This document shows, piece by piece, positions 1-64,000 of a stretch of 64,000 nt of DNA. Origin of the DNA: Candidatus Gottesmanbacteria bacterium (GTDB lineage Bacteria > Patescibacteriota > Microgenomatia > UBA10105 > UBA927); the NCBI GenBank assembly GCA_030679255.1, contig JAUXTO010000019.1:1699-65698 (forward strand), in the 5' to 3' direction. Position numbers and translations under genes: made by a program. Within the stretch, counting starts at the first letter, position 1, and each line of letters starts with the position of its first letter. The notes below the pieces were generated by a model that saw nothing but the letters and a program-made list of their open reading frames with translations, was not told the DNA's origin and ran no database searches.

Positions 1-673
1 GAGCGGTCCCCTCCTCGTTGGGACTGATGGTATCAGTACTACTTCTGATACTCTTTATATAGAAAAGAATAAAACAGCAAACCTTGATATCATGAATGGC
101 ACCATCGTCGTCAATACCGCGGGTGACGTCATCGTGACCGGCAACCTGGCCATTTCAGGAAATGTAGCAATTGGTGGCGTCCTGGGAGTCAACCGACTCT
201 CCCCGACCAACGGCGAACTAACCATAGACCTTACCCGTTATGGGGGGACCGGGACAGAATCCGCAGACCTCGTCGACCGCTTTGGCCGGTTCCTCATCGA
301 ACGCGAAGGAAAAACTGTTGCAAGTATCACAGCGTCAGGATCTGGGATATTCGCCGGAGATATCATCGCTTCCGGATCAGGAACATTTAGAAAATTGCTC
401 ATCAGCGGTGTTGATTCCGGGAATTCAACGGATTCCCGGAATCTGCTGGCCACGCCATCTGCTGGCACTGCTACCCTTCCTGCCGGGTCCACTCAAATCA
501 CCATTCCCAACGCGCTCGTCACCGGGGAGTCTCTCATCTACATCACTCCCGTCTCCTCGACAGGGAACCAGGTCCTCTATATATATAGGAAGCGTGGTGG
601 ACTGGACTTCACCGTGGGGGTCGACCAAGCACTGAACCAGGATATCCAGTTTAACTGGTGGATAATAAATTAA
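1..673 (+). CDS. C-terminal fragment of a fibre/surface-repeat-like protein. The frame is open from the window edge; the listed ORF's ATG at 92 is internal.
   Basis: No stop codon in this frame from nt 2 to 673. Gly/Ser/Thr-rich repeats (GNLAISGNVAIGG). Confidence 0.45.
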   Translation, partial: SGPLLVGTDGISTTSDTLYIEKNKTANLDIMNGTIVVNTAGDVIVTGNLAISGNVAIGGVLGVNRLSPTNGELTIDLTRYGGTGTESADLVDRFGRFLIEREGKTVASITASGSGIFAGDIIASGSGTFRKLLISGVDSGNSTDSRNLLATPSAGTATLPAGSTQITIPNALVTGESLIYITPVSSTGNQVLYIYRKRGGLDFTVGVDQALNQDIQFNWWIIN

Positions 674-852
674 CTGCGTAGCCCCGCACCAGCGCCCTTC
701 GCGAGCCTCCCGCTTAGCGGGACGGCGCGAAGCAAGCTTGGTGCTGGGGGTGGATTATCAATTAGATGCGAAGCCCCGTACAGACGCCCCTCGGCTGCAC
801 GGACGCCAGACTGTGAGACGAGGTAAGTGTTGTACTGGGGTTGGATTATCAA

Positions 853-1374
853 TTAATCAGCACATACCGCGTAGTCGGTACTGCTGACTTTGCCGCTGCA
901 CGGGGTCGCACATTTCGTCTGGCTCTTGGCAATCTCGGCGTCTGAGGCATTATCCAGAGGCACCTTGAGACAAAAGTCATCAGTATTACTTGCTACAGGA
1001 TAATAAAACATACTACTCCCTAAATCACTTGGAAACTTCTTCATATAGATTACAGCGCATCCATCAGTCCCTCCTGCAGTAAAATCAGCGGCACTTGTGC
1101 ACGCTGGTGTCATTGGACACTCGCTAGTACCGAGACTTCCACAACCCTTGATATAATTCTGTTTCCCGATACCGCCGTTAAAATTAGTAGGGTAACTATT
1201 GTAATCATTATAGTACAACCGGAGTGCTTGCTTAAGCTGCTGTATTTCTGATTTCTTTTTGGTATCTTTTGCCCGTTCACGCGCACTGAGAAGATTGGGA
1301 ACCGCCGCGCCAATAATGACGGCGATAATGGCTATGACGACAAGAAGCTCGATGAGGGTGAATCCTTTTTTCAT
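853..1374 (-). CDS. Type IV pilin-like / pseudopilin protein with a prepilin N-terminal methylation motif
   Basis: Internal start MKKG|FTLIELLVVIAIIAVIIG, the classic prepilin-peptidase site and hydrophobic helix, reached by trimming the listed ORF to the ATG at 1374. The C-terminus is Cys-rich. Confidence 0.7.
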   Translation of the reverse strand: MKKGFTLIELLVVIAIIAVIIGAAVPNLLSARERAKDTKKKSEIQQLKQALRLYYNDYNSYPTNFNGGIGKQNYIKGCGSLGTSECPMTPACTSAADFTAGGTDGCAVIYMKKFPSDLGSSMFYYPVASNTDDFCLKVPLDNASDAEIAKSQTKCATPCSGKVSSTDYAVCAD

Positions 1375-1375
1375 A

Positions 1376-1984
1376 TTACTGAAGTGGTGTCCTCCCATCC
1401 TCCGGCGTTTTATTGGCTGAGGACACACCATAATTACAGGTGAGACTTGTGGATCCACTGCTGCAATTGGTTCCTGTATAACTCTGAGCAGTGGTCCCAC
1501 TGTGTGGTATGTCATTGTCTTGGGTATTTTCAAGTCGTGCATAGAGTTGATATGAAGGTGGACTCGTGCCAGTCTTATCGTAATAATACACGCGTCCGGT
1601 TGCGGGATCGCTTGGCAACTTTGGCATGTACATGGTTTTCACATTTGTCCCACCAGTTTTCAACGTTTGAAATGGACTCCCCCATTCACAAACCGATGTC
1701 CCCGCTGTTCCGCAACCATAAATTTGAAAGTTTGTGTCACTGGGATACGTCCCATAATCATTAAAATAGAATTCCAAAGCAGTGGCGATTTGTTTGAGAT
1801 CGCTTTTCCGTTTACTATCACGCGACTTGGCCTGCACACTCTTGTAACTCGTGAGCCCGACCGTCACGAGGATGCCGAGGATGGCCATAACGACCAATAA
1901 TTCCATCAACGTAAAGCCAGAGGACGGAAAACGGAAAACTGAAAACGGAAAAATCTTTTTATGTTTCACTGTATGGTTTTTCAT
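1376..1984 (-). CDS. Type IV pilin-like protein
   Basis: G|FTLMELLVVMAILGIL motif after a 22-aa leader. Tandem with the neighbouring pilin genes. Confidence 0.6.
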   Translation of the reverse strand: MKNHTVKHKKIFPFSVFRFPSSGFTLMELLVVMAILGILVTVGLTSYKSVQAKSRDSKRKSDLKQIATALEFYFNDYGTYPSDTNFQIYGCGTAGTSVCEWGSPFQTLKTGGTNVKTMYMPKLPSDPATGRVYYYDKTGTSPPSYQLYARLENTQDNDIPHSGTTAQSYTGTNCSSGSTSLTCNYGVSSANKTPEDGRTPLQ

Positions 1985-2023
1985 AGCCTTCTTCAGTTTA
2001 CATTTTACCGTTTACCATGTCTA

Positions 2024-2665
2024 TTATAAGCAACGATTATCCCAACGGGTCGGACTACATTGATTATAACAATTGCTATCCGCATATGACACGGGACAAG
2101 TACTCAAGTTCGTAGTTGAATTACATATTCCGTTCGCATCACAGGCATTAAATCCAGTCTGGAAGGGAGGCGTCGGTGTGGGCGTGTAATTGGGATTAAA
2201 TCCCGGTAGAGCCACCGTCGCACCGGAAGATATGCCATAATTAAATCCGACCCCAAATCCACACCCCGTCACGCCATTACACCCTTGTTTTCCGATGTCC
2301 GCGTCGCTTGTATCCCGCAGACTCGTAAACACCCGGTACCCACTGCACAAATTTGCATCATTGACTGGGACATATTTATACGGGAGTTTGGATACCGGGT
2401 CACAAGGAATCGCGGCAAGATACGGCTGAAGCGCGGTACCGTTGCACGTGCTTAAAACAGTCGCCGACGGATAGCACCCTTTATCGTTAAAATATTCTTC
2501 AAAGGCACGTTTAATGTCCGTGAGATGTTTTTTCCGCAGCACATCCTGGCCCCGGTTGATCTGCACGCGCCAATTGATGAAAATGACGCCCAAGATGAGG
2601 GCAATGATCGAGACAGCGATCATAAGCTCGACGAGGGTAAATCCGTGAGAGTACTTGTACTTCAT
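2024..2665 (-). CDS. Type IV pilin-like protein
   Basis: MKYKYSHG|FTLVELMIAVSIIALILG from the ATG at 2665. The C-terminus is Cys-rich. Confidence 0.65.
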   Translation of the reverse strand: MKYKYSHGFTLVELMIAVSIIALILGVIFINWRVQINRGQDVLRKKHLTDIKRAFEEYFNDKGCYPSATVLSTCNGTALQPYLAAIPCDPVSKLPYKYVPVNDANLCSGYRVFTSLRDTSDADIGKQGCNGVTGCGFGVGFNYGISSGATVALPGFNPNYTPTPTPPFQTGFNACDANGICNSTTNLSTCPVSYADSNCYNQCSPTRWDNRCL

Positions 2666-3124
2666 ATATTTATTGTGTACTATGTTTTTAATGGAGTCAA
2701 TGCGATGAAAGCACATCAACAGTATCGGCTACAATTCTCAGAAAAACTCATGGATCTAGGCAATCTCACTGCAGGGGCCCTTATTTTCGGACAATTTCTA
2801 TCAGGCAAGGAGTTTTCCTTATCGCTGTTTCTCGTCGGTATAGGGCTCATGGTATCGTGTTATACGATAAGCTTTCTCATTATCAACAGAAAGGAGGCAT
2901 CATGGAACCGGTAATATGGTTTTTACTCAGTATAATGGTCTTGGTTATTACAGGAGGTTTATTGGTCAATAAATATACAAAATAATCATGCCGATAAATT
3001 TAGATCAGGTACTCAACACAGGGTCACTGCTTCTTACATTATATGTCATCGCCGCAGTGCTTCTTTATGTCGTGTTTATCAAAAAATCATCAAAACCCAA
3101 ACGGGCATAACTCCCGACGGGTCT

Positions 3125-3388
3125 ATGAAAAAACCACTGAACATACCGACGTTTAAAAACGAGGACGAAGAACGCAAGTTTTGGCGGGCTCTTGATCTGT
3201 CCGAGTACTACGAACCCAAAGACCTCGTGCCCGTAAGTTTTCCAAACCTGAAGCCCACCACGCGGGCAATCTCCATCCGCATCCCGGAGTACCTCATAGA
3301 CCGGGTCAAGGAAAAAGCCAACGCGATCAACATACCGTACCAGTCCCTCATCAAACAGTACATCGCCTGGGGTACGGCTACCCCTTGA
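3125..3388 (+). CDS. CopG/BrnA-family type II antitoxin-like protein, with no toxin partner adjacent
   Basis: KNEDEERKFW...VSFPNLKPTTRAISIRIPEYLIDRVKEKANAINIPYQSLIKQYI matches the short RHH-type antitoxin family, recalled from memory. Confidence 0.55.
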   Translation: MKKPLNIPTFKNEDEERKFWRALDLSEYYEPKDLVPVSFPNLKPTTRAISIRIPEYLIDRVKEKANAINIPYQSLIKQYIAWGTATP

Positions 3389-3473
3389 CATCTCACCCGA
3401 AAAAAATAATTTTCCTTGTGGTATAGTACATTCATAACGCGTTTCCGGATAGAAATTTTCGACAGGAGGTACA

Positions 3474-3705
3474 ATGAAATTTCATTATTATCAAGACACC
3501 GATACGCTCTACCGATACGCTCTACATTGAACTCATGGATACGCCCAGCGCCGATACCCGTGAGGTGGTGCCGGGTGTCCTCATGGATTTGGATAGTAAA
3601 GGAAAACTCGTGGGTATCGACATAGACCACGCAAGTAATTTCGTCAATCTCACGAAGCTTGAAGCACAAGGCCTGCCAAACGCCCGCTTCTCCGTCCACG
3701 CGTAG
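3474..3705 (+). pseudogene. DUF2283-family small protein disrupted by a 13-bp tandem duplication
   Basis: Strong SD AGGAGG then ATG 3474. The duplication cgatacgctctac x2 at 3510-3535 creates a premature TGA. Removing one copy restores MKFHYYQDTDTLYIELMDTPSADTREVVPGVLMDLDSKGKLVGIDIDHASNF... Confidence 0.6.
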
Positions 3706-3765
3706 CGCACAAGCATAACTCCCATCTTGACATCCCGCCCGAAACTCCATACAACTATATAGAGC

Positions 3766-6540
3766 ATGTCCCTTGCCCGCACGTTTATTCGTCGTAAATT
3801 TCTCACATTGGTCGGATTGTCCCGAAGCTGTTCCCGATTCTTATCGGGATTACAGCATCGTGGATCCCGCTTCGCGGGAGTCGTATTTATATTGGTGTTA
3901 TTGGTCGGATTGGTCGGATTCTCCGCACCCCCTGCGGCGCACGCAGAGGTCGGTACTCTTGATCTGAAAGCATCAACAGCCTCCTACTCCGGCACCATGA
4001 CGCAAGCAGGCAACCAGCCACTCCGCACTGCATTTGGACCGCTTCGTTTTGATTATAAAAGCGGACCCAACACATGGACCACGGGATTTCTCATCCGCGA
4101 AGGAGATGGGAATGTATCCATAGGATCCAATATCACGAGTGCTGACTTTAATAGTACCAGCAAACTCCGGGTCCTGGGAATCGTTGAATCCACGACCGGC
4201 GGCTTCAAATTCCCCGACGGCACGACCCAGACGTCTGCTGTAACAGCAGCTGTGGGAGGCGGATGGACGGATGGAGGGACTGATGTGTATTTGACAACCA
4301 CGACAGATAACGTCGGCATCGGGACGACGACGCCGGGGACAAAACTTCATATACAGGGCGCGGATGGTGCTACTCCTCCTGTGCTTAAAATTTCAGGACT
4401 TTCAACAAGTGGTTCTGCTCTTGGGGGTTTGGTATTTTCGGATGCAGCAGGTAATGAGTATTCTGCAATAAGACAGTTTCATACAAGTCCTACAGTAGGT
4501 CTTTCTTTTGATGTGTGGACTGGTTCGGTATTAACCCCTAAAATGGTTATTAAAGGAGACGGCAACGTCGGCATCGGGACGTCGAGCCCGGGACTTTACA
4601 CTGGTGGAATGGGAACAAACTCGCTATATGTATCACTTAATGATGCTGAGGGTTCAGTACTGGAATTAGCTAGGGGCATAAATGGTGATGGAGGGGTGCC
4701 AGGCGTATTAGCATTTGTCAATCCAAATAACTCCAGTGTTACAACAAATAATGCAAATGCTCGTGTAGTCAGCGCGATTTATTCTGTGCTAGAAACAACA
4801 AATGTCAATGCAGGATTAGATAGTGGAGGACATCTCTACTTCGATACAAAACCAGAAGCAGGAGCAACGGCAACTCGCATGGTGATTACAAGTGCCGGCA
4901 ACGTCGGGATCGGATCTACCGCTCCGGGAGCGAAGCTCGAAGTTGCAGGCAACATTGACTCCTCTACCGGCGCCCTCCAGACGGCAGGGGTGACGCGGAT
5001 CGACAACTCCGGCGTCGGCACCCTCGCCGCAGGAACGACAATCGGAGGAAGCGCCGTTGGATGCTCAGGTGCTCCAAATAGCAGTGCCTGTCTCAAAGCC
5101 ACCGGCACCGGCACGGGGAGTACGGGGACGGGGAGTATTTACTTTTTGGATAGCAGTGGGGGCACAAGGGGAAGGTTTTCGACACTTCCGAGCGATGCTG
5201 CACTCGATACAAATTTTGGCACAGGAGCAGATGGTGCAGTCACCATTTCCACGGCAAAAAACATCAACACACAAACGATAAATACTGATAGAAGTTACGC
5301 TGATGGCATTGCCTATCGCGTCAACGCTCCAGCAGACAGCGCCACCAGTGTCACTCGCTACTCAGGTTCGGACACTCTCACAAATGGCCTGGTCGCAAAC
5401 GACGAGGTCCTGCTCATCAATATTCAGGGAGCTTCCGGCGACTCGGCAGATGGAGGAAATTACGAATTCATGAGAATAAAAAATATTTCAATAAGCACGG
5501 TAACTTTTACGACCGCTATAACAAAATCCTTCAACGGCACTACTGCTTCCAACCAAAAAGTCGTCATCCAACGTATCCCCCAATACACCAACGTCACCCT
5601 CTCCGGCTCCGGTTCTCTCACGGCTTCGGCATGGCAGGGGTTGACAACTACTCCCACCGGTGCCGCCGGATACCTCACCGGAATCGTCGCCTTTCGAGCA
5701 ACAGGGACGGTAAGTGTCGGAGCCGGAACGAGTATTACCACGACTAATTTAGGTTTCCGGGCAGGTCCCGGCAATCCTGCTCTCCAAGGTGAATCGTATG
5801 GAAATTATGGAACTGCAAGTAGTAATGCTAATCTTGGGGGCGGAGGAGGCGGTGGTAATTATGGAGGTGGAGGTGGAGGTGGTTACGCAGCTACAGGATC
5901 AAGTGGAACAAACGGCGGTACTCCAGGTACGGGGGGAACAAGTCATGGTTTAGCAGCATTAACAACATTATTTCCAGGATCCGGAGGTGGAGCTGGAGGG
6001 AATGATCCTGTGGCATCGCATGCGGGTGCTGGGGGTGGCGCAGGTGGAGGAATAATATTTATTGCCGGATCTACGGTAACAAACTCCGGAACAATCACCT
6101 CAAATGGTCAAGGGGGAACTACCCAAAATGGAGATGCCAGAGCGGGAAGTGGAGGAGGAGGCACGGGAGGCTCAATTTTCATAACAGGCAATACCATCAC
6201 TTTGGGAACAAGCATCGTGACCGCTTCGGCAGGATCGGGAACCGGCAGTGGACCTGGCACTGGTGGATACGGTGGAGCAGGGTCAGTGGGTCGTGTTCGA
6301 GTAGAGTATACTGGTTCTCTTTCCGGAACGACTTCACCGGCAGCCTCGACTGCCACCTCAATCTCCGCTAACGCACAAGCTCCTTCAAACACCGGAATCT
6401 ATGGCACTCTCTATCTTGGTGCCACCAATACCTCCTCGGCTGACTTGGCAGAATATTATGTGAGTGGTGACAGCTCCATCGCTGCGGGGGATGTGGTAGT
6501 CATAAATCAAAAGTCAAAAGTCAAAACGGGGAAGACGTAG
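3766..6540 (+). CDS. Large secreted Gly/Thr/Ser-rich repeat protein, tail-fibre-like
   Basis: N-terminal hydrophobic signal region. Repeated GNVGIGT(T/S)xPGxKL(H/E)(I/V) motifs at least four times, and long Gly-rich tracts. The stop TAG at 6538 lies inside an (AAAGTCA)2 repeat. Confidence 0.6.
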   Translation: MSLARTFIRRKFLTLVGLSRSCSRFLSGLQHRGSRFAGVVFILVLLVGLVGFSAPPAAHAEVGTLDLKASTASYSGTMTQAGNQPLRTAFGPLRFDYKSGPNTWTTGFLIREGDGNVSIGSNITSADFNSTSKLRVLGIVESTTGGFKFPDGTTQTSAVTAAVGGGWTDGGTDVYLTTTTDNVGIGTTTPGTKLHIQGADGATPPVLKISGLSTSGSALGGLVFSDAAGNEYSAIRQFHTSPTVGLSFDVWTGSVLTPKMVIKGDGNVGIGTSSPGLYTGGMGTNSLYVSLNDAEGSVLELARGINGDGGVPGVLAFVNPNNSSVTTNNANARVVSAIYSVLETTNVNAGLDSGGHLYFDTKPEAGATATRMVITSAGNVGIGSTAPGAKLEVAGNIDSSTGALQTAGVTRIDNSGVGTLAAGTTIGGSAVGCSGAPNSSACLKATGTGTGSTGTGSIYFLDSSGGTRGRFSTLPSDAALDTNFGTGADGAVTISTAKNINTQTINTDRSYADGIAYRVNAPADSATSVTRYSGSDTLTNGLVANDEVLLINIQGASGDSADGGNYEFMRIKNISISTVTFTTAITKSFNGTTASNQKVVIQRIPQYTNVTLSGSGSLTASAWQGLTTTPTGAAGYLTGIVAFRATGTVSVGAGTSITTTNLGFRAGPGNPALQGESYGNYGTASSNANLGGGGGGGNYGGGGGGGYAATGSSGTNGGTPGTGGTSHGLAALTTLFPGSGGGAGGNDPVASHAGAGGGAGGGIIFIAGSTVTNSGTITSNGQGGTTQNGDARAGSGGGGTGGSIFITGNTITLGTSIVTASAGSGTGSGPGTGGYGGAGSVGRVRVEYTGSLSGTTSPAASTATSISANAQAPSNTGIYGTLYLGATNTSSADLAEYYVSGDSSIAAGDVVVINQKSKVKTGKT

Positions 6541-6557
6541 ACAATAAAGGAGTTTTG

Positions 6558-7061
6558 ATGAAGGCGGAGAAGGCGTATGATCAAAAACTCATCGGTATCA
6601 TCTCGACCAATCCCGGAGTCTTGATGGGAAGTATTGAAGGAGAGAACAAGGAAGATAAACGGATGCTCGCCCTTGCGGGGAGAGTGCCGGTGAAGATTGA
6701 CCCGGAATCCCCTACTATAGAAGTTGGCGACTTTTTAACCTCAAGTGATAAACCCGGACTGGCGATGAAAGCCACCAAGGCAGGATATGTCGTCGGAAGG
6801 GCGCTGGAAAAATGGACCCCCCTTCGCCAAGGCTTCGGAGGGGCAAGCAAAATTGAGGCTTTTGTGTCACTGAGTTATTACATGGGCGAGCTCAATGAAA
6901 AAGGCGATCTGCGTACCTTTACTGCAGACACAATTAAGGCAAACACCGTATCAACAAAGATGCTCAATGTTGGTGGGGTGGATGTCATAGACAGGATGAA
7001 CAAACAGCAAACCGAAATAGACGACCTCAAGAGACGGTTGGAAACGGTAGAAAAACGGTAA
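6558..7061 (+). CDS. C-terminal module of the fibre protein (KAYD..IGIISTNPG..LAGRVPVKID..GDFLTSS.. then a coiled coil), now in a different frame from 3766..6540
   Basis: This frame is open from 6471. The conserved DLAE-Y..GDVV.. motif is split across the two ORFs. An AAGGAG sits 8 nt upstream of the ATG. Confidence 0.5.
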   Translation: MKAEKAYDQKLIGIISTNPGVLMGSIEGENKEDKRMLALAGRVPVKIDPESPTIEVGDFLTSSDKPGLAMKATKAGYVVGRALEKWTPLRQGFGGASKIEAFVSLSYYMGELNEKGDLRTFTADTIKANTVSTKMLNVGGVDVIDRMNKQQTEIDDLKRRLETVEKR

Positions 7062-7074
7062 CTCACACCATTGA

Positions 7075-7105
7075 CTCCCACCCTTCGGGTGAACCCCAGA
7101 TTTTA
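7075..7105 (+). terminator. Weak hairpin (CACCC-TTCG-GGTG) then a T-run, after the 6558..7061 gene
   Basis: cccacccttcgggtgaaccccagatttt. Confidence 0.3.
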
Positions 7106-7137
7106 ATATCATTTGTATTCACCGTATTAATCTATCA

Positions 7138-7166
7138 TTGACATCCATAAATATCCGGTGTAATAT
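7138..7166 (+). promoter_or_regulatory. Sigma70-like promoter: TTGACA, 17-nt spacer, TAATAT
   Basis: ttgaca tccataaatatccggtg taatat, 6 nt upstream of ATG 7173. Confidence 0.45.
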
Positions 7167-7172
7167 GGGAGT

Positions 7173-8345
7173 ATGATCACAATCCGTCATCTGGATGCTG
7201 CTATCACCACCCATGTTCGTACCTTCAAAGAAGTACTCATTCTTCTCGGCGCCCGCCAGGTAGGCAAAACAACCATGCTTACCCGACTCTTTCCCCAAGC
7301 GCAGTACGCAACAGTTGACAACGAGCATGTCCGCAGTATTTTGGATCGATATGATATCAGTGCATATCGGGAGCTCGTCCCTCGGGGCACAACCATGCTC
7401 ATACTCGATGAAGTGCATCTGCTCAAAGACCCAGGAAGAGCGGTAAAAATACTGTATGACCAGTTACCTGAGATACGGCTCATCGTGACGGGATCTTCAG
7501 CATTTTGGATAAAAAACCGCACCACAGAGAGTTTAGCCGGTAGGAAGATAGAGTACCATTTATTTCCGTTGACGATGAGCGAGTATCTTGTGCAAACGGG
7601 GAGCGCACAGCAACTTTACTACCCCATCCTTCGTCACACGGGCGATCATGCGAAATTTCCTTCCGAACGGATATACCCGTTTGATCTCTCCGCCATCACC
7701 CAATCTGTGATGCGGTATGGACTGTATCCGGCTACCGTTGGTCACTCCAACAAAGAACTATACCTGACCAATCTCGCGGAAAGCGTCGTGTTTCGGGACC
7801 TTTTGGAATTATCGCTTATCGAAAACAGATCCGCGGCAAGGAACCTCCTCAAGCTCCTTGCGTTTCAAACAGGAAATCTCGTCAACTTCAGTGAACTCGC
7901 GGAAAAACTTTCTATTGACGTCAAAACCGTACGGCGCTACCTGACGCTTTTTGAACAAAGCTCCATCGTGTTTACTCTCCCGCCCTACATGAAAAGCGGC
8001 AGAAAAGAGATCGGAAAAATGGCCAAGGTCTATTTTTTTGATGTGGGACTACGCAATGCGATCATTGGTAATTTCAATCCTATGAACTCGCGACCGGACA
8101 GCGGAGCACTCTTTGAAAATCTTGTCGTATCGGAATGCTACAAAGCCAATGTCTACGGTCATTTTGGCTACCAGCTCCATTTCTGGCGCACAACCGATGG
8201 ATCAGAAGTGGATCTGGTTCTTTCTAAAGGAGATACGCTTATAGGACTTGAGGTAAAATCCTCTTCTCGTCGGACAAATCAGGCATTTCTCAATCGGTAT
8301 CCAACCGCGACCCTTTCGACCATTACACCAAATAATTATCTGTAA
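7173..8345 (+). CDS. AAA+ ATPase of the COG1373 / DUF4143-containing type
   Basis: Walker A LLGARQVGKTT, Walker B MLILDEVH, and the C-terminal DUF4143-like region typical of this family. Confidence 0.65.
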   Translation: MITIRHLDAAITTHVRTFKEVLILLGARQVGKTTMLTRLFPQAQYATVDNEHVRSILDRYDISAYRELVPRGTTMLILDEVHLLKDPGRAVKILYDQLPEIRLIVTGSSAFWIKNRTTESLAGRKIEYHLFPLTMSEYLVQTGSAQQLYYPILRHTGDHAKFPSERIYPFDLSAITQSVMRYGLYPATVGHSNKELYLTNLAESVVFRDLLELSLIENRSAARNLLKLLAFQTGNLVNFSELAEKLSIDVKTVRRYLTLFEQSSIVFTLPPYMKSGRKEIGKMAKVYFFDVGLRNAIIGNFNPMNSRPDSGALFENLVVSECYKANVYGHFGYQLHFWRTTDGSEVDLVLSKGDTLIGLEVKSSSRRTNQAFLNRYPTATLSTITPNNYL

Positions 8346-8401
8346 GCGCCACCCTTTGGGTAATTTACGTTCACACCCCTTCTTTTTAATTTGCCATTCA
8401 A

Positions 8402-8430
8402 TTGACAGAGATTTTATCTCTTGATACACT
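8402..8430 (+). promoter_or_regulatory. TTGACA, 17-nt spacer, TACACT promoter directly before a leaderless GTG start
   Basis: ttgacagagattttatctcttgatacact. Confidence 0.35.
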
Positions 8431-8436
8431 CTTCGT

Positions 8437-8652
8437 GTGATAGGTATTTTCACTCTACCGAGAGCTAAATTTTTAACAGGATTGTTTACCAATCTTGCTG
8501 CGGGTTGGATCGGAGTCATCTTCATCGCACCCAACTTTTCTAATCTAGCCAATATTGAAGATGTTTGGTCTTTGACACTTGATATCTTTTTTGCTATCCT
8601 ATTTTCGTGGCTAGCAATAAAATTTGAAGAATATATAAAAAAGTATGAGTAG
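8437..8652 (+). CDS. Small membrane protein (GTG start), hypothetical
   Basis: 71-aa ORF with two hydrophobic helices. Bounded by ~40-nt direct repeats. Confidence 0.3.
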   Translation: MIGIFTLPRAKFLTGLFTNLAAGWIGVIFIAPNFSNLANIEDVWSLTLDIFFAILFSWLAIKFEEYIKKYE

Positions 8653-8782
8653 AGAATTTTTTTTACAAATTACTGCTAATGCACAAATAGCGAGCGCGCT
8701 TTTCTTGATTGCAGTTGCACTATGGTTCATTGTTTTTAGATTATTAGAACCTAAACAAGGTTCATCTAAATCCACAAGGTGA
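8645..8782 (+). CDS. Small hydrophobic peptide (45 aa), start overlapping the previous stop
   Basis: ATGAGTAG overlap. MSREFFLQITANAQIASALFLIAVALWFIVF... Confidence 0.2.
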   Translation: MSREFFLQITANAQIASALFLIAVALWFIVFRLLEPKQGSSKSTR

Positions 8783-9003
8783 CCCACACCCTGAGTACCA
8801 CCCTTCGGGTGATTTACGTTCACACCTCTTCTTGACACGGCCTTTGGCCCCCATGCTTCGGGTTTGATAAGAAAAACTTCGTACATTAGTTAGATATTCG
8901 TTCTTGAGTACTCCGTAAGAGAATAAATTCCCCATAATTTGACAATTTCGGGGAATTGTAAGCACCACCCTTCGGGTGGACTAACTTCGCAAATAGAACT
9001 CAT

Positions 9004-9031
9004 TGACAAGACTTTTTTCACGAAGTAGCAT
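9004..9031 (+). promoter_or_regulatory. TTGACA / TAGCAT promoter giving a leaderless transcript
   Basis: ttgaca agacttttttcacgaag tagcat. ATG 9038 is 6 nt downstream. Confidence 0.4.
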
Positions 9032-9037
9032 GAAACC

Positions 9038-9292
9038 ATGCTCACATTTAAGGATCTTCAGGAAATTGAAGAGTTGATTCATAAGGTCGTCAAAGACCTC
9101 ATCAGTCACTTGCCTTCAAAAGATGACTTCTATACCCGCATGGATATGCTCTCCAAAGAAATCAAAGATGCCCGCGAGGAGCTTGCCGCCCATTCTATCA
9201 GCCACGATCGACTCACGGAAAATGATGAAGAACTCGAGAAGCGAGTCTCGGTGGTGGAGAAAAAGGTTGGCGCCTACACCATGAACAACTGA
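9038..9292 (+). CDS. Small coiled-coil protein, paralog of 9517..9843
   Basis: MLTFKDLQEIEEL...AAHSISHDRLTENDEELEKR versus ...AAHAIDHGRITDRFDHIDRHL. Confidence 0.45.
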   Translation: MLTFKDLQEIEELIHKVVKDLISHLPSKDDFYTRMDMLSKEIKDAREELAAHSISHDRLTENDEELEKRVSVVEKKVGAYTMNN

Positions 9293-9481
9293 CACTCTGA
9301 CCCCACCCTTCGGGTGGACTAGCTCCTGCCCGCTTCGCCTGAGCTTCAGCGAGACGAGCCCGCAATGCTTTCCGCATACCCGCCAGCAACGCTTCGCGTA
9401 GCGATGCGGGCTGGGCTCATGCAGGCGGGTCGCACCTTTTCTTACAAATACCATGGTAAAATACCATGGTGAAAAAAGAAC

Positions 9482-9510
9482 TTGACACGCCATGGTTCAC
9501 GCGGTAGAGT
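9482..9510 (+). promoter_or_regulatory. TTGACA, 17-nt spacer, TAGAGT promoter; leaderless
   Basis: ttgaca cgccatggttcacgcgg tagagt, immediately before the ATGs at 9511/9517. Confidence 0.4.
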
Positions 9511-9516
9511 ATGGGC

Positions 9517-9843
9517 ATGCTCACCAAGCAAGATAAACAATATCTTAAAGAAAACTTTGCTACCAAAGATGATCTCAAGCGTTTTGCTACCAAAGATGAA
9601 ACCCAAACGTTTATCCGGGTCGAGCTTGCACGCAATGAACCGGAACTTATCCGTAAAATATCGGATAAGGTGACGGAGACCCTTGGAGCAAAAATTGACA
9701 AGATGTACATCAAATTGGACTCGTTCGTTGGGGACATCAAAGCCCGTCGCGAAGAACAAGCCGCCCATGCCATCGACCACGGACGCATCACCGACCGCTT
9801 CGATCATATTGACCGCCATCTGGGTATCACCACCGCAGAATAA
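9517..9843 (+). CDS. Small coiled-coil protein, paralog of 9038..9292. An alternative ATG lies at 9511.
   Basis: Paralogy with 9038..9292. Both start ATGCTCAC. Confidence 0.45.
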   Translation: MLTKQDKQYLKENFATKDDLKRFATKDETQTFIRVELARNEPELIRKISDKVTETLGAKIDKMYIKLDSFVGDIKARREEQAAHAIDHGRITDRFDHIDRHLGITTAE

Positions 9844-9862
9844 TGACCCCCACCCTTTTGAC

Positions 9863-9900
9863 CCCCACCCTTCGGGGTTGATGACATATAGTTTGTTTTT
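9863..9900 (+). terminator. CCCC-ACCCTTCG-GGG hairpin plus a T-rich tract
   Basis: gacccccacccttcggggttgatgacatatagtttgtttttttt. Confidence 0.35.
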
Positions 9901-10226
9901 TTTGTTACTTTTTTGGGCGCTTCATGCCCCTGTAATTCCCCAGCGATTATGTCCTACGGCATTCCCCAGCGAAAATGTCCTATACTCTTCGTCATCCCGG
10001 ACAAGCGAAGCGCGATCCGGGATCCATTTATACAGTTAAAAACGTTTAATTGACTTCTACAAAGGCGCAATATGGATTCCCGCTTTCGCGGGAATGACAA
10101 ACATATCAATTCAAGTCTAGCCATACAACAGGACAAAATCCCTGGGTAATGAACAGGACATTATTGCTGGGGAATGACAGGCGCTTCATGCCCCTTGACA
10201 CCGATACCCTGGCCATTTCATACTGA

Positions 10227-10880
10227 ATGGAAGGGAAAAATTCTATGCAATCTATGAAACGTATTGGATTGATCGTCATCGTCCTCCTATCTCTTTCCCT
10301 TTTTGTCCACACGGCCGAGGCCGCTTCCACTCCCCCGCCCGATGTCGATGATAAAACCGTCTACGGGTCGCTCACAGGTGCAGCAATTTCCCCAGGATGG
10401 AATTATCTCAAACTTGGAGCTACCTCATGTTCTGCCGGAACCATCTTCGATGAACTGCAAGCTGATGCGGGTGGAGGGGTGCGGATTGACAGTCTCTGGG
10501 TGGGCTCTGGCACAACCCTTTTGAGCGGTCAAACCTGGAAAGAGTACGCGTCTGCCGATACTACGGCCATAAAATCCGTCATCCCAGCTGGATCCAAACT
10601 TGCCCTCTATACTGCATCCCGGTTTTATATAGATTTCAATGAGAGCACTTGTTCTAAAGAACGTACGGTCAAACAAAAAACGCAAATCGACCAGGCACGC
10701 GCCGTGGCGGTACAAAACGTTGCCCCAATCGATCCTCCAAAGCAAAACGTATCTCTGACCACGAAAATAACTGCACCAGCCGGACGCATATTCACATGGC
10801 TGGTCAACACGTGGACGAATGGAATTTCCATGGTTTGGAGCCAGGTGACAGGATTATTTGGACTAGGTTCAAAAAAATAA
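10227..10880 (+). CDS. Secreted hypothetical protein with a signal peptide. The true start may be at 10245 or 10254.
   Basis: MKRIGLIVIVLLSLSLFVHTAEA signal-like N-terminus. Confidence 0.45.
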   Translation: MEGKNSMQSMKRIGLIVIVLLSLSLFVHTAEAASTPPPDVDDKTVYGSLTGAAISPGWNYLKLGATSCSAGTIFDELQADAGGGVRIDSLWVGSGTTLLSGQTWKEYASADTTAIKSVIPAGSKLALYTASRFYIDFNESTCSKERTVKQKTQIDQARAVAVQNVAPIDPPKQNVSLTTKITAPAGRIFTWLVNTWTNGISMVWSQVTGLFGLGSKK

Positions 10881-10931
10881 CTTTGACCTCTTGAAGTCCC
10901 ATCAGCTCATTGCGTATAGTATCCATATCCT

Positions 10932-12938
10932 ATGCACCCAACCCACAAAACAACCGCGGATCACATCGGCAGTTGGACGATCATCGCGACTGCCGGATTA
11001 CTTCCTCTTTACTTTCTCCCCCTCACTCAGGACTATTACGATACGAATAAATGGATGCTCCTCGTCTCAAGTGCGCTCATCGTGACCGGGCTCTGGATAT
11101 GGCGCTCGATTGCGTCGCGTTCCCTATCGTTTTCCTGGAATGCCACGACCAAATCCCTGGGCTGCCTCTCTCTCGTTTCGCTCGTGAGTTTACTCGTCCC
11201 CACGATCAAAGCACTCTTTGGTGGCGCGGGATTTCCTGATGGCACACTGAGCATGCCAAGCCGCATAGAAGCCTTCACGACGCCCCTAGGGACAGGGACG
11301 ATGATCGCGGTATTTCTATTGGCATTCCTGGGATCCACATTTTTTGATGAAAAATCCCGCGGGACCCTGCGTTGGGTCTTGTATACCGTGGTGAGTCTCA
11401 CGGGTCTCGTCGCCATCTATCAATTTTTCGGCCTTTCCCGCGCGGCCGGTCTTACCGGACTTGCCGGACTTGCATATCTGGCTGATCCCCTCTGGACCCC
11501 CGTGGGAACGAGCGTCGGACTTATGACGATACTCGCCGTGACCATCCCCCTCCTCATCGGCGAAATAATCCACCGCAAAAAGCAGGGGGCTGACACGCAT
11601 ATGATAGCTGCCATCCTGATGACGATTGCCGCCATTGGAGGCCTCATCCTCACCGCATTTCAAGCGTTCCCCCTCCTCCTTTCCGGCATGCTCCCCTACT
11701 GGGCCGCGTGGCAAGTGCTTCTGGAGAGTTGGAAAAATCTCAAACAATTGTTCGTCGGGGTGGGCGCGGAAAACTTTATCACCGCATTTACCGCCGGACG
11801 TCCGGCGATCCTCAATATGACGGGGGCCTGGAGTACCCGCTACGCGATCAGCTCGTCATTTCTTTTTCACATTGCGACGATTTATGGGATCCTGGGACTT
11901 ACAGCGTTGGGGTATTTTTTCGTTTCTCTGATACGCGGGAAACACACAGTCGCCGTGTTCATCAGTAGAATTATTGCCTTGATTGCGTTCATCCTCCTCC
12001 CGCCAAGTTTTCCGGCATTGGTTGTGTTCATCATGGTACTCATGATGGATACCCACGGAAACGAAACACATATTACTCTCCCCAAAAAACCAGTGCTTCT
12101 TTACGGATTGGGGTGCCTAATCCTTCTCCTCACCCTTTGGGCGAGTTATGGTCTTATACGCGTATACCGTGCGGAACTCGCCTTTGGTCGGTCTCTTGCG
12201 GCTCTCCAAAAACGCGAAGGGACGGCTGCCTACAACGCACAGATTGAAGCGATAACTCTGAACCCCGGGATTGCGAGATTTCATACAAGCTACAGTCAAA
12301 CCAATTTGAGCCTCGCCAATGCCCTGGCCGGCACCGCAAGCTCCTCGGCCCAACCCGAACAGGTGAAAAAAGACCGGGAAACAGCCACTCAACTCGTCCA
12401 GCAAGCCATCCGTGAGGCTAAAATTGCCGTCAATCTCGCGCCCAACAATATCCTCGTCTGGGAAAATATTGCCGCCGTCTATCAGGAGCTCACGGGAGTC
12501 GCCCAAGGCGCGGACCAGTGGACCGTGGCCAGCTACAGCCAGGCCATGCAGCTTGATCCCACCAATCCCGCGCTCCGGCTCAGATTGGGAGGCGCCTACG
12601 TGGGCCAGCAAAAGTTTGACCGGGCGTCGGAGCAATATATCGCGGCCATTGGGCTCAAACCCGACTTTGCCAATGCCTACTACAACCTGGGCTTCGTTTA
12701 CCGTGAAACAAAAAAATATTTAGCGGCCGCCCAGGCTATCCGCGAAGCACTCAAGTATGTGACACCAGGCAGTGACGGCGCGACACAAGGCCAAAATGAG
12801 CTTGATGCTCTGCGCAATCTTTTGACGGAGAAGGAAAAAGCAATACTGGATAACGCCAATACGGTCCAAACTAATGAACCGCTTCTCACTCCGGCTCCCA
12901 AAAAATCAGCGACCGAACCCCTGTCCCCTCTACCATAA
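10932..12938 (+). CDS. O-antigen ligase (Wzy_C)-like polytopic membrane protein with C-terminal TPR repeats
   Basis: About 10 TM segments, then TPR-like repeats (AYYNLGFVYRETKKYLAAAQAIREAL). Confidence 0.55.
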   Translation: MHPTHKTTADHIGSWTIIATAGLLPLYFLPLTQDYYDTNKWMLLVSSALIVTGLWIWRSIASRSLSFSWNATTKSLGCLSLVSLVSLLVPTIKALFGGAGFPDGTLSMPSRIEAFTTPLGTGTMIAVFLLAFLGSTFFDEKSRGTLRWVLYTVVSLTGLVAIYQFFGLSRAAGLTGLAGLAYLADPLWTPVGTSVGLMTILAVTIPLLIGEIIHRKKQGADTHMIAAILMTIAAIGGLILTAFQAFPLLLSGMLPYWAAWQVLLESWKNLKQLFVGVGAENFITAFTAGRPAILNMTGAWSTRYAISSSFLFHIATIYGILGLTALGYFFVSLIRGKHTVAVFISRIIALIAFILLPPSFPALVVFIMVLMMDTHGNETHITLPKKPVLLYGLGCLILLLTLWASYGLIRVYRAELAFGRSLAALQKREGTAAYNAQIEAITLNPGIARFHTSYSQTNLSLANALAGTASSSAQPEQVKKDRETATQLVQQAIREAKIAVNLAPNNILVWENIAAVYQELTGVAQGADQWTVASYSQAMQLDPTNPALRLRLGGAYVGQQKFDRASEQYIAAIGLKPDFANAYYNLGFVYRETKKYLAAAQAIREALKYVTPGSDGATQGQNELDALRNLLTEKEKAILDNANTVQTNEPLLTPAPKKSATEPLSPLP

Positions 12939-12961
12939 GAAGCGGGAAACGTTGAGAAGAA

Positions 12962-14059
12962 TTATCCGTCGTGCTTCACCCGTCCGGCGAGGGCTCCGGC
13001 GAAGATGAAACAGTAAAGGATAAGCCCCATGAAAAAGCCTTTGATGGAAAAGACAATCCCCTTCTCCTTTACCATGAATGCGAGGAATTTACGGGTGAGG
13101 AAGAGATGGAGGAAGAGAATGACCAATGACCAATACACAATGACCAATGGATAATAACAGGAAAAAATACTCACCACATTTGACATTTGACATTTGACAT
13201 TTGACATTGCGGGAAGCGTAGGGAGAAGCAAAAGACTTATCAGTCCGAAGAAGACCGTACCGACACCAGTCACCGTGGTGAGCGCTTCCTGCAATGTCGT
13301 GGCCACCGGATCAAATTTTTTCCGACGTTGATAAAGTTTCGTCCAGTAGTATGCCCGCAGAAAATATTTTTTGGCGACGGGCCAAAAGGACTCAAACTCG
13401 TGCCGGACGCGGACGTTGGGGGCAAAGATAATTGCGTAGCGCCGGGCTATTCTATAGGTGAGTTCAATGTCTTCCACGAGCGGGGCCGGATACGTCTCGT
13501 CAAAGCCACCGAGGCGCTGGAAGACGGTTTTTTTAATCGAAGCAATGCGAGTGGAAAATAAAAAGTAGTACCCGCTTTTGTCCCGCTCGTTGATCCAATA
13601 CGACCAGTCGCGCAGGGCTTTGTAGTTAGGAAAAAAAGCTTTACTGCGCTGCTCTTTCACCCATACACCGGTGACGGCGACCACATCCGGATCATCCTGG
13701 TAAATCTTGGCTAAATTGTGCAGCGTATCGGGAAACAGCTCGACGTCGCTATCGAGAAATACGACGAATTTCCCCCGGGCTACCTTTACCCCTCTGTTGC
13801 GCGCCACCGCCGGCCCCATATTCTTATGCAGCGTCACGACACGAAGTGAAAATTTTGAATTTACTTGCCCGCCGAAGCCTTGGCGAAGGCGGGTTTGGAA
13901 TTTGGAGCTTGGGATTTGGAATTTCGTCGACGATCCATCGTCAACGACGATCACCTCATATGAGGGAGCCTTTTTCGACCCCTGTATTGACCCGAGAAGC
14001 CGCCCGATGGTCTCAGACGAGTTGTGGTAAGGAATGATGAGAGAAAGGAATGGTTTCAT
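12962..14059 (-). CDS. GT2 glycosyltransferase with a C-terminal membrane region
   Basis: LSLIIPYHNSSETI...YEVIVVDDGSS...FLDSDVEL. Contains in-frame (TTTGACA)4 and (ATGACCA)n tracts. Confidence 0.65.
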   Translation of the reverse strand: MKPFLSLIIPYHNSSETIGRLLGSIQGSKKAPSYEVIVVDDGSSTKFQIPSSKFQTRLRQGFGGQVNSKFSLRVVTLHKNMGPAVARNRGVKVARGKFVVFLDSDVELFPDTLHNLAKIYQDDPDVVAVTGVWVKEQRSKAFFPNYKALRDWSYWINERDKSGYYFLFSTRIASIKKTVFQRLGGFDETYPAPLVEDIELTYRIARRYAIIFAPNVRVRHEFESFWPVAKKYFLRAYYWTKLYQRRKKFDPVATTLQEALTTVTGVGTVFFGLISLLLLPTLPAMSNVKCQMSNVVSIFSCYYPLVIVYWSLVILFLHLFLTRKFLAFMVKEKGIVFSIKGFFMGLILYCFIFAGALAGRVKHDG

Positions 14060-14202
14060 AATTTTTTAATACTACCAATCCGACCCGCTTCGCCGATGCT
14101 TCAGCGAGGCGAGCAAATACTACCAATACTACCAAACGAAGCCAATACGTACTTTTATTCTTGGTAGTATTTGATATTGGTAGTATTGGATTATTGGTAG
14201 TA

Positions 14203-15756
14203 TTACTTTCGTATGAGTAATCCCCCTATCGTAGGGCTAGGCAGAAAGTGGGCAGCAATATAGGCTTGATCTACGGGCAAAAGCGTCGTCACGCGTTTCA
14301 CTCCCCCTTCAAAAATATACTTCGTGTTTGTTTTTTGTAGCGCTTCAATAAGCGCGGGCAGGGGGCGGGACAAGTACGGTGCTGATTGCCCAAAGGGCGT
14401 ACAGCAGACCACGTACGGATGCTTATAGTAGAGGGTTTCTCCGGTCAGATCAAGGATGTATTCTGTGGTGGGGATCGTTTTGTAAAGCATCGTCAATTGT
14501 TTGATCGTATCGGCATTGGTCCAACCGCGTTTGGGACTATTAACCGCCACAAAAACCTGCATGAGCCGGATCGAACCGAGGATAAACAGTGCTAAAAAAA
14601 CTCCGGTCGGGAGGAGATTAGCATGGTTTTTCGATAGCTCCACACTTCTGCGCCAAAGCATATCCACCGCATCGGCCGCGTAAAACGCGATGAATACAAC
14701 GATGGGGATGAGGTACTGCGTGTGTTTAAGCGGGACGATCTGGACGTAAAAAATGACATAAACGAAAAACGTTGAGGCGATCAAAAACTCTGACCAAGAC
14801 CTTCCTGGAGTAACGAGCCGGTAAAGTCCGACGAAAATAGCGGTAAGCCACATGGCGTGATTGGTGACCAGTCCCGCGTTCCATCCTGCCGTCCCATAGA
14901 ACGTGACGTTGGGATAGAAAAACAAATCCGGCATCATGATGAAGGTTTGACTGATTTTGTTGGCCTCAAGACCAAGCTTCGTGAGTGAGTATATTACCTG
15001 ATCAATATTGCCAAGGGTCAGCGTCCAGAGGGCAAATATAGATATAGGTAAAAACATTCCGGCAAGAAGATGCGCGAGCCCTTTGAAAGATTCCCGGAAT
15101 TCTAACTTCTTCCCCGCCTGCCGGACGGACAGGAATTCCGGGAATCGGATAGCACGAAGCAACTCTATCCCCACCGCCACCCCCACCTGCGGCAGAGTTT
15201 TGGGAAGGATGAGCAGGGATATGCCATAGAAAAAACCAGCGACCATCCCGCAAGACACTCTCTTGCAGCCTCGCAAGAGCATGTCTTGCGAGGCTAAGAC
15301 GTGAAAAACCATTCCGAGCATCGCGAACAAGACGGCCAAAGTATCCGGCCGGATTTCCAGGAATTTATCAAACGGCATGGGAAGAAATGCAAGGATCACG
15401 CCGGCCACGATCGCAGTCCACGACCGACGCATGAGCCAAAAGAGAAGCATCGTCACCCCGACCAATAAGACAAATATACCAAATTGAACTATTCTCGCCG
15501 CAAAAATTGGCGCGATCCCGCCTCCGAAGGCAAAAAGCGGCATGAGAAAAAGATGAAAACCCGGCGGAAAGAAAAAAAGGAAATCCACATAGGGCCGGCG
15601 GCCGGAAAACATCTGAAACGCCCACGACAAATGCGCAAATTCATCGACATCAAAATAGCGTGTCATGCCAAGCTGGAAGTGCCAATAAAGAAGAATAGAC
15701 AATAAACAAAAAGCAATAAACGAGAGAATAACTGAAATGAACTGACGTACATTCAT
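14203..15756 (-). CDS. GT-C fold membrane glycosyltransferase (ArnT/PMT-like). Start trimmed to an ATG overlapping the upstream stop (ATGA).
   Basis: FDVDEFAHL DE motif near the N-terminus, many TM segments. Paralog of 51263..53122. Carries an in-frame palindrome (ASQDMLLRG). Confidence 0.55.
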   Translation of the reverse strand: MNVRQFISVILSFIAFCLLSILLYWHFQLGMTRYFDVDEFAHLSWAFQMFSGRRPYVDFLFFFPPGFHLFLMPLFAFGGGIAPIFAARIVQFGIFVLLVGVTMLLFWLMRRSWTAIVAGVILAFLPMPFDKFLEIRPDTLAVLFAMLGMVFHVLASQDMLLRGCKRVSCGMVAGFFYGISLLILPKTLPQVGVAVGIELLRAIRFPEFLSVRQAGKKLEFRESFKGLAHLLAGMFLPISIFALWTLTLGNIDQVIYSLTKLGLEANKISQTFIMMPDLFFYPNVTFYGTAGWNAGLVTNHAMWLTAIFVGLYRLVTPGRSWSEFLIASTFFVYVIFYVQIVPLKHTQYLIPIVVFIAFYAADAVDMLWRRSVELSKNHANLLPTGVFLALFILGSIRLMQVFVAVNSPKRGWTNADTIKQLTMLYKTIPTTEYILDLTGETLYYKHPYVVCCTPFGQSAPYLSRPLPALIEALQKTNTKYIFEGGVKRVTTLLPVDQAYIAAHFLPSPTIGGLLIRK

Positions 15757-16439
15757 AAGAAAAATCGTATCATGTCGACGATTGTTTGAACGACGGTACG
15801 CCAACTGTTGCCTCCACCAACTTCATTATCGGAGCGTGCACGGTGAGCGATGGGAATTTCTGTGACCGAAAAGCCCAACCGTTTTGTCCGGATGACGAGC
15901 TCTGCATCGACGAACGCGGAAGAAGATGACAGATGCAGAGAGGTCAGAACAGACCGGCGAAGGAGACGTACCGAATTAACATCATGGAGTGTGACACCGA
16001 ACAACCATCGGAGCAATGTGTTATAAATCCACGAGGAAAAAAGTCTGTTAGTCGGATCGTGGCGTTTGACCCGCCAGCCCAAAATCATATCATTGTTTCC
16101 AATGTGCGGTATCAATTTTTGCACTTCCTTCGCCCCGATTTGATAATCCCCGGGGATCGTAAAGAGCCACTCATATTGGCCTGCAAAATACAGTTCCTTT
16201 ATCGTCCTGCCATACCCCTGATTCGTCCGATGGGTGATGACACGGATATTTTTATATTTCTTCATGAGATTGACAAGGCCAGGCCCTGTCCTATCGTGGG
16301 ATCCGTCATCCGTGACGATTATTTCAAATTTCTTTGCTACCCGCCGGCCCACCGCAACGGCTTCCGCAACAACTTTTTCTATCGTCGCTTCATCGTTATA
16401 CGCCGGGATGAGAAGGGAAAGAGAAGAAAGCTTGATCAT
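15753..16439 (-). CDS. GT2 polyprenyl-phosphate sugar synthase-like (DPM1/GtrB type)
   Basis: LLIPAYNDEATIEKVV...IIVTDDGSHDRT...HRTNQGYGRT. Start trimmed to ATG 16439. Confidence 0.65.
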   Translation of the reverse strand: MIKLSSLSLLIPAYNDEATIEKVVAEAVAVGRRVAKKFEIIVTDDGSHDRTGPGLVNLMKKYKNIRVITHRTNQGYGRTIKELYFAGQYEWLFTIPGDYQIGAKEVQKLIPHIGNNDMILGWRVKRHDPTNRLFSSWIYNTLLRWLFGVTLHDVNSVRLLRRSVLTSLHLSSSSAFVDAELVIRTKRLGFSVTEIPIAHRARSDNEVGGGNSWRTVVQTIVDMIRFFL

Positions 16440-16441
16440 AG

Positions 16442-17446
16442 TTACCAGTAGTGTATTTTGTATTTCCCGTAATACGCAACAGTTTGTTTGAGTCCTGCTT
16501 CCAAACTCGTCACGGGTTTCCAGCATGTCAATTTTATTATTTTGGTGATATCACTCGTAAAGTCGCCCGGCTCCTGGGCTGCCCGCCCCGGGGAAAATGG
16601 CGTTCGCTTGATACTCCCCGATCCGGCGACCCGGACGATGGTTTTGGCGAGTGTCATAAAATCGCTCGCTGTGGGTTGACCAACGTTTATTATCTCGCCG
16701 TAACAGGATGGCTCTAGTGTGCAACGAAGCATGGCCTCAATGCAATCATCGATATACAAGAAGTCTCGCTTGAGCTTTCCGTCGCCGTAGACCGGGATCG
16801 TTTTGCCGTCCATAGCAAGGCGCACAAACCAGTTGACGACACCATAATGGTCATGACGCATTTGACTTCGTGGGCCATAGATATTGGTCAACCTCAGACA
16901 AACCGAGCGGACTCCATGCACGTCGTGATAAACCTGCACCATTTTTTCGGCAGTCAAATTCGTGATCTCATACATCCCACGCGGGTTGGTCGGGGCATCT
17001 TCACGGACGGGTAATTTCACTTGTTTCCCGTACTGGCCGCGCGTCCCGGCATAGATCAAACGGACCGAAGGATTATATTTTTTACACGCTTCCAATAAAA
17101 TTGCAGTACCGCGGATATTGACGTCGATATCGGGGAAGGGATCCGTAAGGCTCAGGATGTGATCCGTCTGACGGGCGAGATGAAAAATATAGTCTTTATC
17201 TTTGACGGCATTCCCCACTAGTGCCGAGTCGCGGACATCACCATGAATAATGGTGGTTTTCTTCTTAATGGGTTCAATATTAAAAACATTTCCCCCCAGC
17301 CCGGGAGTGAGATTGTCGAGGATGGTCACCTTTGCCCCGTCTTTCACCAAGGCAATGGCAAGATTACTCCCGATAAATCCGAGGCCCCCGGTGATGAGGA
17401 TAGTTTTACCGTCAAAACTTTGTTGCATCATGGGAAATTGTAGCAT
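16442..17446 (-). CDS. NAD-dependent epimerase/dehydratase (SDR). The start is probably a few codons in.
   Basis: ILITGGLGFIGSNL Rossmann motif and a YxxxK region. Confidence 0.7.
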   Translation of the reverse strand: MLQFPMMQQSFDGKTILITGGLGFIGSNLAIALVKDGAKVTILDNLTPGLGGNVFNIEPIKKKTTIIHGDVRDSALVGNAVKDKDYIFHLARQTDHILSLTDPFPDIDVNIRGTAILLEACKKYNPSVRLIYAGTRGQYGKQVKLPVREDAPTNPRGMYEITNLTAEKMVQVYHDVHGVRSVCLRLTNIYGPRSQMRHDHYGVVNWFVRLAMDGKTIPVYGDGKLKRDFLYIDDCIEAMLRCTLEPSCYGEIINVGQPTASDFMTLAKTIVRVAGSGSIKRTPFSPGRAAQEPGDFTSDITKIIKLTCWKPVTSLEAGLKQTVAYYGKYKIHYW

Positions 17447-17462
17447 AGAATAGCAAAGGAAA

Positions 17463-17807
17463 ATGAAAACGAACGTACTCTACTACGCCACACCCAACGG
17501 CACAAACGTTATACGCGAGTTTATTCTTTCGCTTGAGAAACGCCAACAAGCAAAAATCCGCCGAATATTTCAAACGATCAGCCAGTACGGTCTCTCCTCT
17601 ATCCTCCCCCATACAAAAAAATTGACCGGAACGCCACTTTGGGAAATACGCATCCTCGGGGGTGACAATATACGAGTCATATACATTGTCCCACTGGTAA
17701 ACACCGTACTCGTCCTCCATGGATTTATCAAAAAATCACAAAAAACACCACCGCGGGAACTGCAGATTGCCCAACATAGACTGAGTGACTGGCAACAGAG
17801 TCATTGA
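17463..17807 (+). CDS. Type II toxin, RelE/ParE superfamily, Gp49/HigB-like
   Basis: KKLTGTPLWEIRILGGDNIRVIY...VLHGFIKKSQKTPPRELQIAQHRL. Confidence 0.65.
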   Translation: MKTNVLYYATPNGTNVIREFILSLEKRQQAKIRRIFQTISQYGLSSILPHTKKLTGTPLWEIRILGGDNIRVIYIVPLVNTVLVLHGFIKKSQKTPPRELQIAQHRLSDWQQSH

Positions 17808-17840
17808 CGAGTGACATCATATATGATATAAAATCTGTAT

Positions 17841-18134
17841 ATGAAAAAAAGAAAAATTCGCTACTACACATTTGAGGATGATCTAAAAAAAAGCTTGAAA
17901 GATCCCGGATTTCGTAAGGCCTGGAAAGATTCTGAGGCTGAATATCTCGTCTCCAGGGGAATCATAGAAAAACGCCTTGCCAAAAAACTTTCCCAACGGG
18001 ATCTTGCTCTCCGCGTCAAAACGTCTCAGGCAGCTATCTCGCGGGTAGAGGCCATGAATGGTAATCCTTCTCTTGGATTCCTTAAGCGTATTGCCACCGC
18101 ACTTGGGACAAATCTACGCATTTCATTCTCATAA
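17841..18134 (+). CDS. HTH XRE-family antitoxin (HigA-like)
   Basis: LSQRDLALRVKTSQAAISRVEAMNGNPSLGFLKRIATALG, downstream of the toxin. Confidence 0.65.
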   Translation: MKKRKIRYYTFEDDLKKSLKDPGFRKAWKDSEAEYLVSRGIIEKRLAKKLSQRDLALRVKTSQAAISRVEAMNGNPSLGFLKRIATALGTNLRISFS

Positions 18135-18136
18135 CT

Positions 18137-19738
18137 ATGGGCACATTCTTGCCTGTCTTCGTAGCCCTTATCCTCACCCTTGCCAACTCCGCTAATTTTC
18201 TCTCCGGCGTGATGGCGACCCGGGCCGGAGAAGTGTATCTGGGGACCACGCATTACTATGAAGATTATTTTCTCTACCTCAACCAATTCTTCCAGGGCGC
18301 CCATGGTGGGTGGCTGACCTTCAACCGCTACACGAGCGAACCAACGCCGGCAAGCATTCTGTTCTGGCCAAACATACTCCTCGGCAAACTCGGCGGGCTC
18401 TTCGGATTATCTCCCGAAATAAGTTATAACCTATCCGTCATGCTCCTTTCGTTTAGCGTGCTCATAACCCTTTTCTCTCTCATGGCGCATACGTTTCTGA
18501 AGGATAAAACGAAAGCGTTCATCGGTTTTCTCCTGGTCGCCCTCTCGACCTCCCTCATCAATCACATTTGGGTAGGGGGAAAACCCATGTGGTATCCGTT
18601 TCAACTCTGGAAAACGCCAAACTTTGCTCTCGACCGCTTGGGCGGCGTCCCGCACCAACTCGTCCAAACACTTTTATTTTTACTCGCGATGCACGCATGG
18701 TTTTTCTTCCGTCCAAAACGATATCCCGCTATGCTGGTCTTGCTGGTCCCGCTTGTATTACTGGTATTACTATCAAGTCTCAACCCCGTCATGAGCGCCA
18801 TCTTTCTTGGGACTCTTTGGATGACCCAAATGATTATCCGTCCCAAACAAGCAGCTTCATGGATGACCCTTTTGGTGATCAGTGTGGGCGTAGGGGCGAC
18901 TGCCTGGTATTACAATGGTGTATCAAGTCTAGAGCCGCATATCCAATCCAAACTCTGGGAAGCGGGACAGCAAATCACGACGACCCCGCTCTTCATGCTT
19001 CTCTCGATTGGCCCGATTAGTCTCCTCGGCGTCATCGGGGCAATAGCCACAATAAAACGTGCCCGCCCGATTGAGATCTTTTCTATTATTTTACTATCGG
19101 TAAGCTATATGCTCTATTTCTCGCCTATTCCCAAACTCATTGGTATCTCCAATAGCCGTGTCCTCTTCCCCGCCATGTACGCCGCGTGGGGCATCCTGGG
19201 AGTCCTGGGCATTGAATTCTTGGCCAGTCAACTCCATAAATATATTTCATCAATAAAAATCTCCTCTCTTACTATCTGTCTATCTACTATCTTTCTCCTC
19301 ATCTCCCTCCCCACTCTCAAATGGGAACTCGGACAAAAGCTCGTCGTCAAGCCAGAGGAACGTACCCCCTTGTTATATCTGACCAATGACGTCTTTAAGG
19401 CATTTGCATATCTCAAGACTCAAGGGTCATTTGACGATGTTGTATTGGGCAACCCCGCAAGCCATATGGACGCACTACTCCCCGCCATCACGGGCCACAC
19501 GGGTTACACCGGCCACCCGTTTGCGACCATACATAATGAAAATAAAAAGTCGGACGTGATGAAATTTTTTCAATTAAAAATGACGACGAATGAAGCCAAG
19601 CAGTGGTTGAACAATAGAAAAATCCACTACATCCTCTTCACGAAATTTGACGGTGATATCAAACGGTTTTGGCTTGCCTATCCATTTCTCAAAGTACTTT
19701 TTTCCACGCCCTCTGCAACGGTCCTGGAATCTTTATAG
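18137..19738 (+). CDS. Polytopic membrane protein; family X paralog 1 of 4 (uncharacterised, GT-C-like)
   Basis: Shared motif H.YEDYFLYL..QG..GW....TSEP with 19760, 47542 and 49563. Confidence 0.45.
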   Translation: MGTFLPVFVALILTLANSANFLSGVMATRAGEVYLGTTHYYEDYFLYLNQFFQGAHGGWLTFNRYTSEPTPASILFWPNILLGKLGGLFGLSPEISYNLSVMLLSFSVLITLFSLMAHTFLKDKTKAFIGFLLVALSTSLINHIWVGGKPMWYPFQLWKTPNFALDRLGGVPHQLVQTLLFLLAMHAWFFFRPKRYPAMLVLLVPLVLLVLLSSLNPVMSAIFLGTLWMTQMIIRPKQAASWMTLLVISVGVGATAWYYNGVSSLEPHIQSKLWEAGQQITTTPLFMLLSIGPISLLGVIGAIATIKRARPIEIFSIILLSVSYMLYFSPIPKLIGISNSRVLFPAMYAAWGILGVLGIEFLASQLHKYISSIKISSLTICLSTIFLLISLPTLKWELGQKLVVKPEERTPLLYLTNDVFKAFAYLKTQGSFDDVVLGNPASHMDALLPAITGHTGYTGHPFATIHNENKKSDVMKFFQLKMTTNEAKQWLNNRKIHYILFTKFDGDIKRFWLAYPFLKVLFSTPSATVLESL

Positions 19739-19759
19739 CCGTTTCATTAGAATGATGGA

Positions 19760-21472
19760 ATGGAATGGATGATAGTTTTAATAGTTTCCGCGGGCTTAAC
19801 ACTTATCAATAGCGCGCATGTCATCATCCAGTGGACCCTCAATAAACCCGGGGAAACATTTACCGGCATTGCCCACTCATTCGCCGATTATTTTCTCTAC
19901 GTGGGAGCGATGGCCCAGGGAGCCGCAGGACGGTGGATTTGGATGGAGAATCTCTTCACTAATGAGCCGACAAACCTAACGTGGTACTACTGGTTTTACG
20001 TAAGCCTTGGCCACATCGGTAGTTGGGGTCGTCTCTCCCCGTTTGCCACCTACAACGTGAGCCTCTTTCTTTTCGTTATCGCACTTTGCCTCGTCTGGTA
20101 TAAGCTCACGAAACTTCTCTATCCCACAAATACCTTCCTCCGGCTGACCACCTGGCTCCTAATCCTCACATCGACGAATTTTATTAGCTTCGCAAGGCCT
20201 GGCCTTGCGAAGCTAGGTATATTGGGTTTTTCTCAAATGGAACTTCTTGGTCAATTTTGGTTCTCGCCTGCTCCGGTGTTTAGTCGGCTCGGCGGGGTCC
20301 CCTACCATGTAGTGCAGTCCATCTTGTTTATCCTCCTTGCAATCACTTTTTCCCATCTCCTTGCCTCGAAATCAATTACTCGGGATTATAGTGGGTCACA
20401 TGGTAACATGTTAGCATGGTTACAAAATAAAAAATTACGCTCTTTTCTTTCATTGGTCATTCTGGCTGCCATCGCAGCCAGTGCCAATCCTGTCCAAATG
20501 CTCGTATTTGGCGTGGCGGCGCTTATCACCACAGCGGTCATGACCAATGCCGCGATCTACAAAAAAATTGCGCTGCTGGTGTGTCTTTTCATTGCCGCAG
20601 GGGCCGGAGCATGGTTAACGCAGATGGAATTTTCCCGCCAGGCAGTATTTCTCGCGGCCCGCAGTTGGGAACTCGTGCAACAGGTCCGTAACAACCCATC
20701 GATCCTTATTCTTTCCATAGGTCCAGTACTACTCTTTATCCCATTCGGCATGCAAAAAGTATTCAAAGAAAAAAATCCATTACACATCCTCTTTGTGATC
20801 TGGGGACTCCTCTCTTTTGCATTATTTCTCTCTCCCATCCCCCGACTTCTTGCCCTCTCTCCGGTCCGGTTCCTCCACCCGGTGCCCTACGCGGCGGCGC
20901 TCGCCATCCTCGGGGTGGAAGGATTGGTGCAGTTAGCCGGCTTGCTTCATCGGAGATTAAAAAATAAAGTAACACTCACCACTATCCGCGTGGCATTACT
21001 ACTTGCCTATCTCATCCTCACCATTCCCGCGATCTCCCGCCAATTTATCGACCGCATCACCCCGGCCCGTAATCCGCAACTCCTCATGGACACCATCTAC
21101 AACCACGTCCCCGCCCCCATCGCCGACGCCCTCACCTGGCTCAGAGTGACAGGGCCTGGCCCTGTCATAGAGCGTCCGGTCGTGCTTGTTGATCCGGCTA
21201 TCCCCATAGAAGTGCTCGTGCCAGTATTCACCGGAAAAATCTCCTTCTCCGGCCACCCCATCCATACGCTCTACCCCGATGTGAAAGAAGCCAAACGGCA
21301 GAAGTTTTTCGGAGGGAAAATGAGCGAGACTGAAGCGAATCAATTCTTAAAAGATCACCGGATAGGATATATTATTTCCAAACCGATATCCCCCACTCTG
21401 GCGGACTATTCAAAATTTGTTACAATGGTTTTTCAAAACGATGTAATCGCGATATTCAAAACAATGAAATGA
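19760..21472 (+). CDS. Polytopic membrane protein; family X paralog 2. Contains an in-frame REP palindrome.
   Basis: FADYFLYVGAMAQGAAGRW...TNEP. REP encodes SFARPGLAKL. Confidence 0.45.
   Translation: MEWMIVLIVSAGLTLINSAHVIIQWTLNKPGETFTGIAHSFADYFLYVGAMAQGAAGRWIWMENLFTNEPTNLTWYYWFYVSLGHIGSWGRLSPFATYNVSLFLFVIALCLVWYKLTKLLYPTNTFLRLTTWLLILTSTNFISFARPGLAKLGILGFSQMELLGQFWFSPAPVFSRLGGVPYHVVQSILFILLAITFSHLLASKSITRDYSGSHGNMLAWLQNKKLRSFLSLVILAAIAASANPVQMLVFGVAALITTAVMTNAAIYKKIALLVCLFIAAGAGAWLTQMEFSRQAVFLAARSWELVQQVRNNPSILILSIGPVLLFIPFGMQKVFKEKNPLHILFVIWGLLSFALFLSPIPRLLALSPVRFLHPVPYAAALAILGVEGLVQLAGLLHRRLKNKVTLTTIRVALLLAYLILTIPAISRQFIDRITPARNPQLLMDTIYNHVPAPIADALTWLRVTGPGPVIERPVVLVDPAIPIEVLVPVFTGKISFSGHPIHTLYPDVKEAKRQKFFGGKMSETEANQFLKDHRIGYIISKPISPTLADYSKFVTMVFQNDVIAIFKTMK
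20186..20214. repeat. REP-A, 29-nt perfect palindrome AGCTTCGCAAGGCC-T-GGCCTTGCGAAGCT, inside a CDS
   Basis: Exact palindrome seen directly. Confidence 0.9.
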
Positions 21473-23196
21473 ATAAAAAACATATTATTACCGGGTTCGT
21501 CCTGACCATCCTTCTGTTCGCTGTTCACCTCGTCATCATCGATGACTACGGCATCACGTGGGACTTCCACCATCATTTCTTTGCGGGGCTCTATCACCTT
21601 GGGATCCCACTCAAAGAGAGCTTAACGAAAAACATCCCCTTCACGATGCCTGACCCGCGCGGGACGTATGACCTGCCGTTTGGGCCGCTTATGCTCATCG
21701 CGCCCACCATCACGTACCAGATATTTCATGAATGGCTCGGGCTTCTTGCGTTTGATAACGCCTATCACCTCTCCATTATCGTTTCGGGGGTTGCCGGAGT
21801 CTTCATCCTCTATCTTTTTCTTCTGGAAGCATTCGGCTTGGCGACTGCGCTTGCCGGTTTTGCGTTTCTTGCGCTCCTGCCTCGTTACTTCGGGGACCTG
21901 CATAACAACATGAAGGACGTACCGCAGGCAGCCGCATTTGCTCTGGCCATCTATATGTTCTGGCGCCTCGCGCGGTATAAACGGTTGAAGGATTTGATCT
22001 TGGCCACCCTCGCCTTCGCAATAGCATTTAATACGAAGGTGAATACGCTGTTGGTGCCGGTGATTGCGGGAATGTGGATGTTCCTCACGAGTATAAAGGG
22101 ATTAGTATATAGGGGTAAGGATAAATCATTTTTTATTGGTCATTGGTCCGCCAGCTGGCGGATGGTCATTGGATATTTCCTCCTCGCTCCCCTCATGGCC
22201 TTCCTCCTCTGGCTCCCATTTTGGAAAGATCCCATTGACCGGCTGATCTACATGTTCCGGTTCTTTCTGGACAATACACTCAATCTCGAAGTCCTCTACT
22301 TCGGCACGATCTATAAAAGTGCCATCAACGTCCCCTGGCACTATGCATTGGGGTACCTGGGGGTGACGACACCGATTCCCACGCTTATATTTTTTCTTAT
22401 TGGAATTTTGATAATTGTTTGGAAATTGAGATTTGAGATTTGGGATTTGAAAAAGGCCACCGGCCTTCTGCTCCTCCTCTGGTTCTTCCTCCCCCTCACC
22501 CGCTACCTCAATCCTAAGATTGGCGTCATCGACGGCATCCGGCATTTTGAGGAAGTCGTGTTTCCACTGGCCGCCATTGCCGCGGTGGGAGCGGTAAACG
22601 TCATGAGACGCATGAGTCACATGGGTCGCATGAGTCTCATGGTGATCATCCTCCTCTCCCTCATCCTCCCCATCGTCCGCTATCACCCCTACCAGATCTC
22701 CTATTTCAATGAGTTAGTCGCGTCAAACGCGACTACTGGACGCATTTCGGAAGTCGCGTCAAACGCGACTCGCGCGTTTCTAACCGGCGCGGGCGGCATA
22801 CGGGGAGCCTGGAAAAACTTTGACGTGGAGTACTGGGGCACCTCACAAAAAGCTGCGATGCGCTGGCTCAACGCCAATGCGCCGAAGGATAGCTATGTCC
22901 ACGTCCTCATGGCCGGCGACTCGGCGGCTAAATATCTTCGTCCCGATCTTCTCGCCCGCGTCAACAAAAAAGGGTTTGATGAAGCCGACTACGTGGTGGT
23001 CCTCAACCGGCAATCGTTTTTTAACCGCTACTGGGGCATCACCGACTACATGCCCAAACATAAAATCGCTTACACAGTGAGTGTACAAGGAGTTCCGTTG
23101 ACGCTTATTTACGATAACAAACTCGGGCTCGTCTCCCCTCCTGCGTTCCCTTGGTGGGAAAAACCCAACAGTCCAACTACCTTCCAAATCCCGTAG
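21469..23196 (+). CDS. GT-C fold membrane glycosyltransferase (PMT/ArnT-like) carrying several in-frame simple-repeat tracts
   Basis: Many TM segments. Tracts at 22418-22450, 22600-22640, and an 19-nt direct repeat at 22717/22752. Confidence 0.45.
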   Translation: MNKKHIITGFVLTILLFAVHLVIIDDYGITWDFHHHFFAGLYHLGIPLKESLTKNIPFTMPDPRGTYDLPFGPLMLIAPTITYQIFHEWLGLLAFDNAYHLSIIVSGVAGVFILYLFLLEAFGLATALAGFAFLALLPRYFGDLHNNMKDVPQAAAFALAIYMFWRLARYKRLKDLILATLAFAIAFNTKVNTLLVPVIAGMWMFLTSIKGLVYRGKDKSFFIGHWSASWRMVIGYFLLAPLMAFLLWLPFWKDPIDRLIYMFRFFLDNTLNLEVLYFGTIYKSAINVPWHYALGYLGVTTPIPTLIFFLIGILIIVWKLRFEIWDLKKATGLLLLLWFFLPLTRYLNPKIGVIDGIRHFEEVVFPLAAIAAVGAVNVMRRMSHMGRMSLMVIILLSLILPIVRYHPYQISYFNELVASNATTGRISEVASNATRAFLTGAGGIRGAWKNFDVEYWGTSQKAAMRWLNANAPKDSYVHVLMAGDSAAKYLRPDLLARVNKKGFDEADYVVVLNRQSFFNRYWGITDYMPKHKIAYTVSVQGVPLTLIYDNKLGLVSPPAFPWWEKPNSPTTFQIP

Positions 23197-24392
23197 CCTG
23201 CAAACACCGCAACCCACGGGTATGCCGGGAGCGAAAAACGTTCTTCACTCGTCGAAAACATGTGAGCGAGAGAAATATAGAGAAAGAAAATGAACACTGC
23301 CAAGACAAGCGCCTTGTTTCTCTTGAAGGCCATCGCCATCCCTGCGATGGCCAATAAGAGTACTGCGAGATTTCCCCAGTAGGTCAAGGCTTTCGCCTCC
23401 GGCGATGGCTTGCCCATGACGTAGGGATAGATGAAATGCTTCTCCCATACATACCCCATTTTGGCAATCCGCGACTGAATAAATCCCACGGGATCACGAT
23501 TGATGATGTCCGCGGCCATCGTCAAGTGCCGCCCGGCAACTTCTTCCCGTCCAGCCCGATCTTTGGGAGCAGTGAACGCGCCCCACGCGTTTTGGGCCTC
23601 TACCGGCCAGTCGCCCCATTTCTCGTCGGTGAAGGGCATCCCGCGGCCGATGTAGAGGCTTGCGTAGAGTTCACGGACAAATGTGGGCTCGACCCCAAGC
23701 ACGCTAAACTGTTTGTAATACACCAGATTGCCCGCAATCGTGTACCAAAACGGAAGACTAAAAAGGACAAGTGCAATCAGACCGTTGATCATTCTTTCTT
23801 TTGCCCTCCTCATCGAGGATAATTTCGTCCAACAGATTGCACCAAAGACGACAATCGAAAGGACAATAAAAACCGGCCGGACTTGAGGGAGGAATCCCAA
23901 GAGTAAACTCAAGAATGCGAAGATTACCAATGATTTTTTCTCAAAGAATCGGATAAAGAGCACGCTCATTAATGTGATTAAAAACACCGTGACGACTTCA
24001 GAAAGCAGCACCCCCACGTATCCGGCGGTGAAGGGGTTAAAGAGATAGAGAATAAAGGCGATCCATGACGGTACAGTTTTTTTGAATACTTTATGGGCTA
24101 TCCCATACACCAACCCTGCCGTCATAGTATCCAATACCGCATGAAACACCGTCCACGGCATGGCGGACTTCACCCCAAACAACGCGATAAGTGGAGCCAC
24201 GATCAGCGGATACCCGTAGAGCCGGTACAAATCCGCGTGCAGGCCTTTATTGATAATACCGAGCGCATACCCGTAATATTCATCTTGATCATAAACAAAC
24301 GGCTGAGGAACGAGCCGCGCAATCCAGAGGCGGAAGAGGAAACCTGCAATAAGGAAACCTACAAAAATAACTGTGGATTTGAGGATACGCAT
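23109..24392 (-). CDS. ArnT/PMT-like (GT39-type) membrane glycosyltransferase
   Basis: N-terminal YDQDEYY DE motif then about 10 TM segments. Confidence 0.55.
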   Translation of the reverse strand: MRILKSTVIFVGFLIAGFLFRLWIARLVPQPFVYDQDEYYGYALGIINKGLHADLYRLYGYPLIVAPLIALFGVKSAMPWTVFHAVLDTMTAGLVYGIAHKVFKKTVPSWIAFILYLFNPFTAGYVGVLLSEVVTVFLITLMSVLFIRFFEKKSLVIFAFLSLLLGFLPQVRPVFIVLSIVVFGAICWTKLSSMRRAKERMINGLIALVLFSLPFWYTIAGNLVYYKQFSVLGVEPTFVRELYASLYIGRGMPFTDEKWGDWPVEAQNAWGAFTAPKDRAGREEVAGRHLTMAADIINRDPVGFIQSRIAKMGYVWEKHFIYPYVMGKPSPEAKALTYWGNLAVLLLAIAGMAMAFKRNKALVLAVFIFFLYISLAHMFSTSEERFSLPAYPWVAVFAGYGIWKVVGLLGFSHQGNAGGETSPSLLS

Positions 24393-24738
24393 TAGAAGAA
24401 AGTATACACCTTCTCACAAACAACGCTTATTGAAATAAATTCGGCACTCGATATGCCACTGTTATTGGACGAGGCGTTAAACCGACTCCACGACAAGAGT
24501 ATCCCCCATATTCCGCATTTTCATGCCAACCGATTCCCCTGTGTCCAACTTCTTCTGGTGGTAACGATGGGCGTCCACACTCCGGACATTCGTAGCCCAC
24601 GATCACTACTACTTCTTTATATTCCGGTCCTCTCCGATCAAATGGATAATGCACTTCTTGCATAATTAATATACGAATACGTCTCCAGGCAGGACAATAA
24701 ACAGGAGAGTACTCTCTCTCTTTGGACAAAAGTCAACG

Positions 24739-24767
24739 TTGACAACATTGATCGGAAGTAGTACAAT
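24739..24767 (+). promoter_or_regulatory. Consensus sigma70 promoter: TTGACA, 17-nt spacer, TACAAT
   Basis: ttgaca acattgatcggaagtag tacaat, 16 nt upstream of ATG 24784. Confidence 0.55.
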
Positions 24768-24783
24768 AGTTCATACTTACAGT

Positions 24784-25038
24784 ATGAATACTCAACGTAT
24801 CACCATCAGTATTCCGACGAACGTCTATACGCTCCTTGCTCAACAGATCGGCTCCGGCAAAGTGAGCCAGTATGTGAGCGAAACGATTCATAGTAGACTC
24901 ATCGAAGAATCCATGAAAAAAAGACTTACCAAAGGCCCTGTCGAAGAATTTTTCGCTCTTCGCAAAATCACTAAAAAACTCCCAACGGCCAAAATTCTTA
25001 CTGCCATCCATACCGGCCGCCGTATGAGTGCTGTATGA
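24784..25038 (+). CDS. VapB-type (RHH-like) antitoxin
   Basis: Small protein ITISIPTNVYTLLAQ...; its stop overlaps the PIN gene start (ATGA). Confidence 0.55.
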   Translation: MNTQRITISIPTNVYTLLAQQIGSGKVSQYVSETIHSRLIEESMKKRLTKGPVEEFFALRKITKKLPTAKILTAIHTGRRMSAV

Positions 25039-25442
25039 AATCTATCGTTATCGCTGACGCATCTGTGCTCCTTACCGCTCTTTTTGGCTCGAACGATCGC
25101 ACAGCCACAAAGCTCAACCGATTATTACACGACGATGCTTCTCTGGTGCATATTCTCCCCTTCACGATCATAGAATTTGCCAATGGGGTACGCTTTTCTA
25201 CCCGCGATGTGCCCGCCGCGACACGAATACTGAAACAGTTTAACGCGCTAACACTTCCCGTTATGGAAATAACATCAGCAGACGTTCAGGCGATTGTCGA
25301 ACTTTCCTACCGACTCGATACGACCGTCTATGACACCGCGTACCACCACATGGCCCTTATGCAGGGCGGGGTATTTGTAACCTGTGATAAAGGCTACTTC
25401 AAAAAAGCATCAACGCTGGGGCATGTAGAACTGTGGGGATAA
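25035..25442 (+). CDS. PIN-domain toxin (VapC-like)
   Basis: IVIADASVLLTALFG...D..YHH pattern of a PIN fold. Confidence 0.6.
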   Translation: MKSIVIADASVLLTALFGSNDRTATKLNRLLHDDASLVHILPFTIIEFANGVRFSTRDVPAATRILKQFNALTLPVMEITSADVQAIVELSYRLDTTVYDTAYHHMALMQGGVFVTCDKGYFKKASTLGHVELWG

Positions 25443-25454
25443 TGCTGAAGGACT

Positions 25455-26435
25455 TCACCCCAAATATCGGAACCAATCCTTCGTTGCCTTTTTGATCGCT
25501 GCGGGGGTGAAGATGGGGGCCTTATCCCAATCGTGGATGTGGGCAAGGACTTCTCCTACTCCTTCTTCAAAAGAAACCTGAGGTCGAAAACCTAATACTT
25601 TTTTTATTTTAGTGATATCGGCGTGAGTACTATCCGGCTCGCCGGGGCGTTTGGGGATATGGACGCGCCTTTGCCCGCCTAATAACTCAACGAGTCTGTT
25701 GACACTCTGTGGGTTACCGGTACCCACATTAAACACCTCTCCAACTACGTTTGACCGCGCGGCCGCAATCATCGCCGCCACCACATCACTCACATACGTA
25801 AAGTCCCGTTTTTGACTGCCGTCCCCCACCACCGTATACGGCTTATTGTTAATTTTTTGTGCCATAAAGGTACTAAACACCGGTCCGTAATCACCCGACA
25901 CGCGCGACCGCGGGCCGTAGACATTAAAGAACCGTAAACTCACGACGGGCAGCTTATAGACTTGAAAGTAATGCAGGGCGTAGAGCTCGCCCAGATACTT
26001 CGTAAGTGCATACGGGAACTGGGGAGCTATCGGCGCTGTTTCCGGAGTCGGTACGGGCGGATTCTTGCCGTAGCACGTCGAGGATGCGGCGTAGACAAAC
26101 TTCTTAATATTGACCTTACGGCAGGCCTCCAATACATTGACGGTCACGGTGACATTAGCACGGTGATATTCGGCCGGACGCAGGATTGACGGCACAATAT
26201 CAGAGTATCCTGCCAGATGAAAGACCCAGTCAATGTTTTGAAAATATGCCGGATTGACGACCGTTTCGTCGGCTAAATCCAATACATGAACCTTCAACTT
26301 TTTTTCTTTCCTGAAGGCTTTGATAAAATCCGATACGACGAAGTCTAATGCAGTAACCTTGTGCCCATCAGAAAGCAGCCGCTCGACCAGGTGGCTCCCA
26401 ATAAATCCCGACGCACCAGTGACTATTACTTTCAT
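25455..26435 (-). CDS. NAD-dependent epimerase/dehydratase (SDR)
   Basis: MKVIVTGASGFIGSHLVERLL. Confidence 0.7.
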   Translation of the reverse strand: MKVIVTGASGFIGSHLVERLLSDGHKVTALDFVVSDFIKAFRKEKKLKVHVLDLADETVVNPAYFQNIDWVFHLAGYSDIVPSILRPAEYHRANVTVTVNVLEACRKVNIKKFVYAASSTCYGKNPPVPTPETAPIAPQFPYALTKYLGELYALHYFQVYKLPVVSLRFFNVYGPRSRVSGDYGPVFSTFMAQKINNKPYTVVGDGSQKRDFTYVSDVVAAMIAAARSNVVGEVFNVGTGNPQSVNRLVELLGGQRRVHIPKRPGEPDSTHADITKIKKVLGFRPQVSFEEGVGEVLAHIHDWDKAPIFTPAAIKKATKDWFRYLG

Positions 26436-26451
26436 AGAGTCAAATCAATGT

Positions 26452-26561
26452 GTCATCCCCGCGCTCCTTGTTGTCATTCCCGCCCGCCGCGACGGGTAAA
26501 CTCCGGCGGGAATCCATTCCTCATTTTAACACTGGATCCTCGGGTCAAGCCCGAGGATGAC
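26452..26561. repeat. MITE-C, a bipartite hairpin element (GTCATYCC...GGRATGAC). It provides the C-terminus and stop codon of the 26474 gene.
   Basis: gtcattcccgcc..ggcgggaatcc .. ggatcctcgggtcaagcccgaggatgac. Confidence 0.7.
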
Positions 26562-27781
26562 AATAATGAAATGAGCAGTTCTACCCCACTCCCCGCCCAA
26601 AGGCTCAAAATAGGGTAATAGACGAGCGTGTGGCGACTTTCGTTGGAGAGGAGTGGGAAGAGGAACGTAATGTAACAAAACAAGAGTGTTGAAAAAAGAA
26701 AAACAGGTTCGCCCAAAACCTTCTTACCTTTCCCCCCTACCTGCCGGAGTATCCCCACGAACCACATCCCGATCAGGGTTATATTCAGGATCCGCATGGG
26801 CCACTGATCCCACGGATAAAATTTATCAACATACGTATAGATATGATCCTTATCCCACAGCCACACGACGTTCATGGCAATATTGGAAAGGAACGTGGGC
26901 CACTCCCCCGGCAGACGCGCGAGAAGCATGCCTTTATATTTTTCCGAATGCGCGGCTTTGCCTTCGAGCGGCGTGTTCCAATAGCTCTGGACAACCTGCC
27001 CGTACTCGGGAATCTCGCCTTTAAACTCGACCTCCGGATACTTCCACCGGAAAAAGTTGAGGTAGATGATTTCATACTTGAGGTTATACGGCGGGACGAG
27101 CGAGACTTTGCCGAACGTTTTATAATTGACGATCAGCGAATAGGACGAGGCGAGGAGAAAACCGGCAAGCAAAAACGCCAATAATTTCCCTCCCCGAAAT
27201 ACCCCAAATTCCCTCAAAGCCCCAAATCCCAGTATTCCAAAAAAGACAAACAGGAAGTAGTAAAACGAATGGCGGGTAAAAAGAAGAAGCCCGGCCGTCA
27301 GCCCAAAGCCAAGCCAAAGGAACGCGTGCGTCCGAAGCGCCGGCCGCGAAAGGATATACACGAAAAGTGATACAAGGAAGATACTCACGGTTTCGGCTAG
27401 AGCTAGGCCGGTAAACGCGGCAACAAAGGGATTAAAGAGGTAGATAATAAATGAGAATAACGCTGCCTTCTGATTGAATAGTTTTTTGGCAGTTTCATAA
27501 AGAAGGATGGCGGAAGTGAGATCAATGACGATGTGGACCAATCGGACGGCAGTAAGATTTTCAATTCCAAAAAAGTTGTAGATGACCGCCAAAAACGCTC
27601 CGTAGCCCATATTTTTGGCACAGCAGTCGATGGGCCATTTCCCTAGAAGAAATTGAATAGCAAAATCCGAATAGCCTTTGCTGTCAAAAACTATCGTATT
27701 GTAAGCGTTAAACGCGAGGATCAGGCGGAATACCAATCCCCCCAGAAAAAGCCAAATCAATAATTTAGTCTGTTTCGTCAT
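26474..27781 (-). CDS. ArnT/PMT-like GT-C membrane glycosyltransferase
   Basis: Polytopic; N-terminal loop motif similar to the other ArnT-like paralogs. Confidence 0.5.
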   Translation of the reverse strand: MTKQTKLLIWLFLGGLVFRLILAFNAYNTIVFDSKGYSDFAIQFLLGKWPIDCCAKNMGYGAFLAVIYNFFGIENLTAVRLVHIVIDLTSAILLYETAKKLFNQKAALFSFIIYLFNPFVAAFTGLALAETVSIFLVSLFVYILSRPALRTHAFLWLGFGLTAGLLLFTRHSFYYFLFVFFGILGFGALREFGVFRGGKLLAFLLAGFLLASSYSLIVNYKTFGKVSLVPPYNLKYEIIYLNFFRWKYPEVEFKGEIPEYGQVVQSYWNTPLEGKAAHSEKYKGMLLARLPGEWPTFLSNIAMNVVWLWDKDHIYTYVDKFYPWDQWPMRILNITLIGMWFVGILRQVGGKGKKVLGEPVFLFSTLLFCYITFLFPLLSNESRHTLVYYPILSLWAGSGVELLISLLSSSGLTRGSSVKMRNGFPPEFTRRGGRE

Positions 27782-27784
27782 GTA

Positions 27785-28321
27785 TTATTTACTATAGACG
27801 ATGTTCGTCCTGCCATACACCCACCAAAAGAAATGAAGCATCAGAGCCGGTACAAGAAAAAATGTAAACGGCTTACGGCTTACGTATACCTCGCCCATTC
27901 GCTCAATATCCCCTGACGCCACAAACCGCGCGAGGCGCTTGTCGACGATCTTCATATGATTATAGTGTGTAAGAAGCGTTCTTCGTGATACGCCCGCGCG
28001 TCCCGCCCGGACGACCTCGCCCAACACCCGCATCCTGATTGATGACTCCATGACGCCAAAAATCCCCATAAAATAATTGCCCGTGAGAAGGGTCGAAAGC
28101 AGGAATGACGCTGCCACAATGCCCAACGTCGGGACGGCACCCATACCACGCATACTACTCACGATGCCCAGGAATACATGGGCCGCCATACTCACAAAAA
28201 CGTACGTCATCCAAAAGACCGGGATCACCGACCGGTCAGAAATCTGCCGGAGAACCAGGACGTGAAGGGCCAAAAAAATCAGAAACGTCCCCACTGATCC
28301 CGCAAGAATAAAGATATCCAT
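27785..28321 (-). CDS. Membrane protein with a C-terminal winged-helix-like domain; paralog of 28325..28828
   Basis: VSRRTLLTHYNHMKIVDKRLARFV versus ITREEILTHFSDAETVVNRVNTLLYEKFL. Confidence 0.4.
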   Translation of the reverse strand: MDIFILAGSVGTFLIFLALHVLVLRQISDRSVIPVFWMTYVFVSMAAHVFLGIVSSMRGMGAVPTLGIVAASFLLSTLLTGNYFMGIFGVMESSIRMRVLGEVVRAGRAGVSRRTLLTHYNHMKIVDKRLARFVASGDIERMGEVYVSRKPFTFFLVPALMLHFFWWVYGRTNIVYSK

Positions 28322-28324
28322 AGA

Positions 28325-28828
28325 TTACCCTCCCCGCTCCCATTTCATGAGCCGTCGGTACCAGGTCATGAATCGTGCGATGGGGATTGCTTTAGGAGCT
28401 GCATGCAACCGGTTACCGCCCTCTACGAGGAATTTCTCATAGAGAAGGGTATTCACGCGGTTGACGACCGTTTCCGCATCAGAAAAATGCGTGAGAATTT
28501 CCTCCCGCGTGATCGGACCATGGCGCCGGACAAGAAACAATACCTTCATCGAGGGACTCCGTGCGTCAAAAAAGAAACTCATGAAAAACAAAAAATGCGC
28601 GCCGGAAAAAAGAAGAAAGAGAAATAGAGCGCTCATTGGTAGAGTTCCGGGTATCTTGAAATAAAGTAGCCAACCAATGACCATGGCGCTTGGAATAAAA
28701 ATAAGAAAACTATTCTTCGTCAGCTTTCCAAATCCCAACGCGAGGGCACGGTGAAGAATAACATGAATCAAAGCAGTCAGGAGATACCAGCCCAAACTCA
28801 CAAAAAATTGCACCATAGAAATCCTCAC
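28325..28828 (-). CDS. Membrane protein, paralog of 27785..28321
   Basis: As above. Confidence 0.4.
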   Translation of the reverse strand: MRISMVQFFVSLGWYLLTALIHVILHRALALGFGKLTKNSFLIFIPSAMVIGWLLYFKIPGTLPMSALFLFLLFSGAHFLFFMSFFFDARSPSMKVLFLVRRHGPITREEILTHFSDAETVVNRVNTLLYEKFLVEGGNRLHAAPKAIPIARFMTWYRRLMKWERGG

Positions 28829-29535
28829 TGTTTTCTCAATGTTCCGGTTATATCTTCTGATACGAGGTCAACGAGAATTTTCGCGGTATGATAGATCGTT
28901 TTCCACCGGAATACCGACGCGACCCCGCTCCTTCGCGGTTCAAACAAAAATGGAATCTCGAGTAGGGTTGCTCCTCGGCCAATAAGGCGGATCCGGAGTT
29001 CTGCAAGAAACGTATTCCCATCGCTCGCCAGCCCCGCTTGTTTTACGAGCGACGTTTTACACATAAACGGCCCGGTATAGTAGCGCAGATCGAGGTGAAA
29101 CAAGAGGTTGCAGACCGTCACAAACAGATGGGAAATTATTCTCCGGTCAATCGTGCGCATGAGGGGGTTGGCCATATAGGCCGAGATAAAATCGGCTTTA
29201 TTGCGGGCTTTGATCAAATCTTCAAGCGATTCTTTTTTCATCTCGTTGTCGCTTGGAAACAGGGTCGTGTAGTCAAAGGAGGCTCGTGCCAGTCCCAAAC
29301 GGAAGGCGTGTCCGAATCCCATATTTTGTGGGGATTGGATGACCTGCACATGAGGAGATTTTTTGGCTATCTTCTGGGCGGCTGCCCCTGTATCATCGCT
29401 ACTGCCATCATTGATAATGATAATTTCGTACGGAATGCGCAATTTTTTGCAAACATCCGATACAGAAGAGACCGCGCGATCCAGATTGCCGGCTTCGTTA
29501 TACGCGGGCATGATGATACTTATTCCGGCTTTCAT
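28825..29535 (-). CDS. GT2 polyprenyl-phosphate sugar synthase-like
   Basis: ISIIMPAYNEAGNL...IIIINDGSSDDT. Confidence 0.65.
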   Translation of the reverse strand: MKAGISIIMPAYNEAGNLDRAVSSVSDVCKKLRIPYEIIIINDGSSDDTGAAAQKIAKKSPHVQVIQSPQNMGFGHAFRLGLARASFDYTTLFPSDNEMKKESLEDLIKARNKADFISAYMANPLMRTIDRRIISHLFVTVCNLLFHLDLRYYTGPFMCKTSLVKQAGLASDGNTFLAELRIRLIGRGATLLEIPFLFEPRRSGVASVFRWKTIYHTAKILVDLVSEDITGTLRKQ

Positions 29536-30662
29536 ACCTTGGTATAAAATTTTTGGATCACGGAGACGATCTGCCCCACATCACGGCCCGTCATATATTG
29601 GTGGCACGGGAGGGTGAGGATCGTATCGGCCTGCCGCTCGCACACCGGGAAATCTCCCTTTTTGTATCCGAGATACCGTGCGGCTTTCTGCAAATGAATC
29701 GGGGTGGGATATTGGATAACCGCCTCTATGCCTTGTTTGGCAAGATACGTGATCAATGCGTCCCGACGTTTGGCCATCACGACATAATTGGTGTACGTGT
29801 GAACAATAGGAGCTGTACACAAATTTCTGTCGGGTACATGCACATGCCCAGCTAACGGCTTGAGGAGCCGATCGTAGAGGACGGCAAGCGACCGGCGCTT
29901 TTTGACGACACCGGGCATCTGGGGCAGGAGAACGGAGGCAATCGCGGCGTGAATGGTGTCCAGCCTGCTGTTATGGGCAAAAAATTCAACTTCGTTTCTC
30001 GTCTTTAACCCGTGGTTACGCCAAAGTTTGAGCTTGGTGGCGAGTGTCGCGTCATTGGTCGTAATCATGCCGCCGTCCCCCCAGACGTGGAGAATCTTCA
30101 TAGGATGGAAACTGTAGGCCCCCGCCGTCCCAATGGTCCCCAAATATTTGCTGCCGTAGCGAGCGAGAAATGCCTGCGCCACATCTTCAACGACTGCCAG
30201 ATGGTGGCGCTTGGCGATAGCCATAATGGGCTTCATGTCCGCCGGTTGTCCCGTAAGATGGACGGGAATAATGGCTTTTGTTTTTTTCGTGATTACTTTT
30301 TGGATACATGCTGGATCGATAGTGTAGTCATCCCGCACATCAGCAAACACCGGACGGGCGCCGGTCAGGGCGATAGCCGCCGCTGTCGCGACAAAACTAT
30401 TTGGGGCGGTGATGACCTCGTCTCCTACCCCGATGCCAAGGGCTTTGAGAATAAGATACAACGCATCCGTACCGTTGCCAACCCCGATGACATGTTTGAC
30501 GCCCAGTATTTTGGCAGCCTGCGCTTCAAAAACAGCAACCTCTTTTCCTAAGGTAAAATCCCCGCGCCGGGCAACGGCTTCAATTTTTTTAAGATACGTG
30601 CCCGGCCGTTCGAACTGTTTTTTGAGATACGCGTAGGGCAATGTCCATGCTGGTGATTTCAT
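29532..30662 (-). CDS. DegT/DnrJ/EryC1/StrS-family PLP-dependent sugar aminotransferase
   Basis: GVGNGTDALYLILKALGIGVGDEVITAPNSFVATA. Confidence 0.75.
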   Translation of the reverse strand: MKSPAWTLPYAYLKKQFERPGTYLKKIEAVARRGDFTLGKEVAVFEAQAAKILGVKHVIGVGNGTDALYLILKALGIGVGDEVITAPNSFVATAAAIALTGARPVFADVRDDYTIDPACIQKVITKKTKAIIPVHLTGQPADMKPIMAIAKRHHLAVVEDVAQAFLARYGSKYLGTIGTAGAYSFHPMKILHVWGDGGMITTNDATLATKLKLWRNHGLKTRNEVEFFAHNSRLDTIHAAIASVLLPQMPGVVKKRRSLAVLYDRLLKPLAGHVHVPDRNLCTAPIVHTYTNYVVMAKRRDALITYLAKQGIEAVIQYPTPIHLQKAARYLGYKKGDFPVCERQADTILTLPCHQYMTGRDVGQIVSVIQKFYTKV

Positions 30663-30709
30663 ACGATATCGCCTACTCTAGCACGGGAAAGAATTTTGTG
30701 CAATGAAGA

Positions 30710-31786
30710 TTAAAATGGGCCGGTGAAGGTAGGGTCGGGCTGGTCGGGGGAAAATCCGGGTACCTCGGTGATTGCCGCGGCGTATTCCTTTACGATGCGA
30801 GCAACAACTGTCTGCTTCCTCCCGCACAACACAAGCGCGCTTCGCAGGATATCGATGCCCGTGGGGTAATACGATCCAGCCAGTGCCGGGCTCGTAGGGG
30901 TGGGCATATCCGGGAGCGCAATACGCACCGGCGGCATAGCAAAATGAACCCCGGCCTCGGCAACCATTGCCACGATCTCCGCTCCGATGCCAAAGGATTT
31001 CCAGCCGGTATCAGCGACGATCAGACGGTGGGTTTTTTGCACTGATTTGACGATGGTGTTGCGGTCTAGCGGTCGGATAGACCGCAGGTCAACCACTTCC
31101 GCGGCAATCCCCTCTTGAAGGAGTGCCTCGGCAGCTCTCATCGCTTCAATCGTCATGTACGACGCGGCGACAATCGTCACATCCCTCCCAGCTTTAGCAA
31201 CCCGCGCGTTCCCGATCGGGACTTCGTAATATCCTTTCGGCACATCTCCCGTCAGGGCGTGGAGCCAGCGGTGTTCAATGAAGATAACTGGATTGTTATC
31301 GCCAATGGCAGACAGTAACAAGCCCTTCGCATCAGCGGGGACAGCAGGCATGACCACTTTTAAACCTGGAATATGAGCAAAAAGAGCCTGTAAACTTTGT
31401 GAGTGCTGCGGCCCCGGCCCCCATCCCCTCCCCACGACCATACGGATCACAAGAGGAACGCTTTGCTTTTGGCCGAACATAAAGTACCACTTTGCCGCAG
31501 TATTGACGATGGCGTCAAAAGACATAAGCGTAAAGTCCATGCGCGCGTGGACCATAATCGGGCGCATGCCGGAAATAGCGGCCCCCACACAGATGCCAGT
31601 CATCCCGTTTTCGGCAACGGGCATATCCATGACCCGGCCGGGAAATTTTTGTGCGAGTCCAATGGTCGTCCCGAATATACCCTTCGCGTCCGGCACGCCC
31701 TCGCCGATGACAAACACGGACGGGTCGCGGGTAAGGGCGATTTCCTGGGCCTCGTTTATCGCCTGGGCGTAGGTTACGGTTCTCAT
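30710..31786 (-). CDS. TPP-dependent 2-oxoacid dehydrogenase E1 beta-like subunit (transketolase-like)
   Basis: VFVIGEGV....GRVMDMPVAENGMTGICVGAAISGMRP. Confidence 0.65.
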   Translation of the reverse strand: MRTVTYAQAINEAQEIALTRDPSVFVIGEGVPDAKGIFGTTIGLAQKFPGRVMDMPVAENGMTGICVGAAISGMRPIMVHARMDFTLMSFDAIVNTAAKWYFMFGQKQSVPLVIRMVVGRGWGPGPQHSQSLQALFAHIPGLKVVMPAVPADAKGLLLSAIGDNNPVIFIEHRWLHALTGDVPKGYYEVPIGNARVAKAGRDVTIVAASYMTIEAMRAAEALLQEGIAAEVVDLRSIRPLDRNTIVKSVQKTHRLIVADTGWKSFGIGAEIVAMVAEAGVHFAMPPVRIALPDMPTPTSPALAGSYYPTGIDILRSALVLCGRKQTVVARIVKEYAAAITEVPGFSPDQPDPTFTGPF

Positions 31787-32739
31787 GATTGATGATCCTC
31801 CTTATACACAAGCCGTTCGTCTTCCCTATTCACCGATGGAAAAGGGCTCTTGCGGGCAAAGGAAAAAGCGTCCCGGATTTCCTTGCTGATTTTTTCTTTC
31901 ATGGAATCAATCTCTTTTCCTTTAAAAAGCCGTCCCATGCGGGAGAGCGGATCATTCTTTTTCCATCGCGCGAGCTCCCCCGCCGGACGCAGCGCAGGCC
32001 CATCCTCGTGAGGTCCGCAATGCTCCAAAAACCGGTACGTCAGACATTCCAAAAAACCCGGCCCCTTCCCGTTTCGGATGAACCCGACAAATTTGTTGGC
32101 GGCTGTGTACACCGCTCCCGAGTCTTGACCGTCCACGGTTTGAGCGGTCATGCCATGGCCACTGGCAAGATTTGCGATAGGACGGCGGGCCTGACGGTCA
32201 AGGATATTCGTGACTGTTGAATACATATTGTTTTCACAAACAAAGAGGACCGGAAGTTTCCTGAGAACGGCAAAATTCATGGCTTCATGTGCTATCCCCT
32301 CCTCGACTGCCGCATCGCCGAAAAAACAAACGGCAATACCCGGCTTCTTGAGCATCGTGCGCGAAAACGCAACTCCTACAGCAACGGGAATGGTGGATGC
32401 AACGATAGGGGCGGCTCCCAAAAAATTCGCATCCAGGTCGATAAGGTGCATTGAGCCACCGATGCCTTCGGAACACCCTGTTGCTTTCCCATAAAGCTCG
32501 GCTATCATTGCTCTCAAGCTCCCGCCTTTGGCCAAATAATGTCCATGGGAGCGATGGGTGGAGAAGACCACATCTTCCTTTTTAAGAGCTGCGCAGACAC
32601 CTGCCGCAATTGCCTCCTGCCCGATGCAAAGGTGCGTGGGGCAGCGCATTTCCTGTTTCGGATACTCTCGGGCTATCGCCTCCTCCACCATACGGATACG
32701 GAGCATTTCGTAGAATAGCTTTTTATCTATTTTTATCAT
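31783..32739 (-). CDS. TPP-dependent dehydrogenase E1 alpha-like subunit
   Basis: HLCIGQEAIAAGV...HRSHGHYLAKGG...GGSMH. The 4-nt overlap with the beta gene suggests an operon. Confidence 0.65.
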   Translation of the reverse strand: MIKIDKKLFYEMLRIRMVEEAIAREYPKQEMRCPTHLCIGQEAIAAGVCAALKKEDVVFSTHRSHGHYLAKGGSLRAMIAELYGKATGCSEGIGGSMHLIDLDANFLGAAPIVASTIPVAVGVAFSRTMLKKPGIAVCFFGDAAVEEGIAHEAMNFAVLRKLPVLFVCENNMYSTVTNILDRQARRPIANLASGHGMTAQTVDGQDSGAVYTAANKFVGFIRNGKGPGFLECLTYRFLEHCGPHEDGPALRPAGELARWKKNDPLSRMGRLFKGKEIDSMKEKISKEIRDAFSFARKSPFPSVNREDERLVYKEDHQS

Positions 32740-32751
32740 AGATCACCTATA

Positions 32752-33747
32752 TTACCGAGGGTACTTAGGAAAGTTTGCTTGCATGACCCTGATGTTGTAA
32801 TATTTTTTGTTTGTAAGTACATCCGGCAATAGTCCTCTTTCATAGGCAATTTTAATATCCCCTATCGCTTCCTCGACGGTGTGACGGGAAGTAAATCCCA
32901 ACTCATTCTTAATTTTTTCTGATGAGATGTGATAGGAACGGTTATCGTTCGTGGGCTTCACGTCAATGACAATAGATGGATCTCCCAATACCCGTTTAAC
33001 CATCAGAGCCAACTCCATGACGGAATAATTTTGATACCCTGCATTGTAAATCTTTCCTGCGATCTTTTTCTTTGGCGACTCAAGAAGAGTCATATATGCC
33101 CTACACATATCGGTAATATGAATATTCGGGCGCTTTTGCGCTCCGCCAAAAACAGTAATGGATTTTTGTGTGAGCGCGCTCATTGTCAAAATATTCACCG
33201 AGAGATCCAGCCGCATCCGGGGAGAGTACCCGCATACCGTCGCGGGCCGGATGATGACCGGAGTGAAATCACCATCTTGTTTGGATAATAAATATTGTTC
33301 ACAACGTGCCTTGTATTTGGAATAATCGGTGAGAGGCTCGAGGGGTAAATCTTCCGTAACATTTTTTTCGGCTTTCACGCCATAGACGCTTGAGCTCGAG
33401 GCATAGATGAATCGCCGGACGCCTGCTTTTTTGGACTGATCAATAAGCGCGGTCGTCGCATCAAAATTAATGGATTTGCCTAAGGTAGGATCGAGCTCAA
33501 AACTCGGATCGTTGGAGATACACGCCAGATGGATGACCGTATCAATGCCCTTGAGGGACTTTTTGATCACAGCCGGATCGCGGATATCCCCCCGGACACA
33601 TTCAAGATTCTTGTGCGTCGTCAATACGTCGCCATACAGAAACAAGTCAAGAACACGGACACGATACCCTTTTTTCAACAACAATGGCACGAGGACTGCT
33701 CCGACGTACCCCGCCCCACCGGTGATCAACACGTTCTTATTTGTCAT
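32752..33747 (-). CDS. NAD-dependent epimerase/dehydratase (SDR)
   Basis: VLITGGAGYVGAVLVPLLL. Confidence 0.7.
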   Translation of the reverse strand: MTNKNVLITGGAGYVGAVLVPLLLKKGYRVRVLDLFLYGDVLTTHKNLECVRGDIRDPAVIKKSLKGIDTVIHLACISNDPSFELDPTLGKSINFDATTALIDQSKKAGVRRFIYASSSSVYGVKAEKNVTEDLPLEPLTDYSKYKARCEQYLLSKQDGDFTPVIIRPATVCGYSPRMRLDLSVNILTMSALTQKSITVFGGAQKRPNIHITDMCRAYMTLLESPKKKIAGKIYNAGYQNYSVMELALMVKRVLGDPSIVIDVKPTNDNRSYHISSEKIKNELGFTSRHTVEEAIGDIKIAYERGLLPDVLTNKKYYNIRVMQANFPKYPR

Positions 33748-33770
33748 AGGATAAAGAATTGTGTCATCCT

Positions 33771-34868
33771 CTAACGCAATAATTTTGATATAAATCGCGT
33801 CAGATCATCAAACGTAATCGGTGTTTTATTGCCGACGGTTTGTATTTTGATCGCTGCAGCAGCGTTTCCCACAAAAAGCGCCGTAGATAAATCCATGCCC
33901 ATTGCCAAACACGGTGCAATGACGGAATACAGCGCATCCCCTGCCCCTACCCGGTCAACTATCGTATCGGTGAAGGCCGGCACATCGACAAATCCCTTTT
34001 CTTTATTGTAGCCGGTGCTGCCGTGAGCGCCGCGGGTGACGATAAGCGTCTGGGTATGGAGATGCCGTGCGACCATCTTGGCAAGCCTCAAGACATCGCT
34101 ATAGCGGTCATGCGTCGCAAGTCTAATCTCATGGATATCGGTGGTGGCAATATCTGCCCGCGGATATTTCGTGATGATATTAAATCCATAGTTGGCACTA
34201 TTAGCCTGGACGTTGATGGCCAGGAGCTTGGCTTTTCGGGTAATGAGCCGGATGAGTTTTGGGGTCAAAAATCCATGACCAAAGTCATTGACCATGATCA
34301 GGTCATATTTCGGAAGTTCGCGTTTCAAATACACCGCAATGGTTTTTTCGAGTGTCGGACTGATGAAATCGTCCCAGATAAAACTCACTTGAAATAATTT
34401 TTGGTTGGCGTATTGGTCAATATACCGGCGTTTGATAATGGTCGACCCTTCCCGGAAAAAAAACTTCGGCTTAATCGATTTTTTTAGATGCGTACGGATG
34501 AACGGTTCGCAAGAAGGAGATTTGCCTAAGAGTGTGACCAGTGTGACATTGTCCGAAAGCGCCGCAGTATGGTTGACGGTTGCTAACGCCCCGCCGGCGT
34601 AAGATTCTTCCCGTGCGTAGCGGTGGACCACGAGCGGTTCTTTGGAGGATTTCCCCATGGGCGTCGTGTAGTGATACTCATCGATGATCGCCTCCCCAAT
34701 GACGAGGATCTTCATGGATCGAAGTTTTCCCAGTTCCTCAATAACAGTCCGGGCGCTATGACTTTTGGAAAATGATGATAGGAAACTCGCGCGGTCAATA
34801 GGTTCCTGCATGGGTGTCATCATATACCACTCCGCTTTATTTTTGCAATCAAAGCTTCGCCGGCACAA
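33771..34868 (-). CDS. PfkB-family sugar kinase (RfaE/HldE kinase-domain-like). The start is probably near 34823.
   Basis: KILVIGEAIIDEY...DRVGAGDALYSVIAPCLAMG. Confidence 0.65.
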   Translation of the reverse strand: MCRRSFDCKNKAEWYMMTPMQEPIDRASFLSSFSKSHSARTVIEELGKLRSMKILVIGEAIIDEYHYTTPMGKSSKEPLVVHRYAREESYAGGALATVNHTAALSDNVTLVTLLGKSPSCEPFIRTHLKKSIKPKFFFREGSTIIKRRYIDQYANQKLFQVSFIWDDFISPTLEKTIAVYLKRELPKYDLIMVNDFGHGFLTPKLIRLITRKAKLLAINVQANSANYGFNIITKYPRADIATTDIHEIRLATHDRYSDVLRLAKMVARHLHTQTLIVTRGAHGSTGYNKEKGFVDVPAFTDTIVDRVGAGDALYSVIAPCLAMGMDLSTALFVGNAAAAIKIQTVGNKTPITFDDLTRFISKLLR

Positions 34869-34909
34869 GGCACGCGAGGGGCAAGATTCAAGAGTGTCTC
34901 AAAAAACTA

Positions 34910-35329
34910 TTATTTCGGCCAGAGAAAGGCGCCGAGCATTTCGTCCAACATCAGTTCTTTTTCTTCGCCGGACTCGTGAGTGAGAAGGATCGTCATGGGA
35001 ATGCCTGACCGCTTTTGGCTTTCATACAGGAGCTGTTTGCACATGTGGCAGGGATAAGCAAATTGTCCTTTTTCAAGTTTCTCATTACTCAAGCACGCCA
35101 TCGTAACGACCTCCCCTTCTCCGTGGGCTGCGGCGTGAACCAGGGCGCACTGTTCTCCGTGGAGAGTCAATGAATATGTATCGGAAAAATATTGGGCTGC
35201 CGCGTACACGTTTCCGGATTTGGTGAGCACCGCTGCAGCATAGGTAGTGGCGGCACCTTTAGGATAGGAATTTTTCATCGCCTCCGTAAGGGCGGCTTTC
35301 AATTTCGTTTTCTGATGATCAGTAAGCAT
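34910..35329 (-). CDS. CMP/dCMP-type (cytidine) deaminase family protein
   Basis: HGEQCAL ... PCHMCKQ zinc-binding motifs. Confidence 0.6.
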   Translation of the reverse strand: MLTDHQKTKLKAALTEAMKNSYPKGAATTYAAAVLTKSGNVYAAAQYFSDTYSLTLHGEQCALVHAAAHGEGEVVTMACLSNEKLEKGQFAYPCHMCKQLLYESQKRSGIPMTILLTHESGEEKELMLDEMLGAFLWPK

Positions 35330-35359
35330 AAAGAGTTTACTAAATACTATCCTGCCCGA

Positions 35360-35839
35360 CTATCTCCACAATGAAAATTTCTTGGTTAATTCAGAAAGAG
35401 TCATACGGTCACCAAAAAAACAGATGCCATAATATTCAAGTTCCACCTCAACCGTTTCGCTTGTTCTCTGCTTTTGCTCTACGAACGTCCCAACGGTCAT
35501 GGTGTTTGTAAAATCTGTGAAGGGAATAGAATGTTCTTTAAGTGCATTCCTTAGTGTACGTATCTGGTTGGAGTTATCGCTCGATACTATGATAAAGGGA
35601 TTATCGGATATGCTGGGATGCACTCCCCCATCCTTGTCTCTATAGCTATCAAACCGCATGGCTTCTTTATCCGGCACAAGGGCAGAAAGACCAGCCGTCA
35701 TATGTCCCAAAGCGTTCATGAGCTTGCCGGTTTCAATTTTCTTATTGAGCACTGCAACAAATTTGTGTGTCGTGGGATTGGTATTCATAATCATTATTGT
35801 ATGAAGATAGTACTCGTTGCTATTTTCAAAGTCTAGCAC
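35360..35839 (-). CDS. DUF2000-family protein
   Basis: KFVAVLNKKIETGKLMNALGHMTAGL. Confidence 0.45.
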   Translation of the reverse strand: MLDFENSNEYYLHTIMIMNTNPTTHKFVAVLNKKIETGKLMNALGHMTAGLSALVPDKEAMRFDSYRDKDGGVHPSISDNPFIIVSSDNSNQIRTLRNALKEHSIPFTDFTNTMTVGTFVEQKQRTSETVEVELEYYGICFFGDRMTLSELTKKFSLWR

Positions 35840-35896
35840 TCGTCTTCATGTGTTCGTCTTCATTTCGACAAAATACGACCAATAATCCAAAAAGTT

Positions 35897-35925
35897 AGCT
35901 TCGCAAGGCCAGGCCTTGCGAAGCT
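35897..35925. repeat. REP-A palindrome (centre A), 26 nt upstream of the RAYT gene
   Basis: agcttcgcaaggccaggccttgcgaagct. Confidence 0.9.
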
Positions 35926-35950
35926 AGAAATTCTATGATAGGTTGATGGT

Positions 35951-36667
35951 ATGCCAGCAAAAAATCGAACCAAACAATATGAGGAAGACGCCCGGTACCA
36001 TCTCTACAACCGAGGCGTGGATAAGCAAAAAATTTTTCGGGATCGTCAGGATCATAGTGTATTTCTCTCCTACCTCAAAACGTATTTAGAACCCAAGGAT
36101 GAAATCACTCTTCGGGCGACCATTATGGATGAAACTGCTTCCTGGAGGGCAAAAGGCCAAGCGATAAAGTTGCTTAGGCTAAATAATTTCTATGACAATC
36201 TCACCCTGCTTTCCTATTGTCTTATGCCCAATCATTTTCATTTTCTCGTGCATCAAAGAGATGAGGATGGCATAGACCGATTCGTCAATTCCCTGGGTAC
36301 ACGCTACACGATGTATTTCAACAAAAAATACAAACGCGTTGGTCCATTGTTTCAAGGAGTCTATAAAGCAGTACTTGTAAAAACCGATGACCAGCTTCTC
36401 TACCTCTCGAGATACATTCACCGAAACCCACTCGGATTAGATAAATCGAAAATATTAGCTTCGCAAGGCCTGGCCTTGCGAAGCTGGGAGTATAGTTCGT
36501 ATAAGGAATATTTGGCATTACGACAGACCAAATGGGTGAATCGAAAGGAAATACTCACTCAATTCGGAAAAAAAGGAACGACATCATATCAGTCGTTCGT
36601 TGAGGGATTTGATGAAAATGAAAACGCAGCCTATATTCTCCATGATACAGCTATCGACGTTGATTGA
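35951..36667 (+). CDS. IS200-like Y1/HUH transposase of the REP-associated (RAYT, COG1943) type
   Basis: YHLYNRGVDKQKIF; LLSYCLMPNHFHFLV (HuH); GPLFQGVYKAVLV; YLSRYIHRNPL (catalytic Tyr region); WEYSSY. One REP-A copy is inserted in-frame (ILASQGLALRS). Confidence 0.8.
   Translation: MPAKNRTKQYEEDARYHLYNRGVDKQKIFRDRQDHSVFLSYLKTYLEPKDEITLRATIMDETASWRAKGQAIKLLRLNNFYDNLTLLSYCLMPNHFHFLVHQRDEDGIDRFVNSLGTRYTMYFNKKYKRVGPLFQGVYKAVLVKTDDQLLYLSRYIHRNPLGLDKSKILASQGLALRSWEYSSYKEYLALRQTKWVNRKEILTQFGKKGTTSYQSFVEGFDENENAAYILHDTAIDVD
36457..36485. repeat. REP-A palindrome inside the RAYT coding sequence
   Basis: Exact palindrome. Confidence 0.9.
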
Positions 36668-36685
36668 CGTAATATTAGAAAAAAG

Positions 36686-38920
36686 CTAAATAGCTAGCTT
36701 CGCAAGGCCTGGCCTTGCGAAGCTAAAGATAATGACAAGTATGGTCAATATGCTTATTGCGGCGCCCCAAAGGACGATCGTTGGGCGGTAGGAAAAGACG
36801 ATCGTGTGGGTGCCCTTCGGGAGATAGAGCGTCCGGAAGGCGGCGTTGCTTTCAAAAATCGGAGTGCTTTTGCCGTCAACCGTTGCCTTCCATCCCGGAT
36901 ACATAACTTCGCTTGTGGCAAGAAACGCGTTACAGGGAGTAGCCGCGGTCAGTGATATTTTTCCATATCCGTAGGAATTGACAGTGACCGTTCCTTTAGT
37001 GTCCGCCGGACAATCCGGATTGAATCCCGATACATCCACTCGAGTCCCGTCCACGATGATTGTCGTTTTCGGGTCCACGCTCCCACGTTTGATTGCTGAT
37101 AATACCGCTTCCCTATTAGGTTCTTTTTGCATCTTCGTTGCGATAAAAAAGCGAGGGCTTACATTTTTATTTTCATACAACCTCCATCCGCGATTCTTAT
37201 TTTCTCTCACTAACTCAAATTGTTTCGTTGAAATATGTTTGATGGCATCACTCGCTATCGGCACGAGAATGTATTTAATGTTGAGATAATTTAAGTACGG
37301 TGATGTGATAGCACGAAACGGCGGGGTGGACTCGCTGTAGGAAAGCACGTCGGTAAATTTGTACCCGTTGGCGGCAAGGAGAAATTCGTACATATTGCGA
37401 AGTGGTGGCGTATCGTAACCGGATACGGACTGAATTTTATGCGCAATCGGCGCGTTAAACTCGAGGACGTCCCGCAGGGGATCGCCGTGATAAAAATTCG
37501 GGAGAAAACGATAGAGACTTTTGTCATTGATAAACGCGGAAACTAATGCGGTATCCTCGCTTTTTTCCGGAATGGGAACCAATGAAAGGTGGCGGCGGGC
37601 AAACGGAACGAGATCAAGGAGGAGTAAACCTACAACAATCACCTGCAATATTTTTGATTTGACCATGCTCAATCCAATTCCAAATAATACACTTGCCGAC
37701 AGCACAAAAAGCACGATGTGCCGAGCCGGAATACGGATTTGGCTGTAGAGAGGCATCCACGAACGAACCCAAGAAAAAAGATCGAGGGGCGCGTTCTGCC
37801 CCAACCACATCCATATCCCAAAAATACCGACGAGGACAAACGCCGGAATTTCCCACGATGTTTTCTTTTTCACGACCCACGAGGCGACCGCTAGAAGTGC
37901 AAAGAGAAGCGATACTTTTCCAAAGTACCCCACGTGCTCAAATCCGAAGCCCGAGTCCGGCAGACGCGAGTAAAAATAAAATGGATCTATAAATTCAAGC
38001 AGGTGTCCGACTGTCGGCGTCCCAAGTTGGGCCCAACTATCCGGAAACGAAAACGTCCGGATGCTATGGGCTATGAATTGGGCGTTGGGGAGAAGTTGGA
38101 TTACTGCCAGACCAAATCCGATTAATATTGCAGCTCCGACACGAACCATTGGTTGGAAAATAATAGATAGGTTAAGAGTTGTCATCCCCGTGCCTGTAGG
38201 GGATCCAGTTTTTACTCTGGATTCCCGCGTACGCGGGAATGACTGAAAAATATTATAGCATTGATAAATCAACATCATGATAAACACTCCTTCCAGCGTA
38301 AACACTGCAACCATCGGATGACCAGCCAATAGCTGTATGGCCAACGCCACCCCGGCAAACGCGATGTTTTTTCTGCTGATAGCTGATAGCTGACCCGCTT
38401 CGCCAAAACAGCGAGGCGAGCAGCTGAAAGCTAAAATCACCCACGGCATCCACGCCGATGCAGCAATGATATCGATGTGTCCGGCTGGAATGCGGGCCAC
38501 AAAGTACGCGGACAATCCGAAGGCGACTCCCGCCCCCCACGCGGCAATTTTTGACATTTGACCTTTGATATTTGACATTGCGCGAAGCGCGCAGTACATC
38601 CCGGACATCGCGATAAACAGATGCAGGGCAATGTACCAGGAAATAGCAGCATTGGTGGGCAACAATACAAATAAAATATTCGGGAGATACCAAAAGGGAA
38701 TTTGCGGATGCTCAAGATATGGCTGACCGCCGAAAATGTACGGATTCCACCACGGAATAGTTCCCAGTTTAAGCGACTCCCCCAAAAACTGCCGCTGCCA
38801 ATAATGGTACCGCCAGATATCCGGTCCAAATAATATTTTTCCCTCCGGTGGCCATAGAACTCCCCAAAACACCACGAGAACAAGGATGGCATAGGCCAAA
38901 AATGGAAAAAACTTTTTCAT
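36686..38920 (-). CDS. YfhO-family membrane glycosyltransferase, paralog A
   Basis: WWNPYIFGGQPY...SAWMPWV...C-terminal YPGWKATVDGK..AFR..LPKGTHTIVFSYRP. Carries in-frame MITE-C, Elem-F, an SSR and a terminal REP. Confidence 0.7.
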   Translation of the reverse strand: MKKFFPFLAYAILVLVVFWGVLWPPEGKILFGPDIWRYHYWQRQFLGESLKLGTIPWWNPYIFGGQPYLEHPQIPFWYLPNILFVLLPTNAAISWYIALHLFIAMSGMYCALRAMSNIKGQMSKIAAWGAGVAFGLSAYFVARIPAGHIDIIAASAWMPWVILAFSCSPRCFGEAGQLSAISRKNIAFAGVALAIQLLAGHPMVAVFTLEGVFIMMLIYQCYNIFQSFPRTRESRVKTGSPTGTGMTTLNLSIIFQPMVRVGAAILIGFGLAVIQLLPNAQFIAHSIRTFSFPDSWAQLGTPTVGHLLEFIDPFYFYSRLPDSGFGFEHVGYFGKVSLLFALLAVASWVVKKKTSWEIPAFVLVGIFGIWMWLGQNAPLDLFSWVRSWMPLYSQIRIPARHIVLFVLSASVLFGIGLSMVKSKILQVIVVGLLLLDLVPFARRHLSLVPIPEKSEDTALVSAFINDKSLYRFLPNFYHGDPLRDVLEFNAPIAHKIQSVSGYDTPPLRNMYEFLLAANGYKFTDVLSYSESTPPFRAITSPYLNYLNIKYILVPIASDAIKHISTKQFELVRENKNRGWRLYENKNVSPRFFIATKMQKEPNREAVLSAIKRGSVDPKTTIIVDGTRVDVSGFNPDCPADTKGTVTVNSYGYGKISLTAATPCNAFLATSEVMYPGWKATVDGKSTPIFESNAAFRTLYLPKGTHTIVFSYRPTIVLWGAAISILTILVIIFSFARPGLAKLAI
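36696..36724. repeat. REP-A palindrome forming the 3' end (FARPGLAKLAI-stop) of YfhO paralog A
   Basis: Exact palindrome. Confidence 0.9.
38181..38243. repeat. MITE-C element in-frame within YfhO A (adds SFPRTRESRVKTGSPTGTGMTT)
   Basis: gtcatccccgtgcctgtaggggatcc agtttttactct ggattcccgcgtacgcgggaatgac. Confidence 0.75.
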
Positions 38921-40026
38921 GATTTTGTCTGGATAGTTCCGAGTACTGCAAGAAGAGCCTCATAGCTTGCCCCGCGTACATCGATCCATTTCGCGTTGAT
39001 CGACTGGGCAAGACCATTGTCATCATCGCTGTTGCCCAAGACGACCACCTTGTCAAATTCAGTCATTTTTTTACCAAGCGAAAAGAGCGCGTCGGTCACC
39101 ATGGCCGGAGAAGGTTTACGCTTCGTCGTCTTTTTGACAAAGGATGTTTTCCAGGCGATCTCAGGGTGGGATCCTACAAACTCGGCATCCACATCCGGAC
39201 AATACTGCCAAGAGTCGATTTTAATTCCCTGTTTTTTGAGTAAATCATTGACTGCCTCATTAACCTCATCCACTTTTTTCTCATCAAAGTATCCCCGCGC
39301 GACACCGGATTGATTGCTGACGACTATCTTCGTTGTTTTATATTTCGTCTGCATGTAGGAGAGGAAGCTCACAACCGGCATGTTAAGGGTAATTTTTTTC
39401 TTCCAATCTTCTGTTCGGCCTAAAAAATCGTCGTTTGTGATGAGCGTTCCGTCGCGGTCAAGAACAACCAATAATCGTTTTGAGGGGATCTTCTGTTGGA
39501 TATAATCGATGACTTCCGTCGTCGAAAGCTTCGGGTCATCGGTATAGGCCATTGTGCCGCCAACGGCTTTTATTGCTTCACGCTCACTGGTAATCCCCGG
39601 CGTTTGTTTGCCGATAAAATCCGGACCTTTCATATACATCGAGGGCTTGAGCGCGTTGATCACGTCTACGCCGAGTTTAACGTCCGTAACAACAACGTAA
39701 TCTACCATCCGCAGATTGGCAATCATGTACGCGCGTAATGTATCAGGAAATATCGGCCGCCCCGCGCCTTTCCGGCCCTCTACAAACCGGTCGCTCGTCA
39801 CAGAAACGACAAGTACGTCGCAGAGTTTTTTAGCCGACTCAAAGTGTTTGACGTGGCCGGGATGCAGAAGATCAAATCCCCCGTGGCAAAGCCCGACCGT
39901 TTTCCCCTCCTGACGAAGCCGACGGATGACCGATGCTGCGGCGGCAAGCGAAATAATTTTCCCGGACGTATATATTTTTGTCGATGAGATCTGCATCATA
40001 AATTTATCATGGTACGCCCTGATCAT
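38917..40026 (-). CDS. Bifunctional nucleotidyltransferase (HldE/RfaE domain II-like) fused to a HAD phosphatase (GmhB-like)
   Basis: GLCHGGFDLLHPGHVKHF (HxGH cytidylyl/adenylyltransferase) plus VVLDRDGTLI (HAD motif I). Start trimmed to an ATG overlapping the stop of YfhO B. Confidence 0.6.
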   Translation of the reverse strand: MIRAYHDKFMMQISSTKIYTSGKIISLAAAASVIRRLRQEGKTVGLCHGGFDLLHPGHVKHFESAKKLCDVLVVSVTSDRFVEGRKGAGRPIFPDTLRAYMIANLRMVDYVVVTDVKLGVDVINALKPSMYMKGPDFIGKQTPGITSEREAIKAVGGTMAYTDDPKLSTTEVIDYIQQKIPSKRLLVVLDRDGTLITNDDFLGRTEDWKKKITLNMPVVSFLSYMQTKYKTTKIVVSNQSGVARGYFDEKKVDEVNEAVNDLLKKQGIKIDSWQYCPDVDAEFVGSHPEIAWKTSFVKKTTKRKPSPAMVTDALFSLGKKMTEFDKVVVLGNSDDDNGLAQSINAKWIDVRGASYEALLAVLGTIQTKS

Positions 40027-42296
40027 ACCCGCTTTTTCATCCAAATCAAACAGCCAAGAAGGGTCATGAGACTCACAAAGATTCCCATGATAAATACCGT
40101 TGGCCGGTAAACCATGACCATGGTGTGTTTCCCTTTGGGAATGACGACCGTCCGGAACGCAAGGTTGCCTTCAATGAGTTTCGCCGGTTTCCCGTCAATG
40201 GTAGCCTGCCAGCCCGGATACATCACCTCACTGGTTGCGAGCATGGCGTTACACGGCGTATCGGTCTTCAAAATTATTTTGTTCATGGAATAGGACGCGA
40301 CCGTAACCGGCGGGAGCGGTTGACTACCGCAATTGAACGCAACATCAGAGGGAACATCCTTTTGTTGCACTAAAACGACTTTTCCCGGATCATGCTCCCC
40401 TGCCCGGATGGCACGGGCAATGGACGGGCGATCAGGGAGTCCAACAATCTGTGAAGCAAGAAAAAATCTGGGTAACACGGTGGTGTTTTCATACAGACGG
40501 AAATAATCTTTTTTGTTTTCCTCCATAACTAATTTATACTTCGGCGAAGATCCGGCAACCGAGTCAAACCAGGACGGGACAAAAATATATTTGACGTTGA
40601 GAAAATCCACATACCGCGAAGACGGTTTTAAATACGGAATCTGTACATCAGTTTGCTGGACGTCCGGGTTTTCGACCCCTGCAACGGCGGCCCCAAATTC
40701 ATAGTAGTTGCGCAGGATAGCCGGGTCATACCCCGATGCACTGTAGAGCCGATAACCCATCGCAGCGTCAAAATCCAGGGCATCGCGCGTCCCCATGCCG
40801 ACGTTAAAGTTGGGAAGAATCCGCGCCATCCCCAAATTCTTTTGAAGGTAGCTCACTAATTCTTGATTATGCCGCGTCGCCGGATCGGGCCGCAGGACAA
40901 CAAAGTTTTTTGCAAACCAGAGCATATCAACAGTGATAAACAATGAAATTATGAAAACAGCTAGCTTCGCAAGGCCAGGCCTTGCGAAGCTAAGATTCTT
41001 CAAATAATTCAAGCCGATGCCGGCGAGGGCGCTCATGCCGAAGACAAAGAGAATAAGATGGCGGGAAGGGATTCGGAGATATTTATATATTGGAACGGTG
41101 TCCCAGAGAATTTTATTGAGGTCGATGGGCGCGTTCCAGCCGAGGGAAACCCACAGGCCGAAGATTGCAATACACACCATTGCACCGCCAAATACTAATA
41201 CTTGGCGGTCGTGAGTGAACAATTTCGTGACGGGGTTACTTCGTTTAATAATCATTTGAAGGACATGAATGACGAATGCAATGATAGAAATCAATGCAAG
41301 CAATAGTCCCCCCTTGCCCATATATGCCGCCATTTCGCCGAAATTGGGACTTGGACCTTTATAACTCCATGGGAATCCGAGGACAAACGGATCAATAAGT
41401 TGCTTGAGATTGCCGATCGTATACGATCCAAACACTGCCCATGAGTAGGGCAATGGATAGGTCCGGATGCTTGCGCGAAAAAATTCCTGACCGGGAAGAA
41501 TCTGGATAGCTGATAAGCCAAGCCCGATAATTACCGAGAGTCCTGCATATAAAAAAGGTTTCACACTTCTTGCATTGATGCATTGACCCACGGACACCAT
41601 GCCGACGGCAATGACGGTCATCATCGCCATCGTCTGATACCCCGCCAAAATCTGCATGGCAAATACTATCCCGGCAATAACGCAATTTGTTTTCCATTTG
41701 ACATTTGACTTTTGACATTTGACATTTGCCCATACCACCCACGGCATCCAGGAGGCCGAAAGGATAAGCTCTATATGCCCTTCCCAAATCCGCCCCATAA
41801 AAAAGCCGGAAAGGCCAAAGACTAATCCTGCGATCCAGGGACCAATAGGATGGAGGACATAAGACATAGGACGTAGGATAGAACTGTTTTTGATTCCATT
41901 GGAAATTGGTAATTGGTCATTGGTCATTACACTTCTGATCAGGATGTACATCCCCAGCATCGCCCAAAAGATGTGCAGCGGAATGATCCATGAGTAGACG
42001 AAGCGGTATGGCATCAGGGCAAAGAGCCAATTGACGGGATACCAAAATGCGAGCGACGGGTTAGCGATCAACGGCTCGCCGGAAAACAGGTACGGATTCC
42101 ACCACGGAAACTCCCCACGGGCAAGAGCGTCACCAAATAATTGCCGGAAAAAATGATACGACCGATGGATGTCATCGCCAAATACGAGCGTCCCCGGCGC
42201 AGGCCACAGGATAGGCCAAAAAACAAAGAGCACGATGGCGAGATAAAAAATGGCAGCGACAATGTACGGATTTTTCAGTACTCTCACGATTCTCAT
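40023..42296 (-). CDS. YfhO-family membrane glycosyltransferase, paralog B
   Basis: WWNPYLFSGEP; SASWMPWVV; C-terminal YPGWQATIDGK. Contains in-frame REP-A and SSR tracts. Confidence 0.7.
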   Translation of the reverse strand: MRIVRVLKNPYIVAAIFYLAIVLFVFWPILWPAPGTLVFGDDIHRSYHFFRQLFGDALARGEFPWWNPYLFSGEPLIANPSLAFWYPVNWLFALMPYRFVYSWIIPLHIFWAMLGMYILIRSVMTNDQLPISNGIKNSSILRPMSYVLHPIGPWIAGLVFGLSGFFMGRIWEGHIELILSASWMPWVVWANVKCQKSNVKWKTNCVIAGIVFAMQILAGYQTMAMMTVIAVGMVSVGQCINARSVKPFLYAGLSVIIGLGLSAIQILPGQEFFRASIRTYPLPYSWAVFGSYTIGNLKQLIDPFVLGFPWSYKGPSPNFGEMAAYMGKGGLLLALISIIAFVIHVLQMIIKRSNPVTKLFTHDRQVLVFGGAMVCIAIFGLWVSLGWNAPIDLNKILWDTVPIYKYLRIPSRHLILFVFGMSALAGIGLNYLKNLSFARPGLAKLAVFIISLFITVDMLWFAKNFVVLRPDPATRHNQELVSYLQKNLGMARILPNFNVGMGTRDALDFDAAMGYRLYSASGYDPAILRNYYEFGAAVAGVENPDVQQTDVQIPYLKPSSRYVDFLNVKYIFVPSWFDSVAGSSPKYKLVMEENKKDYFRLYENTTVLPRFFLASQIVGLPDRPSIARAIRAGEHDPGKVVLVQQKDVPSDVAFNCGSQPLPPVTVASYSMNKIILKTDTPCNAMLATSEVMYPGWQATIDGKPAKLIEGNLAFRTVVIPKGKHTMVMVYRPTVFIMGIFVSLMTLLGCLIWMKKRV
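40963..40991. repeat. REP-A palindrome in-frame in YfhO B (SFARPGLAKL)
   Basis: agcttcgcaaggccaggccttgcgaagct. Confidence 0.9.
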
Positions 42297-42381
42297 TGTA
42301 TCGCCCAGTTCTCCTTTTGCAACAGAGAATGAACAACGCGCGAGATCTTGCTATTGTCAATAGAAACAAAACGCTCTATTC

Positions 42382-43179
42382 TTGTGTCCAATGTTTACCG
42401 TAACTCCACGGACCATCACCGTGCGCAACGCATCGCTTACCTATGCCGCTATCCCCTGGGATTGCCAGTATCTGGACAATACCACCATACAGATCAAGAA
42501 GTTTACGTTCACGACCAAACAGGAAGCCAAACATCTTCTGTTTACGATTACGAAACAACTAAAACTTGCTAAAGGCGATCTGCTGTTTCTCAAAACTTCC
42601 CCGCTTGATATCAAACATTTACATATCCTTACTTCCTTGGGCTTTTACGTTATTGAGGAAGCCGTTGAGATTTCCTTTGACCTTTCCGACTGGAATCCAA
42701 ACGCATTTTCTCAACATGCCATGCGGGGGTATCGACTCGTTAGCGCGACAAAGTCGCATCTCCCGTCCATCAAAAAAATTGCAGGATCAGCCTTCACGCA
42801 TGACCGGTATCATCTGGATCCAAATATTCCGGCGCGTGGGGCGAATAAGCGGTTCATCGGATGGGTAGAAACGAGCATGAAGAGCACTGACGAAGTGTTT
42901 GCGTTTGTTGATGCCAACAGTGTTGTTATCGGATTTTTTATCATCGCGAAAAACCCGGATGGTACAAACCTTCGCCTTGCGGCAATTGATCCATCGCTCG
43001 TGGGAAAAGGATTAGGGAAACTTCTGTACTATTCGATGTTTTCTATTCTAAAAAAACGCGGCGACACATCCATACAAACACAGATATCGCTCAATAACAC
43101 AGCGGTACTTAACGTCTACACCTATCTCGTCCACCCGAAGGTTACCCGCGTGGAAATGGTGTTACACTTTATCGTATGA
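42382..43179 (+). CDS. WecD-like two-domain N-acetyltransferase (GNAT)
   Basis: RFIGWVE.. C-terminal GNAT-like segment. Adjacent to a GT2 gene and close to the aminotransferase. Confidence 0.5.
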   Translation: MCPMFTVTPRTITVRNASLTYAAIPWDCQYLDNTTIQIKKFTFTTKQEAKHLLFTITKQLKLAKGDLLFLKTSPLDIKHLHILTSLGFYVIEEAVEISFDLSDWNPNAFSQHAMRGYRLVSATKSHLPSIKKIAGSAFTHDRYHLDPNIPARGANKRFIGWVETSMKSTDEVFAFVDANSVVIGFFIIAKNPDGTNLRLAAIDPSLVGKGLGKLLYYSMFSILKKRGDTSIQTQISLNNTAVLNVYTYLVHPKVTRVEMVLHFIV

Positions 43180-43916
43180 AACGAATTTCATTCGTCATCC
43201 CTCTCTATAATGCCGCCGCGTCCGTGCGGGAACTGACCACGAGGATCCTATCCCCTTCGATCCCGGGAAATAAAGAAATTATTTATACGAACGACGGCTC
43301 GACGGATGACACTGACCGCATCGTCCGAGCTTTAGCTACCAAAAACAAATCCATCATATATATCCAACTGGCTGGAAACTTTGGCCAGCATAATGCAATT
43401 CTCACCGGACTCAAATTTGCACGGGGAAACATTGTGGTTTGTTTAGACGATGATCTGCAAACGCCGCCGGAGGAAGCAGTCATTTTGCTTGATGCATTGA
43501 CCGATCGGGATGTCGACGTCGTGTATGGACAGTATGAAACCAATGAAGATCCGGTCCGCAGGATCGGTACGAGACTTCATAACCTGATGGCGCAGGTATT
43601 CGGGAAGCCCAAAGACGTGACGCTGACGAGCTTCTTTTGTATGACGAAATCTGTAGCCCACACAGTAAGCCAATACAAAGGAACGCTTGTATACCTCCCT
43701 GGGCTCGTCTTCCGTGCGACAAAAAAAATAACCTCCGTCCCCGTTCGTCACGTTCCCCGCAAATACGGCCGCTCCGGGTATACCTTTTTGGGTTTATTGA
43801 AATTGTGGCTGATCGGAGTCTTGGTGTACCTGCGTTTAGCAGATATATTTACGTACGGGAAAGCGACGACGGTTGCGGACTCGGTCAACGCACGCGTCAC
43901 ATCCAACCACCGTTAA
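43176..43916 (+). CDS. GT2 polyprenyl-phosphate glycosyltransferase, GtrB/ArnC-like
   Basis: ISFVIPLYNAAASV...IYTNDGSTDDT...GNFGQHNAILTG. Confidence 0.65.
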   Translation: MKRISFVIPLYNAAASVRELTTRILSPSIPGNKEIIYTNDGSTDDTDRIVRALATKNKSIIYIQLAGNFGQHNAILTGLKFARGNIVVCLDDDLQTPPEEAVILLDALTDRDVDVVYGQYETNEDPVRRIGTRLHNLMAQVFGKPKDVTLTSFFCMTKSVAHTVSQYKGTLVYLPGLVFRATKKITSVPVRHVPRKYGRSGYTFLGLLKLWLIGVLVYLRLADIFTYGKATTVADSVNARVTSNHR

Positions 43917-44637
43917 TGGGGATGGCCGCGCCCGTGATATAGCCGGCTTGGGGGCTTGCCAGATAGACGGCGAGACTGGCAATTTCTTCCGGCTGGGCTT
44001 TGCGTCCCAGCGGAATTTGTTTGATCATTGTTTCCATATAAGAAGTTGGAACGTCTTTAAGAATTTCTGTATCGACAAGTCCCGGGCAAATGGCATTGAC
44101 GGTAATGCCAAAGCGCGCCACTTCTTTGGCTAACGACTTTGTAAATCCAATAAGGGCCGCTTTGGACGCACTATAGTTCGTTTGCCCGAAATCTCCCCGC
44201 TGCCCGCTTATAGAAGAAAGGAAAATAATCCTCCCCCACCCGGAGGCAATCATGCCGGGAAGTAATTGTTTGGTGACAAAGAATGCACCATACACATTGG
44301 TTTTCATGACGATATCCCAATCCTCTCCACTCATCTTGGTAAATAAAACATTACGGACGATCCCCGCGTTGTTGACGAGAATATCGATATGACCGAATTG
44401 GGAAATAACTTTTGCGCATCCGCGGGCCACTGCGTTGGGATCGGTGATGTCAAAATACACCGCGTTGCTTTTGGGTGATAAACGTTTTATCTGCCTAAGG
44501 ACATCCTTGCTCTCCGGCGACGGATGTGATGCATGGGTGACAACGATATTCCCCTCCCGAGCAAATCCCAACGCTATCGCCCGCCCAATGCCACGGGACG
44601 AGCCGGTGACGAACACAATTTTTTCTTTTGTTTTCAT
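43897..44637 (-). CDS. SDR-family oxidoreductase (FabG-like)
   Basis: IVFVTGSSRGIGRAIA...NNAG...YSASKAA. Confidence 0.7.
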   Translation of the reverse strand: MKTKEKIVFVTGSSRGIGRAIALGFAREGNIVVTHASHPSPESKDVLRQIKRLSPKSNAVYFDITDPNAVARGCAKVISQFGHIDILVNNAGIVRNVLFTKMSGEDWDIVMKTNVYGAFFVTKQLLPGMIASGWGRIIFLSSISGQRGDFGQTNYSASKAALIGFTKSLAKEVARFGITVNAICPGLVDTEILKDVPTSYMETMIKQIPLGRKAQPEEIASLAVYLASPQAGYITGAAIPINGGWM

Positions 44638-46775
44638 AGAGAGGTGCGGATATCATAAGACTTCTTCCATAAAAATACCATGATACCCGCGGTAATGAAC
44701 GAGATGACTCCCCCGATGACGAAAATCCTGGGATTGTACCGATAGATGACGGTGTGGTTTCCTGCGGGGACAAAAAGTGCTCGGAATGCATTGTTTGCCT
44801 TGATTATCTCTACCTTTTGTTCATCGATAAATCCTTCCCATCCGGGGTAATATACTTCGGAACTCATGAGTGTTGCCCCAGTGGTGGACTGGGTTGACAG
44901 GATGATTTCGTTGGGTGAATATTTTACGATATTCACCTTCCCCTCTTTATGATCGGCAAAATAGAACCTTGGGAAGACCGTGGTATTTTCATACAATCTA
45001 TAATCACGAGCCACATCTTCGCGGATGAGACGGAATCTCGGGTCTTTCGTACCAAAAAGTGGATCGTACGCGCGCGGGTGGAGAATATATTTGATGTTGA
45101 GGAAATCCGTGGCTTTGGAAAATATATTCAAGTACGGAATCTGCACATCATGATCGAGAATACTCGGCGTCGTCTTGCCATTGGACGCATCAATAAATGC
45201 ATAATACGGTTTTAGTATCATCGTGTCGTAGCCGGTCGCATTAAAAACACCGTACTGCATCCCCGCGTCGAAATCAAAACTATCCCGGGGTGGTGCCCAC
45301 GCGCCGAAGTTAGTAAGAACTCTATACGGATCGCGGTTTTGTTTAAGAATCTTAATAAGGTCAACGTCGTGGCGCGTCTCGGGAACGGGCTTGAGGGTGA
45401 TGAAGTGATGGGAGTAAAAAATCATTTCCGCCGCGATGAGTACTCCCGCGATTCTCACAATGTGCTGAGAGCGGATTGCGTGAATGGACATCCCAATAAG
45501 TCCGCTGAGCCCAAAGGCAACGAGGATGAGATGGCGCGGAGGAATACGAAGGAATTTATACGTGGGGACAAGCTTCCAGAGGATATATTGCAAGTCAATG
45601 GGGGCGTTGGGACCCATGGATACCCAGAGACCAAAGAAGGCGATACAACCGAACGCGAGTATCATAGGTGACTTAGGTATCTTAAGTACCCTCGGTAACC
45701 GAAACAATAAAACTGCCAGAACAACGAGCAACCCCACTCGTCCCACAAAAAACGCATGTTCGGCAAAATTGGGTGGCGGGCCGCTATAGGTGAGTTGATC
45801 CCCAAAGAAAAATGGGTTAAAAAATTGCCCTAAACTCCTCCACTCAAACGATCCGTATGCAATCCAGGAATACGGAAGAGCGTATGTCCTTATGGTTTGA
45901 CGAAAAAACTCCTGTTGAGGGAGAAGGACCACCGCAAAAAGTCCGATAGCCAGAAGCACGCTCAAGGCGATACTCGCAATGACGATCACTATCCTCTTCA
46001 TACTTGCCCGTTGAGAAATAAACGTGATCGCTGCCATGATCCCCACTGCCTCGAGCGTCAACATAGCCATCGTCTGATACCCGGCAAACAACTGCATGGC
46101 CAAGACTACCGCAGCGATAACAATCCTCCGCCGCTCCTGGTATTTTTGTGTGTATTCTTCCAGTTTTGAATTTTTAGTTTTGAGTTTTGAGATTGCGCCA
46201 AAGGCGCATACCACCCACGGCATCCACGAGGCCGCAGCAATCACATCCACATGCCCGGCCCAGATGCGGGCGGCAAAGAAGCCGGAGAGACCGAAAACGA
46301 GACCGGCGATCCACGGACCAATAGGATGGAGGACATAGGACATAGGACATAAGATAGAGAAATTGCTCTTTTCATTGGATAATTTGATTATTGGATTATT
46401 GGATAATTCCCTGCGAAGCAGGGTATACATCCCCGTCATCGCCCACAGGAGGTGTAGGGCGATATGCCACGAATACGCAATATTGAGGGGCAAAAGTACG
46501 AAAAGCCAATTCGGTGGATACAACATGTTGACGATCGGATGGGCTATAAACGGAGTCCCTGCGAAGTTGTAGGGATTCCACCACGGCCAGACGCCTTGAG
46601 CCAAAAAGTTGTTGAAAAATTGCCGGTAAAAATAATACGCCCGGTGGATATCGTCGCCCCAGATCATCTCCGTGGCTCCAGGAATGAGCGCGCGGCCAAA
46701 CACCACCGCGACCGCCAGCGCGTAGAACGCGATCGGCACACCATACGGCCACACCCTACGGAAAAACGATCTCAT
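44634..46775 (-). CDS. YfhO-family membrane glycosyltransferase, paralog C. Start trimmed to an ATG overlapping the methyltransferase stop.
   Basis: WWNPYNFAGTPF; AASWMPWVV; C-terminal YPGWEGFIDEQ..AFRALFVPAGNHTVIYRY. Confidence 0.65.
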   Translation of the reverse strand: MRSFFRRVWPYGVPIAFYALAVAVVFGRALIPGATEMIWGDDIHRAYYFYRQFFNNFLAQGVWPWWNPYNFAGTPFIAHPIVNMLYPPNWLFVLLPLNIAYSWHIALHLLWAMTGMYTLLRRELSNNPIIKLSNEKSNFSILCPMSYVLHPIGPWIAGLVFGLSGFFAARIWAGHVDVIAAASWMPWVVCAFGAISKLKTKNSKLEEYTQKYQERRRIVIAAVVLAMQLFAGYQTMAMLTLEAVGIMAAITFISQRASMKRIVIVIASIALSVLLAIGLFAVVLLPQQEFFRQTIRTYALPYSWIAYGSFEWRSLGQFFNPFFFGDQLTYSGPPPNFAEHAFFVGRVGLLVVLAVLLFRLPRVLKIPKSPMILAFGCIAFFGLWVSMGPNAPIDLQYILWKLVPTYKFLRIPPRHLILVAFGLSGLIGMSIHAIRSQHIVRIAGVLIAAEMIFYSHHFITLKPVPETRHDVDLIKILKQNRDPYRVLTNFGAWAPPRDSFDFDAGMQYGVFNATGYDTMILKPYYAFIDASNGKTTPSILDHDVQIPYLNIFSKATDFLNIKYILHPRAYDPLFGTKDPRFRLIREDVARDYRLYENTTVFPRFYFADHKEGKVNIVKYSPNEIILSTQSTTGATLMSSEVYYPGWEGFIDEQKVEIIKANNAFRALFVPAGNHTVIYRYNPRIFVIGGVISFITAGIMVFLWKKSYDIRTSL

Positions 46776-47527
46776 ACGCCTACCTTCGTCGCGTACACCA
46801 CGAGGGTTGCGCCTCTCGGGAACGGACACCAAAGAAAAAACAACTGTTCCAACCGTAACAAATAATACAACATAGCATTGACCAAAGGATGTGGGACACG
46901 CAAATACATGGGGACGACCGGGACAGACGTCTGGCGCTTGGTGTACATCCTGAAAAGGATATACCACGGCAGGGAAAACACGTTCCAATAATTCATATAG
47001 TGCACATGAAATCCGGCAGTACGGAGTTTTTCCCTGAGCTCACCCGGCTCATATCTCCTCTTATGCCCGCCAATGTCATCCAGACTACTCCAAAGCCACT
47101 TCCCTGCTGGTACGGTCAAGAGAAACGTACCGTCTTTTTCCAACATGTCCCAACACCGTCGTAAAAATAAACGGTCGCGCGTTTGATGTTCAAGGACATC
47201 AAATGCCCCGACCCCGCTAAATTTTTGTTTGCTCTGAAATGTATAGAGGGACTGACGGACAAACCGGGCAGCAGGACAACTGTTTTTTGCATAGGTGAGC
47301 GCTGCCTCATTGACATCCAAGCCCACGACACGATATCCCAGATTGTCTAACACGCGCAGCATGATGCCGGTCCCACATCCTACTTCAAGGAATGACCGGC
47401 GATCATTTTTTGGAATGAACCGTTCAATAAGTCCAGCAAGCATGGAGCCACGCGCACGGAACCAGAAATGCTCGTTCTCGACTTGGGCTACCTCCCTATA
47501 GTGCGATATATGATACGTTGCGGACAT
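46772..47527 (-). CDS. Class I SAM-dependent methyltransferase
   Basis: FLEVGCGTGIMLRVL...VVGLDVNE. Confidence 0.65.
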   Translation of the reverse strand: MSATYHISHYREVAQVENEHFWFRARGSMLAGLIERFIPKNDRRSFLEVGCGTGIMLRVLDNLGYRVVGLDVNEAALTYAKNSCPAARFVRQSLYTFQSKQKFSGVGAFDVLEHQTRDRLFLRRCWDMLEKDGTFLLTVPAGKWLWSSLDDIGGHKRRYEPGELREKLRTAGFHVHYMNYWNVFSLPWYILFRMYTKRQTSVPVVPMYLRVPHPLVNAMLYYLLRLEQLFFLWCPFPRGATLVVYATKVGV

Positions 47528-47541
47528 AATCCAAGAGCTGG

Positions 47542-49548
47542 TTATAGCGATCGGTATACCGTCACAAAGGAATTCTTATACACCTCTGTGAGGAACGGAT
47601 AGATTTTGACAAGACCCCCTACTCCCCTTGCCTCGCCGCCCCGCTTCGCCGAATCGAGGCGAGCAGGCGGGCCATCCTCTTTCTCCTGCGGACCGAAAAA
47701 TATCCAATGAAGATTTTCGCGGGTCATCCATGCTTTGGCGTCATCCGGTTTCATCCGGCCGGAAAAAAACTCTTTGACTTTTACTTCTTTTGCTTCAGCG
47801 TCGACCGTGTTGGCGTGCCCCACATAGACCGTATTGCCGGCATAGACCGGGATATAGTTGCCCGCGGTCGTCTCAGAAAGAATAATTGTTTTGCGGCTGG
47901 GCGTCGCGTCCTGGATATAACGGATAGCGGCAATGAAATCTTTCAGCGGATACATGACGTAGCTCCCCGTCGGCACGAGCGGGTAAGTCGCCCGCATCTT
48001 GTGATCGATGAAGTCCTTTTGCCAGAGGAATGAGGAAGACATCACCCCGAAACCCACACCTATCAATATCGTAATCAATATACACACCATTAAGCGCAGC
48101 ATACTCCTGAGGAAAATTCCAAATGATCCAAACATTTGGTATTTGGTGCTTGATGCTTGGTGCTTGTTTGGTATTTGGTGCTTGATGCTTGGTGCTTGTT
48201 GATAATTCCAATGAAATGCAAACCAACAGAGATACGCCGTCAGGACCCCCAGCGGGACGTGCGGGATCATTTCGCTAAAGCGAAGGGGCGACTGGGCCGG
48301 GATAAATTTGAAAATAAAAAGGAGAAGCGCCCACGCGAGGACCCAAGCCGCGGCAGGCCACATCCTGCGGTCTCTCATTTTTAGCGCGACCAGAAGTCCG
48401 ATGATCCCCAAGGGAAGAATGGGCCCGACTGCCTTCAAGTATTCGATGTAATCAAACGGCAGGGGCTTCACGATGTCAAACTCGACGAGCCGCTTCCATG
48501 GATAAAACGAGGTCATGAGGGAGAGATAGATGAGAGAAGGAAGACCCAAAATCAAGACTACCACCCTTCCTGTCATCCTCGGGCTTGACCCGAGGATCCA
48601 GTTTCTTAAAAGCGAGATTCCAGCTCGGAGGCCGGAACGACAAAAATATGCCCAGCTTCGCAAGGCCTGGCCTTGCGAAGCTAACAATTTTAGATTATAT
48701 GATAGTTCAAGGCATGTTAGGGCGCCAATGGTGACAATAATAAACAATAAGCCCGGAGGGAATATGATGCCTTCGGCGAATGCGATCACTCCGAGAAATA
48801 CCCAATTGCCCGGCTTTTTCATGGTCGCCTCATCGGAGAGGGCCATAATCAAAAATATAATCAGTGCTTGCCCCACGAGAAGATGCGGGATGAAGGTGAT
48901 GCGCTGCAGACTGTCCATGACGGACCACCACGGCATGTAGCCGCCGAAACGCCAGTTGGTGATATTGGCAATCGTTGCGGGGACGACTTGATTGTTAATG
49001 ACAGCAACAATCTTGGGCCAGGTGGAGGCGGTGACAGCAAGGAGAAAGGCAAGAATCGGGACGTAGGACGTAGGATCTAGGACGTAGGGAAAAAATGCAA
49101 GACGTTCCGATTTATTCTTATGTCCTATGTCATCACTCATACGTCCTTGTTCAAACGTTTTCTTACAAAACTGGACGATCATGACGAGGAGAAATCCTCC
49201 GAAGACGATGCGCGCGACGTGGTAGACGTCCGAAGCCCGATGCCAGGGCACACGAACCCACGCCCCAAGCCACCCCAGGAAAAGATAAAAAATGTGGATG
49301 AATGATCCCTGATGCGGCTCGCTCGTGTATTGCTCGCGGACCACGACATTTCCCTCTATCCCCTGCCGGATACGGGAGAGATAAAAATTAAAGTCCGTCG
49401 GAAAATTATGGATGAGTTCGAATTCACGGTTAGATTGCAGACGGTTGCTATGGGCAATCTCATACGCCGCCGGGGCGAGGGAGCCAAGAAGAAACAAAAT
49501 AATAAGGAAACCAAATACTTTATCTCTCATGTCCCCCATTCTACGCAA
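47542..49548 (-). CDS. Polytopic membrane protein, family X paralog 3. Contains REP-A, MITE-C, Elem-F and tandem-repeat insertions in-frame.
   Basis: HNFPTDFNFYLSRIRQGIEGN..TSEP motif. Inserted peptides LLASQGQALRSW, RSGLRAGISLLRNWILGSSPRMTG. Confidence 0.45.
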   Translation of the reverse strand: MRRMGDMRDKVFGFLIILFLLGSLAPAAYEIAHSNRLQSNREFELIHNFPTDFNFYLSRIRQGIEGNVVVREQYTSEPHQGSFIHIFYLFLGWLGAWVRVPWHRASDVYHVARIVFGGFLLVMIVQFCKKTFEQGRMSDDIGHKNKSERLAFFPYVLDPTSYVPILAFLLAVTASTWPKIVAVINNQVVPATIANITNWRFGGYMPWWSVMDSLQRITFIPHLLVGQALIIFLIMALSDEATMKKPGNWVFLGVIAFAEGIIFPPGLLFIIVTIGALTCLELSYNLKLLASQGQALRSWAYFCRSGLRAGISLLRNWILGSSPRMTGRVVVLILGLPSLIYLSLMTSFYPWKRLVEFDIVKPLPFDYIEYLKAVGPILPLGIIGLLVALKMRDRRMWPAAAWVLAWALLLFIFKFIPAQSPLRFSEMIPHVPLGVLTAYLCWFAFHWNYQQAPSIKHQIPNKHQASSTKYQMFGSFGIFLRSMLRLMVCILITILIGVGFGVMSSSFLWQKDFIDHKMRATYPLVPTGSYVMYPLKDFIAAIRYIQDATPSRKTIILSETTAGNYIPVYAGNTVYVGHANTVDAEAKEVKVKEFFSGRMKPDDAKAWMTRENLHWIFFGPQEKEDGPPARLDSAKRGGEARGVGGLVKIYPFLTEVYKNSFVTVYRSL
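48572..48638. repeat. MITE-C element (second hairpin degenerate) in-frame
   Basis: gtcatcctcgggcttgacccgaggatcc agtttcttaaaagcgag attccagctcggagg. Confidence 0.65.
48654..48682. repeat. REP-A palindrome in-frame
   Basis: Exact palindrome. Confidence 0.9.
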
Positions 49549-49562
49549 AAAACTTTACATTG

Positions 49563-51215
49563 TCATTGGAGAGAATACGCTTGAAAATCCTTATTACTCA
49601 ATCGCTTCACAACACCACTACGTTGTGGTGGAATCCAAGCGGACGGGGCGAGGATCCAACGGACGTTATGGGCAGAAAGAATGCGGTTGGCGACGACTGG
49701 ATCGCGGGTGGTAAAAAATTCATTGATGGCGGCGCGTTTGGCGCCTACGTCCTTGGTAAACATGACGTGGCCGGCGACCACTCTTCTACCAGTAAATGAA
49801 GGGGTCATCGTGCTGATCTCGTAGGGGGCCATCACGACATCTTCGGGCTGACTGTTTTGTGATAGATAAGAAAATGCATCCATGAGCTCCTTTGGTATAT
49901 AGACTTGAATATTATTCCGGTTCTCCGCCACATACCCCGCGTGTTCGCGGAAACTGGCAATCAAACCGACGGAAAAATAAAGAAGTAACACCGATATCAA
50001 CACAAATTTCATAAGGCCACCCCTTGTCCTTCGACTTCGCTCAGGATAAACAGCCAAGGGAGTGGCCTTAAACGCAGTTACATCACCCAGCCTTAAAAGG
50101 TGAGACCTTTTAAGGCTAAATATCCAGACGGCGGTACCGATACCGAGGGGGATGAATTGATAGCCGCCGAGGAACCGCTCGGGGGTGACCGGCACGAAAG
50201 GACCTATTATATAAAGCATAATCCAGCTACTCGCGGCCCAGGCAAGGAGGAGACTTCCCACCCGCCCCAAACGCCAGATGGTGGGAATTGCAAGCAAAAA
50301 CAATACGAGCGTTGGTCCGAAACTTACCGCGTACTCAACCGGATTTACTTTATAGTCAAGCGTCTGCTCCCACAAAAGATAGCTCGTCCACGGAAATATG
50401 TTCATCTGGAGGTAACGATGATAAAGCATAACAAATCCGGCGGTCACAACCAAAATTATGACCATTATAATTTCAAAGCCTGGCTTTGATTTGTTTCGGA
50501 GCGTCAGGACGGTATATATAAGAAGGGTGGGTATGAAGGTGACGTAGACCACGGGGTTGGTAAATCCCATCGCCGCGACAAGGCCGACGATCGTAAGGAG
50601 GGAAACGAATTTTCTAAATTGACCCGGCGATTCTCCATTTATTATTAGAAGAAATACGGCAAGCATCCCCACTTTACTCCATAAATGATGCGGCACAAAT
50701 GACCACCGGAAGATGGGATCAAGCTCCGTCCATGCGTGGGGGAGACTTGCAACAATTGGGCCGTTACTCCCCCATCCCCAGAAATACGTACCAAAGAGGA
50801 CAAAGCAGAATGCGACAATCCTTTTTATAATAGATTGTGGAAATGTTTTCCGGATCAATTGATAGACCAATACCATGAGCGCCAATCCTCCGAAAATCCG
50901 CGCTCCCGTATACGCTATAGGTAAAGAGATATCAAGAAGACGCGCTATATGCCCGAGGGTGAGAAGAAATATGCTCACGACCATCCGGGGATAGATTTCC
51001 GGTGTCATCCTGCTGGTGGCGACCCACCACCCATCCCATCCCTGCCGCATGATATCCAAATATATGTAATAATCTTCAACAAAATTATGAACCAACGGAT
51101 AGACAGTCCCCGGAGGGGTATTCCATAGATAGAGAATCGTTTGGGAAACGCTCAAAAGAGCCGCCAATAAAATAAGAAGAATAATGATGACTCGATCCCA
51201 TGAAACTCTTGGCAT
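49563..51215 (-). CDS. Polytopic membrane protein, family X paralog 4. Contains an Elem-D plus Elem-E pair in-frame.
   Basis: LVHNFVEDYYIYLDIMRQGWDGW..TPE motif. Confidence 0.45.
   Translation of the reverse strand: MPRVSWDRVIIILLILLAALLSVSQTILYLWNTPPGTVYPLVHNFVEDYYIYLDIMRQGWDGWWVATSRMTPEIYPRMVVSIFLLTLGHIARLLDISLPIAYTGARIFGGLALMVLVYQLIRKTFPQSIIKRIVAFCFVLFGTYFWGWGSNGPIVASLPHAWTELDPIFRWSFVPHHLWSKVGMLAVFLLIINGESPGQFRKFVSLLTIVGLVAAMGFTNPVVYVTFIPTLLIYTVLTLRNKSKPGFEIIMVIILVVTAGFVMLYHRYLQMNIFPWTSYLLWEQTLDYKVNPVEYAVSFGPTLVLFLLAIPTIWRLGRVGSLLLAWAASSWIMLYIIGPFVPVTPERFLGGYQFIPLGIGTAVWIFSLKRSHLLRLGDVTAFKATPLAVYPERSRRTRGGLMKFVLISVLLLYFSVGLIASFREHAGYVAENRNNIQVYIPKELMDAFSYLSQNSQPEDVVMAPYEISTMTPSFTGRRVVAGHVMFTKDVGAKRAAINEFFTTRDPVVANRILSAHNVRWILAPSAWIPPQRSGVVKRLSNKDFQAYSLQ
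50005..50117. repeat. Elem-D (AAGGCCACCCCTTG..CAAGGGAGTGGCCTT hairpin) plus Elem-E (29-nt palindrome AGCCTTAAAAGGT-GAG-ACCTTTTAAGGCT)
   Basis: The second copy pair lies at 51763..51790 and 51890..51957, in the divergently transcribed neighbouring gene. Confidence 0.75.
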
Positions 51216-51262
51216 AGGGGTAGTATACTATGTAAAAAGGATAGTAATCTACAAATCTACCA

Positions 51263-53122
51263 ATGACAAATCTACAAATAAATCCGCGAAAAATTGTTCA
51301 GGCAGTACTCTTTTTGACTATACTCATTGTCCTTCTCATGCGGCTGCAGCTCGCTCTCACCCGGGCATTTGATCCGGATGAGTTTGCCTACCTCCATTGG
51401 ACCTGGCTCTCCCTCAATGGATATCTTCCGTACCGCGACTTTTTCTTTTATATTCTGCCGGGATTTCCCTGGGCACTCTCCCCCATCCTGTGGCTGACCG
51501 GTGACTCAATAAACTTTCTGATCGCAAGCCGGATCTTTATGTTTCTCATCTACGGATTATGTGCCGGAGTCGTGTATAAAATGGCACAGTCAATAGCGAC
51601 TCTATCTCAACACCAGAATACCCACACACCCGGGGTGTGGGCGCCGATCCTTGCCACCCTCATCTTTCTCACCTTCCCCGTCACCATAGACAAGACCATC
51701 GATATCCGGCCGGACATGGTGATGTTGCTCTTCTATTTTGCAAGTGCCTTGATTATTTTTCAGCCTCAAAAGGTGAGACCTTTTAAGGCTACATTATTGA
51801 TGTCGGGGATGTTATTTGGCGCGAGCATTTTCGTATTTCCGAAGATCATTTTTGGATTGCCGGCACTTCTTTACCTCTTGTTTTCTCAAAATTTCATAAG
51901 GCCACCCCTTGCCCTTCGACTTCGCTCAGGGCTAGCCGCCAAGGGAGTGGCCTTTAGAACTCTCCTTCCATGGGTCCTTGGCGCAGGGCTTATGGGGTTA
52001 GGATTCCTCGGTTACTTGTGGGTAAACAATCTCATCCCCCAGGCAGTCACGAGTCTCACGAGCGACGCGCTTGCCGTGACTTCGGGCAAACATGGATTTT
52101 CTCCCCTTCTCCTATTCACTCCCTATCCACTTATCTACCTCTCACGAGGTGGTGTAAGTCTGCCGTGGGCGGTCAATACCATTATATGGATGTTGGGGGT
52201 GGTCGGATTGGTGATACTTTTCAAAATCAACCGTCAGTGGGCTATCTTTTGGAGTCTTTTTACTGCAGGAAATATTCTATTCGTGCTCCTCTTCCCCGTG
52301 CCATACGTCCAATATTTATTGCCGCTGTCTGTGGCTGCGAGTGTGTTGGCGGCGATTGCAATCCAGTATTTAGGTCATAGTATATTGGGGTTAGGAAAAA
52401 ATACTATTCCCTATATACTCGTTCCAGTCCTCCTCCTACCATCCTTCTTCCTCCAATACCGGGAGCGCGTGGCGCCGGGGGCCGGAAACAGCGAACAACT
52501 CCAGGTGATCCGCGATGTATTGCGCGTGACTAAACCCAATGAATCCGTCTATGACATGGTGGGCTCCTACGTCTTCCGGCCGGACGGCTACTACATTTGC
52601 TGCCATCCGTATGCGGAGTTCGTGCAAAAACTAGGCACAAGCTTGCCCGCCGAAGTCCCGCCGGGCGGGACGAAGGAGGGGCCAGGCCTCAATCTGACAA
52701 AATCATTAATCAAACACCAGACCAAATTTCTCGTCATGGACAGGGTGGGATTTGTGTTTTGGCAGAGTCTCGAGCCGGATAAAATATTTATGCTGACCAA
52801 TTATTTGCCGATGGGAAATCCCGCAGCCCCCGGTACTCCATTAAGTAAACTCTATTCCTTGGGTCAGACATTCAGATGTATAAATGGCGCGTGTGTACAA
52901 TACGATATGGACGGAAAACCTGCTGCTCCCCGATCGACCAATACATTCACATTAATCGCAGGAGAAAAGTATTCGGCAGCCATACAGCCTGAATTTGCAA
53001 CCGCTATGATTGACGGCAGCGCCGTTAAAAACGGTCAGACTGTAGAGCTGGCAGCCGGCCCCCACGGATTTACTACCGATCAAACCGTCCAGGAGTTCAG
53101 AATACAGCTCAGGAGAAATTAG
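51263..53122 (+). CDS. GT-C fold membrane glycosyltransferase (ArnT/PMT-like), paralog of 14203..15756. Carries Elem-D' and Elem-E' in-frame.
   Basis: FDPDEFAYLHW...LPYRDFFFYILPGF versus FDVDEFAHLSW...RPYVDFLFFFPPGF. Confidence 0.55.
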   Translation: MTNLQINPRKIVQAVLFLTILIVLLMRLQLALTRAFDPDEFAYLHWTWLSLNGYLPYRDFFFYILPGFPWALSPILWLTGDSINFLIASRIFMFLIYGLCAGVVYKMAQSIATLSQHQNTHTPGVWAPILATLIFLTFPVTIDKTIDIRPDMVMLLFYFASALIIFQPQKVRPFKATLLMSGMLFGASIFVFPKIIFGLPALLYLLFSQNFIRPPLALRLRSGLAAKGVAFRTLLPWVLGAGLMGLGFLGYLWVNNLIPQAVTSLTSDALAVTSGKHGFSPLLLFTPYPLIYLSRGGVSLPWAVNTIIWMLGVVGLVILFKINRQWAIFWSLFTAGNILFVLLFPVPYVQYLLPLSVAASVLAAIAIQYLGHSILGLGKNTIPYILVPVLLLPSFFLQYRERVAPGAGNSEQLQVIRDVLRVTKPNESVYDMVGSYVFRPDGYYICCHPYAEFVQKLGTSLPAEVPPGGTKEGPGLNLTKSLIKHQTKFLVMDRVGFVFWQSLEPDKIFMLTNYLPMGNPAAPGTPLSKLYSLGQTFRCINGACVQYDMDGKPAAPRSTNTFTLIAGEKYSAAIQPEFATAMIDGSAVKNGQTVELAAGPHGFTTDQTVQEFRIQLRRN

Positions 53123-53494
53123 GAGGATTTAGGAGGAAGTAGGAGATGTTCGGAGAAAATCGGAACAGATACAGACATACGGGAGATTTACGGGAGCTTA
53201 CGGGAAAATACGGGAAGATACTTGAATACACACTTCGTTTGACTTCCTCTCTCTCTCTCTCTCTCTGTAAAATCCCCACTATAGGATAGACAACGAACTC
53301 ACCGTTAAACCCTTCTATCTGCGGGAGATCGTTTGACCGCGTTGGTTGTCCAACCTATGTGTCTTGCACATTAACAACGTGCCTCCTTCTAATTCCGTTG
53401 TACCACGAGCGTCTGCCGACTCCGGACTCTTCTGGTACAACGGAAAAATTGTACCCGTGAAAAAAAGTATTTTTTATGCCAAAAGGAGGCAGCT

Positions 53495-53680
53495 ATGTCA
53501 AAAAGTTTAACAATTTTTAGAGTGTTGTGGACCATCCTTAGCATCATCCTGTTTTTCTATATATTGGCCCAAGTGCCAACACCGATGCTGTTAGGCAATA
53601 TGCTGGCCGCACTGTTTATCAGTGCATGCGCCTGGGGTGGAGGGCTCATGGTCGCGAGCGCATTTACCACAAAAACTTAA
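53495..53680 (+). CDS. Small two-helix membrane protein, hypothetical
   Basis: Strong SD AAAAGGAGG, 6 nt, then ATG. Hydrophobic 61 aa. Confidence 0.4.
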   Translation: MSKSLTIFRVLWTILSIILFFYILAQVPTPMLLGNMLAALFISACAWGGGLMVASAFTTKT

Positions 53681-53846
53681 TGATCCGCAAGACACACTCC
53701 CCTCCCAATCCGCCAAACAACAAAAACGACCAAAATAAATAACCAATATATTATTGACCAATATATATTGGTTTTGTTTTTTTTGTCTGGTAATTGGGGG
53801 GGTGTTTTTTTTTCATCAAATTACCTCTGTGGTATGATGACTCCGT

Positions 53847-54171
53847 ATGATCCTCGGTACAGCGCGCTCCAAAAATGGCGTTCTCATACGCCTCACTCAC
53901 GAACGCTGGTTCCATATCACTTCCTCCCATAAAGAAATTGACACTGCTTCTTACTCGACCGTCTTTCGAGCCATCAACATCCCAGACATCATCTTCCAAG
54001 GCGACCGTGGGGAACACGCTCGCGGTACGAAAACAACCTAGGAGAAAAAACTGGATCGTGATAGTATATAAAGAAAGGGACGCCACGGATGGCTTCGTGC
54101 TCACCGCATACGTGACGACAGATTTCCGTTGGCTCCTCAAACGAAAAATCCTATGGAGCAAACCATCATAA
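53847..54171 (+). pseudogene. DUF4258-family (toxin-like) gene with a +1 frameshift
   Basis: The N-terminal half reads in frame 0 (..IPDIIFQGDRGEHARGTKTT-stop 54041). The C-terminal half reads in frame +1 (NWIVIVYKERDATDGFVLTAYVT...ILWSK ending 54171). Confidence 0.5.
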
Positions 54172-54404
54172 ACTCCGCGACCCCAGCCATAGCCGACCTC
54201 GTCCGGCTCGCTCAGGCTGGCAATTCTAATCTACAGGTAGACTATGACAAAGAAGCGGATGTCCTGTATATCAACTTTGGTGCTCCCCAAAAATCCGACG
54301 ATGCCCAACAAGGAAGCGACGGCATCATTAGACGGAAAAAGAAGAATAAGCTCATTGGACTAACTGTCCTCAATGCTAGCCGGTACCCGCACGCAACGAA
54401 CTAA
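54129..54404 (+). CDS. DUF2283-family small protein, partner of DUF4258
   Basis: VDYDKEADVLYINFG....DGIIRRKKKNKLIGLTVLNAS. Confidence 0.5.
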   Translation: MAPQTKNPMEQTIINSATPAIADLVRLAQAGNSNLQVDYDKEADVLYINFGAPQKSDDAQQGSDGIIRRKKKNKLIGLTVLNASRYPHATN

Positions 54405-54410
54405 CGAACC

Positions 54411-55163
54411 ATGAGTGATGAAGTATCCGAAGAGCCCACTGGTGATATCTCTAAAACGCTTCCGGTGATCGGGGGGGCGTTTTTAATTCTAGTGGCCATC
54501 GTATTCCTTGCCTACCAATACAGCAAACCCCGGCCGGGGACGGTGGTTTTGCCGGGAGGGATAACGTATTTGGGGCCAAGTCCGACAGAGAGTCAAAAGT
54601 CTCCGCCAAAGGCGGACCAGCCTCTGGCCGGGAAAGTCGAAAGTCAAAAGTCAGCGCAAGAGAACGTGGCGGAGGCGGAGCGCTCTCGTTTCACAACTGA
54701 TGCATCGGTACCCTGGACCACAGTGAAAAGCACGAAGTATGGCTATACTTTTTCCGTCCCGGAGACACTCACCCTTGAGCCATTTCTCACCGATGAGTTT
54801 GATGCGTATGCCATCACCTGGAACAATGTATCTAAAGAAGCCAATGTCCTGGTCGGCGTGGAAAACTTATCCAACGACGACAAACGCGCTCCGTACGTCA
54901 AAAAGACCAAAAAAGAATATATCGAATCATTTTGGTCCAAACAATACAATCTGACCGGAGTCAAACAGATCACATCATTCACCAATAAAAAAGGATTGAA
55001 AGGCTACAAGGTGAAATTTCAAACGGCGGGTGGCGTATCCCCCTTTGACGATGTGTTTCTGGAAGTTCCGGCAAAACCGAATCTCCTCATCCACCTATCA
55101 AACGCAATTATCGAAGGGAAATTGTTTGATAAAATCGTGGACAGTGTCGCTTGGGGACAATAA
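54411..55163 (+). CDS. N-terminally membrane-anchored extracytoplasmic hypothetical protein
   Basis: A single TM segment near the N-terminus, then a soluble domain. Confidence 0.4.
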   Translation: MSDEVSEEPTGDISKTLPVIGGAFLILVAIVFLAYQYSKPRPGTVVLPGGITYLGPSPTESQKSPPKADQPLAGKVESQKSAQENVAEAERSRFTTDASVPWTTVKSTKYGYTFSVPETLTLEPFLTDEFDAYAITWNNVSKEANVLVGVENLSNDDKRAPYVKKTKKEYIESFWSKQYNLTGVKQITSFTNKKGLKGYKVKFQTAGGVSPFDDVFLEVPAKPNLLIHLSNAIIEGKLFDKIVDSVAWGQ

Positions 55164-55167
55164 CTTG

Positions 55168-55455
55168 TTACTCAATCTTCTTCGTAAAACACCATCCTGC
55201 ATTTCCGTTCGCTCCATTACAGTCCCACTGGCAACAATTTCCTTGAAAATAATAACCATATTGCTCCGAAAAAGCGCTTGCGTCCCGAAACCCTGGCGGT
55301 CCCCCAAAAGTACTATGAAACGCAACAATCGCTCCTTGTAATTTCCCGTCATCCCCTTCCTGAGGCTCTACAAACGGACAATTAGAGCTACACGCGCGTA
55401 ACTGTATTAATGCTTCCCCAGTACCAATTTTTGCAATCGTTTCTCCTTTTCTCAT
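55168..55455 (-). CDS. Small Cys-containing protein, paralog of 55612..55920. Start trimmed to the MRKGETIAK ATG, which has an AAGGAGG SD.
   Basis: M[RA]KG[ED]T[IV].....AC...CP motif shared between the two. SD 8 nt upstream. Confidence 0.4.
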   Translation of the reverse strand: MRKGETIAKIGTGEALIQLRACSSNCPFVEPQEGDDGKLQGAIVAFHSTFGGPPGFRDASAFSEQYGYYFQGNCCQWDCNGANGNAGWCFTKKIE

Positions 55456-55611
55456 ACGTACTCCCTCCTTAGGAATAGTGTGCACTATACTGTATTCCAT
55501 AACGGAACACAATTCGAACCGTTCTTCATGGAATGCTCGGGTCGGGAGTGTTTGAGAAGATTGTGGAGTATGTTTCCTGGCTATAGAAATAAAATCAAAT
55601 TCTGCTTTTAC

Positions 55612-55920
55612 TTACCTCGTAAAGCACGCCATCCGACGCCCTTCGCTAGCTGGTGGTTGTGTGCCGCAATGTTCTGCGCTGGTACAAAGCCCCCTATAGG
55701 TATAGCCCTTTTCCGCAGCTATTGCATTGATATTACTAGGATCCGTGGGGTGACTACCTTCTCTCATATCAAATTTAGTCGATGCTCCCTCAGTCGCAGA
55801 ATTTTCTTCTATCTTGGGGCATGCATCACCGCAAGCCTTAAATACGACTATATCTGGCATGACACCATCCTCAGTCAAAAATTTTACACTACCGCTGGTG
55901 ACCGTATCTCCTTTTGCCAT
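55612..55920 (-). CDS. Small Cys-containing protein, paralog
   Basis: MAKGDTVTSGSVKF...ACGDACP; SD AGGAG upstream. Confidence 0.4.
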   Translation of the reverse strand: MAKGDTVTSGSVKFLTEDGVMPDIVVFKACGDACPKIEENSATEGASTKFDMREGSHPTDPSNINAIAAEKGYTYRGLCTSAEHCGTQPPASEGRRMACFTR

Positions 55921-56004
55921 ATTTTTCTCCTATACGGATAACAATGGTGAGTATAATACTGATTAAATCAAAAAAATGCAAATTTTTCTGCTACAATAAT
56001 TTTT

Positions 56005-57921
56005 ATGAAGTTTCCGAAGTGGTTTTGGGTGGGAATACTGATTGCGCTTTTTGTGCGTCTCGCGCTCATCCCCAATCCTGGCTTTGAGGCGGATGTGTCG
56101 TTTTGGAAGGCGTGGGGACTGGCGGTCGTTGACAAAGGTGTCATTGAGGGCCTGAAGGTGAGCAACAGTAACTACCCTACCCCATTTATGTATACGCTCG
56201 GCGTCATGGTATGGGTGTATAAACTTTTTGCCGATCCCCATAACTTTAATGAATTTTGGAATAACAGCAATCTTCTCTTCTTGACCATCTCGAAAATGCT
56301 GCCGATCATGGCAGATTTTGGAATTGCCGGAATCATTCTTTGGATAAGCACCAAATACCAAGCATCAAGCATCAAACAAGCACCAAATTCCAAGCATCAA
56401 ACGTTTGGAACATTGGGATTTAGAATTTTGAATTTGTTTGGAATTTGGAATTTGGAATTTGGAGCTTCTCGTGTCGGTTTTTTATTTGCCCTTGTCTACC
56501 TCCTCTCCCCCATCTCCCTCATCGACGGGGCGTGGTGGGGGCAAGTCGATAGCGTCGGGGTATTTATATTTCTTGCGGCTGTGGTCGCCGTCCTCAAAAG
56601 GTGGCCTGTGCTTGCCGGAGTGATCTACATGGTGGGCGTCATGACCAAGCTCCAAAATATGATCTACGGCCCGGTGTTTTTTCTGTTCGTTTGGCAGTCG
56701 CTTGGATACCAGGGATTGGTCCGCGCTATAGCCGGCAGCACACTCGGTTTTTTCGGCCTGAATATCGAATTTTTCCTCTCGCGAAACATGGCCAGGGTGA
56801 TGGCAAGCCTCACCGAAAACTATGACTACTTCCCTCTCATGAGCCTGAACGCCTACAACCTTTGGTGGATATTCTCCGGAGCCAAAGGCATGGCGATGAG
56901 TGATAAATTTTTGAGCGTGGGGATCATGAATGCGAAGACGGTAGGTCTGGTATTGTTTTCGGGGGTGTATTTGTTTGCGGTACTCCGGCAGACTTTTACA
57001 AGGCACTTCCTTGCAGCTTCGCAAGACATGCTCTTGCGAGGATTCCTCGAATCCCTGATCCTCGTCAATGGGGCATTTTTTCTTTTCCAAACACAGTCGC
57101 ATGACCGGTATGCGTTTCCGCTGTCCGTGTTTCTTCTGCTGTGGGCACCGTTTTTCATTTCGCAAGACATGCTCTTGCGAGGCTACAAGAGCATGTCTTA
57201 TGGAATCAATATCCGTCTTTTTGCAATGTTCTATACACTTTTCACCATCTTTTATTTCTACAATCTCCATACAGCGCTCATCGTCAATTATCCTAATAAC
57301 GGAATCCCGGGGCTCACGCTTCTTACTCAGCCTTTTTTCACGATCATGACCTCCGTCGTGTTGTTGGGATTATTCGGCGTCATTCTTTGGCATTTTGCGC
57401 GACAATCCAGGCTCGCATTCTTTGTCTCCTGTCTCGTGTCTCTTGCCGCCTTGACTGCCCTCAACCTCCCCCTCATCACGAAAAAACCAGTATCGCTTAC
57501 TAAACTCACTCCCTACGTCGCCGAAGTAGGCTACGGAAAGCGGCAAACCGATATGCCCGTCAATGCATTTTTAGGCTACTCCAAACAATCATATCTCTCG
57601 GTGCAGTATGCGTTTTATCGGAGCGGTCTGGGCCTCCACTCACCGAGCTTTCTCAATTATGATATCGGCGGGCACTTCAAAACATTGATCACCGATTACG
57701 GGATTGACACAGAAGCAGGAGGAAAAGGATCGGCGGTCTTTGAAGTGTACGGCGATGATAGACTGTTATGGCGGTCGGAGAAAATCGGACGGTATGAAAA
57801 TCCGCGGCATGCGGAAGTGAACGTGACGGGAGTGCGGAAACTGGGACTCATCACGACGGATGCCGGGGACGGCCGTGACGATGATCATGTGGATTGGCTC
57901 CGGCCGATGCTGTGGCCATAA
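56005..57921 (+). CDS. GT-C-like polytopic membrane protein with two in-frame Pal-B palindromes and an in-frame simple-repeat insert
   Basis: ASQDMLLRG and ISQDMLLRG peptides encoded by CTCGCAAGACATGCTCTTGCGAGG; insert STKYQASSIKQAPNSKHQ..FGIWNLEFG. Confidence 0.45.
   Translation: MKFPKWFWVGILIALFVRLALIPNPGFEADVSFWKAWGLAVVDKGVIEGLKVSNSNYPTPFMYTLGVMVWVYKLFADPHNFNEFWNNSNLLFLTISKMLPIMADFGIAGIILWISTKYQASSIKQAPNSKHQTFGTLGFRILNLFGIWNLEFGASRVGFLFALVYLLSPISLIDGAWWGQVDSVGVFIFLAAVVAVLKRWPVLAGVIYMVGVMTKLQNMIYGPVFFLFVWQSLGYQGLVRAIAGSTLGFFGLNIEFFLSRNMARVMASLTENYDYFPLMSLNAYNLWWIFSGAKGMAMSDKFLSVGIMNAKTVGLVLFSGVYLFAVLRQTFTRHFLAASQDMLLRGFLESLILVNGAFFLFQTQSHDRYAFPLSVFLLLWAPFFISQDMLLRGYKSMSYGINIRLFAMFYTLFTIFYFYNLHTALIVNYPNNGIPGLTLLTQPFFTIMTSVVLLGLFGVILWHFARQSRLAFFVSCLVSLAALTALNLPLITKKPVSLTKLTPYVAEVGYGKRQTDMPVNAFLGYSKQSYLSVQYAFYRSGLGLHSPSFLNYDIGGHFKTLITDYGIDTEAGGKGSAVFEVYGDDRLLWRSEKIGRYENPRHAEVNVTGVRKLGLITTDAGDGRDDDHVDWLRPMLWP
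57015..57041. repeat. Pal-B palindrome (REP-A-related, different centre). Second copy at 57159..57182; third copy at 15269..15293.
   Basis: agcttcgcaagacatgctcttgcgagg. Confidence 0.8.
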
Positions 57922-58042
57922 AAGTCCGTAAAGTCAAAAAGTCCTTAAAGTCCGTAAAGTCAAAAAGTCCGTAAAGTCCGTAAAGTCCGTAAAGTATTTG
58001 ACTTTATAGACATTCGACTTTATAGACTTTCGACTCTAAGTT

Positions 58043-60592
58043 ATGAAACATCTTGAAAAACTAATTGGTATCGGCATGCTTCTCTTCGCCATCGGGTTTA
58101 ACCTCTGGCTCTATCGGATGGAACCCCGGGCTTCCATCGATCCCAATGACAATGCATTCCAGTATGCTCTGGTTGACCGGACAAACCAAATATGGGATTT
58201 TGCATCTAAAAAGTGTTCATCCAAATTTGGTACTTGGAATTTGGCGCTTGGTGCTTTCTGCCAAGTATCATACTTGGCAGATCATTGGGTTCCCAACTGG
58301 GCAGAGGGATATAATCTCCCCTTCTACTATTCCCACGTGCCGCAAATACTCATCGTGGGTACGTATCGTTTCTTCCATTCGTTTATTCAATTATTTAATT
58401 ATTCCTTTATTTCATTATTCACTTATTATCACTGGGTGATCTACCTCCTACTCTCTCTCTTCCCTCTTACCGTCTTCCTCGCGTTACGGATTATTAAACT
58501 ACCTTGGGTGATAGTAGGCGTCGGCGCACTCCTGGCAAGCCATATCTCGACGGACGGACTCTATGGACTCGATCCCCCATCATTCTTATGGAGGGGATTT
58601 GGATTATCGAGCCAGCTTTTTGGCATGATATTTCTGCCGATGGCGATTGCATATAGCTACCGCTATTTCGCTCAAAGCACCAAATTTTGGCCTGCGGTCT
58701 TTTTCCTCACGGCCACTGCCATGGGGCACTTGGGTCTGGGCATCATGGCGATGCTCTCCCTTGTCCCACTTACTTTGGCCCGCCCGCTTCTGATGATCCT
58801 TGAGTCCCATCGGCCATCAGATATCTACCAAGTAACCAAAACCCAACTCACGAAGCTCATCCTTCTCTCGGCCACCGTCATATTCTTTCTCAGTTACTGG
58901 GTCGTCCCCATATTCCTTGCAGACAACTACCACAACATCTCCTTCTGGGATCCGCCGTGGAAATTTGCGTCCTACGGCGCCAAAGAGATCATGACGCGAC
59001 TCTTCAACGGTGATCTCTTTGACTGGGGAAGAGGTCCTTGGATGACAGTACTTGTGATTGTGGGACTGATTGGAGCGGCATGTCCGAGAGCTCAAGTATA
59101 TAGGGAGAAGTATTTAGGAACTAGGGAAAACCTGCAAACAGATGCCAATATACTAAATACTTATCCCTATCTACCTTTCTCCCTTCTCTTCCTCTTCTGG
59201 CTCCTCATGTATTTTGGACGCGCGACATGGGGGCCGCTTATCGATCTCATCCCGGGCATGAAGGAGTTTCATCTGTCCCGCTTTATCGTAGGGCTCCATG
59301 TGGCGGGACTGTTTTTGATGCCTATAGGTATATGGTGGCTATGGGATATGATGTCTCGGATAATCATGCGTCTGAGCCGTTTACCGGTTCGCTTCATGGG
59401 ACTTATGGGTCTTATGGGACTTATGGGACTTATGGGACCTCCGATCTATAAGCAAACCATCGAGTACGCACGACACAATGACCGGCTGATAAAGCAGTCA
59501 ATAGAAAACCATGCAAAGGTAAAAGATGATGAGGCAGCGCTTTTTGCCGCGATTCGAAATTTACCATCAGGAAGAGTCTATGCAGGGCGGGGTGGCGGAT
59601 TTGGCAAAGACTTCCGCGTCTCGGAAACCCCGTACTATATGGATCTGTCGACCTATGGCATCCCAAGCGTCCTGTGGCTCCCGGAAACGTGGTCGCCCAA
59701 CTCGGATGTGGAGCAGTATTTTAATGAAGATAGGGCGCGTGATTACGACCTGTTTGGCATCCGCTATGTGGCCGCTCCGCCTAAACAGGAGCCAAAGAAA
59801 TTTTGGAGGCTTATTGCGGAAAAACCAACATGGAAATTATATGAGGTTGAGCTATCTGTCACTGCGGGCTTGAAAAAAGATGGATCCCGGCTCCCCGTAT
59901 CGGGGTACGGGGCAGGCTTGGGCCGGGATGACAATAAATCCGTTGGATATTTTATGACCGGCGTGCGGCCGGCAATTGTGGCTACCGATAAACGCTCGTA
60001 CGGCAATGTGGTGCGGTTTTGGATCCAATCGGGTGCCCATGAGCAGGGCTTGTATCCTGAACTGACGTTTGCCAAGGGCTATCCGAAGGCGACCGGTCTG
60101 CCCAACTTTAAAATGCTTGACGAAGTGACGTATGTCATACCAAACGGGTCCAAACATAATCTATTCAAAGAGCCGCCGGTCTATATGCCTCCAGGTATAC
60201 AATCTCTCGAACAATTCAACAAATTAACCCTACAACAATACAACACCGCAACCATTGAGAAAGAAGATTCGGAAGGAGACATGATCTTCCGAGCCACCGT
60301 AACCGTGGGCAATAATTGTACCGAGTGTATCGTGGTTCTCAAGCAATCGTTCCATCCAAACTGGCGCGCGACGATTGACGGCAAACCTGCCTCAACCTTC
60401 ACCGTCTTCCCTTTCTATCTCGCCGTCTCCGCGCCATCTGGAACCCATGAGGTCGTTTTTTCGTACGAACCGAGCCGTCTAAAAATCGGACTGCTGACTC
60501 TTGAGGTGATTGCCCTCCTGTACCTCGTAGGGAGATTTATGGTTATTCGTTTCGCCAACCGCCCTCTTGGGCTATCTGACGAAGAGTTGTAA
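58043..60592 (+). CDS. Large YfhO-like polytopic membrane protein with an in-frame (GGGACTTAT)n tract
   Basis: C-terminal FHPNWRATIDGKPA...SGTHEVVFSYEP resembles the YfhO C-terminal signature. MGLMGLMGLMGLMG comes from the nonamer repeat at 59395-59438. Confidence 0.5.
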   Translation: MKHLEKLIGIGMLLFAIGFNLWLYRMEPRASIDPNDNAFQYALVDRTNQIWDFASKKCSSKFGTWNLALGAFCQVSYLADHWVPNWAEGYNLPFYYSHVPQILIVGTYRFFHSFIQLFNYSFISLFTYYHWVIYLLLSLFPLTVFLALRIIKLPWVIVGVGALLASHISTDGLYGLDPPSFLWRGFGLSSQLFGMIFLPMAIAYSYRYFAQSTKFWPAVFFLTATAMGHLGLGIMAMLSLVPLTLARPLLMILESHRPSDIYQVTKTQLTKLILLSATVIFFLSYWVVPIFLADNYHNISFWDPPWKFASYGAKEIMTRLFNGDLFDWGRGPWMTVLVIVGLIGAACPRAQVYREKYLGTRENLQTDANILNTYPYLPFSLLFLFWLLMYFGRATWGPLIDLIPGMKEFHLSRFIVGLHVAGLFLMPIGIWWLWDMMSRIIMRLSRLPVRFMGLMGLMGLMGLMGPPIYKQTIEYARHNDRLIKQSIENHAKVKDDEAALFAAIRNLPSGRVYAGRGGGFGKDFRVSETPYYMDLSTYGIPSVLWLPETWSPNSDVEQYFNEDRARDYDLFGIRYVAAPPKQEPKKFWRLIAEKPTWKLYEVELSVTAGLKKDGSRLPVSGYGAGLGRDDNKSVGYFMTGVRPAIVATDKRSYGNVVRFWIQSGAHEQGLYPELTFAKGYPKATGLPNFKMLDEVTYVIPNGSKHNLFKEPPVYMPPGIQSLEQFNKLTLQQYNTATIEKEDSEGDMIFRATVTVGNNCTECIVVLKQSFHPNWRATIDGKPASTFTVFPFYLAVSAPSGTHEVVFSYEPSRLKIGLLTLEVIALLYLVGRFMVIRFANRPLGLSDEEL

Positions 60593-60905
60593 CCGTCTCT
60601 TCTACCGAACGATATTGTTGGCCGGGCTTAACCGATAATTGCCTTATTACGACAGTGCCATCTTCAGCGAACTGCGCCACTGCGTCTGGTCCGAATGTAG
60701 CACAACTATACATAAACTGACTCACGTCTGGTTCGATTGATAGTCCATCCAATCCTACATGTATGTGTCTCCCTAAGATCCCAACACGCACATTTCGTGG
60801 TAATTGCTTTGGATCGGTAACGCCGTGCTCGAGCATCGCGATGGATAAATCAGTATCCCACGGTTCTCGTAATCCAAGCGCTTCGGCTGCCCCCCCCCAC
60901 AACAC
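60543..60905 (-). CDS. Hypothetical ORF, possibly a gene remnant, starting across a G8 homopolymer
   Basis: C8 on the + strand at 60891-60898 encodes WGG at codons 3-5. Confidence 0.2.
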   Translation of the reverse strand: MLWGGAAEALGLREPWDTDLSIAMLEHGVTDPKQLPRNVRVGILGRHIHVGLDGLSIEPDVSQFMYSCATFGPDAVAQFAEDGTVVIRQLSVKPGQQYRSVEETVTTLRQIAQEGGWRNE

Positions 60906-61163
60906 CTGCTAAATTTCGTTTAAAATCTTCGTATACCATAAGACTCCTTCATCACGTTTAAACCAATAATAGACCGAATTCTAGCCGCTCATACCAAAAA
61001 ACGCAACCACCGGTAACTTCCCCTATCACTTCAATACTTGCCAATTCAATGCCAAATGAAAGTTGATAATTGACCAAGCACGTACATGAGCAATATACTA
61101 AATTCATCGAAGATCGATAATTGACAGAATGTTAGGGGTATAGTTAGTGGTAAACAGAGAGGT

Positions 61164-61961
61164 ATGAAAAACGCGACTGCACGACGACGCATCGGATCAA
61201 TGATCCTCTCAGCTACCGATGGACTTATTGGCACAGCGACGAACTTCGTCTTGCTTCAGCTATACGTGATGGCCTCTATCGGCGGCGTAAAAACCATGGG
61301 TGATGCTAACCGTATGGCAGAGGATGTCCATGACATGCTCGATACTTTCAACTACAAAACGATCAAGCAGACGATTTATCAATTGACCAAACAAGGACTT
61401 ATTGAACGGCCGAAAAAGTATGACCGGACGACGATCGCGATTACAAAACTAGGGAAACAACGGATCAAAGAGCTCATCCCTACTTACAAAACGGATCGGC
61501 CGTGGGACTCGCACGTCTACCTCGTATCCTACGATATCCCAACGCATCACAATAGAAGCCGCGACATCCTCCGCGAATATATCCACCGGACCGGAGGCGC
61601 GCTTCTTCAAGAAAGTCTCTGGATCAATCCCTATAACCCATCACTTCTCCTCCGAACTTTCATGGATGACCATGAGATACCCGGTACCGTACTCATATCG
61701 AAGTTAGGCAGTGACGGAACCATAGGCGACGAAACCCTTCCGGACCTTATCATCCGCGTCTATCATCTGGACAAACTTACCGAGCGATACGAGGAATTTT
61801 TGGAAACATACCGAAAGCAACCGTCCATCTCAAAAACGAAATGTTCCATCGACTATCTGGCTATCCTCAAAGACGATCCTCAACTCCCGTTTCCGCTGCT
61901 TCCAAAGGATTTCCCCGCTGAAAAGGCGTGGGAACGCTACCGGAAACTCATGAAATCCTGA
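61164..61961 (+). CDS. PaaX-family-like transcriptional regulator
   Basis: N-terminal wHTH, then W.SHVYLVSYDIP..R.RD.LR..I...G...LQESLWINPY, the PaaX C-domain pattern. Confidence 0.55.
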   Translation: MKNATARRRIGSMILSATDGLIGTATNFVLLQLYVMASIGGVKTMGDANRMAEDVHDMLDTFNYKTIKQTIYQLTKQGLIERPKKYDRTTIAITKLGKQRIKELIPTYKTDRPWDSHVYLVSYDIPTHHNRSRDILREYIHRTGGALLQESLWINPYNPSLLLRTFMDDHEIPGTVLISKLGSDGTIGDETLPDLIIRVYHLDKLTERYEEFLETYRKQPSISKTKCSIDYLAILKDDPQLPFPLLPKDFPAEKAWERYRKLMKS

Positions 61962-62215
61962 CTTAACACGATTCATACTCTATCGAAAGTTGATAATTGA
62001 CCAAGCACGTGCGTACTAAATTATCAACTTTCATCAGGGAAGGAGTGAGAAAGCATTGAGAAACGCGAGTAGGTAAATCCAGAAACCTCTCGGAATTGAA
62101 TAGACATGGAGTACGAAACCACTAAGGCGTGCCAACTTGCGTTGATAGTGAAAGTTCTGGACGCTGTTACCGGATATCCCAATACCCTAAAATTGCGCGA
62201 AAAAAAGAAGTGGCG

Positions 62216-62965
62216 TCACCGTAATTCAAAAATGACCGTTACGGATTTGGAGATCGTGCCGGTGCCGGGTTCGAGGCCACCTCCGCCTCCCCCACCTCCA
62301 CCGCCGCCTTCCATACGAAGGAGCGTGATGGGGCCGGTGGCCGATACGCCTTCGGTCACTGAAAGAATAGCGCCTAGCTTGCGGCCTGCGGCTCTCGCGA
62401 CATTGGCGGCCTTGGTTTTGGCGTTCTCAACGGCATCCGTAAATAATGCGTCGGAGGCGGTGCTATCTTCATCCAGGGCAAAATTCGGGCCGTAGACGTT
62501 GTTGGCTCCGGATTTAGCGAGGAGGTCAGCAAGAGCTTGAGCGCGGTCAACATCATGCAGTTTAATCTCTACGGAGTTACTCACACTCCACTGGCCCGGG
62601 CGCTGCTTTTGACGGTTATCCTCGTAATAGGATTCCTGATTTTGGTAGATGTTAAGGTTTTGGGTCTTCACATCAGCGGATTTGATACCGAAAGATTTGA
62701 CGGACTCGATAATCGCGTTCACTTTGCTGTTAACTTCCGTTACTGCCTTTTCTTTATCATCATTGATTGCGTTCACGCCTGCGCTAAACGAGGCAATTTC
62801 GCTTTTGAGCTTGCTTTTGGCCTCCCCCACGACCGTCACCGTTCTCGCGGGCTTGAGGCTCAATGCTCCCCAGTCAATCCCCGACCACGGGAGGAAGAAG
62901 GAAAGACCGAGTAACAGGAGTCCGGAAAGAAGAAAACCAAGAAAAGCAAAAAGAAAAGGTTTCAC
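62216..62965 (-). CDS. SIMPL-domain (DUF541) periplasmic protein with a Gly12 tract
   Basis: N-terminal TM/signal sequence. The C-terminal ...TLLRMEGGGGGGGGGGGGLEPGTGTISKSVTVIFEL is typical of SIMPL. Confidence 0.55.
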   Translation of the reverse strand: MKPFLFAFLGFLLSGLLLLGLSFFLPWSGIDWGALSLKPARTVTVVGEAKSKLKSEIASFSAGVNAINDDKEKAVTEVNSKVNAIIESVKSFGIKSADVKTQNLNIYQNQESYYEDNRQKQRPGQWSVSNSVEIKLHDVDRAQALADLLAKSGANNVYGPNFALDEDSTASDALFTDAVENAKTKAANVARAAGRKLGAILSVTEGVSATGPITLLRMEGGGGGGGGGGGLEPGTGTISKSVTVIFELR

Positions 62966-63169
62966 CAGGTAGTAGAACTTCGATACTGTTCTTTTTCAAG
63001 AACAGCACCTCTGTTTTTATCGATAACGATTATAAACGCAGTCCAGGTGTGATTAGTCCTGCCTTCAATCGAAGTTTCACTACCTGGTCATGCTTTCTTT
63101 CAGAATATCACTGCGGACGAGTACAATGCAAGGACAAAGGGGAGGACTTCCAGAGAATGGGAAAAAAGT

Positions 63170-63198
63170 AGCTTCGCAAGGCATTGCCTTGTGAAGCT
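63170..63198. repeat. REP-A variant (agcttcgcaaggcattgccttgtgaagct), intergenic, preceded by GTAG
   Basis: Imperfect palindrome. Confidence 0.8.
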
Positions 63199-63208
63199 AG
63201 ATTCCTCC

Positions 63209-63796
63209 CTAGGTTCCCTGCGTAATACGGCGGATGATACCTACTACTTTCTCTCCCCCAAACCCCGCGCCTTTGCCCAGAAGCTCGAGGAGAAACCGTG
63301 CGGGACGCAATACGGTGGCGCCCAGAGCCGTCGCTCCAAAAAAAGAACCACCTTTGATATTATGCCGTGCCGGAAGTCTAACAACTGATGAATCGTTCGT
63401 CATAAGCACCTTTGACGCCAGCAAATTACCTTCTGTATTCATCGGTTTATTTCCAACAGCTTTGAAAAAAGATACGCTTAGATACGTGGCGGTTGCGGTA
63501 AGGAGGACGTCGATCGCGCTTGCGGACATGCCGGCAGCCTGGGCGAATCCGTGGAACCGGCGGGCAAGCTCGGCGCTTTGTTTCTCATCTAGATTTGGAC
63601 TGGCTTCTTTGGTAATACGCGCAATTGCCTCATCCCAGGAAGCCACCACGCTATCGGAACGGTACTGATCAACCACGCGCTTGCCGGCCGCTTTGACCGC
63701 GGTTGTCAGCCGGTCAACCACCGAAGGCGTCTTGTCAATTTCCGGTATTGGTGTTTCCATCATGATTACTGTATCAAGATGCGTCACCGGGCGCAA
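63209..63796 (-). CDS. Hypothetical protein
   Basis: ORF only. Confidence 0.3.
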   Translation of the reverse strand: MRPVTHLDTVIMMETPIPEIDKTPSVVDRLTTAVKAAGKRVVDQYRSDSVVASWDEAIARITKEASPNLDEKQSAELARRFHGFAQAAGMSASAIDVLLTATATYLSVSFFKAVGNKPMNTEGNLLASKVLMTNDSSVVRLPARHNIKGGSFFGATALGATVLRPARFLLELLGKGAGFGGEKVVGIIRRITQGT

Positions 63797-63915
63797 TACT
63801 CTTTCCCATCAAATACCTGATCACGGAAATAGGCATAACGTGTAGGAGAAAGGGCTTTGAGAAAACATCCGTTGATAATCAACCCACGACCTTACGGTCG
63901 GGGTTTTATGATTAT

Positions 63916-63951
63916 GCAACTCCGAAACGGAGTTGCCCTGCATCTTTTTTT
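63916..63951 (+). terminator. Rho-independent terminator
   Basis: gcaactccg-aaa-cggagttgc then cctgcatcttttttt. Confidence 0.5.
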
Positions 63952-64000
63952 CCTTGTTCTTCGATATATCTCATGATGACCTGATCATTGATGCCTACGG

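Follow-up and report, generated by a model that had tools for sequence, protein, structure and literature searches.

Three YfhO-family genes lie on a 64-kb stretch of DNA from the MAG of an uncultured Candidatus Gottesmanbacteria bacterium (the whole stretch analysed, referred to here as the window), and they become wholly dissimilar at the same position. This raised the question of where the diversity of these segments comes from. A preliminary description had attributed it to insertion or expansion of repeats. The three paralogs were:

36686–38920, minus strand: paralog A, YfhO-family GT-C glycosyltransferase, 744 aa (ORF, Pfam PF09586 YfhO, alignment with B and C)
40023–42296, minus strand: paralog B, YfhO-family, 757 aa from the given start (NCBI call, 754 aa)
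44634–46775, minus strand: paralog C, YfhO-family, 713 aa (the mechanical ORF reaches 46988)

Paralogs B and C aligned to A with 38–41% identity; B was 100% identical to P0001 (Candidatus Gottesmanbacteria MAG) and C was identical to P0031 (713 aa). Alignment of A, B and C bore out the described pattern, as the three sequences diverged wholly after SASWMPWV and realigned at A(G/A)VxLAxQLLAG. The AF2 model of paralog B (pLDDT 82.4, pTM 0.86) matched the GT-C folds of AftD, PglB and ArnT. Six of six insertion sites were in loops assigned to the inside; the inside loops contained 14 K/R and 1 D/E in 59 aa, and the outside loops 11 K/R and 10 D/E in 151 aa. Every insertion site is therefore predicted to be on the cytoplasmic face, based on the AF2 model, the GT-C fold match and the positive-inside rule. 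Of the two locations originally offered for the loops, extracytoplasmic or cytoplasmic, only the latter was retained. Given this predicted cytoplasmic placement, "diversified" should not be taken to mean surface or antigenic variation, and surface diversification was not supported.

Repeat DNA in the loops

The loops and other inserts of the paralogs, all on the minus strand, were:

38357–38434: A loop 2 (TM4–TM5), peptide LAFSCSPRCFGEAGQLSAISRKNIAF, palindromic element and heptamer array
41682–41726: B loop 2 (TM4–TM5), peptide NVKCQKSNVKWKTNC, from (AATGTCA)x4.9 at 41695–41728
46125–46208: C loop 2, peptide CAFGAISKLKTKNSKLEEYTQKYQERRR, hairpin and (CTCAAAA)x4.3
38540–38593: A loop 1 (TM2–TM3), peptide CALRAMSNIKGQMSKIAA, hairpin and heptamer array
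41838–41945: B loop 1 (TM2–TM3), (ACCAATN)x4.4 at 41898–41928 and (CCTATGT)x3.6 at 41854–41878
46314–46424: C loop 1, hairpin CCCTGC-TTC-GCAGGG at 46409–46423 and two arrays
38153–38239: A TM6–TM7 insert, peptide FPRTRESRVKTGSPTGTGMTTLNLSIIFQ, two tandem hairpin units
36689–36724: C-terminal tail of A, peptide SFARPGLAKLAI, 31-nt perfect palindrome TAGCTTCGCAAGGCCTGGCCTTGCGAAGCTA
40959–40994: B TM10–TM11 loop insert, peptide LSFARPGLAKLA, the palindrome of the A tail, in frame

The loop DNA consisted of imperfect tandem arrays with units of 7 or 8 nt (2.7–5 copies), 15-nt GC mini-hairpins and GC-rich palindromes, the hairpins and palindromes being 15–66 nt long and belonging to multi-copy families. 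Because 3 × 7 nt equals 7 codons, a heptamer array runs through all three frames. The loop peptides were exact translations of the 7-nt arrays and palindromes, which supports repeat insertion or expansion as the source of the loop diversity.

In loop 2 the repeats first described were confirmed in all three paralogs. The variable segment of A contained a GC-rich palindromic element (38394–38421, family D15) that recurs three times in the window (6813, 9324 and 14079); a previously missed array, (CAGCTAT)x2.7 at 38375–38393, adjoins it. The array of B encoded NVKCQKSNVKW, and the loop was modelled by AF2 as a helical-hairpin extension. The segment of C combined the mini-hairpin TGCGCC-AAA-GGCGCA at 46194–46208 (TGCGCC-TTT-GGCGCA on the minus strand) with (CTCAAAA)x4.3 at 46162–46191; in L001 the same hairpin was paired with another heptamer, (GCGACAA)n.

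The second variable spot reported for B and C corresponds to loop 1 and was also real, with (AGGACAT)n at 41854–41878 and 46330–46351 and (ATTGGTA)n in B at 41898–41928. In C a repeat array was indeed present at 46374–46408; its unit, given before as a heptamer, was the 8-nt (ATTGGATA)n. The arrays of C loop 1 were thus (ATCCAATA)n at 46374–46408 and (CCTATGT)x3.1 at 46330–46351. Residues 127–148 of B loop 1 had pLDDT <50 in the AF2 model. Paralog A, for which this spot had not been listed, has it as well: its loop 1 DNA is a 15-nt hairpin, TGCGCG-CTT-CGCGCA (38579–38593), and (ATGTCAA)x4.3 (38550–38579). This module recurred in L001, L002, L008 and L009 (five loci altogether) and in an unrelated GT2 gene of the window at 13176–13218 (family D3).

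Repeats elsewhere in the window

Three further genes bear on the origin of these repeats:

47542–49548, minus strand: neighbouring polytopic membrane protein, same kinds of in-frame inserts as the YfhO paralogs
13118–13218, minus strand: heptamer arrays in the unrelated GT2 glycosyltransferase gene, (ATGTCAA)x4.7 with flank CGCTTCCCGCA, and (TGGTCAT)n
35951–36667, plus strand: IS200-like Y1 transposase, RAYT-like (Pfam Y1_Tnp, E=5.6e-9)

Period-7 arrays were the dominant tandem repeat of the window (strict arrays: 8 observed and 0 in shuffles, with 0–3 for any other period). Nineteen of 22 were inside ORFs, at a coding density of 92%. The 27-nt palindrome core occurred at seven sites in the 64-kb window against 0 expected, and five of the seven copies of the 31-nt palindrome were in frame within genes, including the transposase gene; a further copy was found in the YfhO gene of L005. 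Palindrome families were also in frame in unrelated ORFs. The A TM6–TM7 insert, missing from B and C in the alignment, belongs to a hairpin family of predicted fold CTGGATYCC-stem-loop-GGRATGACA with copies at 10074, 26534, 48571 and 59882. In the neighbouring membrane protein gene, heptamer arrays (49059–49088, 48135–48198), the 31-nt palindrome (48654–48684) and a hairpin element (48571–48602) formed segments that were lineage-specific insertions relative to 21 homologues, and one element family carried here is that found at YfhO loop 2 in other genomes. Repeat inserts are thus not peculiar to the three paralogs, being found in many genes of the window and in the neighbouring membrane-protein family across the clade.

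The 31-nt palindrome lies on both sides of the Y1 transposase gene (35896–35926 and 36695–36725), and another copy breaks its ORF in frame (36456–36485). The protein scored 36 bits against NCBIfam REP_Tyr_transpos, under the cut-off of 80. The gene with its flanking palindromes was arranged in the same way in L005 and L052.

Arrays were 4.8 times denser in YfhO genes (30 per 95 kb) than in flanking DNA (21 per 319 kb; p=4e-8), counts that lack phylogenetic independence and in which the flanking DNA is mostly coding too. Strong hairpins abutted 4 of 22 arrays against 0.55 expected (p=0.0016), and weaker hairpins next to arrays showed no significant excess (p=0.35). The former association is one reason to consider that hairpin and heptamer modules act as cis-acting DNA or RNA signals; candidate roles would be to bind the RAYT-like transposase or some OB-fold protein, or to pause translation once a pair of transmembrane helices has been made. 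The stems vary yet pair at the same place (TGCGCG/CGCGCA, CCCTGC/GCAGGG, TGCGCC/GGCGCA, GCGGC/GCCGC), and the Y1 transposase gene with its palindromes adjoins paralog A. Synonymous sites were also kept around the B loop-2 array: between B and L002, 17 of 20 synonymous codons were conserved there against a gene-wide 0.46 (p=4e-4), which hints at DNA-level constraint or recent exchange. However, no Rfam family matched the region, the hairpin–array association was weak under relaxed criteria, many arrays had no hairpin and the modules were wholly missing from many homologues. We regard a nucleic-acid function as very improbable.

Variation among homologues and close variants

Over 120 homologues, loop 1 ranged from 5 to 47 aa and loop 2 from 10 to 74 aa. 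Many homologues had minimal, repeat-free loops, and in others these two sites were occupied by arrays or elements of another kind; the repeats, translated in called ORFs where present, therefore cluster at two sites across the YfhO family and are missing from many of its members. Loop types were dispersed over the similarity tree. Peptides that a 7-nt repeat could encode were found in 28 of 123 proteins, only at B coordinates 110–149, 180–199 and the 240s, and so were almost confined to loops 1 and 2 (shuffled control, 3 hits in 85,479 windows). Rather than same-length segments without repeats, external homologues had perfect arrays at the site of B loop 2 and of the same 35-nt length, (AATGTCA)x5 in L002 and (GCTGTCA)x5 in L007. 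Fast change is common in loops between transmembrane helices, and the repeat character could in principle be coincidental. Such ordinary divergence was rejected because perfect 5-unit arrays occurred in independent MAGs, identical modules occurred in unrelated genes, and the strict period-7 arrays and the loop-confined peptides were nearly or wholly lacking in shuffled sequence; we give it almost no credence.

Orthologous arrays kept their 35 nt while all units changed together, turning NVKCQMS into AVSCQLS with the DNA periodicity preserved. An AATGTCA array was interrupted by a 36-nt palindrome in two genomes, each time in a different loop but at an identical phase, and a second array was split by a 21-nt palindrome.

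The peptide NxKCQMSNxKWKKxC recurred in homologues of just 43–50% identity, so some inserts may have gained function. If this were general, K/N/Q/S-rich segments would be cytoplasmic helix extensions or docking sites kept by protein-level selection, a possible partner being the GT2 enzyme responsible for loading the lipid carrier. Their positive charge suits a cytoplasmic loop, and B loop 2 was confidently modelled as a helix-turn-helix extension (pLDDT 82–95; H184–196 and H201–217). Against this, loops of 5 aa and 10 aa suffice in many homologues, the model predicts disorder for loop 1, residues are replaced wholesale as described above and sister sequences carry wholly unrelated elements at the same site. 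Functional peptide modules are considered very improbable.

Within 90%-identity clusters all full-length members were equal in length, and no length change was seen in seven clusters comprising about 45 close variants. The loops are therefore hypervariable between species and not within them. The sole within-species exception in copy number was found in one groundwater population, between the 99.9% identical L057 and L055, where one unit was lost from the loop-1 array, the same octamer array as in C loop 1, and a stop codon was present in the loop-2 insert. The 8-nt loss frameshifts the gene and truncates YfhO-2. In this one case the arrays were shown to be fragile sites at which a single-unit slip frameshifts the gene. 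Both differences lay in regions making up ~5% of the DNA that was compared (p about 0.003). In the one comparable population, three of five differences broke GT-C-type genes at or beside these loops. Other genes that looked split reflected gaps in scaffolds or assemblies of low quality, and no variant was seen in the single available sample of the window's own population.

These breaks raise the possibility that the non-triplet arrays are contingency loci, slippage switches turning single YfhO paralogs on or off and making the glycans heterogeneous, for instance in response to phages or hosts. Each single-unit change of a 7- or 8-nt unit shifts the frame, the paralogs lie side by side like known phase-variable glycosyltransferase sets, and the enrichment of arrays in YfhO genes would also fit. 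However, the arrays are short (2.7–5 units), mostly imperfect and placed 110–200 codons into the gene, away from its start; their 35-nt length is kept across species and among the close variants, and two of the three gene-breaking changes were point nonsense mutations, not slippage. With neither the split genes nor the window's own population adding a further case, we consider this reading unlikely, if less so than the others.

Proposed origin and known systems

The variable segments are probably short repeats of the genome itself, selfish or neutral, which these permissive and predicted cytoplasmic loops tolerate; fragility would be a by-product. Replication slippage and concerted evolution would renew the arrays, as long as the reading frame stays open. 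Palindromic elements, of which one 31-nt family surrounds the gene for the RAYT-like Y1 transposase, would come by transposition or ectopic copying, also into existing arrays. The peptides that result, either disordered or forming K/N/Q/S-rich helix extensions, would be largely neutral passengers, tolerated because the loops are short and far from the active site, predicted to be on the outer face. Several observations sit less easily with this explanation: the array enrichment in YfhO genes is explained passively only through tolerance and shared ancestry, the three gene-breaking differences of five fit on/off selection better than neutrality, and the conserved synonymous codons at the B loop-2 array, the recurring NxKCQMSNxKWKKxC peptide and the restriction of the hairpin–array association to strong hairpins also count against it.

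Simple-sequence contingency loci are known from Haemophilus, Neisseria and Campylobacter, in which they make glycosyltransferases phase-variable. The present genes resemble them in having non-triplet repeats in glycosyltransferase genes and one natural one-unit frameshift; they differ in that the arrays are short, imperfect and mid-gene, with length kept between species and close variants, and no sign of reversible switching was found here. For cyanobacteria, Elhai and colleagues reportedly described in 2008 very small dispersed repeats that lie within other repeats. The 21–36 nt elements within heptamer arrays, inserted with no target duplication, are similar; here, however, the phylum is different, the composite is translated and there are only three nested cases.

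Heptanucleotide tandem repeats are known from cyanobacteria, Beggiatoaceae and Xanthomonas, among them the STRR repeats of Calothrix and Nostoc (PMC4692102, PMC4679880), and are reported to lie mainly between genes and to be depleted in coding sequence (PMC4692102). As in those bacteria, several 7-nt families form dispersed short arrays of 2–6 copies with period 7 favoured, whereas in the window the arrays are mostly within ORFs and translated. The ATTGGTC units at 41898–41928 are a rotation of TTGGTCA, presumably one of the STRR units.

The perfect GC-rich palindrome, present seven times in 64 kb and lying at both ends of a single-copy IS200-like Y1 transposase gene, an arrangement kept in a related genome, resembles REP/REPIN and RAYT systems (PMC3116915). 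REPs are extragenic by definition (PMC3116915), unlike the copies in frame inside genes here, and the protein falls below the RAYT model cut-off.

Short repeated DNA translated in frame within proteins is a pattern known before mainly from Rickettsia. The Rickettsia palindromic elements (RPEs; Ogata et al. 2000, 2002, reviewed in PMC10969869) belong to an alphaproteobacterium, measure ~150 bp and fall into about ten families. Compared by description rather than by sequence, the present elements are shorter (15–66 nt) and mixed with 7-nt arrays, their host is a Patescibacteria (CPR) bacterium, and the sites seen are in polytopic membrane proteins, at loops or tails predicted to be cytoplasmic. 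In both systems, multi-copy palindromic DNA lies in frame in many unrelated genes, which stay open, with the inserts placed where the fold tolerates them.

The YfhO paralogs, their variable loops and the predicted topology

Three YfhO-family paralogs, designated A, B and C, were encoded in the window, which derives from a Candidatus Gottesmanbacteria MAG (Patescibacteria/CPR):

36686–38920, minus strand, YfhO paralog A, YfhO family
40023–42296, minus strand, YfhO paralog B, 100% identical to an NCBI protein from Candidatus Gottesmanbacteria
44634–46775, minus strand, YfhO paralog C, database protein of 713 aa with the first residues MRSFFRR

All three matched Pfam PF09586 with 36.4–37.8 bits, above the gathering cut-off of 28.5 bits, the aligned part being the C-terminal part of the model only; the family was also present in the YfhO homologues. 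Identity of the paralogs to A was 38–41%. Similarity between the three disappeared at two places, between WAMxGMY and AWxxGLVFGLSG (loop 1, TM2–TM3) and after SASWMPWV (loop 2, TM4–TM5). The three genes, located at 36.7–47 kb, were surrounded by GT2, cytidylyltransferase, SDR, methyltransferase and PMT_2 genes and a fourth YfhO-like ORF. The GT2, cytidylyltransferase, SDR and PMT_2 genes would be compatible with envelope glycosylation, and judging from sequence A, B and C are putative lipid-linked-sugar glycosyltransferases. The mechanically called ORF of C extended 71 codons (46776–46988) upstream of its likely start, ATG 46775, and so overlapped the methyltransferase gene (46772–47527). A and B were separated by the cytidylyltransferase gene (38917–40026), whose most likely start was ATG 40026, which overlapped the stop codon of B (ATGA); the upstream TTG 40044 is probably not its start, and the protein collection records the shorter product only.

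Analysis of the DNA encoding the two loops revealed the following:

A loop 1, hairpin TGCGCG-CTT-CGCGCA and (ATGTCAA)x4.3
B loop 1, (ACCAATN)n and (CCTATGT)n
C loop 1, hairpin CCCTGC-TTC-GCAGGG, (ATCCAATA)n and (CCTATGT)n
A loop 2, GC-rich palindromic element with three other copies in the window, then (CAGCTAT)x2.7
B loop 2, (AATGTCA)x4.9, encoding the peptide NVKCQKSNVKW
C loop 2, 15-nt hairpin TGCGCC-TTT-GGCGCA, then (CTCAAAA)x4.3

A preliminary description had held the variable segments to be simple repeats and mini-palindromes, and the loop DNA of A, B and C bears this out; the repeats of A loop 1 are an addition to its list. Non-triplet (7-nt and 8-nt) arrays were thus present inside all three paralogs. 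Additionally, a 31-nt perfect palindrome encoded the C-terminal tail in A and was inserted in frame in the TM10–11 loop in B, and a double hairpin element was inserted in frame in A between TM6 and TM7. Around the palindrome insertion site of B, residues 421–450 showed a same-codon fraction of 0.94 over 16 identical residues (0.45 gene-wide) with the related locus L003, from which an exact palindrome match was absent; this codon conservation may reflect either recent exchange or conservation of an element in the DNA.

B was modelled with AlphaFold2 (pLDDT 82.4, pTM 0.86); the model contained 11 TM helices, a beta-rich domain (residues 464–732) and a final helix. Foldseek matched it to AftD, AglB, PglB, ArnT and DPY19 with E-values of 8e-8 to 9e-5. 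An acidic motif, FGDDIHR with the invariant D42, lay in the predicted first outer loop. As modelled, the hosts share the GT-C architecture of an N-terminal multi-helix domain, an acidic outer-loop motif and a large extracytoplasmic domain. With the N-terminus set as inside, by analogy with the matched GT-C enzymes, the inside-assigned loops held 14 K/R and 1 D/E in 59 residues, and the outside-assigned loops 11 K/R and 10 D/E in 151 residues. All insertion sites are then predicted to be cytoplasmic, namely loop 1 (TM2–3), loop 2 (TM4–5), the TM6–7 insert of A, a TM8–9 segment of B, the TM10–11 palindrome and the tail of A. The predicted outer face carried the motifs FGDDIHR, AGHxD and IRTYxLPYSW, all of them conserved. 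Loop 1 of B was predicted to be disordered (pLDDT <50) and its loop 2 was modelled as a short helical-hairpin extension. It had been suggested that extracytoplasmic or cytoplasmic loops are diversified; the fold matches, the model and the K/R bias favour the cytoplasmic option and argue against the extracytoplasmic one. As the sites are predicted to be cytoplasmic, exposure of these loops to phages or hosts is unlikely.

The same loops in homologous proteins and related loci

A, B and C were aligned with 120 YfhO homologues, which came from Patescibacteria wherever the source was named. The shortest loop 1 had 5 aa (KLTKS) and the longest 47 aa; for loop 2 the limits were 10 aa (WAFSRRGVIL) and 74 aa. 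The inserts of the paralogs were missing from many external homologues, and others carried different repeats. Many loop peptides were exact translations of 7-nt repeats with different units, including AVSCQLS from (CAGCTGT)3, NFKFQIS from (AATTTCA)3 and NLKSQIS from (AATCTCA)3, as well as SSKFKIQ, IREIRGIG, GPIGLIRPIRPI and others. Palindrome-derived peptides also recurred in other homologues (...FSHHQGP...LETSRLPARE; LSSRPLS..SGEAGRDP..DSSFRWND). Absence from orthologues, both among these 120 proteins and among 21 homologues of ORF 47542..49548, showed the inserts to be insertions and not ancestral. The three repeat-derived segments of ORF 47542..49548 were insertions relative to its 21 homologues; in other genomes these three loops were occupied by different elements, among them a family found in YfhO loop 2 elsewhere.

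The 123 aligned proteins were scanned for 9-residue stretches encodable by a 7-nt repeat. These occurred in 28 proteins, all at B coordinates 110–149, 180–199 and the 240s, with none elsewhere in the approximately 700 residues; a shuffled-sequence control gave 3 in 85,479 windows. Ordinary divergence of the loops, the alternative explanation for their dissimilarity, we regard as refuted. Loop types were dispersed over the similarity ordering, with short and long forms adjacent, which implies many gains, losses or replacements; as the ordering is average-linkage and not a tree, independent gains can be counted only qualitatively. A search with the periodic peptide (NVKCQMS)x6 returned tiny repeat-only ORFs, which are uninformative on host proteins.

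The DNA of 29 related loci, with its perfect arrays and shared modules, confirmed the repeat origin of the loops. Loop 2 of locus L002 was a perfect (AATGTCA)x5, and locus L007, from a Woesebacteria MAG (44% identical), had a perfect (GCTGTCA)x5 at the same loop-2 site and of the same 35-nt length. Locus L003 had a 14-nt higher-order version of the array, and in L001 the hairpin of C preceded (GCGACAA)n. The loop-1 module of a hairpin and (ATGTCAA)n was found in A and in loci L001, L002, L008 and L009. In loop 1 of L008 and in loop 2 of L023, an AATGTCA array was interrupted in identical phase by a 36-nt palindromic element, and a 21-nt palindromic element interrupted the array in L009; neither nested element was accompanied by a target duplication. 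Strict heptamer arrays were absent from 21 further loci (L031–L051) taken as non-Patescibacteria, comprising Proteobacteria, Chloroflexi and Planctomycetota plus one Levybacteria locus (L037). Array density in the YfhO genes was 4.8x that of their flanks (p=4e-8, from phylogenetically non-independent counts), and the per-locus association of YfhO arrays with flank arrays was not significant (Fisher p=1.0).

Repeats across the window and the Y1 transposase gene

Period 7 was the dominant tandem period in the window, with 8 strict arrays versus 0 in shuffles and 0–3 for each other period. Tandem Repeats Finder gave 22 arrays of period 7 or 8, 19 of which were inside ORFs at a coding density of 92%. 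Their hosts were mostly large membrane proteins, plus a GT2 enzyme; the GT2 gene carried the same flank and (ATGTCAA)n module as A loop 1 (repeat family D3, 93% identity over 40 nt). At least 30 in-frame repeat insertions were counted in the 64-kb window, and in-frame repeats are a property of the genome and not of the YfhO paralogs. Strong 6-bp hairpins were the only hairpins enriched beside arrays; under relaxed hairpin criteria the association was 6 of 22 versus 4.8 expected (p=0.35). No Rfam match was found between 35000 and 50000.

The 31-nt palindrome, TAGCTTCGCAAGGCCWGGCCTTGCGAAGCTA, was located on both sides of a transposase gene (35896 and 36695; region 35896–36725):

35951–36667, IS200-like Y1 transposase gene (RAYT-like), Pfam Y1_Tnp 36.6 bits (cut-off 23)

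The Y1 protein scored 36.2 bits against the NCBIfam REP_Tyr_transpos model, below the cut-off of 80, and its translation contained HUH-like (HFHFLV) and YIHRNP motifs. A copy of the palindrome was also in frame within the gene near its 3′-end (36456), encoding LASQGLALRSW. The layout of Y1 gene and palindrome recurred in related loci L005 and L052 with 83% protein identity. The 27-nt core of the palindrome was present at 7 sites in the window versus 0 expected. Other palindromic families were D15 (4 copies), CTGGATYCC...GGRATGACA (5 copies) and D13 (2 copies). Besides the 31-nt palindrome, two hairpin families and a 66-nt palindromic element were also translated in several unrelated ORFs. In-frame palindrome copies were carried by YfhO A and B, ORF 19760, the Y1 transposase gene and ORFs 47542, 49563, 51263, 26474 and 58043.

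The CTGGATYCC-stem-loop-GGRATGACA sites were at 10074, 26531–26562, 38153–38239, 48571–48602 and 59882, with peptides such as LSSSGLTRGSS and NWILGSSPRMT; related LDSRFRGND-like peptides occupied loop 1 of many YfhO homologues. The two copies of the 66-nt element (50004–50069 and 51889–51954) were 91% identical and were translated in neighbouring opposite-strand ORFs as KATPLAVYPERSRRTRGGLMKF (49563..51215) and QNFIRPPLALRLRSGLAAKGVAF (51263..53122). A 32-nt higher-order heptamer unit (TTTGGTATTTGGTGCTTGATGCTTGGTGCTTG) was exactly duplicated within ORF 47542..49548 (48135–48198), and an inverted, related copy was present in ORF 56005..57921, an NPCBM-domain membrane protein (56339–56401); the sense strand of both sites read as QAPSIKHQ-type peptides. 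Two 9-nt arrays were also observed, (AAAGTCCGT)x8.6 (57921–57995) in the intergenic gap ahead of the fourth YfhO-like ORF (58043..60592) and (ATGGGACTT)x4.8 (59396–59438) inside that ORF, translated as MGLMGLMGLMGLMG.

Proposed array turnover, natural variation and known systems

Orthologous arrays retained their length and all of their units had changed together, from which turnover by slippage under frame constraint is inferred. Synonymous codons flanking the B loop-2 array were unusually well conserved relative to L002, at 17 of 20 (p=4e-4; the fraction for the whole gene was 0.46). No length differences were found among close variants in seven clusters at 90% identity (approximately 45 full-length members), and scans of public metagenomes found no copy-number variants of the B loop-2 array. 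The window's own population, represented by a single sample, showed no unit-number variants. Two Logan contigs (L054 and L059; SRR13727518, one run of the same sample) were 100% identical to 40964–48164 and broke off precisely within the 31-nt palindrome and the duplicated unit of heptamers, so that these two repeats fragment short-read assemblies of the genome.

Four assemblies from Hainich well H41 (L055–L058), at least 99.9% identical to one another and homologous to 36–50 kb of the window, differed at five positions. Two were ordinary SNPs. The third was a G-to-T change (GAG to TAG) within the loop-2 insert of one YfhO. The fourth was a deletion, by which a second YfhO had lost one 8-nt unit of its loop-1 (ATCCAATA) array and was frameshifted. 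The fifth, a C-to-A change (TGC to TGA), fell where a helix meets a loop in the ORF 47542 homologue. Three of the five differences, two stop codons and one repeat-unit loss, therefore broke GT-C-type membrane protein genes. The array that lost a unit was the same as that in C loop 1. This comparison was the only one clean enough for the question of split genes and slippage. Three other split YfhO genes were rejected as slippage, P0184 (locus L060) because of a scaffold N-gap and P0013 (L053) and P0186 (L061) because they came from low-coverage assemblies with many 1-nt indels; the L053 "frameshift" was a single-base loss in a hairpin arm and not a unit change.

The main rival explanation is that the arrays act as contingency switches. 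The H41 unit loss is one event of this kind, a frame-switching change in unit number among four assemblies of a related population, seen at assembly level. Against a switch, the arrays are short and imperfect (2.7–5 units, 76–100% match), unlike the long near-perfect tracts of phase-variable loci, and their length is conserved. The best-supported explanation is that short selfish or neutral repeat DNA colonised insertion-tolerant, predicted cytoplasmic loops in the membrane proteins of this lineage, the GT-C enzymes among them. The only visible filters on the inserts would be that the frame stays open and that the peptide, often positively charged, can be tolerated; the arrays would be occasional breakage points. 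Some inserts may have been recruited for a function at the protein or nucleic-acid level. We consider improbable a broader proposal, in which Gottesmanbacteria and relatives harbour ultra-small mobile elements (15-nt hairpin and heptamer modules, 21- and 36-nt palindromes homing into arrays without target duplication, and a 31-nt palindrome associated with a RAYT-like Y1 transposase) that settle preferentially in the cytoplasmic loops of envelope glycosyltransferases and whose non-triplet arrays double as paralog-inactivating switches in natural populations.

If the pattern is general, much of the variation in sequence and length that passes for "lineage-specific" in CPR membrane proteins would stem from translated junk DNA and not from adaptation, which bears on annotation, alignment and structure prediction. 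It would also map, from natural cases, where GT-C enzymes tolerate insertions, and offer a study system for the origin and homogenisation of 7-nt arrays, and the single frameshifting slip would make repeat modulation of surface glycans in episymbiotic bacteria a testable idea.

In the literature searched, no report of in-frame repeats of this kind in Patescibacteria was found. Similar 7-nt arrays are known from cyanobacteria, Beggiatoaceae and Xanthomonas, whose heptamer repeats are reported to be mostly intergenic (PMC4692102, PMC4679880), whereas 19 of the 22 arrays described here were in ORFs. The pairing of the 31-nt palindrome with a Y1 transposase resembles REP-RAYT systems; it differs in that five of the seven palindrome copies were in frame within ORFs, where REP sequences are extragenic, and in the below-cut-off score against the RAYT model. 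Rickettsia palindromic elements (RPEs) are described as in-frame selfish palindromes (Ogata 2000, 2002, as cited in PMC10969869). As with RPEs, multi-copy palindrome families occurred in one genome and entered unrelated ORFs with the frame kept, and orthologues were without the insert. RPEs are approximately 150 bp and the elements of the window 15–66 nt; because of this difference in size, only a shared mode of existence, and not membership, is claimed. Coding palindromes extend beyond Rickettsia to a CPR bacterium, whose in-frame repeat insertions in the window are concentrated in predicted cytoplasmic loops of polytopic glycosyltransferases.
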